In this document: positions 1 to 64,000 of the stretch, piece by piece
Layout of the letters: each line of letters starts with the position of its first letter
How positions within the stretch are numbered: position 1 is the first letter of the stretch
Notes under the pieces: model-generated
What the model saw: the letters and a program-made list of their open reading frames with translations, nothing else
Told to the model about the DNA's origin: nothing
Databases searched by the model: none
Origin: Tubulanus polymorphus
Taxonomy: Eukaryota > Animalia > Nemertea
Length of the DNA: 64,000 nucleotides
Reading direction: 5' to 3'
Assembly: GCF_964204645.1 (NCBI RefSeq)
Contig: NC_134032.1
Span: 14,744,275-14,808,274 of the forward strand
Program-made: the position numbers and the translations under genes

Positions 1-3000
1 ACTTGATATACATGAAATTATAACGATTAATTCTTATTGAAATATTTGGTCATTACAGGATATCTTCTTTTAATCATTGCAGCTAAATTTCAACTATGCG
101 AAAAAACCCAGCTTGAGATCAACTGCTCGTCCAAAATCGACCAACTTGAACAGCGCACAGATGAGGCCAACAGAATCGAACTTATTAACCCACCAACTTT
201 AGATGATCCACACTGATAACGAACCAAGCAATCAAAAGGTAACTTGATATACATGAAATTATTACGATTAATTCTTATTGAAATATTTTGTCATTACAGG
301 ATATCTTCTTTTAATTATTGCAGCTAAATTTCAACTATAAGAAGAAACCCAGCTTGAGATCAATTACTCGTCCAAAATCGACCAACTTGAACAGCGCACG
401 AGGCTTACAGAATCGAACTCATTAACCAACCAACTTAAGATGATCCACACCGATAACGAACCAAGGAATCATAAAAGGTAACTTGATATACATGAAATTA
501 TTACGATTAATTCTTATTGAAATATTTGGTCATTACAGGATATCTTCTGTTAATTATTGCAGCTAAATTTCAACTATAAGAAGAAACCCAGCTTGAGATC
601 AACTACTCATCAGAAAATCTACAAGTAGATGAATACTGATTGACCCATTTGCTGATGAAAACTGCAGAAGCCAAGATTAGAAGTTGAGGAGCCAGCAACG
701 GATTAATCACTCAACGAAGGATTCTTCTACAAACGGTGGTTGATTTCTATAGAATATTCTATCAGGAGCAGCAGAGACTATAGTGAATCTTATAAACACT
801 GATTCAGGATAAGCACTGTTTTAAAAGCAGCATAGACAATAGTGCATCTTATTAAGAGCAGCATAAACAATAGTGCATCTTATAAACACTGAAATCCAGG
901 AGCGGCAAAGACAATAACGGATTTCTGTCGTAAAGTATTGATTTTTTTACTTATCACCCTTTTTCAAACCAGTCTGATATAGTGTTTTAAAGGAAATTAT
1001 TTTATAATGTTTAATGCAATTTGAGAGTCTAATAAAAGCTAAGCTCCATTAATTCACGATATTGGTATTCGATCCTTGGTTGATAGAGAAGTCAAGTTAG
1101 GTTAGTCACTAGGGCTAAATGGTCGCGTCGAGCGCCTTGTTTGGGCTCGCAGGTCTGTTGAGTTAACTCCTAAACTGAGATATAGTTTCAACATGATATT
1201 GTGAGTTTAATCTTTAAAGCTTACCATTGTTTAAACATAGTCAACTATGACTATTTGTCTGTGGAGGTATCATATAGTTATGAAACATAGAACATAACGT
1301 TAGGCCAGTGTTGATGTACAAATATTAAGTATTTGCTGAATTGTAGGTGTATTAATTTGATGGATATATATTTTTGAAGGCCCATGTAACTGATTTCACA
1401 ATTGAATCGTATATGTCGATTTTCACATCGAGTTTTAACTTTGAGCCTCCATCAATCTGTTCGATGATCATAGCTAGTATTTGAAATCAAAAGCTTTATT
1501 TGAAAGGAGACCATTATTTACATTTGAGAGGTAAAGCTAGGAATAACAAGGCATAAAGTTATAGCTAGGACTAATTTTGAACGTTTTAACATTGTTTATA
1601 GCTGTTTGAACTTCTTTTATTGTAAGGGGTAAATCCATATCACAAGATGGCTCTCGTGAATAATCACTTAGCTTCAAATTGGGTGTATAATGATTATTAA
1701 GGAGTGGCAGTGAATCGGTAGTGCTTTTCTAAAATGGGCCCAGAAACTTTACAGTGAAAAAATGCCAGCAGTTGTAAATAGAGGAGTATAAATAATACAT
1801 AATACAAACTACAAGTACATAAATTAATAAAAAGATAAATAAAAAAAACCAATAAATAATAAGTAGTAAAAAATACAAAATACAAGTACATACATAAATA
1901 GATAATATTAAAAAATAGATAAAAATAATAAACAACAATACAAACAAACAACAATTAATATTCTATTTACATGAAAAGGCATTTTTTCAAATATTTATCA
2001 ACAAGGTTCTTCATTTATCGGACAACCTTCCCTAAGTATAGCGAAAACCCGAGATCTTTTCTGTTATTCAAAGCATTCTATCGGACTCAGTTATTGTAAT
2101 GAACAAAACAAATAACCATAAACCTTAACTAAATCGAACACGCTTAAGAAAATAACTGATATGATAGAATGCTTTGAATAACTGTGATGAAAGATCTACC
2201 GTCCTATGAACTAGCCGCGCTCAATCACTGCTGTGACTGTTTATTGTTATACTGGGGTTGACTTACTATCTAAAATCTGGTAAATACATTTTACTTTTAA
2301 AAGGAATGTAAAACAGCTATAAACTTATGTTATTGGTTATTGATTAGTTACCGATTGTATGATTATGTTGATGTTTTTGGAGCTGCCAGAAAAAAACATC
2401 AGAATACTTAGTATTTAATGCCAAGGTGCTTGGACATCTGTAAGTCAGGGCAAAGTAGGCAAAATTCTAGTTTTCTAGTGAAAGTAATGATTAGTTGATA
2501 CTTAGATTTCCAGAGTCAATCTGTATGTTCCATCTCTAGTTTTAATGCTCTATGTTGGAGACTGTTATTGTAACACATAACGCATGTTTGGAAATTAGGA
2601 ACTTGCAGGACGATTCCTCGTTTAATAAGATATAATTGTTGTGTGAATAAAACGATGTACATTTCCATCATTCATGTTGAAACTTTTAAGTTGTTAATTT
2701 CTATAGCAACAATTCCACTGTGGTGCTTTTCAGTGGTTCATAAAATACTGATAGAATGGAAGGAGCAGTTTCTTGATAGGCTAACTCGAGTATACAGTGC
2801 TAATTGGTCAATTGTCCTAGCTTTGTTTTGATTATCAGTTTAACCGCATCTGTGTGGGGCCTGTAATATCTGGACAAGAAGAATTTCTGATCTTTATATA
2901 GAGTTGTATTTATATCTGCTATCAAGTTGAGTAATACAAATTAAGAAGTTACCGTAGCTTCGTCAGTCAAACCATATTTATATGAAGATACTCGATTTAT

Positions 3001-3038
3001 CTTAGATCATCACGAAGAAAAACCTTTATAATAGTTTA

Positions 3039-3293
3039 CAGGGTTTGATCTGAGGAATAAATGCCACTTGACCTTGGGGCAAGCATATGTAATATCACTT
3101 GCCCCCTCAAAAATCAACTTGCCCTACATGAGTAGTCCGATTGAGACAAAATCATCCCTTGCATCGAGTGGGATAAAAGCTTTGAGATATAGAATTACAC
3201 GAGCCCGGTGGACGAGTGATTGTGATAACCTACATGCCCTAATGAAAATATACTTGTCCCGGGCAATTGGACTAGTGCTTAAATCAGACCCTG
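3039..3293. mobile_element. MITE with CAGGGT-terminated inverted repeats (second copy 31069-31323)
   Basis: CAGGGTTTGATCTGAG ... CTTAAATCAGACCCTG. Confidence 0.6.
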
Positions 3294-3405
3294 CTTTGTT
3301 TCAAATGTAACATTTGTGAAATAAGCTAGTTGATAATTAAAGAAATCTCTCAGACGAGGAAATTTTTCGCAATGGCTTTAGTTTTCTTGTAATAACTAAG
3401 AGTAA

Positions 3406-3570
3406 ATATAGCTGCATAGCAGCGATAACGGGTTTTCTGCACAGTCTTGAATCCTGTTCAACGGTGGATTTCGACAAAGCATTTGATAAGGTTCAACATC
3501 AGCCATTGCTAAACAGGCTATTAGAAAACGGTATCAATGATAGGTCGCTCAAATGGCTCAGCAGTTTTTT
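3406..3570 (+). mobile_element. LINE reverse-transcriptase fragment (CR1/L2-type)
   Basis: Translates VDFDKAFDKVQHQPLLNRLLENGINDRSLKWLSSF; flanked by 43-bp direct repeats. Confidence 0.8.
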
Positions 3571-5242
3571 CGCAATGGCTTTAGTTTTCTTGTAAGAACT
3601 AAGAGTAATTAGTTTACCTTATGCTTTCCAGAGTGAGTGAATTTGTAGGTTTTATGTTGAACTGTTTTTTAAATAACTCATTTAGCGGGGTATAATTGTT
3701 GTGAAAGAATAAAATGATATACATGTTTCGTCATTCATACTGTGCTGCTCATCAATGGTTCATAAAATACTATTTTCATTCAGGCCCTTATGGAAATTAG
3801 AGTAGCAAAATAGAGGAGCAGTCTCTTGATAAATGAGGATATATGAACAGTATTAATCAGTAGATTATGCTAGCTATGGACTCTAAAACCATGGTTTAAC
3901 AATGTGTATATGGGTTCTGAAATATCTGCACAAGAAGCACCTCAAAAAGTTATTTATTGAATCTTAACTTAATTGTAGCAAAGCCATTAGTTATTAGTAA
4001 TTGCCCTAGCTCTATTCAAATTGGCAGTTGAACAATATTTATATACTCGATTTATATGCTCTTGTTGAATGCATAGAAGAGAATACCTCAAAAATACTTT
4101 GCATTAAATGTAACATTTGAGAAAATAACCAATTAGATAATGTCTTGAAACCTCTTAACGACAAGGCAAAGTTGGCAAAGCTATCTTGTAAAAAAATGTT
4201 CATGAAAATCAAATCAAAAGACTGTTTAGTTAAACTTATCTTAAGCTTTCCAGATTGAATTTGTGGTTTCATCTCCGGTTATAATGTTTTTATGTTGGAG
4301 ACTTTTTTTGATATACAGGTCACGTTTTTGTAAATGACTGAGGCACTTCATCGAGTACATAAATACCTGTCATTTAGGTATAATTATTGTTGTGGAGATC
4401 AAATAACATGTTCATGTCAATTGTTCATAAAACGTTTTTATTTATTAAGGTCCGAATAAAGTTGAGTTTTTTCTCGATGAATGAGATGTCCTCAATCAAT
4501 GTCATTTGAAAAGTTGACATGATAGATTTATATTTCATGAAATATAACAAAGTGATGGTTATATTGACCTCATGAATTGTCAAATTCATAATCTTAGACT
4601 AGTCCAATTTTCGGTTTTTTATGGATCAAAGTTTATAATTCTTTGTGTATTTTTGTTATTTTCTTATTGATGCAAATTGTATAAATCAGCTGTAGTGGAA
4701 ATGTATTGTATATTAAAACTTCAAAATACCTTACATGTAACTTTGTTTTAAGTAAGTACAATTTCATACATAGTAATAGAAATAAAATTACTATTAAAAT
4801 TTGAGAAAATAAGCTAAAAGTTAATGACATGATATGATGTGTGAAAATAAAATGATGTAAGAATGTAAATCAGATTGATTACTTAATCCTACGCTTTCCA
4901 GAGTATTTGGCCAGGTTTATCTCTGGTTTTAGTGTGGGGGACATGGACAATTGAGTCCATGGTGGTTTTTTCTGCTTAAGCCCCTGTGTTTTATTCTTGC
5001 AATCTTCTTTTTTAGATAGATTTGTTGAGATTGCCAGATGGCGCGTAAAATCAAACAGTTTCTGTCTATGCCTTACTATTTTACTATCACTAGTGTTAAT
5101 TGATAGTATTTTTATCGGGTCAAGTCATAACAATGTTCATGTCAGGGAACTAGTCAGGGGGAAAATAAAAATAGGGGGTTAGATAAAAGTGGTCATCCTG
5201 ATCGTCAGTAAATCTTCTTTCTCAAGATATCTTATCAGTTTA

Positions 5243-5529
5243 CCCTTTCAGTGCGTCTACAGCGCAGTGCGGTGTATAAATCAGTGATAGATTTTGCTAG
5301 TACACCGCACTGCGGTGTATTGATGTAATTAGTAATTATTTTTATCTCTATTGAAAGATGGCAGCACCTGTCAAACATAGTGAAATACTAGTAACTAACG
5401 ATACACCGCGCCGCGGTGTAGACACACTATAGTGGTATTCCCGTTATTCAACACACTAGGGTGGAATTTTTCAGAATTTTCAAATTAGCTCCAGCACTAT
5501 AGGGTATTAATAAGTCGGCACTGAAAGGG
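5243..5529. mobile_element. piggyBac-like MITE
   Basis: TIRs CCCTTTCAGTGC/GCACTGAAAGGG flanked by TTTA/TTAA. Confidence 0.7.
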
Positions 5530-5562
5530 TTAATAGTTAGTAATTTTAAATTTCTCGTCTAG

Positions 5563-8500
5563 GATATCGTATCGGTAAAGGAGATGGATTCTTCGATCTG
5601 GAATATGCGATGATGAGATCGGTTGGCGCCGTCACCGACAGCACTCCGATCGTTACGACCGTTCAGGATTTCCAGGTGTTCGATTTACCCGAGTCGATAT
5701 TCAGCGAACACGACATCCGGGTGGATTACGTCATCACTCCGACGCAAGTTATACAATGTGGGTACGTATTACGTTACACAACCACCAGATGGCGTGGCCG
5801 TTTACCGGGGCAAATCGGGGGAAGTCTGTCAGTGAATTTTCTTTTCTCTAAAAAAAAGTCCGAGAATAGTCTGGGAATTTTGTATAAAAAAGCTAAAAGT
5901 CTGGGGCCAGTTGCTCAAATGTTGGTTAGAGTTAATCAGTGGATAGTTGATATGGTGACAATTGAAATTTCATTATTACTATAGTAACGGCCGGTTATCT
6001 TTAACCAACTTTTGAGCAACTGGCCACAGATAGATTTGTTGGGATTGGTAGATCGTGGGTAAGATCTAACATGTCTGTGTCTTGTGTAAATTGATTGGAT
6101 TCTTAACAGATCGGATCAGGGGGAAAATGCGCATGTCAGAGAATAGTTGGGGGTAGTAGTGGCCACCCTGGCATGATAGGACATGGCTGATTTTTTATTT
6201 TCGAAAAAAGAATTTGACAAGTCACGTCTCAAAAACTCGTGTCATCGTCCGTCAAGTCGGTACGCTAGCGTCACCTGGTTGCACCATCGGTTGCCACAGT
6301 TGACTGCGGAGTCCTCGTCGTTGAATTCAAGAAAATGAGAATTTGAAATAGAAGTGTTCGTGTGTTAACAATGGATTGTATTTTGATTGCGTTTATTCTG
6401 TAGGAAACATACCCAACCCCGGGCCATCAACTGGTCTCTATTGACGGAGGACCGTCTGAATCGAATCCCGGTGCTCAAAAAGCTGCGTCTGTTTGAACTG
6501 AAGGCCGGTAAAGATGTCCGTCTCAAGGACGAAGAAGAGGTCAGTTACGTTCTTCAAATTTTACTTAACCCATTAGCACTCAAGCCGCCCGTGTACGCCC
6601 TGCAAATTACTCCTCAAGCCGAAGGTATCCGCCCTGTGTATTACTTCACAAGCCGCCCGAATCCGCCCCGGCACCTTTTTCGTATGCTGCACGAAAACGG
6701 TTATAGTGGGATTCGAACCCAATAGGTTATGATAAACTTCACCCAGCACTGGCAGCGGTTGTCTCCACCAGTGATCTCCGTCGCTCTACGATCCTAGTGT
6801 AACCAACTGTGGTACATCAGACACTAAGATTCTTGGTGAATGATAAACTAGACACCCGAGTCCTGGAAATACCGTACAGAAAACAACATCCTCCTATTTG
6901 AAATTCTCCAGTATTTGGTGTATTAGTACAGAGGGTTTAGATGTTGATAAGATAAGATAATTTCATTACTCTCTCGTAGTTTCCATGGTATCTGATGGAG
7001 GGAACGATAATTTTGTTTATAAATATTCGGACGTATTAAGAGATATATAACTAACAATATAAACGAGGTTATTTACTCTGTATACAAATACGTGTATTAT
7101 TTACGATACGCTAAAAGGGGGGATCTATCTCGGCCATCTTGAATACATTGTCGTTCCATTCGATCTGCGTGTAAAAAAGTGAAAAGTATAAATCTGGTGC
7201 CGATTAGCACACTTGACGTCATCTTTACATTCTGGGACCAGTACCACTGTTCTGTGTTAAGATTTTGACTCAAGAGTTAACTCATTGAAAATGAAATAAC
7301 TTCAACTCAGAGTTAACTCTAACTCACAACTGTGGAGCTGGATCCTGAGTTCAGAGTTAACTCTTACTCACAACTGTGGAACTGGGTCCTGTGTTCAGAG
7401 TTAATTCTAACTCACAACTGTGAAACTGGATCCTGAGTTCAGAGTTAACTCTTACTCACAACTGTGGAACTGGGTCCTGTGCTTTACTAAATTTGGAGTT
7501 TTCGATATGTTGAACTTTGTTTAAATTTGGTATATCTGGCGGCAAATTCATTAAGTTGGGATGTGTCAATGTTGATGTTTTCAGGCGCCATCTGTTGAGA
7601 AGTTACAAGAAGAAGCAGATGGAATAAACGACGACGACGAGAACGAACCCCCGAATTATTACCGCAGGCGCCGTCGTTATAGGAAGTACGTTTTATTAAC
7701 ACCAGGGGGCGCTGGGTAGTGCATTGTAATCACAAGAGGGTGGGCGGACAGTGCAGAGGATAACAATTCAAACTTAACTGTTTTAGGCTTCAACTTTTTC
7801 GTGAAACTGGGCCCTGGGGCGGGTAGTGCGTTTTATCAACACCAGGGGGCACTCATTCATTAATGTGCCTTGTGTTCAGATTTTAAAGTATTAACGTTGT
7901 TTTTATTTCGTGCAGCGATTATTCGAACTACAGAAGAAGAGATCGCAGACCGAACTCCGAAGGAGGCGACGGAAGTCAAGTCGAAGAGGGAGGTAGCCCG
8001 TCTCGAGGTGGCAGCAGCGGAGGAGCAGGTGGCGCCACCGATAAAGATGGCCGCGTTAAACGTCGTTTCGGTCGTCGTAGATTCAGCCGTCGCAGACGCA
8101 GAACCAACTCTAACAAAGTACGTGCGAACTCTCCTCCCTCACCACACACACACGTGTAACTCATTTCTCATTCACCCTCTCCCCTCACTCTCTCACCCTC
8201 ACTCTCCCTCTCTCACCCTCTCTTCTCACTCTCCCCCTCACTTTCACCCTCTCCCCTCACTCTCCCCATCTCTCACCCCCTCCCTCTCCCCCTCTCTCTC
8301 ACCCTCTCCCCCTCTCTCTCACCCTCTCCCCTCACTCTCTCACCCTCTCCTCTCATTCACCCTCTCCCCCTCACTCTCCCTCCCTCTCACTCTCTCCTCT
8401 CTCTCACCCTCCCCTTACCGCTTCGAGAATGCTCTGGTTATTCATGATTATAGAAAAAATTGAGAAATTGCAAAGCGTTGATTTGAAAAAAAAACGATCT

Positions 8501-9179
8501 CATTGAATCAATTTCATTTTTTTGTGAATCAATTTTTCATTGTGAATGAAGCGTTGTGAGAGATATCAGACGTCGAAAGTGAAATAATAATTGTTGATGT
8601 ATTTTATTTCAGGAGAATGATGAAACTGGAGGATCCGAAGGAGAACGAGTCGAAGGAGAGGAGGGCGAGAAAAAAACCGACCGTCGTCGCAGACCGTTCC
8701 GTCGTCCTAATCGTCGCGGTAACAGCCAGACGGAGGGCGGTAACAGCGATTCGGCCGGCGACGGTGAATCGCCGAGCGGTGCAGGTGGCGCCGGCGGTCG
8801 ACCGCAGCGTCGCTTCCCGCGTACGCGCACGTATTCGGTGTACGTCGGCGGTCTGCCTCCGTCTCTACGCGTCAGCCATTTTAAGAAGGAGGTCCGCAAC
8901 AAAGACGTCAACCCGATACAGGTCGTGTGGCACGGCAACAACGGTCACGCGTTCCTCGTATTCATGGGCGAGGACGAGGCTAACTCGGCGCTCGATCGAC
9001 TCGGAGACTTCGAGATCACCAACGACAAGGGTAAGAAGAAACTGCGTATCGAGGTAGCGAACCGGAGTCGTCAGGGCGGCGGCGGCGGCGGTACGGGAGG
9101 TAAGTCTCGCGGAGGCGCGGGAGGTGAAAGCGGCGACGGAGGCGACGAGGCGACCGGCAGCGGTCACGACGACAACTAA
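5563..9179 (+). CDS. MTHFSD: Methenyltetrahydrofolate synthetase domain-containing protein (Lost-like RNA-binding protein), 3' part; 5' exons not in window
   Basis: GT-AG exons 5563-5761, 6404-6539, 7585-7685, 7916-8117 and 8613-9179 join in frame. They encode YRIGKGDGFFDLEYAMM..HDIRVDYVITPT (5-FTHF cyclo-ligase C-terminus), an Arg/Gly-rich linker and a C-terminal RRM (VYVGGLP..GHAFLVF). Stop TAA ends at 9179. Confidence 0.9.
7233..7480. mobile_element. GGACCCAGTTCCACAG-TIR MITE family with internal ~41-bp repeats; other copies ~52156-52266, 52466-52775, 57294-57392, 59429-59529, 41900-42085
   Basis: Shared TIR and GAGTTAACTC palindromic core across six loci. Confidence 0.75.
8134..8416. repeat. 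CT-rich low-complexity tract
   Basis: CTCTCACC/CTCTCCC reiteration in an MTHFSD intron; a similar tract occurs at 63850-63950. Confidence 0.85.
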
Positions 9180-12100
9180 ACTAAACATCGTTCATCACGC
9201 GACCGGCTTTTGACTAATAGATGGCAGCACATGTATTTTTGATTGGTGCTTCGTATGAATGTTTCATTTCGTTTAAAGTACATATAACCCCCCTTTGTGT
9301 GCGTCCAAATTCGAGGCCGTTTTTTTTTTTTTTCTTTTTAAAATTAATTTCAAATTTAGAAACGGCGACAACAACAGGTTGTTACGTAAAATTGTAAAAA
9401 TGTAGCGCGGCATATTTTATTTCCTTGCATGGTTTCGGTTTTTGCATTCGGTTAGCGCGCGCGCGTGCAATATTTCGATATATTTAGTTCAGTTTTTTGA
9501 TTTCAATCGAGAATTTAACATGAATTCGAAAAGCAACGACGTCTTAACGCGATATTTCGTTTCTAATAAAAAATTATATTTTTATTAATATCGGTTTTTA
9601 CTCCAAATTTTGAAATGAAAAGAAAATGAAAAATCAAAGAAAATAAAAAGAAATCTGATACGATTTTGAATGATTGTTTTTGACGATTGGAGAATTTTAA
9701 AAAGAATTAATTGATTTAAAAAAAAATGTTACGTCGATTTAACGAATCTTTATTTGTTGGTTTTTACTACAAAAAAGAAAGAAAATTTACCCCCAAAAAA
9801 AAAGGAGGAATCACGTTTGTGTGTGTGTTGACTTTTTAGTAATGTTAATGATATATAGGGGGCAGTGTTTTCAGAGTACGGGGAGCGGGCTCTTACCCGC
9901 CACCCCGCCTCCCCCTGCGCCGGTTACCGAATGGCGTACTACCATCAAAATTTGTAGTTATGATTTTGGAGTTTCATTAAACATTGAACCAACTGACGAG
10001 TTTGTGTTCTGTCAGTTCAGGCGTGTATATGGTGTTATTCTAGCCTGGATTATAATATTGTCTCTAAATATTTATTGATTTTTCCGATTGTGTCATGTTT
10101 GTCGGTCGTTTGATATATCAATAACAGATTTGATATATCGTTAACTAATTTGATATATCGTTAACCGCTATGATATATCATCAATAACTAATTCGATATA
10201 TCATTAACTAATTTATTCGATGAATGAATTTTTCCCGTGTAGTTTTTACGCGTGTTTTTTCCTGCGCGTATTTTTGTTCAATCTCGCGCGTGCCGGTCGA
10301 TGTTACGGAAATGATGGTTTCCACGACGACGGGCGCACGCGCATGCGTAAGAAATTTACGCCGAAAATTATTGTTGCAGTTTTGTTTCTGTTGGTTTAAC
10401 TCTGAATTTAATAATAATAATAAAAAAAAAGAAAAAACCCCTGAACAATAAATAAATCCCAGCAAATAGAACTCGATCTTTTTGAAAAATAATCGTAATC
10501 GTTTCGATGAGTTGTTTTCTCTTGACCTGTCGAAGTTCACCGAAGTTCGTTCTGCTCTGAAAAATGCCCTCGGAATTCAAATTCGGAATAAGAAAAACGA
10601 TCGAGTATTTTTTTAATCAGAATTCGGAATTTCGTTTAATTTCGCTCAGGCACCTCTGAGAAATATTTGATTTTGCTGATTGTAACTTCGATGATGGCAT
10701 TTATGAACATTAATGAATTTGAAAGCGTCTTTTCGTTTTGACTGGAATTTGAAGGCTTTATTCTCGAGTCTCGGCTCTGCTTTATAAGAATGGAAAAAAG
10801 AGAAGAGGAAAATCCTGTTTTTTTTTTGTCACTTTGAATTACGAGAAAAAGATGGGAGTGTATTTAAATGTTTAAAAAAAAAACCCAGCATTATTATACC
10901 CAAGAATCGGACGTATAAACTATAAATAATATTTCCATGTTCCAAGTTATCATTTGCCTTGTGTTTGATTTTACAGAGAAACTGGGAATTTTTGCACGTA
11001 ATGTAAATAATTGATAATGAATTATCATTTTTCCGAGCTGGTCTCCACCGCTGCCCTCTGGTGTCTCTCGCGAGCGAACTTCGGTTTTCGTAGTCCAGTC
11101 TCTGAACGACGGTGGTAGCGACTGATAATAGTTTCCGAAGATGGAACGCGATAATCGAAGTTCGTTCGTCCGCTATTGTAAAATCGTATTTCTTCTTAAT
11201 TATCTACTGCTGTAACTACCTATCAGACCACTAGGTGGCGACACCTGACGATTAGAAACATCGAACTTTCGTAGAGAAATCTGGCTTCGATTTTACCGCT
11301 CACTAGAATACGACCTTGAACTCTTTGACTATCGACTGCTTGCGGTTTTTAAAAATCGCGTAACTTTCGGGGAATCCCTGGCGTGTTCATCTTCCCGCTC
11401 ATTTTTTGGTGGTACGGTTTCTAAAAATAGTTCATTTTCTCCGCGATCGTTTATTATTATAATTATTAGATCATCGTAAAAACTTTGTTCATTTTTGCAT
11501 ATCATTTATTTTTTCTACGTAAAACTCTTATTGCCGCGGGCGACAGTTTATGTCGTTCATTTTACGTTTCGAAGGACGGAAGAAAAGCTTTAATTTGTAA
11601 CAAAAAAGGCTGAAAAATATATTGAATGATCAATTTTCGAAATACCAAACAAATGACTTAACAGCAGTGAATCTCGTGCTTCAGTTGTCATCAGAGATGT
11701 GTCTTTGTTTTTGAGTACAAATTTGTATTTCTAATTCAAGCTCTTTCATCAATTACTAGTGGCATTAAACTCATCTACAAGTATATTATAATTATTATTA
11801 TTATTATTATTATTATTATCATTACATAAAAATAATATGTAAATAGTATTTATGATCAAAAAATTTATAGAAATAAAAATATAATTATTAATTAATTATA
11901 ATTACAATGCTAACGTAGTGAAGCGAGAGTGAGTTTTTTTTTTTTTGTTATAAAAAGTGTGCAAAGTTACTTTTTATAGGGGGCGGGCGGGGAATAGATT
12001 TTTAGAAAACGTTCACTTTTTTTCCCAGTTAGAGAAGGATATTTCTGAAGTTTCCCTAAATTAGTTTCTCATCGGCAAATCGAGTACTTAACAAAAAAAA

Positions 12101-12824
12101 AACGATACAAACGGATTTTTCTGATTTCGTCAGGAATCGATGAATCGAATATTCATTTCATGTGACAACTACTCAAAATCTGATGCGTTGCGCAAAAAAA
12201 AAACCCGAAGCTCGTATTATTAAAACGGTCTAAACTCGGATAAGTCGTCAAATAATTGAAGTCATTACGATTTTTAAAACCGTTTCTAATTCAATTTACT
12301 AAGTTTAAGTCGTCAATTGGATTTATAAGTCGTCACATCTCTCGAGTTAACTCTATTTTTGAGTCTCAATTTCTATTTCTAATTCAATTTACTAATTGTA
12401 AGTCGTCATATTACTGAAGTCGTCATTATTTATGAGTCACAAAGTTTGTATTTCTAATTCAAATTACTAATTGTAAGTCGTCGTTTGAATAAGTCATCAA
12501 TTTTAATGACCGTCCCGAGAGCTATGACGACCGAACTGATTTTGATTGTTCCGGCTTCGACCGCGTTACGTTGTTGAAAATAAAGGTAAAAGTTTTCATC
12601 GAATGTTTTAAATGTTGAAAAAAAAATTGTTGTAAAAAAAGACGAGAAATTTTTTTTCGATTCGATTCGATTGAAAACGAATGAATTTTAGAAGACGGGG
12701 ATTTGATTAAATGATTATTATTTTCACGAGAGAAACAAACTATGCAGTTACTGTAATGATATTCAGATAAATAAAAACTTGTAAAAATTGAAAAACATCG
12801 GTAATCGTTTATTATTCTTTGTTA

Positions 12825-13044
12825 GGCTAAATAAAAATGATACCTAGTTTCTCCGCAGCGGCCGGGTCAATTTTATAAAATATGATAAAATTTATAAACA
12901 GTTCATTTCTATAGCGGCCGGGTCTGTTATGGTGAAATTGATCACGATTTAAAAAAAAGTAATGTATAGGGTAGATAGGCGGCCGGCCGGGTCAACATTT
13001 AAGCTCAGCAGAGCGGAGAAACAAGGTATCAATTTGTTTTAGCC
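12825..13044. mobile_element. MITE with TTA target-site duplication (PIF/Harbinger- or Zator-like); short copy at 44227-44315
   Basis: TTA-GGCTAAA...TTTAGCC-TTA at both loci, with shared internal sequence. Confidence 0.75.
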
Positions 13045-14577
13045 TTAGTTTGTTGTATTTGTTGGAAGTCCTTGAAACTGTTGACTGCATCTATACAACG
13101 ACAGGACCCCCGGCCCTCCCCCGGGCAACCGATCTACATGTTACAACTCTGCAGCAAACTGAGACCGGCAAACTCTTATGAACGGACTGGAAAGAATTGT
13201 CGAAGCTGAACGAATGTTCGAGTAAAAGACTAGAATTACATCAGGAAAAGATGTAATTTTTGTCTTGAGTTGAGATTGATCAGTTTGATCAGTCTTCATC
13301 AGGTGTGGATAAAAATTGGGGTTTCGATTCTGTTGCGTGACATTTTTCTATTTAAGATTGAAACAGGTATTGGTGAGAGTGTGCTATTCGACAATTAAAA
13401 ACTAGGACTGTCCCGGGTTCGAACACATGCGATATCGATCCTGATCTCTTTTAGACTGGTTGCCTGTCCCATTCAATATATTCTAACTGAAGGTAGAGAC
13501 CGGCAACCAGTCTAATGCAATGTGGTCATAAATTAGATTCGCGGTTTAGTATCGAAGGGACAGCGGCTGGGGCACGAGGGCCCCTCCCAAAAGGGTTCGG
13601 CACCGCTGCGCCAAGATGTCGTGTACTTTGTGTCCCCACTGCTGGTGAATTCGATATCAGATATTGGTGCATCTTCACCCGTCAAGGGATTCGAACCCAC
13701 TACGCTAAAGCTGTTCCCCGAAGGTGGAAGCGAGTTCGGGAGTAATACTGGACCCCTGGCAAGCGAGGATGGTGCTATGTTTGATAGAAAACCTGGATCA
13801 AATCCGTTTAGTAGCGAATAGTCCGCTAGCCGATGAATAGTGGATTCTACTTCCTGCCGCTGGGTGGTGCACCGGTCGAAAACTGCGGTTTTATATAGTG
13901 CGAATTGGTAAATCGATCTAAAGCCGCGATGTCTGGTAATTTAAAAGATTTAAACGATGATGCTGAATTTCAGGCTGAACTGAACAGCGCTGGTTCAAAA
14001 CTGGTCGTCGTAGATTTCTTCGCAACCTGGTAAGTTGCCCGACAGACCGGGCCACCACCGGCACCAAAGAAATAAACAAAAATCCATTCCGATTTTTCCG
14101 TCAATCGGTGGCTCTTTTGATAAACTATTTACAAATTGATTGAGATGTCAAGAAAAACATTTGCCGTATTTATTTGCTTTAACCCTAACCCTATCACTTA
14201 ACCTCTGTGTACTAACGGATCTTTGTATTTGTTGATTTATCTGTAGCTAGGTGGCGCCCTTGTCATCAAATCGCGCCTGTTTTCGAAGGATACGCCGCCA
14301 ACTATTCTAATGCCGTTTTTCTAAAAGTTGACGTCGATAAATTGACCGTAAGTCCATGAGAGACGGGTTCGACCGTACTTTAAGCATCCAAAAAACCCGT
14401 CGTATTTTGCTTTAATGATTTATTGGTCGGTTTTTTAGGAAGTGACGAAACGGTACAATATCACAGCGATGCCGACCTTCACCTTCTTCAAAAACAAGGT
14501 CAAAGTCGAAAGGAAATATCAAAAAGCATTATCAAGAGCCAGGAGAAAGTGATGAAACAGTTGAAGTTAAAGGCCAT

Positions 14578-14975
14578 GTAAGTTTGTGAAATACAGCAGA
14601 CTGTCTCTTACTGCGGTAAAGTTGAGACCGGTAAAATTCTACCCTAAGTTGGTGTCAAATACTGAGTAAGAGTTTGTGAAATACAGTAGACTCTGTCTCT
14701 TACTGGGGTAAACTTGAGACTAGTAAAATTCTACCCCGAGTTGGTGTCAAATACTGAGTAAGAGTTTGTGAAATACAGTAGACTCTGTCCCTTACTGCGG
14801 TAAACTTGAGACTGGTAAAATTCTACCCCGATTTGGTTTCAAATACTGAGTAAGAGTTTGTGAAATACAGTAGACTCTGTCTCTTACTGGGGTAAAGTTG
14901 AGACCGGTAAAATTCTACCCCGAGTTGGTATCAAATACCGAGTAAGAGTTTGTGATATACAGTTGACTCTGTCTC
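14578..14975 (+). repeat. 92-bp tandem repeat (~4.3 units) starting at a TXNL1 splice donor
   Basis: GTAAG at 14578, 14666, 14758, 14850 and 14942. Confidence 0.9.
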
Positions 14976-17179
14976 ATTCCTCAGCTGTTAACAGATTGGC
15001 CGATTGTGAATATTTAAGATTAAACTCATGAATATTCAAACAGACCTCATAAATATTGAAATGAACCTCATGAATATTTACAGATATCTAAGATGATACA
15101 GATGAATGGTTCGTAATTTTTAAACGAATCGGACGATTACACGTTGAAACACGCTCTCTCTCCTAAAGGCGGTTATTTACAGTCGGACTGCGACGAACAG
15201 TTGATAATTTCCCTCGAATTCTCACAACCTGTTAAACTACATTCGTTAAAGATGTACGCCCCAGACGGTAAGAGACTCCAGCGTCCCTACGACTCCTTGA
15301 TCCCTTTAAACAGGGTCCCCATGTCTCCTTGATTCCTTCAAAACTCCTTTTAAACTGAAAAAGCTGTTAAAAGGTGCTTGAAACTCCTTCAATTTTGAGA
15401 AATAGGCAATTATAAATTTTTGTAGTTGTACATTAGACTATGTCTAAATCTGTAAAGTTGGGACCAGTTTTCAATACCCAATCACAAGGTAGGCCAGTTA
15501 CTGAATTAGAAGCCAAGTTAAGGTAGTGCTGAGGATAAAACTTGCTTACAAAACACTGAATTAATGGTTTACTCGGATAAACAGTACCCATTTATGTCTA
15601 TTATGTCCATTTATGTAATTGCGATTTGAAAGTGATGCAGACACTTCCTCACAATTTGAAAGTTTCAGCCTTAAAACTCCTTACATTCAAACTCAAATTA
15701 TTCAACTGAATTTTTCAGACGGAACTGCAGCAAAAACAATTAAACTTTTCGCGAATCGACCGCAAACTTTAGACTTCAACTTGGCAGAGAGTATGGACGC
15801 AATTCAGAAAACACGGTAAGTTTTAAACATTTGCCCCCTCCCCCAATCTCTCACCCTGAGTCTCCCCATTTCTCTCTCTCTTCCTGAGTCTCTTTCATCT
15901 TGTTTCTTTTTGATTTTTCAGATTGACCCCGGACGATGTAAAAGAAGGACTTTAATACCGCTACGATAAGTCAAATTCAAAAATGTTTCCAGTGTTTCGG
16001 CGTTCCAGCGTTTCGGTAACAATGAAAATCATTTCATATTTCAACAGTTAAAACAGTTACAGTTTGAATCAGAAAAAAAAACTGAAAAATTACAGCAGTT
16101 TGAAAAAAAAACTGCCAAATTCAATGAATTTCTATTAGTCTTATCAAAAATTCATAAAGACTAGTCTCTGAATTTTTGGTCTTATTAAGTCGACTATTGG
16201 ATGTTAAAGATTGATCTCTAAGATTCTTTTAAAGATTGACTCTAGAAAAGGCTGATTTCAACACAATTTAGTTTTTCACCTGAAGCACAGTCTACTTGTC
16301 GTTAATTCAGAGATTTTTGGAAACATTGAGTTTTATTCGAGTTAATTATCTACGCATTATGTTTATTTTCCAGATATTCGTAAATGATAATCAAGGAGGT
16401 AATGAGACGACCGTTATTAACTATTTAGGATTTATCGGTTCACCTGTGATGGCTACGAACATGTCCGATTTCAAACGAGTAAGTTTCAAATGCCGACCAA
16501 GGCACCCGTCGTAAGATTGTTATTTTCGTCGCCCGGTGTAGATTGATTTTAAGATTGTTAATTTCAAGATCATTTCAAAAGATGATATTTTCGTTAACGG
16601 GTGAAGATTATATTTTCTTCGACCAGCGTAGATCAATTTTAAGATGTTATTTTCAAGATGATTTCGTCAGATGTTATTTCCATTGGTGAAGATCTTTATT
16701 TTCGCATAATTTAGATAAATGACGCTGACGATGCCAACGGTGGATGTGGTTGCTGCGGCAACGCAAATGATGATAACAATGATGATGATGATGATGATGA
16801 TTATTTAACCGAGGAAGAAGAGCCTGAATTTATTAAAACGCGTTTTCAAATGATTTTAATGAGGTTTAATATTGAATTTAGACAACTGAGTTTCTTAGGT
16901 CATTATTTCTCCCTGCCCTAGTAGAGTTTATACACAAATTTCTAAAAGGGTTGATTTATGAGGATATTTGATGGATGTTAGGCTCCCCCTTCCTTCTCCA
17001 TTCAGATTAGATATTTTTGAAATTTACATTTTTCTAATGGACACTTACGTTTTGTAAAATATGGTGATTGTTTATTTCACGTATGTTTAGATATTTCAGT
17101 CACCGATTTAATCTGAATTTCAACCTGAATTGAGACAATGAATTCTGAGATATTTTCACCATCTGTAGAACTCTGTTTA

Positions 17180-17332
17180 CAGTGGAACCTCGTTTATACA
17201 ATTTATCAGATATTACAAAACTAGAATTTCATTCCAGATAAGACAATATCAATTATTTCCATACTTGATATAACGAATTATAACTAATGGATTTTCTGTT
17301 GCCCTGAAGTTCGTTGCAACGAGGTTCCACTG
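17180..17332. mobile_element. Tc1/pogo-type MITE
   Basis: TA-CAGTGGAACCTCGTT...AACGAGGTTCCACTG-TA. Confidence 0.75.
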
Positions 17333-17899
17333 TATAATTTTCTAAATTCAAAAAATGTTTTACAGACTTTTCGACATCAATAATTAACCGCTAAGAATTA
17401 CTTTCTTTTTATTATTTCAGGTGGCGGGAAAGAAAGGAGAGATTCATCATTGATGGCGAGGGTCAATGTCGAACGTACATTATTTCACCAAGAAACAAAG
17501 ATTAGGAACTTAGGAAGGGATTAATTTCACCAGAGAATTGTGACCACATTACAACAGCGAGCGTATGAATTTGCACGAGGCAAAATCGAAAATTACCACT
17601 TTTATTGCATTGTGATTAATAAACTCAATATTATTATTATCATTTACTGAATGGTTTTTCTTTTGAGTTAATTTTTCTTCTATCAGAGGACCGGCATCAA
17701 TGATGACATGATTTTTGTAGGCTTAAGCAAAAGTTAACACAGTGGCAGGTTGCACTTTTTCACTTAGTGAATTGCATCAATGCCTAATCATGACTTTTCT
17801 GACTTATCACAACTAGTATCCTCATGGACAGACTGTCGACCCTGTACGCATGATTTGATATCGCCATACTCTTTGACCAAAATAAAAAAATGGGATAAG

Positions 17900-18452
17900 T
17901 ACGGAAGCCCCTAGGTGACATATGAGATAATTTTTCGACATAATAAGTCGAATTTCGTGTTAATTAAGTCGAATTTCGACTTAATAAGTCGAATTTCGTG
18001 TTAATTAAGTCGAATTTCGACTTAATAAGTCGAAATTCGACATGAAAATAAAACTCAAAATTCGACTTAATTAACACGAAAATCAAAACTAATTCAGCTG
18101 TATAATAACACAATAGGTTCACTTAGATACAGATAAATAAATGTGCTCAGATACACATGTATCAGCTACATTTTAAATGTCCATGGACCTGAATTAAAAA
18201 CAATTTCACATAACTTATTGAATTTACCCTAATCGTAGATATCTTATAGTAATACATTAATGAGTAATTGACCTTTGATTCTAATTGTCAGTTAAACAAT
18301 ATCTATTATGCGACATACTAAGTCGAATTTCGTGTTAATTAAGTCGAATTTCGACTTAATAAGTCGAATTTCGTGTTAATTAAGTCGAATTTCGACTTAA
18401 TAAGTCGAAATTGTGAAAAAAATTTCTCGTATGTCACTTAGGGGCTTCCGTA
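17900..18452. mobile_element. TACGGAAGCCCC-TIR MITE with internal AAGTCGAATTTCG repeats and a captured 231-bp insert
   Basis: TIRs TACGGAAGCCCCTAGGTGACAT / ATGTCACTTAGGGGCTTCCGTA; TSD GGATAAG. Confidence 0.9.
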
Positions 18453-19481
18453 GGATAAGAGTAGGTTGGAACAAGAAACGAAATTCTAATATGGACTTTC
18501 CTAAATTAACATGACGATGTACGGCGTTTAATTCAGTATCAAAATTAAAGAAAACAATTTGTTTTTTTTTTAAATTATGAGTGGTAATTAGCATGAAGTT
18601 TTTGGCATAATTTCAGAGGATCGGTGCTCGTAATTAAAAAAGCCTATCTCCCCTCAATTGAATCAAAGAGTTTTTATGAAAATTGACGGGATTCTGTGAT
18701 AACAGCATGAATGATGATTAATCATGAATACATGGTATTAGTGGGTTTTCCCCAATGACTCAAATAGACTGCTTTCCTCGTGCATGGTGTGAGTTAGTTA
18801 TCTCGGGGTGCATGAACTGTCCGTGACTAATAAACCAATTTCATTAGTAAATGTTTACGCGGTTTCTATGATATGAAGACCTGTGTTGGTGTGAATCTTT
18901 AACTGAAGTGTTATCGGTCGGTATATAAATTATTCTATAATTTAAGAAAAAAAACAGGCGGCGGCTTTATAAACTGATAAATTCGGAAGTAGCTATGTAT
19001 TTTGGGAATCAAGTAATTTATTTCTTGGCCTTATTAAAGTTCCTCCACTATATTATTCGGCTGACTACTGGCGCCTATTCGACCCGGCAGTGGAACCTTT
19101 CATAATGTAAAACCATTCAACAATAGAGACACAATTGCGGTTTTTCAGAGTTGTTGATATCATTTATACGCGCTATTGAATACGTCACCGACTGACCACG
19201 GTGAGCACGGGCATAGGCCATTCATTCACCTCTGCACACTCACACTGTGAACATGCTACCGTGGATTCTCCTCCTGGCGATTTTCGCTGCGCTCCCGCTC
19301 GTGCTCCTGTTCCTACTTCCTGAGGAACGACGTCTTTATGTTTTGTGTATTACTGTGTGTCTCTGTGCTGTCCTGTACTGTTCCGTGTTTATTAATCCGT
19401 TCTTTTTTGCAGGTTCTAACCCGTTTTATTTTTCAGGGCCGATTTCTCTGTTGAATTTCATCGTTTGCTGGAACAAAACTA

Positions 19482-19710
19482 ATGTCCGAAAGCGTCAGCT
19501 CTCCTTCGCCGGTCATGTGTCGAGGATGTCAGACAAAGAGTCGGTCAGGAAATTCTGCCCTCTTCACGCCCTCATACGGAACAGGAAAACTAGGATGACG
19601 AGGCCTCACTGCCCCCACCTATCTACAAAGTGTGCTGAGTGATGTCAATGACGGGCATATCTGTGGGATTGCGCGGGATACAAATGGAGCGGTTATACTG
19701 GATTGTCACG
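19482..19710 (+). mobile_element. RTE-type LINE C-terminal remnant
   Basis: VRKRQLSFAGHVSRM, followed after a frameshift by PSYGTGKLG and TYL, resembles the post-RT region of RTE-clade ORF2. Confidence 0.6.
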
Positions 19711-22700
19711 CTACTAGCATTCATTGTGTCCTTGTGACCACCCGGATGAGGGATGATTCTACTGTCACGCTCTTTGTTTCTGGTATTCTGAGTCGGCTGA
19801 GGGATGATTCTGCTGTCACGCTCTTTGATTTCTAGTTTTAGTGCTAGTTTTCATTGTGTCCTTGTGATAACCTCGGTCAGTGGATGAAGTCTCTCGTCGG
19901 CTTGTGAGTGCTAGTTTCATTGTGTCCTTGTGATAACCTCGGTCAGTGGATGAAGTCTCTTGTCACGCTTTTGGGTGCTAGTTGAGATCCTGAATCTCAA
20001 CCCGGTCAAGCTGGTTGTACTGCACTGTTTGTGTTTCGTGCAATTTTACAGGTGTGTCAGTTACTGACGTCGCCCAGTACATCCTGCAGTTAGATGGGGA
20101 ATGTGAGGCGTCGTCATCCTGGTTTTCGCGTTCTGTGTGAGGACGTGTAGAGGGCGGTATATTCCTGGCTGGCTCTTTGTCTGGTGTTCTGGGCATGTGA
20201 CCGGCGACGGAGAGCTGTAAAGCTTTCGAACATTTGTTTTGTTCCGTACCAGGTTTTCATCGCTCTTCTCTTTTTTTCAATTTCAGGACTCCCAAGATGA
20301 AGAAGAAGATGCTGAAGGTGACTACAACGAAGAGGATGCCGAAAAAAAGAACACTGAATTCAGCAATATTGAAAGTTAAGTTGATACACATGTAAATTAC
20401 GATGAGTGATACGAAAAGGATTGTGTAACTACAGAATATTGTTCTTTTACTCATTTCAGGTTAATCCGGAAAGGCCCATCTAAAATCTGCCCACCAGAAG
20501 TGCCCACAAAAGACTCCACCTTGAAGGACCACCAAAGACCTGCCGCAACCGAACCTGGCAGTCTTGACCTCATCCTGCATGGCAACAGGAATGCATACAT
20601 ACATAAAGCTAAGTTGATTCTTCATATCTGGGGTAGAATGCATAGGCAATGGAGAGGATAGAGACACTGGTCTAGCTCACCATCTCCGCACTACTTTATT
20701 GAAGCTCTGTGGCCGGTAGTAAATTGAAATGAAGCAAGGCAATGATTGCTTGAATATTTAAAATATTAGACGAAATGATTGAGTGAGGTCCCTTAAATAT
20801 TATTTGGTCTGATAATTAAAATGTAGATTGGTCTGTTATTGATTAAAAGATTTTGTAAGTACGTACAATTAAGGTAAATTCAATATCTTATGTGACATTT
20901 GAAATTTTTCGAATGTACCGTAGATATTTCAGGCCTCATATGACTATTGTCTAACTGACAATCAAGATATAGATAGGACAATTTACTAATTAACTAATTG
21001 CTTAGATATAAGCAATCATTCAATATCTTATAATGTTTGATGAAAAATTCTTCTGGTGTAGATATTTTAGGGCCCCCATATACATTAAGGCTGGCTTTAC
21101 GTATAAAGATATATATCAATTAAACTTTATCGTCAGTGAATAGATTATTTTACAAATAATATTGATACATATATCATTTATATGTCATTTATAAACATTC
21201 AGGCACTTAACAGTATATATTATATGCTGCTTTACCCATTGCATTAATGAATTTCTGGGGGAAAGATGTATAAAATAGTGTCTAAGGCTGTATCAAGATC
21301 TGGTGTAATATATATGGGGAAAACTATAACTCAATTATGTCCCAGCACTTTGACAAATCTAGAATAAAACAAAGCTTTAACTGGTTCGAATCATTCCCGA
21401 AAGCCATACTCTGTGCCTTGTTTTGCGCTATAATTATTGTTTAACTGACAATTATCATATATAGCTAGGAAAAATTGCTCATTAACCAATGGCTTAGATC
21501 CACAATTAAGATGGATTCAATATTTCTATTTATCAAAAACTATTTATCCGGTATACAGGTCCATAATATAAATGTCGTAAAACTGAAAATTTAAATATAG
21601 CTGATATATGTATGAGCACATCTGAATCAGTCTCATCCACTGATCAGTATTTCCATCTCCAACTGCAGTGCTTATGACAACTGGTCATGTTCTTCACCAA
21701 ATTGCCAAAATTTACCTAAACCTAACTGATTCATCTAAAAGCCATACTGTGTGTCAAGTTACGCATAATAGATATTGTTTAACTGACAATTAGAATCAAA
21801 GGTCAATTACTCATTAATGTATTACTATAAGATATCTACGATTAGGGTAAATTCAATAAGTTATGTGAAATTGTTTTTAATTCAGGTCCATGGACATTTA
21901 AAATGTAGCTGATACATGTGTATCTGAGCACATTTATTTATCTGTATCTAAGTGAACCTATTGTGTCTTCATACAGCTGAATTAGTTTTGATACATATTG
22001 CCAAAATCATTTCACGCAGATTTACTTCCGATCGAAGGGAGATAAGACAAATCTGTACGTGCACAAATACATTCCTGAATTTGGAAGGGAGAATATTTCA
22101 ATTTCACTGTGTATGTCAGATTGAGAGCCTTATTCTGACAGGATATCCTAAACTTAGGTCTTATTCCTCTTGCTAATAGCTCTCTTTTACTAACCCCTCT
22201 CCTTCAAACTATTTTCTAGCATCATGTCTTGCACCGCACCAGGGAGGTCCGGTCATAACAAGGTCTTTCGGTCCTTATACACAGTGTACTACTATAAAAG
22301 GGAAATAAAGATTATATAGCAATTCGGCTTTGAGGGAATTTCTAATTTACCACTTAAATGTGCTTTTATCTTAATTTCTGATGAATTCACCACATCTGAA
22401 ATTCTACTCATGTAGATTTTCAGGCTCCATGTTCAACTGACTATTAAAATGTAGCTAGTATGATTACTAATTAACGGATCGCTTAGATATCTAGAAGATT
22501 AATTGAAATTAATTCAATGTAATGAATATAAGTGAAAAGTATTTAAAAAATCGTGCAGTGGATGAGACGACTGTATCGTGCAATGTCACCTGCGTCATAA
22601 CTGGGCGACATGTGTGTGGGATCTGTTGAATCAGTTAGGTTTTGGGGAATTCTGTATTCGTCAAACTAGATATCAAAAGCTCTGATGCAAAATAAGCATT

Positions 22701-23489
22701 TTGAAATAGTGATCAATCGAAACCAGATCTGAAATTCTTGTCGAGTAGAAATATCAAGCCCCGTATAAAATTGTCAGAGGCAATTTTAATTATAGCTAGG
22801 AAATTAATTGAGTGATTAGGTATCTAAGATGAAAATTAATTCAGCATCTTCATATAAGGAAAAAGTGCTCAAATCTAAACCGTAGGGGTTGATAAGAAAA
22901 CTGTATAATCTAATGGGTTGATATCTTAAGAAAACAGGGTGTGTTCAGGCTCTGTCTCTTAGACGTGGGATTTATTGAATCTTTTAAGCTTTGCAGAATT
23001 CTGGATTTGTCAAGGCGTTGGAATGATTCAAGGTTTCTTAAATCTGTAGATCCATGTTGACCAGGATCAGTGTGCTCAATGCTGGCAGCGCACAGTTAGT
23101 TATATTATCATAATTACAAGATATATATTAGGAGCAATATTTAGAATTACTGGAATGGATTAGAATAACATTCACTGAGCACAGATGTCGCCATCGGTGG
23201 GTAGAAAACATATCTCTTAAAATTTATTAATTGACGATGAAGTTATTAAAATAGGCAGATGTATTAAAATAGGCAGTCAACTTAATTGACCCCAATCAGT
23301 CGCTTACCGGTTCAGACTGGTTGGAAGATTAATTGAATAAACCGGAACAAAATTTCCCAATTATGTGCTCGGATTTAAAGAAAAAGAAATTTACTACAAA
23401 AAAATTTAAAATTAGACAAAATTACGACCTTGTAAACTTTCGGACTATTTAGACGAAAATAAGAGCAAAGAAATGTAAATTAGACAACC

Positions 23490-26400
23490 AACTTAGGAGA
23501 CCTCACCGATAATGAACCCGGCAATCACAAAAGGTAACTTAATATATTTGGAATTATTGCCATAAATTCTGAATGAAATATTTTGTCATTACAGGATATC
23601 TATTTTTGATCATTGCAGCTAAATTTCAACTATGAGAAAAAACCCAGCTCGAGAACAGCTACTCGTCCAAAATCGACCAACTTGAACAGCGCACAGATGA
23701 AGCCAACAGAATCGAACTCATTAACCCACCAACTTTAGATGATCCACACCGATAACAAACCCAGCAATCATAAAAGGTAACTTGATATACATGAAATTAT
23801 TACGATTAATTCTTATTGAAATATTTGGTCATTACAGGATATCTTCTTTTAATCATTGCAGCTAAATTTCAACTATGCGAAGAAACCCAGCTTGAGATCA
23901 GCTACTCGTCCAAAATTGACCAACTGGTACAGCAAACAGATGATGCCAACAGAATCGAACTCATTTATCAACCAACTAACAAGATAATTGCCGATAACGA
24001 ACCTAGCAATCTTAAAAGGTAACTTGATATACATGAAATTATTACGATTAATTCTTATTGAAATATTTGGTCATTACAGGATATCTTCTTTTAATCATTT
24101 CAGCTAAATTTCAACTATAAGAAGAAACCCAGCTTGAGATCAACTACTCTTCCAAAATCGACCAACTTGAACAGCACACGAGGCCTACAGAATCAAACTC
24201 ATTAACCAATCAACTAATAAGATAATCGCCAATAATGAAACCAGCAATCATAAAAGGTAGCTTGATATACATGAAATTATTACGATTAATTCTTATTGAA
24301 ATATTTGGTCATTACAGAATATCTTCTTTTAATCATTGCAGCTAAATTTCAACTATAAGAAGAAACCCAGCTTGAGATCAACTACTCGTCCAAAATCGAC
24401 CAACTTGAACAGCGCACGAGGCCTACAGAATCAAACTCATTAACCAATCAACTAATAAGATAATCGCCAATAATGAAACCAGCAATCATAAAAGGTAACT
24501 TGATATACATGAAATTATTACGATTAATTCTTATTGAAATATTTGGTCATTACAGGATATCTTCTTTTAATTATTGCAGCTAAATTTCAACTATGCGAAA
24601 AAACCCAGTTTGAGAACAACTACTCGTCAAAAATCAACCAACTTGAACAGCGCACAAGGCCAACAGAATCAAACTCATTAACCAATCAACTAATAAGATA
24701 ATCGCCAATAATGAAACCAGCAATCATAAAAGGTAACTTGATGTACATGAAATTATAACGATTAATTCTTATTGAAATATTTGGTCATTACAGGATATCT
24801 TCTTTTAATCATTGCAGCTAAATTTCAACTATGCGAAAAAACCCAGTTTGAGAACAACTACTCGTCCAAAATCGACCAACTTGAACCGCGCACGAGGCCT
24901 ACAGAATCGAACTCATTAACCCACCAACTTTAGATGATCCACACCGATAACGAACCCAGCAATCATAAAAGGTAACTTGATATACATGAAATTATTACGA
25001 TTAATTCTTATTGAAATATTTGGTCATTACAGGATATCTTCTTTTAATCATTGCAGCTAAATTTCAACAATGCGAAAAAACCCAGCTTGAGAACAACTGC
25101 TCGTCCAAAATCGACCAACTTGAACAGCGCACAGATGAGGCCAACAGAATCGAACTTATTAACCCACCAACTTTAGATGATCCACACTGATAACAAACCA
25201 AGGAATCATAAAAGGTAACTTGATATACATGAAATTATTACGATTAATTCTTATTGAAATATTTGGTCATTACAGGATATCTTCTTTCAATTATTGCAGC
25301 TACATTTCAACTACGCGAAAAAACCCAGTTTGAGAACAACTACTCGTCAAAAATCAACCAACTTGAACAGCGCACAGCCAACTAGGATCGAACTCATTAA
25401 CCAATCAACTAATAAGATAATCGCCGATAACGAAACCAGCAATCATAAAAGGTAACTTGATATACATGAATTTATTACGATTAATTCTTATTGAAATATT
25501 TTGTCATTACAGGATATCTTCTTTCAATTATTGCAGCTACATTTCAACTACGCGAAAAAACCCAGTTTGAGAACAACTACTCGTCAAAAATCAACCAACT
25601 TGAACAGCGCACAGCCAACTAGGATCAAACTCATTAACCAACCAACTAATAAGATAATTGCCGATAACAAAACCAGCAATCATAAAAGGTATCTTGATAT
25701 ACATGAAATTATTACTATTAATTCTTATTGAAATATTTGGTCATTACAGGATATCTTCTTTTAATCATTGCAGCTAAATTTCAACTATGCGAAAAAACCC
25801 AGCTTGAGATCAACTGCTCGTCCAAAATCAACCAACTTGAACAGCGCACAGATGGGGCCAACAGAATTGAACTTATTAACCCACCAACTTTAGATGATCC
25901 ACACCGATAACAAACCAAGCAATCATAAAAGGTAACTTGATATACATGAAATTATTACGATTAATTCTTATTGAAATATTTGGTCATTACAGGATATCTT
26001 CTTTTAATTATTGCAGCTACATTTCAACTACGCGAAAAAACCCAGTTTGAGAACAACTACTCGTCAAAAATCAACCAACTTGAACAGCGCACAGCCAACT
26101 AGGATCGAACTCATTGACCAATCAACTAATAAGATAATCGCCAATAATGAAACCAGCAATCATAAAAGGTAACTTGATATACATGAAATTATTACGATTA
26201 ATTCTTATTGAAATATTTGGTCATTACAGGATATCTTCTTTTAATCATTGCAGCTAAATTTCAACAATGCGAAAAAACCCAGCTTGAGATCAACTGCTCG
26301 TCCAAAATCAACCAACTTGAACAGCGCACAGCCAACTAGGATCGAACTCATTAACCAATCAACTAATAAGATAATCGCCGATAACGAAACCAGCAATCAT

Positions 26401-28692
26401 AAAAGGTAACTTGATATACATGAATTTATTACGATTAATTCTTATTGAAATATTTGGTCATTACAGGATATCTTCTTTTAATCATTGCAGCTAATTTTCA
26501 ACTATGCGAAAAAACCCAGCTTGCGATCGATCAACTGCTCGTCCAAAATCGACCAACTTGAACAGCGCACGAGGCCAACAGAATCAAACTCATTAACCAA
26601 TCAACTAATAAGATAATCGCCAATAATGAAACCAGCAATCATAAAAGGTAACTTGATGTACATGAAATTATAACGATTAATTCTTATTGAAATATTTGGT
26701 CATTACAGGATATCTTCTTTTAATCATTGCAGCTAAATTTCAACTATGCGAAAAAACCCAGCTTGAGATCAACTACTCGTCCAAAATCGACCAACTTGAA
26801 CAGCGCATGAGGCCTACAGAATCGAACTCATTAACCAACCAACTAATAAGATAATTGCCAATAACAAAACAAGCAATCATAAAAGGTAACTTGATATACA
26901 TGAAATTATTACGATTAATTCTTATTGAAATATTTGGTCATTACAGGATATCTTCTTTTAATCATTGCAGCTAAATTTCAACTATGCGAAAAAACCCAGC
27001 TTGAGATCAACTGCTCGTCCAAAATCGACCAACTTGAACAGCGCACAGATGAGGCCAACAGAATCGAACTTATTAACCCACCAACTTTAGATGATCCACA
27101 CTGATAACGAACCAAGCAATCAAAAGGTAACTTGATATACATGAAATTATTACGATTAATTCTTATTGAAATATTTTGTCATTACAGGATATCTTCTTTT
27201 AATTATTGCAGCTACATTTCAACTACGCGAAAAAACCCAGTTTGAGAACAACTACTCGTCAAAAATCAACCAACTTGAACAGCGCACAGCCAACTAGGAT
27301 CGAACTCATTAACCAATCAACTAATAAGATAATCGCCAATAATGAAACCAGCAATCATAAAAGGTAACTTGATATACATGAAATTATTACGATTAATTCT
27401 TATTGAAATATTTGGTCATTACAGGATATCTTCTTTTAATCATTGCAGCTAAATTTCAACAATGCGAAAAAACCCAGCTTGAGATCAACTGCTCGTCCAA
27501 AATCAACCAACTTGAACAGCGCACAGCCAACTAGGATCGAACTCATTAACCAATCAACTAATAAGATAATCGCCGATAACGAAACCAGCAATCATAAAAG
27601 GTAACTTGATATACATGAATTTATTACGATTAATTCTTATTGAAATATTTGGTCATTACAGGATATCTTCTTTTAATCATTGCAGCTAATTTTCAACTAT
27701 GCGAAAAAACCCAGCTTGCGATCGATCAACTGCTCGTCCAAAATCGACCAACTTGAACAGCGCACGAGGCCAACAGAATCAAACTCATTAACCAATCAAC
27801 TAATAAGATAATCGCCAATAATGAAACCAGCAATCATAAAAGGTAACTTGATGTACATGAAATTATAACGATTAATTCTTATTGAAATATTTGGTCATTA
27901 CAGGATATCTTCTTTTAATCATTGCAGCTAAATTTCAACTATGCGAAAAAACCCAGCTTGAGATCAACTACTCGTCCAAAATCGACCAACTTTAACAGCG
28001 CATGAGGCCTACAGAATCGAACTCATTAACCAACCAACTAATAAGATAATTGCCAATAACAAAACAAGCAATCATAAAAGGTAACTTGATATACATGAAA
28101 TTATTACGATTAATTCTTATTGAAATATTTGGTCATTACAGGATATCTTCTTTTAATCATTGCAGCTAAATTTCAACTATGCGAAAAAACCCAGCTTGAG
28201 ATCAACTGCTCGTCCAAAATCGACCAACTTGAACAGCGCACAGATGAGGCCAACAGAATCGAACTTATTAACCCACCAACTTTAGATGATCCACACTGAT
28301 AACGAACCAAGCAATCAAAAGGTAACTTGATAAACATGAAATTATTACGATTAATTCTTATTGAAATATTTTGTCATTACAGGATATCTTCTTTTAATTA
28401 TTGCAGCTAAATTTCAACTATAAGAAGAAACCCAGCTTGAGATCAATTACTCGTCCAAAATCGACCAACTTGAACAGCGCACGAGGCTTACAGAATCGAA
28501 CTCATTAACCAACCAACTTAAGATGATCCACACCGATAACGAACCAAGGAATCATAAAAGGTAACTTGATATACATGAAATTATTACGATTAATTCTTAT
28601 TGAAATATTTGGTCATTACAGGATATCTTCTTTTAATTATTGCAGCTAAATTTCAACTATAAGAAGAAACCCAGCTTGAGATCAATTACTCA
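23490..28692 (+). repeat. Tandem array of ~240-bp intron+exon units (22 copies) with a 5-unit higher-order duplication
   Basis: Each unit is AAAG|GTAACT...~85 nt...TTTTAATCATTGCAG| followed by ~155 nt. Diagnostic variants (e.g. TTGCGATCGATC at ~26521 and ~27716) recur at ~1195 bp. Confidence 0.92.
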
Positions 28693-31600
28693 TCAGAAAA
28701 TCTACAAGTAGATGAATACTGATTGACCCATTTGCTGATGAAAACTGCAGAAGCCAAGATTAGAAGTTGAGGAGCCAGCAACGGATTAATCACTCAACGA
28801 TGGATTCTTCTACAAACGGTGGTTGATTTCTATAGAATATTCTATCAGGAGCAGCAGAGACTATAGTGAATCTTATAAACACTGATTCAGGATAAGCACT
28901 GTTTTAAAAGCAGCATAGACAATAGTGCATCTTATTAAGAGCAGCATAAACAATAGTGCATCTTATAAACACTGAAATCCAGGAGCGGCAAAGACAATAA
29001 CGGATTTCTGTCGTAAAGTATTGATTTTTTTACTTATTACCCTTTTTCAAACCAGTCTGATATAGTGTTTTAAAGGAAATTATTTTATAATGTTTAATGC
29101 AATTTGAGAGTCTAATAAAAGCTAAGCTCCATTAATTCACGATATTGGTATTCGATCCTTGGTTGATAGAGAAGTCAAGTTAGGTTAGTCACTAGGGGTA
29201 AATGGTTGCGTCGAGCGCCTTGTTTGGGCTCGCAGGTCTGTTGAGTTAACTCCTAAACTGAGATATAGTTTCAACATGATATTGTGAGTTTAATCTTTAA
29301 ACCTTACCATTGTTTAAACATAGTCAACGATGACTATTTGTCTGTGGAGGTATCATATAGTTATGAAACATAGAACATAACGTTAGGCCAGTGTTGATGT
29401 ACAAATATTAAGTATTTGCTGAATTGTAGGTGTATTAATTTGATGGATATATATTTTCGATGTAACTGATTTCACAATTGAATCGTATATGTCGATTTTC
29501 ACATCGAGTTTTAACTTTGAGCCTCCATCAATCTGTTTGATGATCATAGCTATGTATTTGAAATCAAAAGCTTTATTTAAAAGGAGACCATTATTTACAT
29601 TTGAGAGGTTAAGCTAGGAATAACAAGGCATAAAGTTATAGCTAGGACTAATTTTGAACGTTTTAACATCGTTTATAGCTGTTTGAACTTCTTTTATTGT
29701 AATGGGTAAATCCATATCACGAGATGGCTCTCGTGAATTATCACTTAGCTTCAAATTGGGTGTATAATGATTATTAAGAAGTGGCAGTGAATCGGTAGTG
29801 CTTTTCTAAAATAGGCCCAGAAACTTTACAGCGAAAAAATGCCTGCAGTTGTAAATAGAGGAGTATAAATAATACATAATACAAACTACAAGTACATAAA
29901 TTAATAAAAAGATAAATAAAAAAAACCAATAAATAATAAGTAGTAAAAAATACAAAATACAAGTACAAACATAAATAGATAATATTAAAAAATAGATAAA
30001 AATAATAAACAACAATAGAAACAAACAACAAATTAATATTCTATTTACATGAAAAGGCATTTTTTCAAATATTTATCAACAAGGTTCTTCATTTATCGAA
30101 CAACCTTCCCTAAGAATAGCGAAAACCCCAGATCTTTTCTGTTGTCATTCAAAGCATTCTATCGGACTCAGTTATTGTAATGAACAAAACAAATAACCAT
30201 AAACCTTAACTAAATCGAACACACTTAAGAAAATAACTGATATGATAGAATGCTTTGAATAACTGTGATGAAAGATCTACCGTCCTATGAACTAGCCGCG
30301 CTCAATCACTGCTGTGACTGTTTATTGTTATACTGGGGCAGACTTACGGGGCAGACTTACTATCTAAAATCTGGTAAATACATTTTACTTTTAAAAGGAA
30401 TGTAAAACAGCTATAAACTTATGTTATTGGTTATTGATTAGTTACCGATTGTATGATTATGTTGATGTTTTTGGAGCTGCCAGAAAAAAACATCAGAATA
30501 CTTAGTATTTAATGCCAAGGTGCTTGGACATCTTTAAGTCAGGGCAAAGTAGGCAAAATTCTAGTTTTCTAGTGAAAGTAATGATTAGTTGATACTTAGA
30601 TTTCCAGAGTCAATCTGTATGTTCCATCTCTAGTTTTAATGCTCTATGTTGGAGACTGTTATTGTAACACATAACGCATGTTTGGAAATTAGGAACTTGC
30701 AGGACGATTCCTCGTTTAATAAGATATAATTGTTGTGTGAATAAAACGATGTACATTTCCATCATTCATGTTGAAACTTTTAAGTTGTTAATTTCTATAG
30801 CAACAATTCCACTGTGGTGCTTTTCAGTGGTTCATAAAATACTGATAGAATGGAAGGAGCAGTTTCTTGATAGGCTCTGTGTCTGTGTGTGGCCTGTAAT
30901 ATCTGGACAAGAAGAATTTCTGATCTTTATATAGAGTTGTATTTATATCTACTATCAAGTTGAATAATATAAATTAAGTTGCCGTAGCTTCGTCAGTCAA
31001 ACCATATTTATTTGAAGATACTCGATTTATCTTAGATCATCACGAAGAAAAAGCTTTATAATAGTTTGCAGGGTTTGATCTAAGGAACAAATGCCAGTTG
31101 ACCTTGGGGCAAGCATATGTAATATCACTTGCCCCCTCAAAAATCAACTTGCCCTACATGAGTAGTCCGATTGAGACCCAATCATCCCTTGCATCGATTG
31201 GGATAAAAGCTTTGAGATATAGAATTACACGTGCCCGGTGGACAAGTGATTGTGATAACCTACATGCCCTAATGAAAATTTACTTGTCCTGGGCAATTGG
31301 ACTAGTGCTTAAATCAGACCCTGCTTTGCTTCAAATGTAACATTTGTGAAATAAGAAATCTCTCAGACGAGGAAATTTTTCGCAATGGCTTTAGTTTTCT
31401 TGTAATAACTAAGATTAATTAGTTTACCTTACACTTTCCAGAGTGAGTGAATTTGTAGGTTTTATGTTGAACTGTTTTTTAAATAACTCATTTAGCGGGG
31501 TATAATTGTTGTGAAAGAATAAAATGATATACATGTTTCGTCATTCATACTGTGGTGTTCATCAATGGTTCATAAAATACTATTTTCATTAAGGCCCTTA

Positions 31601-32719
31601 TGGAAAATAGAGTAGCAAAATAGAGGAGCAGTCTCTTGATAAATGAGGATATATGAACAGTATTAATCTGTAGATTATGCTAGCTATGGACTCTAAAACC
31701 ATGGTTTAACAATGTCTATATGGGTTCTGAAATATCTGCACAAGCAGCACCTCAAAAAGTTATTTATTGAATCTTAACTTAATTGTAGCAAAGCCATTAT
31801 CATCGATTTATATACTCTTGTTGAATGCATAGAAGAGAATACCTCAAAAATACTTTGCATTAAATGTAACATTTGAGAAAATAACCAATTAGATAATGTC
31901 TTGAAACCTCTTAAAGACAAGGCAAAGTTGGCAAAGCTATCTTGTAAAAAAATGTTCATGAAAATCAAATCAAAAGACTGTTTAGTTAAACTTATCTTAA
32001 GCTTTCCAGATTGAATTTGTGGTTTTATCTCCGGTTATAATGTTTTTATGTTGGTGACTTTTTCAAAATACAGGTCACGTTTTTGTAAATGACTGAGGCA
32101 CTTCCTCCAGTAGATGTACCTGTCATTTAGGTATAATTGTTGTTGTGGAGATCAAATAACATGTTCATGTCAATTGTTCATAAAACGTTTTTATTTATAA
32201 AGGTCCTATCGAATAAAGTTGAGTTTTTTCTCGATGAATGAGATGTCCTCAATCAATGTCATTTGAAAAGTTGACATGATAGATTTATATTTCATGAAAT
32301 ATAACAAAGTGATGGTTATATTGACCTCATGAATTGTCAAATTCATAATCTTAGACTAGTCAAATTTTCGGTTTTTTATGGATCAAAGTTTATAATTCTT
32401 TGTGTATTTTTGTTATTTTCCTATTGATGCAAATTGTATGAATCAGCTGTAGTGGAAATGTATCGTAGGACTTATAAATACCTAACATGTAACTTTGTTT
32501 TAAGTTAGTACAATTTCATACATAGTAATAGAAATAAATTACTATTAAAATTTGAGAAGATCAGCTAAAAGTTAATAATATGACATGTGAAAATAAAATG
32601 ATGTAAAGAATGTAAATCAGATTGATTACTTAATCCTACGCTTTCCAGAGTATTTGGCCAGGTTTATCTCTGGTTTTAGTGCGGGGAGCCATGGACTCAC
32701 GGTTTAAGAGTCCATGGTT
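28084..32719. repeat. Segmental direct repeat, copy B
   Basis: Aligns by eye with 1-4963 and lacks the 3406-3608 insertion. Confidence 0.95.
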
Positions 32720-35588
32720 GTGGGCCATAGACGTTTCTGTTTTAGAGTCTATGGTTGGACCATAGGCTATAAACTCTCGTTTATAGTTTATACGCCTATG
32801 GTGGTTGGACTAGTTGTTTTTGAAAGTCCACGTGTTTGAGGAGCTTACGTTATAATTCCTCGAGCACAAACCTGGCATTTTGTATAATTGTTGTATGAGA
32901 ATAAATATGATTGATTTTGAAAGTTGTCATTCGTTTAGTTAAGCAACAAGTGTTACTAAAACGAAGACTATATGCACCCGAGAAAACCGACCAGGCAATT
33001 TACGTTTCCGGCAGAGGTGGCACAGAGCGCCCCAAGTGATGATTTCTTCGGACTTCTTTTTAGTCATGCATAGTTCTAATACCCCAAAGTGCATAGGTCT
33101 TCGTTTTAGTAGCGCATTGTTTTTAGTAACACCCCCATTTCACTGCCCTGCTGTAAAATTAACTGCTTTTCACGGCCGGCCCGTGAATCATTTTCACGAA
33201 CCCAGGGCCACCTTCGGTTATCTGAGTTAGTCGACTATAGTCGAACTAAAGGAAACCGAACGTCCATTAGTCGGAACTGTTCCGGAAAATCAAGCGCATT
33301 CGGTTATTAGTCTAGTACATAGCCGTTGTTCCTCAAACAACGTAGGGAACCGTAACAACGACTGGTATTCAGACTAATTCGGTTATTAGTTCCATTGATC
33401 GCTTTAAAGTCGATTTTTACACCAATGAAGAAAGAAACTCGACCAAAACTATCAGGTAACGCTTCTGCGGGCACCTGTACTACGTGTGGCTTCGAAAATA
33501 TCGATATACAATTCAGGATGTCTCCGTTACAGCGCTGTCTAAATCTACCCTGCTTGAAGGAACCTCGTCAATCGACAACAACAACGAACTTGAGATGGAT
33601 AAACCAATCTCTACTGTCACTGACATACTGAACTGAACCAGCCATGCAGCAGAGGCCACGACTCTGGCAATTTGTTTGTTCACGTAAATTGATTAATTTA
33701 TTATTCTGAACGTGACACTGAACATTAGCAGTCAATTTCATTGTGGTGAAAATATAATACGACAGGTAACTTCACTTCAGTCTTTTAAAACTTGTGAACA
33801 GTAAATGAATACTTATTTAAAAATATTCTGTTGATTGTCTATTGTAGGTCATTGATTGTGTTCTGATGAAGATTTCTTAAGAATTAGAAGTTATACGTTT
33901 TGAATTGCTCAACATGCACAGAATGAATTGTTTTTGTATCATGGTCAGTTTGAAAAACGGATGAAAGATGAATTGAAAAGTCAATCCAGGTTTAATTGTT
34001 AGTATATCTATATTGATTTCAGAAAGTATCAATCACGAATCAAAGAGATTAAACGAATCCAGCACTTATCGTCATGAAATCCAAATAACGGTGAAACTCC
34101 TAGATTCTGATACAGTGATGAGGTTTAAAGAGCTGGAATTTATGAATAACTACACGAGCGAGCCTTCAATTGGAATTGAGATTGGATTGAGGCCTACTTT
34201 CTGGTCAAGACTTGGTCTTTGTGATTCTAGTTAAGTTAGAGATATCAGTATCATTCTGTTGTCACACAATTTGCAATGTCACAAAATACGTATGTCACCG
34301 TCTTGTCAGGCTGTCTGTATATTGAATAAGATTTTGTACTAGAAGTGGACAGATTAGCAGTAAAAAGAATTTGTCGCGATGGATTTTATACTCAATTTCT
34401 AGCAAAAATCATGTTTGGTCCATGAGGAGAGAAAAATATTGCGAATACCCAGATCATCTGGATTACTGTTCTTTCCAAAGTATGTCCCAACTCACTGTCT
34501 GTATCGAGAATATAAGTAGAGATGCTGCGGTGGATCCAAATATCTGATCTCACAAAAACACTGACAAGGAGTTCAACTATTGTAAACTTTATTCAGACTA
34601 TAGTCATTTTCACATCTTCGTAAACACAACAATTCACTGAATATATTCCATAAACGGTTGATAAAGAAAGCATGTCCCCCTTCGGCCAAGTTCCTTCAGA
34701 ATGCCTATCACAGCTGAGCCCTTTTTCTTACCTACAAAATGAGATTCAGTTGTCTGTTTGAATTCCGAGCGGATTAATTCGATACTTACAGCAATTAATG
34801 CCTTTTCATCGGTCTTTAAATTTCCTTTTGTTTGCTGTTTACATTTATGATTCATAGATTATCTCCTGATTAGGATGAGGAGATCAACCGGTCTCTAACT
34901 GAAGGTAGAGACCGGCAACCAGTCTACATATTGAGTGGGACAGGCAACCAGTCTAGGCTCTCTTCACCATCTCGGTGTAGCAGCAGCAGCAGCAGCAGCG
35001 ATGCCCGAATGTAATTCAGCCTCCAAATGTTAAACTAACTGATCAATTTTAATCATTAACACGTAGTAATGAACGAACAGTCGGTGATTGTCGGTATGGA
35101 TGCATGATCGCCATCTATTGGAATTTCACTGAACTAACACTTTCTACGATGTCGTCCGTGAATTCGCGTTTTCCCGGCCTTATGCACATGCGCCATCTAC
35201 GTGATACACAGAGAACTACAATTAATGAGATGTAACGTCGTAGACTGGGTTCGAACCCGGGACACCACCGTTCATCTTACGAAACTTGTCCAAGTGAATC
35301 CCGCATATTCCTTACAATTGACCGAGTCAAGAGCGAAGCTATTTTTCAGTTCCAATGGGACACATCATCGCCCACAGACGAGGCTTGAACCAGGGACACA
35401 CTAAACCATCCTCTCCGACAATATAGATCGGATTCGAACCCGAGAGACAACTGATAATCCTTCTCACTCCTCAATTCACTCCGAACATGTTTCAAACACA
35501 ACAAAAAATATCAAATGTTTTCATAATTTTTTTTTTCTATTTGCTGTTTATAATACAATATGACAGTTTTTTGACGACTGCGCACATT

Positions 35589-38500
35589 TTATTTTCCTTT
35601 TTTGGCCTTGATTTTTCTGTTGTAAAACTCGAGCTCTTTGCCTTCAAGGATGTATCCGTCTGCACGTCCGCTCTGTCCCGGTCGTGACGACACACACGCT
35701 GCGAAAATAAAAATATATTAACGTCAATTTCATCTGGTCAAATAGTCAACCCCCACCTGATGCACAGCCGCATCAGTGATGATTTAGGGGGGTGCAGAGA
35801 CAGGGTGACCATTTTCGGGCCCATTCACAAAATTCCCTGTGAATGAATCAGTGAAATTTCTTGGTTCGAAATCTACGATTCGTTCATCTTTCATTGAATC
35901 AGTTGGGCTGTGAGGTTTATTAGTTGTAGAAGACCGATGAGGTCCTCGCTAGCCGATCGGTCAATCTCTATTCTAAATATGTAGTGTTTTTGTTTATTGG
36001 TAGTCAGAGTAACTATGACAGTTATAGCAGATCTTCGGAAATGAAAGTATTGTCAAAACGACAAATCAAAACCTCACTACGTATTTAAAATTTCATCATT
36101 CTACCAAAACAGGTCAAATTCATTTATATTTCTATCACACTTATGTTTCAATCTCAAAACCACAAATAAATCACTCAAAATTTACTTCAAACATTGACAA
36201 GTTACAAGTTCCTAATGCCCAGTTTTTCACTAATAATCTTCCTCAAAGAATGAGTCCTTGTCTCACAGAGCTAATTAATTCAGGGGGGGGGGGTGCAGTC
36301 TGAACAACAATGGGTTATTATCAGATGAATTTAGTACCTATAAACAGGCTGAGCTTATTTCAATGAAGATATTACTCTGTGTATAAATGAAGTGGTAGTC
36401 AGTGTAACTATGACTTGATATCTTATTAATCTTTGGCGATAAATCAAATGTCAAAACGACAATTTAAACACCTCATTAAAAAGTTGCATCATCATTCTAC
36501 CACTTTACCAGAGTTCCCTGATTGTAAACACTACTTTACCAGAGTTCCCTGATAGTTAACACCACTTTACCAAGGTTCCCTGATTGTGAACACTACAGAG
36601 TTCCCTGATTATACCAAGGTTCCCTGATTGTGAACACTACAGAGTTCCCTGATTATAAATGCTACTTTCTGAGTTCCCTGATTATAAAGACCACTTCACC
36701 TAGGTTCCCTGATTGTGAACACTACAGAGTTCCCTGATTATACTAAGGTTCCCTGATTGTGAACACTGCACAGTTCCCTGATTATAAATGCTACTTTCTG
36801 AGTTCCCTGATTATAAAGACCACTTCACCTAGGTTCCCTGATTGTGAACACTACTGAGTTCCCTGATTATACTAAGGTTCCCTGATTGTGAACACTGCAG
36901 AGTTCCCTGATTATACCAAGGTTCCCTGATTGTGAACACTACAGAGTTCCCTGATTATAAACACTACTTTCTGAGTTCCCTGATTATGAAGACCACTTTA
37001 CCTAGGTTCCCTGATTGTGAACACTACAGAATCCCCTAATTGTAAACAGTACTGATTTTAAAAATACTCACCATAAACTTTACCAGTCGCAAATTGTTCC
37101 TCTAAAGCCGTTTCAACTTTAGCCATTTTCTTACGTTCGTCGTATTTTAGTTGTGTTTTTTTCGAGCGTTTCTTGTTTAAAACGGCTTCTTCTGCTTCGC
37201 TCTATAAAACAATAAATTAATAAATCGGTCAAACATGTACAGTTAGTATTATACCATGATAATTAAACAGTTTCAACAACCCTAGAATTTCAGCCCAAAA
37301 TAGAACTATTTAAATTATTTCGTACTCACAAAATCATAATCTAATCTCTTTAAAGAAATATAGAACTGAACAGTTGCAGACCACACACAAATATCCGCGC
37401 TGCCAGATTTTCAAATCCAGTTCAGTTATGATTTAATTTAGCATCATTTACAAACTAATTCACAAAGGAATTATTGTGAATTAGTGAAATACACATGATG
37501 CAAAATCTAATTACGACATTTATTCAAAGAGCCCAAAATGAAATAACCAAATGACCAAATGTTAATAATTTTCTACTTTAGATCGATTAAAAACACTTTG
37601 AATTGATTTTTACAATTGTCCCCAAGGGGCACTATGACCAGCCTGTCGGCTTTTCATAAACTGGCAAATGATGTCAAAAAACACTCCCTGCGAGTCCAAG
37701 GTCCAAGGGCCTTAGCTCTGGAAACCATGTCATTTAAATTCGCCGCATTTGTATAGTAATAGGCTCAGTCTAAGGCTGGCCTATAAATAATTTCACAGAC
37801 ATAACCGCTATTTATCTCAGATGAGTGGCCACCACCCGCGGCAGACTGAGAGGTAAACCTTGAATACTTACGAGTTTAGCGTGCTTCTTACGGCCGAGAG
37901 GTTGAGCGTAATGCGCCTCGTACCACTGGCGGAACGGAGCCGCGTCAATCTGTACGATCGCTCCTTTAACGAGCGTTTTAGTTCGAACCAGTTCGTTATT
38001 CGTAGCGTTGTAAACAACGTCGATTATACGTGTCTTACGAGCCTGACCTGAAATACAGTTTCAAATATCGATCAGTCGCTGAATAAAATCACAAGTGTGG
38101 CGGCCATTAACAGCCTTAAGTTCTGACTTTCTACAACCAATTTCACAATTTTACATTGTCAAGGTTTACCTTAACAACCAGCCTTAGTTCATCTTAGATC
38201 AATCTAACAACTTAACACCGATATAAGCTAATTTTGATTCTATAGCCAATCTTATTACTTTTGATCAGTCTAAGCTCATTTTAGTTTTATAGTCAATCTA
38301 ACAATTCAAGACCAGTCTCAGCTCATTTAAGTTCTATAACCAATCTAACAACTTTAGACCAGTCTAAATTCATTTTAGATCTATAACCAATCTAACAACT
38401 TAAGACCAGTCTAAGCTCATTTTGGTTCTATAACCAATCTTACACCTTAAGACCAGTCTAAGCTCATTTTAGTTCTATAACCAATCTAACAACTTAAGAA

Positions 38501-40177
38501 AAGTTTGAGCTGATTAAGGATATAGAGCATAACTCAATAATACAACTCATTCTACTAGTGAAGATTGAAGCAATATGTGAAGGTTTTTGATGTTCAAGTT
38601 TCTACAAGTAAAACCAGTCAGTTTATAGATTGAACTGACTGTAACCGAGAAACTACAGAATTTACTATCAGCATCATTCGCACACCACATCAATATAGAA
38701 TCCGATCTGGGTATTAGAGATGCATTTAATACAAAAAGAGGTTTTTGACTAACAGGACTTAGACTTGCAGTCCATGGCAGGTTTTAACAAGACAGTGAAG
38801 GTTTTAGCCTGATACCCGCAGTCCAGTGAATGTTTTACAAAACAGGTCTAGACCGAGTTTCACCAAAAATTTACTGTAAGTTTTTCTTTCAGACAACAAT
38901 CGCAATCAATTCAACCTTAAAAACCTGGGCAGGGTTTCATAGATGCGGAAGCTAAATTTTCCCTGGAAACTTTTTGAAATTCGTCAGTTGTAACCATGGT
39001 TTCTCATTGTTACTATGTTGGTTGTCACCTAGATTGAGGATTAATCCCTTAGGGGTAACTTTGATACTCAGTCTATGAAACCGGGCCCTGGAAATCATAT
39101 CTACAGAACGGTCATCCTTATTACCGAGATGATGTATTTTACCGAGATGAAATGAAATATAACATATTTATTTATTCCTTATCGATTTTAACAATTGACA
39201 TCATATCATGTCAGTAATAAATGCCTGCTGGAGTCATATTTTACATATTTTGTCGGATATTTTTGTAGAAAAATAACTTAACTTTACCGAGATGAGATCG
39301 TCGATCAATCAAATTCAATGAAATTTTATTGCTAACCGAGTTTACGTATTTGAAGTCAAAATTTTTTTAAATAAAAAAATATGTAAAATATGACTAGAAG
39401 GTATTTATTACTGATATAAAATGATTTCAAGTGTTAAAATCGATAAGGAATAAATAAATATGCTATATTTCATTTCGGTTCGTCTCCGTAAAATACGTCA
39501 TCTCGGTAATAAGGATGACCCCTATAGAAAGATATACTTACTTTCTGATCCCCACGAGAAGTTACCGGTATCCAGACGCAGGGCACGGAATTTAGTGTTA
39601 CCGCCACGAGTTCGGACGGTGTGAATTCTCTTGGCTCCGAGTTTGGTGTTAGCAGCGGGTCGTCCCAATTCAAACTTCCTCTTCTTACGGATCGGTTCTC
39701 GACGACCTCCTGTCTTTCTCCTCTTATGCCATTTATCTCTTGAGATACCTGAACGAAAAAAAAATCACAAAATTTATAAATTTGTATTGAGAAAATTATT
39801 TCATCTCATGATGAAGAACAGGGACTTTCAGCCATCAGTTTTCATTCTGAATATATTATCAATCGTTTCTAAAAACATGATTTCAATACAATGTGACAAA
39901 TTATACACAATGATAGGTGAATTAAAAGTTTTTTGCGACAAAATCGCAGCAATCTGAACACGATTTCTAACTATGGGTGACATATTTAGGGAGACGAATT
40001 GCCAGAAAGCGAAGCATTAAATGCATCATTTCACGGACTCGGTCAGAAAAACGATCTATTTCAACGTTTGGATTAGATATAACAGTTTATTCTAATCGAT
40101 ATCTGAATCTTTGATGACGTGAATAGAACTAATTAAAGACGGATTTTATTCGTAAAATAAAACATATCCATACCCAT
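35589..40177 (-). CDS. RPS8: 40S ribosomal protein S8 (eS8), 208 aa
   Basis: Exons 40174-40177, 39542-39748, 37872-38047, 37072-37201 and 35589-35698 total 627 nt. Protein runs [16 protein letters not shown]...[28 protein letters not shown], with canonical splice sites. Confidence 0.97.
35997..36107 (-). ncRNA. SNORD46: Box C/D snoRNA, SNORD46 (U46/U40)-like, copy 1
   Basis: Minus strand: C box ATGATGA (36093-36099), D box CTGA (36004-36007), terminal stem TTGGTAG/CTACCAA. The guide GTCATAGTTACT is complementary to 28S AGUAACUAUGAC, and the D+5 rule gives the A methylated by vertebrate U46. Located in the last RPS8 intron. Confidence 0.88.
36390..36505 (-). ncRNA. SNORD46: Box C/D snoRNA, SNORD46-like, copy 2
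   Basis: C box 36489-36495, D box 36399-36402, 9-bp terminal stem AAGTGGTAG/CTACCACTT, guide GTCATAGTTAC-A-CTGA. Confidence 0.88.
36497..37050. repeat. Minisatellite (GTTCCCTGATT core, ~20-31-bp variants)
   Basis: About 20 reiterated cores in the last RPS8 intron. Confidence 0.9.
37356..37501 (-). ncRNA. Box H/ACA snoRNA candidate (AUA-variant box), RPS8 intron 3
   Basis: Two hairpins with internal pockets: GCATCAT/ATGATGC plus a 12-bp upper stem, and GAACTGGA/TTCAGTTC. H box AAATTA (37434-37439) lies 14 nt after the first pocket; ATA+3 nt at the end; 146 nt in total. Confidence 0.65.
37614..37851 (-). ncRNA. Long structured H/ACA-like RNA candidate, RPS8 intron 3
   Basis: GC-richer island with several hairpins ending in ..CCCTTGGGG-ACA-ATT. 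It contains GTCATAGT, antisense to the 28S helix-69 sequence ACUAUGAC. The architecture is not the standard two-hairpin form. Confidence 0.4.
38190..38515. repeat. ~47-bp tandem repeat
   Basis: CAATCTAACAACTTAAGACCAGTCTAAGCTCATTTTAGTTCTATAAC, about 7 copies. Confidence 0.85.
38588..38723 (-). ncRNA. Box H/ACA snoRNA candidate, RPS8 intron 2
   Basis: Hairpin 1 GCATC..GATGC, H box ATAGTA (38663-38668), hairpin 2 AGTTTCT/AGAAACT with upper stem CAGTCAGTT/AACTGACTG, then ACA+3 nt; 136 nt. Confidence 0.7.
39110..39520. mobile_element. Foldback MITE in RPS8 intron 2
   Basis: Long inverted arms GGTCATCCTTATTACCGAGATGA / TCATCTCGGTAATAAGGATGACC. Confidence 0.8.
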
Positions 40178-40193
40178 GATGGCGATTCAATCT

Positions 40194-40204
40194 AGAAAAG
40201 GAAA
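40194..40204 (-). promoter_or_regulatory. 5' TOP/TCT pyrimidine tract at the RPS8 start
   Basis: Minus strand TTTCCTTTTCT lies ~17-27 nt upstream of the ATG, as is typical of ribosomal protein genes. Confidence 0.75.
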
Positions 40205-40410
40205 TTCGCACGCACGGACCGGAACTCGAACAATGCTAGTTTTACATTGTGACGATAGATGGCAGATCAATCGTAAGCGATGATTTTCCAGCTATATTCC
40301 TGAAGGTTCTCATCACCCAGATAAATAATTAACGTCAATAGTTCAGAATATTCTCAAATTTTCTAATTCACAAGAATTCAATAAAGCGCAACTTTAATTG
40401 AAGGACTATT

Positions 40411-40570
40411 GAATGACGTAATACTGCAAAGCCCGCACTGAGAGATCCCTGAATGACGCAACCGAGAATCCGATAACTGGGGAATTTTCCGAATGACGTA
40501 GACGAAAAAATCCCGAGGAGCCGAGATCCTCAAATGACGTTTTAACGGGAAATACCAGAAATAAATGGCG
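40411..40570. promoter_or_regulatory. Periodic AATGACG (half-CRE-like) sites plus a YY1-like AAATGGCG in the bidirectional promoter
   Basis: AATGACG at 40412, 40452, 40492 and 40533; AAATGGCG at 40563. Confidence 0.5.
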
Positions 40571-41249
40571 ACAAATGCTTTAAACTCGGTGGGTGGAAAT
40601 CTAATCTCATGACATTTCCAAACATATAATGACCCCTGTTATTTGGGGAAGGGGAATGAATAATGGGAGAGAGAGGTGCGTCGATGGAGGGTTATTAGTG
40701 CTAGAAACGAAAGAAGAAGAGAGAGGAGAGAGAGTGGCGCGGGATACGAAGACGAAGGTGTAGCTAGAGCCAGGCACTGCCAGGCAGGGAAGGGAGTGAC
40801 GACACTATAGTTTTTTTGCTGCTGCCGCGCTGGTGCTCTGGATCTGTTTGGAGAGTGCTCAGAGGAAAAGAACCAGAGAGTTTGTGCGGTGTTGTAGAGG
40901 GATGAAGGTGGAGTGTGCCCTGCTGTTGAGAGTGGGCAGTATATCTAATTAGTATCTTAACTAATTAGCCATTGTTCCGCAAATGGGGGACCGTACCAAT
41001 GGCAATGTCTGGTATCCAGACTTAAAAAAGGGTAGAGGGACGGAATGAGTGGATGAAAGCCAGGGAGTGAGTGAGGGAAAACAAGAGGTTAATGCCGAGA
41101 CAACAAGAAAGGGAAGGGAATATTTTTTAAATGAACTGATCATTTTCTGATCTATTTCTATTTTTGTGTTTTTTATAGGTAAATATCTAAAAACGGTGCA
41201 TCTTATAGTAAACTTGTGATGCGTTGAGAATAGCTACGACCAATCAAAC

Positions 41250-44200
41250 ATGTCGATACAATATATACCCGACGATATTCAACCAATCACTGACCGCGAG
41301 GATAGTTCATCCGGTCCTCAGCCGGAGGTGGCGCCACCGCAGACTAAATCGCCGGTGTCTGCTTACCGTCATTCGTCGTATCACCATCGACAACATAGAC
41401 ATCGTAACCGTGGTTACAAGACGCGTAAAGCACGGGAGACGTTCGCGGGAAGATGGCCGTTCGGAATCGGGCTGTCGGAGGTCGTCACCGGGTTCATTAT
41501 ATCTATACTCGGTACGTGCTGCCCCCTATAGGTGTATTCTAGCACTAGAAGCTTCGTCTCATTTTGTGTTGCTTCGTTTTTTTTCAGGAATCGTTGAATT
41601 TTTCGTCATTCCGGTCCTCGACGACCAGGAGAATTTAACACTTGGGTTTTCACACGAGAATTGTTACGGACTTGGACTGTGGACCGGTCCTTTAGTAAGT
41701 AGATTTTACTCTTACCCGAGTCCGGCCCAGTGTGGCTCCCGGTCCCAGAGTCGAAACTTGAAATTATTGATGAAACTAATTATACTATTTCAGCTCATCA
41801 TAACTGGATGTTTGGCAATTCGCGCTTCAATAAGTAAAAGAGCCAGTACAGTAAGTATGGTCCTTACTTAAAAACCCCCAGTGCCAGATGCGACCAGGGG
41901 ATCCAGGTCCACAGTTTTAGTTCAATTTCATTTTAAATGAATTAATACAGTTAATTACTTTACTATTGTTAATTTTGGAACTAGGCACTGAACTTGGTTC
42001 CACAGTTATGATTTGAGATTAGACTCGGGAGTTAACCTTTGATTTGAGTTCTATGCCCTAACTCACTATTGTGGAACTGGATCCCCGGCCTGTGCCGAGA
42101 TATTTGGAGGGGTAGTTCTACTTCAAGACAAAGGGCCATTTTTTACTGTGAATAGGGACATTTACAAGGGCTAAGGGCCTGAATCCTGCAGGCCTACAAT
42201 CCACTGGGCACTCAATCTAACATTCCAATTAATTATTTGATGTTACTGGTTTATCATAGATCTATAACTGGTTCTGGTTAAGTTCAGTGACGGTATTTTT
42301 ATACGCTTGTGGAATCGGACTTCTTATATATGGATACAGTTCGAACTGGACTCCCATCGAACAGGTAAGAAACTATTCACACCCTGCAGGCTAACGTTAC
42401 ATAGCAGGGTATTTAAGATGTTTCAATAATATGTTTTATTGATTTATTTTCTAGAGTAAATCGTTGTACACGATCAATAATATGTTTTATTGATTTATTT
42501 TCTAGAGTAAATCGTTGTACACGATCAATAATATGTTTTATTGATTTATTTTCTAGAGTAAATCGTTGTACACGGTCAATAATATGTTTTATTGATTTAT
42601 TTTCTAGAGTAAATCGTTGTACATGATCAATAATATGTTTTATTGATTTATTTTCTAGAGTAAATCGTTGTACACGATCAATAATATGTTTTATTGATTT
42701 ATTTTCTAGAGTAAATCGTTGTACATGATCAATAATATGTTTTATTGATTTATTTTCTAGAGTAAATCGTTGTACATGATCAATAATATGTTTTATTGAT
42801 TTATTTTCTAGAGTAAATCGTTGTACACGATCAATAATATGTTTTATTGATTTATTTTCTAGAGTAAATCGTTGTACACGATCAATAATATGTTTTATTG
42901 ATTTATTTTCTAGAGTAAATCGTTGTACACGATCAATAATATGTTTTATTGATTTATTTTCTAGAGTAAATCGTTGTACACGATCAATAATATGTTTTAT
43001 TGATTTATTTTCTAGAGTAAATCGTTGTACATGATCAATAATATGTTTTATTGATTTATTTTCTAGAGTAAATCGTTGTACATGATCAATAATATGTTTT
43101 ATTGATTTATTTTCTAGAGTAAATCGTTGTACACGATCAATAATATGTTTTATTGATTTATTTTCTAGAGTAAATCGTTGTACACGATCAATAATATGTT
43201 TTATTGATTTATTTTCTAGAGTAAATCGTTGTGCACGATCAATAATATGTTTTATTGATTTATTTTCTAGAGTAAATCGTTGTACACGATCAATAATATG
43301 TTTTATTGATTTATTTTCTAGAGTAAATCGTTGTACACGATCAATAATATGTTTTATTGATTTATTTTCTAGAGTAAATCGTTGTACACGATCAATAATA
43401 TGTTTTATTGATTTATTTAAATCGTTGTACACGATCAATAACATGTTTTATTGATTTATTTTCTAGAGTAAATCGTTGTACACGGTTCACACGTTGATGT
43501 CGGTTACGATATTTATAGGACTGCTCCTCGCCGTTGTCTGCTTCTTCAATTATTACGACGACGTTTTCTTCGGAGAATTACAACTGTTTAAAAAACTAGT
43601 CAAATGTTGTATGCCTTGTTGCTGTGTTGGGGTGAGTCTAAAAAGGTATTTGTGTGACATTATTAGTCCGATTTGCTCGCTGATATAATATGCAGCTTCC
43701 TTCATCAGTGTAAGCTTTGGAACATTCTTCAGGGCTCCTACTACGACTCCTTGATTCCTTAAAAACACCTACGCAACTTCTTCCATCAGCTTTGGAACAT
43801 TCTTCAGGGCTCCTACGACCCCTTGATTAATGATAATTAATAATAATTAGTGCTTATATAGCGCCTTTCCAAAGAATGCTCAAAGCGCTGTCACTCAATT
43901 ATTACCCAGCTTCTGTTACCAATCCAGTATATTCTTACTCTCCCTGGGGAGATGCAACACCGATACGCTGCAGAGCGATCAAGGCGTCGTCAGCCAGTAG
44001 CAATTGTGAATTAATGCCTTGCCTAAGGACACTACAGCACAGCCGGGGTTCGTACACACAACCTCCCGATTGGGGGGCGAGCACTCTACCACTAAGCCAC
44101 ACTGCTCCACAGTGATTACATTATAAAAACTCCTTCTATTTAGAAAATGCTTTTAAAGGTGCTTGAAACTCCTTAAATTTGAACAAAATGCCGGAAACTC

Positions 44201-45979
44201 CTTCAATTTTGAGAAACAGGCAATTAGGCTAAAAAAAATTGATACCTTGATTCTCCGCTCTGCTGAGCTTTAATGTTGACCCGGCCGGCCGCCTATCTAC
44301 CATTTTTGTTTAGCCTTATAGAAATGTTTTGTACTTGTGCAGATGATTATGCTTAAATCGGTACAGTTTGTTTGGACCAGGATTTGTTTTTACCCAATTA
44401 CGCGGCTATCAAATTAGTTACAAAGTTTAGTAGTGTATACGATGAAAATTTGCTTACAAAGCCATTAGATTACCGAGATAAGCAGTTCTGATTTAGGAGG
44501 AGTCTACAGTAATTTGGATGTAACAATGATTTATACCCAGGAATCACTGATCAGTAGGGACCCTGTTCTTGAAATTCTTCACAATTATGATTAGTCGATA
44601 ATGACGACCTTGTCCTTGTGATCATTGGCGATTGATAATTGCAATGAATCCTCTTTGTGATTTTAGATTCATCAGTTTGAACCTTATTAAATCTTCAGTT
44701 TAATTTAAACCACTTTTAAAAGCAATTTAGAATTCATCAGTCTTAATTATTTTGTTTCATGAAATATAGGGCCATCCCCTGAAATTAGGAGCATCATCAT
44801 AATTTTCTGAAATTGAGCCTAAATTAGGGGCAACCCCTGAAATAAGGAGCATCCCCGCAAATTAGGAGCATCCTCTTGAATTTCAAAAAATTCAGAGTAT
44901 CCCCTGAAATGAGGGGCACCCCTGAAATATGGAGTATCCCCTGAAATGAGGGGCATTCCCTGAAATGAGGGGCATCCCCCGAAATAAGGAGCATCCTCTG
45001 AAATTGGGGGTATCCCCTGAAATTAGGAGCTTATCTTGAAATTAGGGATTGATTTTTTCTCTGATTATCTGACCAATCATCACCTGACCTCGCTGTAATT
45101 TCAGAACTACCACCGATCATCGACCTCGTACAATGCCACCTATCAACGAGACACTAATACCGGCGCCCCCGTGTGACACAGGTAGAAACTAATAACACTG
45201 AGCATTTCTTCGATTGTCAAAAAAACGTTGATTTTCCTCGTGAAATTCAGTCAATAAATTGAACCTTGACTTTCGATTTTCACCCAAAAATAGTTTGATT
45301 CAAAATTTGATTGATGTGAATTGAATCATTGAAACTCAGCTTGAACTGAAGAGATTTTGTTTATAATAAGTTTAAAATCTATTACTTTTCAAATTTAAAA
45401 GATTTATTAAATACAATATTTATCCATCGATGATTTTTGAAATCCGAAATTTACGAGACAAAACGTTTAAGACTCCCTTTAGAGCGTTAACAAACGCAGA
45501 ACGACTACATTCAAACGTGTAGAAAGCTGATAACAAGATAAATACGCATTCTATACAGCTATAAAAGTTTTAAAAATCGAGAATCCAAAATTAGAACTAG
45601 AGTAAGGCAAAGCCTCGAACGGCGCCGCCGGTCTGAAATTCACCGCCACACGCGAAGTTACAGGAAACAATGTTGCATTTTGTTTAAATAAATTCTTAAT
45701 TTTTTGAAACATTTAAATCTGATGGGTGATTTATATTGACCTGATAATGCTCTCTATAGGGAATATGAAATGTCATGTCTTTTAACTTTTGTAAGTGTAC
45801 ATGGGCTATTCTGCTGAAGTATTCTTAATCCTATCTTTCTAATGTTTTATCTTTAGATCCAGCCTCTTATCGGACGTAGAAAAGTTACGCTTATCGTAAA
45901 CCCCGTTTATCTAGAAAAATCCGACGAGAATCATCATCACCACGACGACCGCGGTAAACAAATACAACCAACAATCTAA
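41250..45979 (+). CDS. Four-transmembrane CD20/MS4A/sarcospan-like membrane protein with two candidate last exons
   Basis: Exons 41250-41511, 41588-41694, 41794-41850, 42260-42364 and 43467-43631, then 45105-45176 (255 aa) or 45857-45979 (272 aa). Four hydrophobic segments, the TM2 motif GLGLWTGPLLIITGCLAI, and a juxtamembrane Cys cluster KCCMPCCC. Confidence 0.75.
42423..43484 (+). repeat. 51-bp tandem repeat (~20 units) composed of a 3' splice site plus exon start
   Basis: Unit TCAATAATATGTTTTATTGATTTATTTTCTAG|AGTAAATCGTTGTACACGA; the last unit runs into the coding exon at 43467. Confidence 0.95.
43835..44108 (-). mobile_element. tRNA-derived SINE
   Basis: Minus strand: A box TGGCTTAGTGG, B-box-like GTACGAACCCC, and a LINE-like tail CAGCGCTTTGAGC..GGCGCTATATAAG followed by (ATT)n. 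Confidence 0.75.
44770..45050. repeat. ~20-bp minisatellite
   Basis: CATCCCCTGAAATTAGGAG variants. Confidence 0.8.
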
Positions 45980-46572
45980 AATGTGCTTTAAAAACGATCA
46001 AACAGAAATTAGTGAAATCAAAATTTACAGAATGGTAAATGTTAACGTATTATGAGATCAATTGTAGTGGATTCCACGTGTGGAATTGTGGAATACAAAC
46101 TTTGTACTATTTGAACGATCCCTGGAACAATTCACCATTTTGTGAAGCTGACATACTTGATGTAAGTAATGAAAAATTTGCCTCAAACAGAAAGTTTAAT
46201 CGTAGAATTATAGAATGAAATGTATGTATGTATGAATGTTTTACTTTTCATTCCATCTTTAAAAAAAAAATTAAATATGATTCCTTTTTGTCGTTCGAAG
46301 TTTTGTACAAAATAGTATTTATTAGTAATGTATGCGATTGATGTTCGATATAGAATTCTAAGAAATTAGATTTTTGGCTAATTTTCCTTCACGAAAATCA
46401 AGAGAGAACTGTAGAACCGGCTCTTTGTACTGCAGGGTTGTATAAAGCTCGGGGGATCTAGGATCGATGATTATAATGTGAACTTTATAAACGTTCATTA
46501 CTGGTATTGGTTTTTGGATCAATTTTCCGGGCAATGTAGACTGAAACCAAATACGCGTAATACTAGAACAGT

Positions 46573-46913
46573 CATCCTCCCTCTGCAGGGACTCGAACCT
46601 GATGGCATCGCTACACTCAGCCACGGCACGAACCCTTGCATCAGTAGACCGGGTGCGCAGGTACATGCGCAGCTTTCCGAACGAAAACTGGCAGCACCAA
46701 TCAGATTGCTCGTTGTATAATCGTTGAGGCAAATTTCAAGGAAGAACTATAAATGGGAAAACCCGGGATAAAATAAAACGGGATTTCTGATTGGCTAAAA
46801 ATCACATCATCTGAACTGCGCATGTATCTGCGCACACGGTCGATTATGGCAGGGTTTCGTGCCGTGGCAATCTCGATGCCATCAGGTTCGAATCCCTGCC
46901 GGGGGAGGATGTG
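46573..46913. mobile_element. Mutator-like MITE (9-bp TSD); truncated copy at ~54105-54372
   Basis: ~60-bp TIRs CATCCTCCC..CAGGGA.TCGAACCTGATGGCATCG; flanks TAGAACAGT at 46564-46572 and 46914-46922. Confidence 0.8.
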
Positions 46914-47710
46914 TAGAACAGTAAGCCAAAGTTCAGTTTCACGAAAAAGTTTAACTCAAATTTTTGGTGTAGTCACTATTGGTTATTTCATGTTTCAATT
47001 CAAACTTAACCGTTTTAGGCTTAAACTTTTTCGTGAAACCGGGCCCAGTTCTCTGATTCGGACATACTGAATAGATTATACGATAGAACTGACTAACATG
47101 TTCAGAAAACCTAATTCGCACTGGTGTCGTTTTAAATGGTCTGAGGTAAGGATAGGAAAATACCAGTACAAAGTCAGAAAAATGATAGATTTCCTTTTTC
47201 TCAGATTTAGTCAACTCCGACTTGGCCGTATCCAAAACACTAGATTCACTGTATATACAAATTGAAAAAGTCGAAAAATCGAAATTTATTTATCTAATAG
47301 AAAATTAAAAGGCAATGTTTCGAACTCTTAGAGAACATTGTCTGGCATCGATAATGATTTATATAACTTATAGTTTTAGTGCAATAAAATTTAAGGGACC
47401 GTGTCATCAGCAGTTAATGTCAGTCAATGTTTGAATGTACTTTGTTCGTATTCAAAAACTAAAAAGCTCTAGTCATCTCAATTGTGATTTCAATGATGAA
47501 ATTGATAGCATGCTTGCACTGTATTAGACCTTACAGCTGTTTAAATCTATTCATTCATATTTGGCCTGATAGCTCTCGTTTTAAATTTGAATAGAGTTCA
47601 ATCAACATTTTTAAGAATGAACTGAATTTAAATGTTAAACTGATAACCTTGATTTACAATCCGTCTTAAGTGGAGAATCCCACAATAATGGAAAGATAAT
47701 ATAAAGTCCG

Positions 47711-48498
47711 AAAATGTTTCCTTGAGCTAGTGTAGTTAATTTGACGTTTCGAGTATATCCTAATAGTCATCTTCAGGAATACTGTATTCCTCAAGCTGGT
47801 GTAGTTAATTTGACGTTTCGAGTATATCCTAATAGTCATCTTCAGGAATACTGTATTCTACAAGCTAGTGTAGTTTATTCGACGTTTCGACTATATCCTT
47901 ATAGTCATCTTCAGGAATACTGTATTCCTCGAGCTAGTGTAGTTTATTCAACGTTTCGACTTTATCCTAATAGTCATCTTCAGGAATACTGTATTCCTTG
48001 AGCTAGTGTAGTTTATTCAACTTTTCGACTTTATCCTAATAGTCATCTTCAGAAATACTGTATTCCTTGAGCTAGTGTAGTTTATTTTAACATTTCTACT
48101 ATATCCTAATAGTCATCTTCAGGAATACTGTATTCCTTGAGCTAGGAACGTTGAATAAACTACACTAGGCTAGTGTAGTTTATTCAACGTTTCGACTTTA
48201 TCCTACTAGTCATCTTCAGGAATACTGTATTCCTTGAGCTAGTGTAGTTTATTCAACGTTTCGACTTTATCCTAATAGTCATCTTCAGGAATACTTTATT
48301 CATTGAGCTAGTGTAGTTTATTCAACGTTTCGACTTTATCCTAATAGTCATCTTCAGGAATACTGTATTCCTTGAGCTAGTGTAGTTTATTCAACGTTTC
48401 GACTATATCCTAATAGTCATCTTCAGGAATACTGTATTCCTTGAGCTAGTGTAGTTTATTCAACGTTTCGACTATATGCATGTAGTCATCTTCAGGAA
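47711..48498 (-). ncRNA. Tandem array of 11 x 69-nt minimal type I hammerhead ribozyme motifs (Penelope-like)
   Basis: Minus unit: UAUUC-CUGAAGA-U-GACUAU(UAGGAU)AUAGUC-GAAAC-GUU/GUC-GAAUA, giving a 5-bp stem I, a 6-bp stem II and a loopless palindromic stem III ACGU. Confidence 0.75.
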
Positions 48499-49073
48499 AG
48501 TACTGAGGTACAACAGAAATAATCAAAACTCCACTTTATATTATTTTTTCATTATCATTGTAGGATTCTACTATTGTCATCACAACATGGATATAGCATA
48601 ATCATTGACTAGGGTTTAATTAGTAAAGTTTCTTCTTTTTATGAAACTGAAAAAAAAACTTCTATATTTTTCATCTGGCGTCCAGTCACCCCTCCCCAAC
48701 CTTCTCCCACTCATCAGTAGGAGGCCTCAGTTTTCTGTCTGTAAATATTATTAAAATTCCCAATTTTTGCAATAATATGAATGTGATGAGTCTGAAATGG
48801 TAAAGAAATTAAACGCGACTGAAATTCAATTCCGATCGATATTGATGTTCCCGCGTTATGTTCTGAATAATTTTTGTAAAATAAAATATATTAAGAATAT
48901 TAAACAGTAGTGCACTGTATGATTTGCAAATCATTTGTTTATTCGTTGGTTTTTTTAATTGTTAATCATTATTCATTATAAGGATCTATTTACTGGATAT
49001 TTGCAGCTGGTCCATATCAGATGAGGAGAGCATATAATGCGCGATAAATTGTGGTGATATACATAGGGACCTG

Positions 49074-49280
49074 TACGGAAGCCCCTAGGTGACATATGAG
49101 ATTATTTTGTTCATAAATTCGACTTATTAAGTCGAATTTCGGCATAATAAGTCGAATTTCGAGATAATAAGTCGAATTTCGAGATAATAAGTCGAATTTC
49201 GTGTTAATTAAGTCGAAATTCGACTTAATAAGTCAAAATTGTGAAAAAATTTTCTCGTATGTCACCTAGGGGCTTCCGTA
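49074..49280. mobile_element. TACGGAAGCCCC-TIR MITE, short copy
   Basis: Same TIRs as 17900-18452; TSD GACCTG. Confidence 0.9.
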
Positions 49281-49372
49281 GACCTGCCAGTCAAAAACTA
49301 AATTTTTTCGATGACCTATTACAACAACCACAAGCAAACAAAATTTAAAACGTTGACCTAACCCTACGTTTG

Positions 49373-49804
49373 TACGGAAGCCCCTAGGTGACATACGAGA
49401 AAGTTTTTTCACAATTTCGACTTATTAAGTCGAATTTCGACATAATAAGTCGAATTTCGACTTAATAAGTCGAATTTCGACATAATAAGTCGAATTTCGG
49501 GTTAATTAAGTCGAAATTCGACATAAGTCGAATTTCGTGTTAATTAAGTCGAATTTCGAGTTTTATTTTCATGTCGAATTTCGACTTATTAAGTCGAAAT
49601 TCGACTTAATAAACACGAAATTCGACTTATTAAGTCGAAATTCGACTTAATTAACACGAAATTCGACTTATTATGTCGAAATTCGACTTTCTAAGTCAAA
49701 ATTCGACTTATTAAGTCGAAATTCGACTTATTATGTCGAAATTCGACTTAATAAGTCAAAATTATGAAAAAAATTATCTCATATGTCACCTAGGGGCTTC
49801 CGTA
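49373..49804. mobile_element. TACGGAAGCCCC-TIR MITE, long copy
   Basis: Same TIRs; TSD CGTTTG; opposite orientation to the 17900 copy. Confidence 0.9.
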
Positions 49805-51009
49805 CGTTTGACTCCCGCCTAATACAAAATAATCCATCAATATGATAGCCCTATAATTGATACAATTGCTCATTCTACTTCAACCAGGGAGACGAGTCAG
49901 GGAATTTCGAAGAACATTTTTCCTCCGCGCCATCGGGACAAAATTCTCGTTAGAGATTTTTGATCTGTAGACACAGTGACAGACAGTTAACAAGACTTGT
50001 CCTACAGACTTCATCTTGCAATATACACATCATGAAAACAAATTCCGTGATCTAGGCCGCAGAAACGGTCTGCAATCTTTAGAATTATACCAACTGCTCA
50101 GACAAGCCAATGAGTACCATGCAGGTCACTCGATGTTATTTCAAACTTATAAAAGCAGTTTCATATTAGATAGAAAAACTTTCGAGGCAACCACTCGAGA
50201 GTCTGGAGTGGTCAGTTTTATTTCATTGGTTAAGTTTTGGAGCATTGCGTTAGTAGGTTTTTCGCTTTTACTGTCTGTTTTCTATCAAGTTTATTATTTA
50301 ATGCCAAGGTATATATAGAGGCGTGTAGAGTCGAGCCCCGTGTTTATATTCCATTTGGAACAGTCGCCAGCGGAACAGTCCGTTAGTGGGCACTCGCAGC
50401 GAACTCGACCCTGGCAAGCCTGGTTTACGGTCGACAGCTGGTTCGCGATTTACGGTGAAGGTCGTTGGAAGAGGGCATTTAGTGAATGTCAAACTCGAAG
50501 CGTCGAATTGTAAATTTCGGTAAATAAAATTAATTAGAATGATATCTCACCTTTTTTTCTCAACGAAATGATTATAAGACAATTCTCTCTGATCGCTTCA
50601 ATAATCAGTGACCTGATCATCGTGGGAATACGGTTTAAATCGGCGGTGGTTATTAGAGACGGGTCGGGAGTCGAGAGTCCGAGTGTGTACACAATTGCCT
50701 CCTCGCTAGTAGTGTTATAAGAGACCTTAACAATAAGAAGGCCTCCTTTTTGAGTATTGTTTTATCTTTATGCTTTTTGGGTTTTCTTGACCAACTCAAA
50801 CTGATGTATGAGTAACTCGGGACCCAGAGTTTCAGTATTACTAACCTCTACTACACTAACCCTCACCTGACAATATACGGTATTACAAAATGACTTGATG
50901 ACCACCATACCTGCTCCCGATAGCCTCGCAAATCGATTGTTGCCTCAGAATTGAAATTGTACAAATTTATACCAGTTTTCTCACTATTTTCAGCTTCTAA
51001 GAATTAACC

Positions 51010-54000
51010 ATGTCCGGATCGGAGATCGTCAATTACATGGACTTCACGATAGACGACGTGAAAAACGGCTCCAATTTGGAAAGTCCCGTTAAAAAGAAAG
51101 GGAAATTCGACCCGCACGGATTGAGTTTAAGCGAAATCGCGGAGATGCTCGGCTGCGACCTCGACAGCGTTAAATTCGCGCGTTACATGGACAACCACGA
51201 TCGATTGAAACATTTGAGGAACGAGTATTACTATCCGAAAAATAAAACTCTAATTGGAAGTAAGTTTTTTGAGATAATCCGGATGAAACTTGCGAGAAAA
51301 ACCAAAAATGTTTCCTTGAGCGAGTAGTTTTTAAATTAGAACGTTATGACTTTATCCTAATTCAGTAAACAACTTTATCCTCAGTCAACACCCAATATAC
51401 CGCCCACATCTCGGTGCAGAATGATTTTGTTGGTATAGAGAGTATGGCGGTATATCAGAGGTGTTTTACTATGTATTTGTATAGAGATGTACATCGAGAA
51501 AACCTGGTGGTCGGTGGGGGTGGCGGTACATGGGAGGGTGGTATATCGGGGGTGTTTTATTATGTATTTGTATAGAGATGTACATCGAGAAAACCTGGCT
51601 GTAGGCGGGGGTGGCGGTAAATTGGAGGGCGGTATATCGGGGGTGTTTTACTATGTATTTGTATAGAGATGTACATTGAGAAAACCTGGCAGGGGTGGCG
51701 GTAAATGGGAGGGTGGTATATCGGGGGTTGACTGTAGTCTTCTTCAGGAATGTGATATTTTTCAGGCTAATTGTTCTTCTTTATGTACTGTGGTATTTAA
51801 CCGTATAAAATTTCGGGTTCGGACAATTCCTCGTGAAAACTGGTCCTCGATATTGATGAAGATGTGATTGAATTTCGAGCGATAAATCTTTGTTTTTCAT
51901 TTAATTATTTTATTAGTTGATTTATGTAAAGTTGACCTGGAAGAGGACAGTGTATATTTCTGCGGTAATTCACTGGGATTGCAGCCTCGAGGTACAAACT
52001 ACTACATTCAAAAAGAGTTGGATAAATGGGCAAAAATGTAAGTTCAAGGATGATTAATAATAATAATAATTATTATTATAATAATGATGTTAATTTGTTG
52101 ATATAGCGTTATGATATTTAGTAATCAAAATGCTTTATATTAACGTTACAATACAGGGTCCAGTTCCACAGTTCCCAGCTAAGATTTGACTCTGGGTTAA
52201 CTCATTGAAAATGAACTAACTTTAACTCAGAGTTAACTCTAACTCACGACTGTGGAACTGGGTCCTGTAGAACTCGCTTGTTTCGGATCACCCAGGACTG
52301 GAAAATAGTGTCCGAATTAAACAAAATCCGAATTATGCGCTCTCATTTGAAAACGAATAACCTAGAGGGGACCGGAGTGTTAGTCCGAAATAAATGAAAA
52401 ACCCGAATAAAACCGATCCGAATTAAGCGAGTGGTAATTAATAATCATAAGATTGTTAAAATACCAGGACCCAGTTCCACAGTTGTGAGTTAGAGTTAAC
52501 TCTGAACTCAGGATCCAGTTCTACAGTTGTGAGTTAGAGTTAACTCTGAACTCAGGATCCAGTTCCACAGTTGTGAGTTATGAGTTAACTCCGAACTCAG
52601 GATCCAGTTCCACACTCTGGATCCAGTTCCACAGTTGTGAGTTAGAGTTAACTCTGAACTACAGGACCCAGTTCCACAGTTGTGAGTTAGAGTTAACTCT
52701 TGAGTTAAAATTAGTTCATTTTCGATGAGTTAACTCAGGGTCAAATCTTAACTCGGAACTGTGGAACTGGACCCAGTCTGGGAGACCGGTGACAAAATGC
52801 TGTTTTAAAGCAATAATTGCGGTGACATTGTTAGGTAAAGGATGCGTTCTATTGATCTGAAAATCGTTGATTATTTTGTAGCGGAGTTCAAGGTCACGTG
52901 AACGGTGATTTGCCGTGGGCTCACTGCGACGAAAAAATCAACGCTCGAGTTGCTAGGCTTGTCGGTAAGATAACCGTGAAAACGTTGAGAATTATTCTGC
53001 GGAACCAGGTTCACCTGCACTAATTAGTGTAGGCGCATTATAGTCTAATGTCTATTTCAACTTGACTCGAGAGCACATCGGGTGGCCTAGTTTTGGTGAC
53101 AAATACCTGATAAAGGTCTTTTTTAATTAGAACCAGAAAGGACTGTCAGCTGACCAAAAACATTGATTTTTAATCCATTTTAAACTGTATTGAAGGATAT
53201 CCAAAAAGTCTTCATTGAAAGCGTTTGAATTAGGAAATGTGACTCCATGATTTTTAAGTTAAACAATGTGTTTCTATGCCTACAGACCCAGCTCTAGTTG
53301 GTAGGCATGGAAACATATTGTTTTTGAGATAAACTATGTATTTCAGGTGGAAACTCAGATGAAGTTCAGTTAATGAATGGCTTAACAGTAAATTTGCATT
53401 TCTTACTCGTAAGTTTTCTCCCCAGAAAATTTTAAACCATTTTGAATTGGGGAATTTATTGCATATCTGGTGGGTGCATGCTGTGATGATATATGGATTC
53501 GGAAGCCTGAAAATTCAGTTTGCAGTTCATTGTAAATGAACTAATTTGACAAAGGACCACCTACTGCTCGTCACGCCATCTAGTGGGATAGCTCGTGTTA
53601 CGGGTTCTCATTTGACTGTTTTGTTTTTCTGTTTTCTGCGCGATAGATATCATTTTATCGACCAACACCTCAAAGACACAAGATTCTGCTGGAATCCAAG
53701 GCTTTTCCATCGGACCATGTAAGTTTTTTTTCTGACCGATTGGCTGCTTACAAATATCTGTATAAGTTCTGATGTCTAGAATTCTAAAATGATCATGGCG
53801 TCTTAAAGGCACCACCTAAAAGGAAAACGCAGTAAATGTAACTTACAACATTTCTAACCTTATAGAATTATCTATTAACGAAATATCTCGTAGAAATGTT
53901 GTTTATGCGATGTGTTACAGTATGCAATAGAATCACAGATTCGTCTTCACGGTTTCGATCCCGAATCAAGTATGATCTGTTTAGAACCGAGACAGGTATG

Positions 54001-57000
54001 TGAGCTTTGACTCGTCATTGTGTTTTAGAGCAAGCGTTCGTAGCTTGTGAATTGTTAACTCGTCCACTGACCATCCAACTATATTTAACGAACCCCTGTC
54101 ACACTAGACCGGGTGCGCAGGTACATGCGCAGCTTTCCGAACGAAAACTGGCGGCACCAATCAGATTGCTCGTTGTATAATCGCTGAGGTAAATTTCAAG
54201 GAAGAACTATAAATGGGGAAAACCCGGGCTAAAATAAAACGGGATTTCTGATTGGCTAAAAATCACATCATCTGAACTGCGCATGTATCTGCACACACGG
54301 TCGATTATGGCAGGGTTTCGTGCCGTGGCAATCTCGATGCCATCAGGTTCGAATCCCTGCCGGGGGAGGATGCAAATAACTATATTATTGTAATCGAAAG
54401 CATCAATGAAATTAATAAGATCACATTGATCAAATAATTAGATAATAGGGATAATGTCTTATTTCAAGATCATGATCTCAAGGTGATAGGTTCAGTTGCA
54501 GTTCACGGTTCTAGGTTCAGTTACAGCTTGGAGTAATCATTTGACTACTCAATGATTACTCCAAATGATTACTCCAAGGTTACACAATGCACCCTTCCTT
54601 AATCATGTTGATCTGCTGATTCCACCGAGTCCACTTACTCTTTACTATATTTCTGTTTAGGGTGAGTTTACTCTTCGTACCGAAGATATCCTCGCGAGGA
54701 TCGCTAGCGAGGGCGATTCTATAGCCGTTGTATGTTTAAGCGGTGTGCAGTATTACACCGGACAGTTGTTCGACATGGCGGCCATTACTAAAGCCGGTCA
54801 AGAAAAGGTAACGCGTTTTACCTTGAAAAATAACACGTATATTGCTTAATATTGTCGACAATAGATTATAGCCCCGATATGTTGATGACGTCGTGCATAT
54901 CCTTTCGAAAAGTAATTATTAAAATTTATCGAAAATGAAAAAAGAATTGTGAAATATTAGACGAGAAGATACACAATATCCGTGTATGATGATGACGAGA
55001 GAAATCTCACAATAACGAAGCCAAGATTGAAAAATTCTATATCGGAATGATTGTATTTGAGGAGCGACATTTCGGCTAACAACTGTTAGCCATCATCAGG
55101 CGTACTGATGATGGCTAACAGTTGTTAGCCGAAATGTCGCTCCTCAAATAAAATCTTGGCTTCGTTATTGTGGGATTTCTCTCGTAATTATGAAATATAT
55201 TCTATTACAAAATAAACGCCAGAATTCACAATTCTGATAGTCATTTTGAAACGCTATAATCGATTACATAGTAGTGAACATCGATTAACACAGAACCTGT
55301 TAAATAACGCATATTAGGCATCAGTGTATATAAACATTATTGAAACGGTTTTTATGGCGTCAAAAAAGTTAAGAGTTCTACTATAAGCCACACGACTGAG
55401 AAATTGGCTCATATTTACGTTTCCATCATACGCATGTGAATGTCTGTTTTGTAATATTCTGTACGTGTGAATTATTTCAGGGTTGCTATGTTGGATTTGA
55501 TCTGGCTCATGCGGTCGGAAACGTAGAAATTCATCTTCATGATTGGAACGTTGATTTTGCCTGTTGGTGTACGTACAAGGTTTGTATCATTCATTCATTC
55601 TCCTTTTGCAGTGGTAACATTAAAAAAAAAAAAGTCTAAAATGTTTCCTTGAGCTAGTGTAGTTTATTCAACATTTCGATTTTACCCTAATACTAGTCAT
55701 CTTCAGGAATACTGTATTCCTTGAGCAAGTGTAGTTTATTCAACTTTTGACTATATCCTAATACTCATCTTCAGGAATAATTTATTCCTTCAGCTAGTGT
55801 AGTTTATTCAACTTTTGACTATATCCTAATAGTCATCTTCAGGAATAATTTATTCCTTCAGCTAGTGTAGTTTATTCAACGTTTCGATTTTATCCTAATA
55901 TTCATCTTCAGGAATACTGTATTCCTTGAGCTAGTGTAGTTTATTCAACGTTTCGACTATATCCTAATAGTCATCTTCAGGAATACTGTATTCCTTGAGC
56001 TAGTGTAGTTTATTCAACGTTTCGACTATATCCTAATAGTCATCTTCGGGAATACTGTATTCTTTGAGCTAGTGTAGTTTATCCAACGTTTGACTATATC
56101 CTAATAGTCATCTTCGGGAATACTGTATTCTTTGAGCTAGTGTAGTTTATCCAACGTTTGACTATATCCTAATAGTCATCTTCGGGAATACTGTATTCTT
56201 TGAGCTAGTGTAGTTTATCCAACGTTTGACTATATCCTAATAGTCATCTTCAGAAATACTGTATTCCTTGAGCTAGTGTAGTTTATTCAACATTTCGACT
56301 ATATCCTAATAGTCATCTTCAGGAATACTGTATTCCTTGAGCTAGTGTAGTTTATTCAACGTTTTGACTATATCCTAATAGTCATCTTCAGGAACACTGA
56401 TGTTGTCCTCATTATAGCCATTGATGAAACACTCTTAGTCCGTGTTCACTCAGAGTAAAAAGAGTCTAAATGATTCCTTTAGCTACGTTGTGCAACTTTC
56501 ATCCATCTATTCAGCTGAGTGATTGTTATGTCTGAATTTCAGTATTTGAATGCCAGTGCCGGTGGAATAGCCGGAGCCTTCCTTCACGAGAGACACATGC
56601 ACAATGACTTTCCGAAGTTGTTAGGTTGGTGGGGCCATGAAGGCAAGACCAGATTCGTTATGGACAATGGTACAGTATATAATAATTCCTATTTGCCTTA
56701 GATTCAAAGTCTTTGATACATCGTCGTCACATTACTGAAGTCATCTCTATTTTTTAGTCCCAATTTATATTTCTAATTCAATTTACTAAGTGTAAGTCAT
56801 CATTTGGATAAGTCGTCACATTACTGAAGTCATCTCTATTTTTGAGTCCCAATTTCTATTTCTAATTCAATTTACTAAGTGTAGGTCATCATTTGGATAA
56901 GTCGTCACATGACTAAAGTCATCTCTATTTTCAAGTCCCAATTTGTGTACGTAATTCACAAAGTCGTCTAAGTTGTCATTCAGATGCCAAGTCATCAACA

Positions 57001-58914
57001 TGATGAACGTCACAACAATGACGACTTTGAATGTCACCAGTATTTTTACTCAACGCGTTTTAAACATTATTTTACAGATTTGAAATTATCTCCTGGTATC
57101 GACGGATACCGGGTTTCAAACCCGCCGCCATTGTTGGTCTGTCCGTTAATAGCAAGCATAGATGTAAGTAGTCACATGACATCGGTTTAAACCTTTCCCG
57201 ACCATTTGCTTTATTTCTGGGTCTGAGTCTTATACTTTTGCGCGTGGAGCCCAATCCCAGGTCCCGGTGTGGCTGTATAAAAGGTGTCCTGCTGGGTCCA
57301 GTTCCACAGTTCTGAGTTAACTCTAAGATAACTCATTGAAAATGAACTGATTTTAACTCTTACACTAACTCACAACTGTTGAACTGGGCCCTGGGGGTTT
57401 AGACCTCTGTCTCAGTGAGGTGATGTTTCCCCTTAAAGATATAAGACAACATTAAAAATACGTACGTCAATGATGTGCTTCATTGAAATGAGAGCACGCG
57501 TGTTAACACTATTCATTGGATACCCGAACCCAGCCCGCTTGCCGGGGGAAATTCATCACTGTTGAAAAATGTTAAATGGCTTAGATTTGTACTACGGGCC
57601 ATTCGCCAAGTGTCTACGCCTACATGGGGAGGGCAGGTGGTGGTAGAGGCCACTCTCTGCATTTACGAGGGAAGGAGGGAAGGTTTGAAATGAAAGACTC
57701 CCGTGAATTTACCACCTATATCTCTCTCTTTCGATTTTCTTCAGATTTTTGAAAAGACCAGTATGGAAGCATTACGCGCGAAGTCGAAACAATTGACCGG
57801 ATATTTAGAGATATTGTTGCTGCAGAAGTTTCCGAAGCCGTCGTCGTCGTCGCCGGGGGAGACGATTGATAATAAACCGTACATCGAGATTATCACGCCT
57901 TCCGATCCCGATCAGAGAGGATGTCAATTATCGGTGAAATTCTCCGTTCCGATAAAAAACGTCTTCAAAGAATTGGTGAAACGTGGAGTCGTGGTATGTA
58001 CTATACACTGAGAACTCCTGCCCCCCTAATCTCTATTTCAACCTGACTTGAGAGCATTCCAGGTGGCCTAGCTCAGTCAGTTTTGGTAGTACATACCCGA
58101 TAAATGTCTTAGTAGGACCAGAAAGGACGGGCAGTCGACCTTAATCATCATTTTTTAATCCATTTGAAACTGTATTGAATATCCAAAAAGTCTTCACTGA
58201 AAGGGGTTAAATGAAGAGAAGTGACTCCATGATTTGAAAGTTTAACAATATGTTTCCATGCCTACGTATCAAGTTTCAGTTGGTAGGCACGGAGACATAT
58301 TGTTAAACTTTCAAATCATGGAGTCTCTTTTCTCTCAGGAACCCCTCTCAATGCAGATTTTTTGGATATTCTTCAATACAGTTTCAAATGGATTAAAAAA
58401 TGATGATTTAGGTCGACTGCCAATGGATTCTGGTCCTATTAAGACCTTTATCAGGTATGTGCTACTAAAAATGAGCGACCTAGGCCACCCGGAATGCTCT
58501 CAAGTCAGGTTGAAATAGACATTAGGAGACACATCCTCCTTCAACGGCGATTCCATGAGACTCTGTCACAGTACAAACCCCTGTCCAAGTACAAAAGGAA
58601 ACATCTGAACATCTCCGTCAAAGGGATTCAAACCCCTGCCCTAATAGACATCTCTTCCCTAGTAGCGATTCAAATCCCAGCCCTAGACCCATCCTCCGTC
58701 TGCTGGTATTGATTTTCTGTTGATATATATATTTCAGTGTGATGAAAGAGAACCGGATGTAATTCGATTGGCTCCAACTCCGATGTACAATAAATTTGAA
58801 GATGTTTATAGATTTATTCATTTACTCGAACATTCTCTGGCAGACGCCGCAAAATATCCACCGCAGAAAACAACAACAACAACAACGCCATCTACTACTA
58901 ATCAGCTGAACTAA
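51010..58914 (+). CDS. KYNU: Kynureninase (PLP-dependent), 515 aa
   Basis: Exons 51010-51259, 51917-52037, 52882-52964, 53347-53408, 53647-53718, 53921-53995, 54661-54807, 55481-55579, 56543-56669, 57078-57163, 57745-57993 and 58738-58914 total 1548 nt. Motifs: [40 protein letters not shown] (PLP lysine), GWWGH, SNPP, QRGCQLS. Confidence 0.96.
51382..51734. mobile_element. Tc1/mariner-type MITE with ~89-bp internal repeats
   Basis: CAGTCAAC.CC..ATATACC / GGTATATCGGGGGTTGACTG-TA. Confidence 0.65.
54995..55185. mobile_element. Penelope-like inverted terminal remnant with hammerhead cores on both strands
   Basis: Inverted repeat centred on 55100-55104; each arm reads CTGATGA-T-GGCTAAC(AGTT)GTTAGCC-GAAA-TGTC. 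Confidence 0.7.
55638..56399 (-). ncRNA. Second array of 11 x 69-nt hammerhead motifs, antisense within KYNU intron 8
   Basis: Same unit and same flanks as 47711-48498. Several units have core mutations (CCGAAGA, loss of the G in GAAA). Confidence 0.72.
58025..58526. mobile_element. ~500-bp foldback MITE; partial copy at ~53045-53335
   Basis: The arms are reverse complements over nearly the whole length. Confidence 0.85.
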
Positions 58915-61900
58915 CTACGTACGCATATCAGCATTCGAGTAAAGTGTCAGTTGTAAAAAGCTTGAATACGGCCGCGCAGGATTTAAATTGATTTCTGGAT
59001 TTAGAGACTTTGAAACAGAGGAGTTCCATGCTCGCAATACTAGTCGCTGAATTAGTCGTTAGTTAGGTCCAAAATTGGATAGAATATTTTTGTTTGAGAT
59101 CATTTGTTATTAAATCTTCATACAAATCTATATCGACTATTGATTGGATTGATGATGATGTATGTCCATAGGAGGATTAAAATGTCTTTATCACATTATT
59201 TGATTTTCAGTATGTTTTAAGTCAAGTTTATATAATTCTGGTTCATGGGTATTTAATAAGAAAAATGTTAAACATCCAACAGGTGTGAATTGAATCTTGA
59301 CTGCCACGTCAAATTCTAAATCCACATCTCTGGGTATTCTGGGAATTCACATTTATTACAAGTTCTAGTAAACTAACTATGTTTATTCAAAGAATCAGAC
59401 CTTTTTTCACAGTTCTATCCTACAGTACTGGACCCAGTTCCACAGTTGTGAGTTAAGATTTGACTCAGAGTTAACTCATTGAAAGTGAACTGATTTTAAC
59501 TTAAACTCACAACTGTGGAACTGGATCCTGGGAAATCGGTAAAATCATGGCAACCATTAACAAATATCTAGAAATTTAAAAGATTTGCTTTAATCTGAGA
59601 AATATTCTGGAAATTCATTTTGCGCTTCGCGTAGCATAGTTCCGGGATGTCAATTGCCACCCGAGGGCAACTTTCTTCAGTAATTTCTCATGAAAATCAC
59701 CTCTAGTATCTACCAGTCACCACTTAAATGTTGATGTCCTGTAGTTCAATGGTTTGTACGCTTTGACGAAGGACCCATTTCCGTTTGGGAAAAGTGAAAA
59801 AATCACCCGTGAAATACTCGGATTCAATTTTTCAGATTCATGTGTATAACTATGTCAAACATGTTGTCTAGAAGAAATAGCTTTCAGTCTTTACATTATT
59901 TCGATTATCACCACTAAAACTGTAGGAATAATTTCAAAGCCTTTGTCAATGAAAGTCGATAATTTTTTAGTCTTTGAGATGTTAAATATTTTGTGTCGTG
60001 GATAATTTCAAAAATTGTACATCGAACAAAACATTTGACCAAAAAGAATTTGTAATCTTTTGTCCATTAGTGTTTGTTCCAAGCGATCTCTATATATTTT
60101 TCAGCCATAAATCTCTCTGTCTCAGAAACTGACTAAGAGGGATTGCAGTCAAACTTGTTGATGACTTTTCTAAATGATGACTTACACTTAGTGAATTGAA
60201 TACAAGTTGGGACTTGAAAATATTAAGACACCTAATTAGTGAGACGACTTATCCTAATGACGACTTCACTGACTTTGACTGTAATTCCTATTTTCTGTTC
60301 CAATTGTATTGAGATTCTTTCATAATCATGATTATTATTTTGTTGTAATTTTATCAGGTATATACATGAAATGTACAAATAATTATTTCCATGATATTAA
60401 AACTTATAATATCGGCTTTTTTGGTTCCTCGATCTTATCGACTGAATTTCCTGGTGGCCAGTTTAAAAAAAAAATGTCTAAGATGAAATTTTTCGTTTAT
60501 TTAATCTTATCTGAAACGATTAAAAGTTGAAGAATAGAAAAACTCCTGACGATCATCAAAAACTATAGAGGATTTTCAACTCGTCAAATCGCCACGCCAC
60601 ATTAACTCAAGAAAATGGCTCGGTTTGATTGGGGGGGGGGGGGGGGGTTTATTCTTCAGTCGACTTCTATAAAAACCAATGATTAAGAGTTAATCCTTTT
60701 TGTGAAACTGGACCCTAGTACTTTTTCGAATGTTTGGAGAAATTATTGTTACAACGAGTTAACTGGATCGGATGGGAGCACTCCGGCTTCTGTTCAATCC
60801 TCAGCCAGACCAGCTCAGGCAAGTGAGGATGCAGCACCTTCATTTAATCTTCACTCAATCGTGGAATTTACAAGGATGCTTTTACACTAAGAGGATTATT
60901 AATTGACGGTTGATGCGGGGAGTTTAGAGAGGATTAAAGCGCGTATGGATTTAATCGTTAAAATGCAGCAGCTGAAGAACCGCCTGCTCTGCTCTCTGCT
61001 GCTGTTCTGATGGGATTCGAACCCAAAATCCCTCAGTAGAAGTCATTTAGTCCGCTAATGTATGTTGCTGAGTAAAAACAACATTTCTATCGGGATATTT
61101 ACTACTGAATTATGGAATATTCTGCCAGTATTATCGGTGGGTAACATTTTTAAACGAATTTCTATGATTATGGTGTAGTTTTGTGGTATTTGTCGGGGAG
61201 GGATAACCGGTAAAAACTAAGACTGATGACTTTCATCCGTGGCATCGTCCAATCAAATTCAATTGTTTTTTATTGGATGTTGTGTTACGAAATAGAGAAT
61301 CGGTATCTTCGGAACAAAACAAAGAGAACCTGTTAGTTAAAATACTCGTATAGTGAATAGTAATTGATAGTAGTATGATGGTGTTATGGTTAGGTTAGGT
61401 ACAGTCATAACCATTTACGGACACCTCAAAAAGTACAGCTCCGAAATATGTAATTTTTGATTGCTCTAATTTTCAAGAATTTTAATTTTCATTTATGGTA
61501 AAAAATCAGTTGAAGTACGTCATGATTAAGATTCCTATGAATATCCATGGTACCCCGTTATGCCCCGCTCTGCTGCTGCTGTCTGCACTCACTGGTAACA
61601 GATTGTATTAATATCAACGAACGTCCCATTCCAAACTGTCAATACAAAATTTGAAATTCAAATTTTTTCGAAAAAATATCTGATTTTTGTATTATATCAA
61701 TTTGACGCAGTTTGAAATAGAGACAAACAACAGACGGACTTCGTAGGAACGAGGTTTCAGTGGATTTATCTGGAAACACAGCTGTAATAGGTCCAACGTA
61801 AGAATCTTCGCCTTATTTCTGATTTACTGAACATTTCTTCAGATTTAGCTCTGAAAATTCAGTTTGAATTTAGTATTAAATGTTTTGAGGAGATCTGTCT

Positions 61901-62246
61901 CTGTAGACATCTGTCTCCCCATTACGGGTGTCCTGTGTAATTTATTACTTGTCCATTACGGATGTTTCCACACAACTACCATAGGCCCTATTTAATTTGT
62001 AGCAGTGGCTGCCTTACAGAACAGAATTAGATTATGATGATTCCGAAAATGAATGACACTATCGTAACCCAGTTCCCCGTAACCCGGTCTTTTTGTACTT
62101 GGGACAAAATTTGTCCAATTTGAGAATTATATCCAAGCTCTATATTTTTTATCATGCGTTATTTGTGGGTTTAGGAAAAGTTTTTTACTTGAAAATGCAT
62201 CTCATCGACCGACAAAACCATCAAGAACTGACACTGTTGGATGATG

Positions 62247-63115
62247 AGACTCCGCTCAAGTCGGATCTTTTGACTAGAGAGTGATATCTGAGTTGGATGG
62301 TACAGTAGACTCCGCTCAAGTCGGATCTTTTGACTTGAAAGTGATATCTGAGTTGGATGGTACAGTAGACTCCGCTCAAGTCGGATCTTTTGGCTTGAGA
62401 GTGATATCTGAGTTGGATGGTACAGTAGACTCCGCTCAAGTCAGATCTTTTGACTTGAAAGTGATAGGCCTATCTGAGTTGGATGGTACAGTAGACTCCG
62501 CTCAAGTCGGATCTTTTGACTAGAGAGTGATATCTGAGTTGGATGATACAGTAGACTCCGCTCAAGTCTGATCTTTTGGCTTGAGAGTGATATCTGAGTT
62601 GGATGGTACAGTAGACTCCGCTCAAGTCTGATCTTTTGGCTTGAGAGTGATATCTGAGTTGGATGGTACAGTAGACTCCGCTCAAGTCAGATCTTTTGAC
62701 TTGAGAGTGATATCTGAGTTGGATGGTACATTAGACTCCGCTCAAGTCGGATCTTTTGACTTGAGAGTGATATCTGAGTTGGACGGTACAGTAGATTCTG
62801 CTCAAATCAGATCTTTTGACTTGAGAGTGATATCTGAGTTGGATGGTACAGTAGACTCCACTCAAGTCGGATCTTTTGACTTGAAAGTGATATCTGAGTT
62901 GGATGGTACAGTAAACTCCGCTCAAGTCAGATCTTATGACTTGAGAGTGATATCCGAGTTGGATGATACATTAGACTCAACTCAAGTCTGATCTTTTGAC
63001 TAGAGAGTGATATCTGAGTTGGATGGTACAATAGACTCTGTTCAAGTCTGATCTTTTGACTTGAGAGTGATATCTGAGTAGGATGGTACAGTAGACTCCG
63101 CTCAAGTCGGATCAT
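62247..63115. repeat. 60-bp tandem repeat (~14 units)
   Basis: Unit AGACTCCGCTCAAGTCGGATCTTTTGACTTGAGAGTGATATCTGAGTTGGATGGTACAGT, with an internal hairpin CTCAAGTC/GACTTGAG. Confidence 0.95.
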
Positions 63116-64000
63116 TTTAGAACATAAAAGTTCTTTTTCTATAATCCTGTCATCAGATTTTGAATACTAGTTCAGCATCAACAGTTATGTCTGTTAGATT
63201 TGAATCTGAATGGTTGATTTTTGAATTTATGGACGTCCCTAGGAGTTAATTCGGTCGTGGATTTTTTTTACCATAATGTTCATCATTGTTTATTCGAAAT
63301 AAAAAAAAAAAAATGCAGATGTCATGCAAATCAAAGAATTATTTTACCCTGGGTCTACAAATGAACCCGGGTTTTTTTTTTATACCAGGGTATAAGTCAC
63401 GTCCAATAAAACATGTTCAATAATTCATGTGAAAAACTAGATTATCATGTGAACCATATTGCAAAGAGAATTGGAAATCTCCTATGAAACACTGCAGGTA
63501 TGGATCGGTATAGGCTAGTGAAATGTGAGGTATATTGCTAAGTCATAATAATTACAGTTCAATTAACTGGAATGAAGTCAGGTAATACCATACACCGAGC
63601 GAGAATCACTCTCCTCCTCACGAACTCTGTGTACCTCCTCGCGAACTACTTGTTCCTCGCAAACTCCTTGTTCCTCGCGAACTCCCTGCTCCTCCTCCAC
63701 ATGCACTCCCTGCACTTCTCTCCCCTCCCTATGAACTGTTGATGCTCTTCTATGTAGATTTTATCTAATAATCATCGTGTTTTTCATTTGACACAAGTTC
63801 ATTGATTTTTCTCTTCACTCTGATTTTCTGATTCATATATCATCATCACGCTCTCCCTCTCCCTGTCCCTCTCCCTCTCCCCTCTCCCTCTCCCTGTCCC
63901 TCTCCCCGTCTCCCCCCTCTCCTCCCTCTCCTCTCCCCTCTCCCCCCAATTTCAACCAACTTAAGACTAATTAATTAGGTTTATTAGAAACATGGCAGAC

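What the first reader, a model, noticed from the sequence alone, without database searches (positions are those of the whole stretch)
47711..48498. Satellite made of 69-nt minimal hammerhead ribozymes (possible ultra-small retrozyme)
Seen: on the minus strand, units of this 11-copy array have the hammerhead core (CUGAAGA, stem II, GAAA; a few units degenerate), a 5-bp stem I (UAUUC/GAAUA), a GUU or GUC cleavage triplet and a loopless palindromic stem III (ACGU). Known: Penelope-like elements carry such minimal hammerheads, which fold as dimers, and metazoan non-LTR retrozymes are tandem hammerhead repeats of roughly 150-300 nt that yield circular RNA. Inference: neighbouring units could complete each other's stem III and release 69-nt monomers, far smaller than typical retrozymes. 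A junction palindrome (GGAAUAC-A-GUAUUCC) may compete with stem I and act as a switch or inhibitor.
Basis: partly seen in the sequence, partly recalled or inferred. Interest (0 to 1): 0.78.

Follow-up and report, generated by a model that had tools for sequence, protein, structure and literature searches.

The report
Muted hammerhead array in Penelope mini-element
This repeat is one copy of a common family of short animal repeats that carry the shape of a self-cutting RNA; it was likely written into the genome by a Penelope-type jumping gene and then lengthened as DNA, and its unusually short unit is predicted to fold so that it rarely cuts itself.

Summary
In detail: 11 tandem 69-nt units on the minus strand carry a minimal type I hammerhead of the Penelope (PLE) kind; 6 of 11 are intact. 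It is not a lone satellite. A second 11-unit array lies 7 kb away, and raw reads give about 1,100-1,600 ribozyme copies in at least three subfamilies, with some 300-550 69-nt junctions. The array sits inside a small element: family leader, 11 units, fixed 3' end, 34-nt tail, and an inverted copy of that tail at the 5' end, which is the published PLE insertion signature. Release of 69-nt circles is unlikely. The junction hairpin is predicted to bury stem I and core C3/U4. Broken units were duplicated locally. Core CpG sites, including G12, decay across genomic copies. Arrays end in non-unit sequence and mix unit variants. Nothing here tests cleavage or transcription, and no parent PLE was found (no genome held). 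A 69-nt unit is inside the published 51-972 bp range, and this scan noted similar short arrays in other genomes. Verdict: new member of a known kind; the shared 69-nt cassette in two subfamilies is the open point.

The parts
47711..48500 (-). Array 1: 11 tandem units of 69 nt, each a minimal type I hammerhead plus a 25-nt linker; units 2, 3, 4, 5, 8 and 9 (from the 5' end of the minus strand) intact
48388..48431 (-). Representative intact hammerhead (unit 2): stem I 5' strand 48431-48427, C3 at 48426, extra U, 6-bp stem II, GAAA, loopless ACGU, U17 at 48393, predicted cut between 48393 and 48392, stem I 3' strand 48392-48388
   Evidence: sequence
48425..48441 (.). Junction palindrome (one example; one per internal junction). 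Predicted 7-bp hairpin that takes the 5' strand of stem I and C3/U4
48141..48168 (+). 28-nt fold-back insertion in unit 5, holding a perfect 22-nt inverted copy of the adjacent unit sequence
47708..47721 (-). Family 3' end after the last unit, not part of the 69-nt unit; the same GGAAACATTTT stands at the end of array 2 and of the solo copy
   Evidence: loose ends
47674..47707 (-). 34-nt extension behind the 3' end, likely the optional PLE-type tail; about 6-9 copies by read depth
48533..48569 (+). Inverted copy of the tail just 5' of the element (31 of 34 letters match, one 3-nt indel); both arms stop at the same letter
48501..48525 (-). Leader B: matches the commonest sequence read upstream of the ribozyme in genomic reads at 20 of 25 letters (compared by eye; that consensus has agreement of only 0.58-0.60)
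   Evidence: against loose ends
55620..56394 (-). Array 2: 11 units of the same family with the same junction, 2 of 11 pass the descriptor, A-type 3' end and T run; between exons of a plus-strand kynureninase gene (first exon assigned by recalled likeness)
56395..56446 (-). Leader A: 52 nt shared with about 90-140 genomic copies; part of a longer parent unit of about 145 nt, some in tandem
56447..56515 (-). Older, degenerate copy of ribozyme, linker and long 3' end, in register upstream of leader A
51297..51361 (-). Degenerate solo copy of the family with the same 3' end

Best explanation
The array is the inside of a small non-coding mobile element that is likely derived from the end repeat of a Penelope-like retrotransposon and was likely written into the genome by that transposon's enzyme from a long, uncut, linear RNA; the units were then duplicated locally as DNA, and the 69-nt junction is predicted to hold the ribozyme off. 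Steps: (1) shown: a family of over a thousand minimal hammerheads in at least three subfamilies that share the ribozyme and a fixed 3' end but differ in leader and linker; (2) inferred: a parent unit of about 145 nt lost its long end and leader, giving the 69-nt unit with a new palindromic junction; (3) inferred: a PLE reverse transcriptase-endonuclease starts copying at a fixed site behind the ribozyme on both target strands, which gives the fixed end, the tail and the short inverted arm; (4) shown: neighbouring units share mutations, including ones that break the core, so the arrays also grew as DNA; (5) predicted: the multimer rarely cleaves, which would let whole arrays survive as template.
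For: Second array with the same unit and 3' end, and a solo copy, within 9 kb. Read depth 9,714 on the core against about 8 on unique flank; 2,604 reads cross the 69-nt back-joint; leader A depth about 830; 131 reads show a longer tandem joint. 2,042 and 1,532 reads leave the unit just behind stem I into another linker that ends in the same CATTTTCGGAC and T run. Tail and inverted tail flank array 1; 199 reads from 100 starts join two ribozymes head to head at the 5' end, and a similar joint stands in 2 contigs of another run. These match the PLE marks in PMC8557442 (partial tandems, inverted 5' copy, 30-40 bp tail) and PMC11167929 (internal start of reverse transcription, both strands extended, ribozyme cleavage not needed in vitro). 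Derived letters shared by neighbours: 24 against 8.8 expected, 1 of 5,000 permutations. One non-CpG variant in stem II is mixed through both arrays (5 of 11 and 2 of 11 units) and stands in 16% of reads, which one circle rolled once would not give. Double hammerhead is 21.4, 15.7 and 21.0 kcal/mol uphill in three natural dimers against 10-11.5 with shuffled linkers (0, 6 and 0 of 150 shuffles as high); C3 is paired at 0.95 or more in 11 of 11 units. G12 is not G in 12.6% of 9,583 reads; C11.1, C15.2 and G16.2 vary by 6-11%.
Against: No parent PLE was seen: 0 of 39 tested ORFs beside look-alike ribozymes hit RT or GIY-YIG, and the window holds only one weak RT scrap. No target-site duplication found. 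Folding is nearest-neighbour only: a unit with leader A and no palindrome also has C3 paired at 0.98, two of 11 units free C3 when pairing span is capped at 150 nt, and a PLE hammerhead cleaved only with its protein (PMC11167929), so 'off' in silico may be 'on' in a particle. In the 22 window units the core took 4 of 53 mutation events over 11 of 69 sites (P = 0.06), a weak lean towards protection. Arrays 1 and 2 carry the same junction between different leaders and ends, which needs exchange between subfamilies and also fits a mobile 69-nt circle. Head-to-head joints in short reads can be library fold-backs, and the contigs of run X2 showed none. The tail's 6-9 copies could be a duplicated flank.
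Confidence: 0.64

Rival explanations
1. DNA-only spread: the 69-nt repeat arose once in a dead PLE end and reached other copies by gene conversion or DNA circles; only the single-unit parents ever moved through RNA.
For: Local DNA duplication is shown. The same junction stands between different leaders and ends. Three copies lie within 9 kb. Array 2 is in register with an older copy.
Against: Some 300-550 junctions genome-wide and two arrays of 11 units with fixed ends; the tail and inverted arm of array 1 fit one insertion event, though they could predate the expansion.
Confidence: 0.17
2. Active ultra-small retrozyme: neighbours form double hammerheads, with protein help melting the hairpin, release 69-nt monomers that circularise, and a PLE enzyme rolls round them into arrays at homologous sites.
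For: Intact neighbours exist (units 2-5 and 8-9); the double hammerhead is nested and drawable; units equal to the consensus stand in both arrays; a mobile circle explains one junction in two subfamilies; minimal hammerheads cleave weakly as dimers and trimers (PMC4209133).
Against: Arrays start before stem I and end in non-unit sequence, not at the cut; they mix the same variants; the active fold is 16-21 kcal/mol uphill; 5 of 6 intact units have GUU, where GUC and GUA are the fast triplets (PMC3138052); the predicted circle folds at only -3.5 kcal/mol and the linear monomer no better than shuffles (z -0.74), unlike the highly paired retrozyme circles (PMC7229834).
Confidence: 0.11
3. A DNA transposon passenger: a MITE or Helentron-type element with an internal tandem array that happens to hold a captured hammerhead.
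For: Inverted repeats flank array 1; the 3' end runs into T; the window is rich in MITE-like repeats.
Against: Array 2 has no such inverted repeat; leaders differ between copies; the ribozyme, not the termini, is the part shared by all subfamilies.
Confidence: 0.05
4. A host-kept regulatory element, such as an antisense RNA switch on the kynureninase locus.
For: All four copies in the window lie on the minus strand, antisense to the plus-strand gene.
Against: Decay of units, hundreds of dispersed relatives, and n = 4 for the strand bias; avoidance of the sense strand would give the same pattern.
Confidence: 0.03

Closest known systems
Minimal type I hammerheads in pseudo-LTRs of Penelope-like elements (Cervera and de la Pena 2014, PMC4209133; text parts 1-2 of 4 read)
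   Same: Intact core, extra nucleotide between 9 and 10.1, G10.1-C11.1 pair, long stem II, 5-bp stem I, loopless palindromic 15.2-16.2, over a thousand dispersed copies in several subfamilies, opposite-strand pairs.
   Different: There most motifs are single or kilobases apart; here a subset forms 69-nt tandems with a junction predicted to block stem I. No RT/GIY-YIG parent seen here.
Animal non-LTR retrozymes (Cervera and de la Pena 2020, PMC7229834, part 2 of 6 and passages; Li, Clavereau and Pollet 2026, bioRxiv 10.64898/2026.07.22.740005, parts 1-3 of 5)
   Same: Non-coding tandem repeats with a type I hammerhead in each unit, low GC, dispersed arrays, likely PLE origin. It meets the 2026 working definition (two consecutive units with a complete motif); 69 bp is inside its 51-972 bp range.
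   Different: The circRNA-producing ones are 170-400 nt, highly self-paired, mostly with canonical ribozymes. Here the ribozyme is minimal, the circle is predicted to be poorly paired, and arrays have a non-unit leader and 3' end. In the 2026 study 8 of 9 dimers did not cleave.
PLE insertion structure (Craig et al. 2021, PMC8557442, passages; Frangieh et al. 2024, PMC11167929, parts 1-2 of 4) and non-autonomous PLEs such as MRC1
   Same: Partial tandem, fixed 3' end a short way behind the ribozyme, 30-40 bp tail, inverted 5' arm, AT-rich site, no clear target-site duplication.
   Different: No ORF at all; the tandem unit is only ribozyme plus 25 nt.

Membership tests
PLE-type minimal type I hammerhead | Core CUGANGA ... 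GAAA ... UH with stem II | tested here: met
   6 of 11 units pass, 0 hits in 120 shuffles
PLE-type minimal type I hammerhead | Extra nucleotide between 9 and 10.1, G10.1-C11.1 pair, palindromic 15.2-16.2 without loop | tested here: met
   Sequence; features listed in PMC4209133
PLE-type minimal type I hammerhead | Stem I kept by compensatory change among families | tested here: met
   48 of 86 metagenome matches with H17 form 4+ pairs, against at most 1 when slid (39 are one family). In 3 window units plus 7 hand-picked of 119 loci, 4 of 5 pairs change on both sides
PLE-type minimal type I hammerhead | Self-cleavage as a dimer | not testable with these tools
   Folding predicts the active form is disfavoured
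Rfam hammerhead families | Covariance-model score | tested here: not met
   No hammerhead family hit; expected for a loopless form (inference)
Non-LTR retrozyme | Non-coding tandem repeat, complete type I motif in two or more consecutive units, many loci | tested here: met
   Units 2-5 and 8-9; 300-550 junctions
Non-LTR retrozyme | Expressed as monomeric linear and circular RNA | not testable with these tools
   No raw RNA reads were available to lay
Non-LTR retrozyme | Monomer forms a highly self-paired circle | tested here: not met
   Circular fold -3.5 kcal/mol; linear z -0.74
Non-LTR retrozyme | Target-site duplication (when present) | tested here: inconclusive
   Only 6-nt chance matches in 60 nt of flank
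Non-autonomous Penelope-like element | Fixed 3' end with optional 30-40 bp tail | tested here: met
   Same end in 3 of 3 window copies, loose-end consensuses, 34-nt extension in about 6-9 copies; that it is a tail and not a duplicated flank is inferred
Non-autonomous Penelope-like element | Inverted copy adjacent to the 5' end | tested here: met
   Array 1: 48533-48569 against 47674-47707; absent in array 2; head-to-head joints in 199 reads
Non-autonomous Penelope-like element | Sequence shared with the pLTR of an RT + GIY-YIG element in the same genome | not testable with these tools
   No genome held; none in the window or fetched loci
MITE or Helentron-associated element | Common termini or sub-terminal inverted repeats in all copies | tested here: not met
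   Arrays 1 and 2 differ at the 5' end; array 2 lacks flanking inverted repeats; n = 2

The most novel reading that the evidence does not exclude
The 69-nt unit is a mobile cassette in its own right: a protein-gated ribozyme whose junction hairpin keeps it silent until the Penelope protein binds, whereupon 69-nt circles are cut out and rolled into existing copies of different subfamilies. It would be among the smallest self-processing RNA replicons and a parasite of a parasite of a PLE.
Probability: 0.1. Interest if true: 0.8.

Novelty: new member of a known kind. Interest (0 to 1): 0.38.

Why it matters
How animal retrozymes move, and what the hammerhead does for Penelope elements, are open questions. 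This family shows the Penelope insertion marks on a ribozyme array and offers a natural pair for the test: the same ribozyme in a 145-nt parent unit without the hairpin and in a 69-nt unit with it. If the short arrays spread while silent, cleavage and circles are not needed for movement, in line with the in vitro result for an anole PLE. If they cut only with the PLE protein, the hairpin is a gate and the 69-nt circle is a new minimal replicon.

Tried and rejected
No whole genome is held, so copy numbers come from read depth in one run (about 12% of it read, another individual) and are rough. Sequencing-run search: no RNA holder listed; the one run guessed to be RNA laid nothing; neither bears on expression. 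Run X7 (organism B) gave one 99-nt contig at depth 2.5 with the 69-nt joint: too little to claim a second species. Rfam: no hammerhead hit; the miRNA hits are hairpin noise from a neighbouring MITE. Family-specific patterns found nothing in viral or prokaryotic contigs. Pfam on 39 of 58 same-strand ORFs of 130+ aa in those loci: no RT or GIY-YIG. Pfam on window ORFs of 68+ aa (102, 15): one weak RVT_1 scrap at 3341-3592 whose motif looks LINE-like (recalled). No tRNA head; the bacterial promoter scan is not informative for an animal. The ORF at 49980-50318 was not identified, so whether array 1 is intronic is unknown. Atlas and PDB searches did not give the taxon or confirm the first kynureninase exon. 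Lunse 2017 and Arkhipova 2017 are not held and are known only through reviews. Supplements of the 2026 preprint, which list family lengths, could not be seen. Searches for this family or a comparably short PLE-hammerhead minisatellite found only the 2026 preprint's size range.

Full report
1. Observation. The minus strand of 47711-48500 holds 11 hammerhead cores 69 nt apart; one unit is 97 nt because of a 28-nt fold-back and one is 70 nt. The consensus unit has a 5-bp stem I, CUGAAGA, an extra U, a stem II of up to 6 pairs, GAAA, loopless ACGU and U or C at position 17 (GUU 8 of 11, GUC 3 of 11). A descriptor passes units 2, 3, 4, 5, 8 and 9, two units of a second array, and nothing else in the window or in 120 shuffles. 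Rfam does not score it. The extra nucleotide, the G10.1-C11.1 pair and the palindromic 15.2-16.2 are the marks of PLE minimal hammerheads in PMC4209133. The same core stands in 119 metagenome loci with other stem I sequences that still pair: 48 of 86 matches with H17 form 4 or more pairs against at most 1 when slid, and 4 of 5 pairs change on both sides in a hand-picked alignment. The motif is real.

2. It is a family, not one satellite. A second 11-unit array lies at 55.6-56.4 kb and a decayed solo copy at 51297-51361; all three end in the same GGAAACATTTT, which is not part of the unit. Array 2 lies between exons of a kynureninase gene, on the opposite strand (first exon assigned from memory). 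Raw genomic reads of the same species label give depth 9,714 on the core against about 8 on unique flank, that is about 1,100-1,600 copies at 80% likeness; 2,604 reads cross the 69-nt back-joint, and junction depth and joint counts give some 300-550 tandem junctions. These are rough: one run, another individual, an edge effect at the junction. The reads show at least three subfamilies. One has a 52-nt leader A (about 90-140 copies) and a long 3' end, making a unit of about 145 nt that is sometimes tandem (131 reads). Another shares the ribozyme from stem I to stem I but leaves it into a different linker (2,042 and 1,532 loose ends) and ends in the same CATTTTCGGAC and T run. So the ribozyme is the part that subfamilies keep while leader and linker change, which points to selection on it when the family diversified (inference). 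Earlier unchecked notes of this scan call the genome a ribbon worm; I did not test that.

3. Anatomy of the insertion. Read 5' to 3' on the minus strand, array 1 is leader B (48525-48501, 20 of 25 letters like the commonest upstream sequence in reads, by eye), 11 units, the family 3' end, and a 34-nt extension (47707-47674). An inverted copy of that extension stands at 48533-48569, right beside the leader (31 of 34 letters, one 3-nt indel), and both arms stop at the same letter. The extension has depth up to about 65 against 3-9, and 19 reads from 12 starts join it to the unit. 199 reads from 100 starts join two ribozymes head to head at the 5' side; contigs of one other run show a like joint and those of a third do not. 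PMC8557442 (passages) lists partial tandems, an inverted 5' copy and a 30-40 bp tail as PLE marks. PMC11167929 shows that a PLE enzyme extends both target strands, starts at two fixed internal sites behind the ribozyme, uses uncut RNA, and that its ribozyme cuts only with the protein. Array 1 fits two extensions from one start site, one long and one short (inference). Array 2 has leader A and an A-type end and follows an older decayed copy in register. No target-site duplication was found, and no parent PLE was seen.

4. How the arrays grew. Neighbouring units share derived letters 24 times against 8.8 expected (1 of 5,000 permutations). Runs with U4C, with loss of G12, or with broken stems were copied, so local DNA duplication went on without regard to catalysis. 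One non-CpG stem II variant is mixed through both arrays (5 of 11, 2 of 11) and stands in 16% of reads; a single circle rolled once would give uniform arrays. Across reads, G12, the general base (PMC6155905), is not G in 12.6% of 9,583; C11.1, C15.2 and G16.2 vary by 6-11%, mostly CpG transitions; C17 is 11% at 80% likeness and 5.5% at 88%, so the faster GUC may be ancestral. Only 40 of 152 variant rows were shown, and the reference letter at G12 was itself the mutant. Against this, the 22 window units have 4 of 53 events in 11 core sites of 69 (P = 0.06), so slight protection of the non-CpG core is not excluded. Neutral decay of inserted copies is expected for any transposon and says nothing on source copies.

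5. Can it cut? The junction hairpin (-5.8 kcal/mol in most units) takes the 5' strand of stem I and C3/U4. Forcing the double hammerhead costs 21.4, 15.7 and 21.0 kcal/mol in three natural dimers against 10.3, 11.5 and 10.2 with shuffled linkers (0, 6, 0 of 150 as high); the middle dimer has a mutated junction. C3 is paired at 0.95 or more in 11 of 11 units of the whole array. The local hairpin is as stable in 66 of 2,000 linker shuffles. Limits: a leader-A unit without the palindrome is also predicted paired (0.98), two units free C3 at a 150-nt span cap, and tertiary contacts and proteins are not modelled. The released monomer folds no better than shuffles and the circle only at -3.5 kcal/mol. 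The palindrome may be a by-product: recombination at AGGAA between the linker and a head-to-head junction would give this unit (untested).

6. Comparison. It works like a non-autonomous PLE and meets the working definition of a non-LTR retrozyme in bioRxiv 10.64898/2026.07.22.740005, which reports units of 51-972 bp, ties them to PLE end repeats, proposes local tandem amplification and found 8 of 9 dimers inactive. It fails the self-paired circle feature of the expressed retrozymes of PMC7229834; expression is untested. This scan noted short minimal-hammerhead arrays and PLE-style ends in other genomes. What sets this one apart is that the short unit is itself dispersed in hundreds of junctions and stands, with one junction, inside two different subfamilies.

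7. Verdict. New member of a known kind, interest 0.38. Best explanation 0.64; DNA-only spread 0.17; active 69-nt circle 0.11; DNA transposon 0.05; host function 0.03. The most novel reading left open, a protein-gated 69-nt circle that invades sister subfamilies, has probability 0.1 and would deserve 0.8.

Noticed in passing
window 55620-56515: Second 11-unit array of the same family, with leader A and an older decayed copy in register, antisense within a kynureninase gene.
   Followed up: yes
window 48141-48168: Fold-back insertion in unit 5: a perfect 22-nt inverted copy centred on a CTAG, likely a template switch.
   Followed up: partly
window 23506-28691 and 1-608: 238-241 bp satellite (about 22 copies) with strong strand skew; a second piece at the window start, followed by the same flank (821-883 = 28904-28966; 3035-3310 = 31065-31340), so a segmental duplication.
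   Followed up: no
window 49072-49280, 49371-49805, 17899-18452: MITE-like elements with long inverted ends and an internal 20-21 bp palindromic repeat; source of the spurious Rfam miRNA hits.
   Followed up: no
window 46573-46911 and 54088-54372: 285-bp element with 100-bp inverted ends, two copies 96% alike.
   Followed up: no
window 42423-43484, 62247-63118, 56723-56958, 12238-12499: Other tandem arrays (51, 60 and 89 bp units); the descriptor found no hammerhead in them.
   Followed up: partly
window 5550-9179, 15117-16511, 37815-39764, 51010-58911: Host gene exons: formyltetrahydrofolate cyclo-ligase with an RRM-like end, a PITH-domain gene, an S8e-family gene on the minus strand, kynureninase.
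   Followed up: partly
window 3341-3592: Weak reverse-transcriptase scrap (RVT_1, E 6e-4), LINE-like by recalled motif, not evidently a PLE.
   Followed up: partly
window 49980-50318: 112-codon open frame upstream of kynureninase with no Pfam or atlas match; unclear if coding.
   Followed up: partly
L046 359-392 and 999-1032; L006, L011, L036 and others: Two minimal hammerheads on opposite strands 600 nt apart in L046. 30 of 119 matches have G after the ACGU and seem to use a helix III two letters longer, like the Drosophila virilis variant.
   Followed up: no
reads laid on 56322-56620: One 99-nt contig of organism B holds the 69-nt joint at depth 2.5; a relative or contamination.
   Followed up: no
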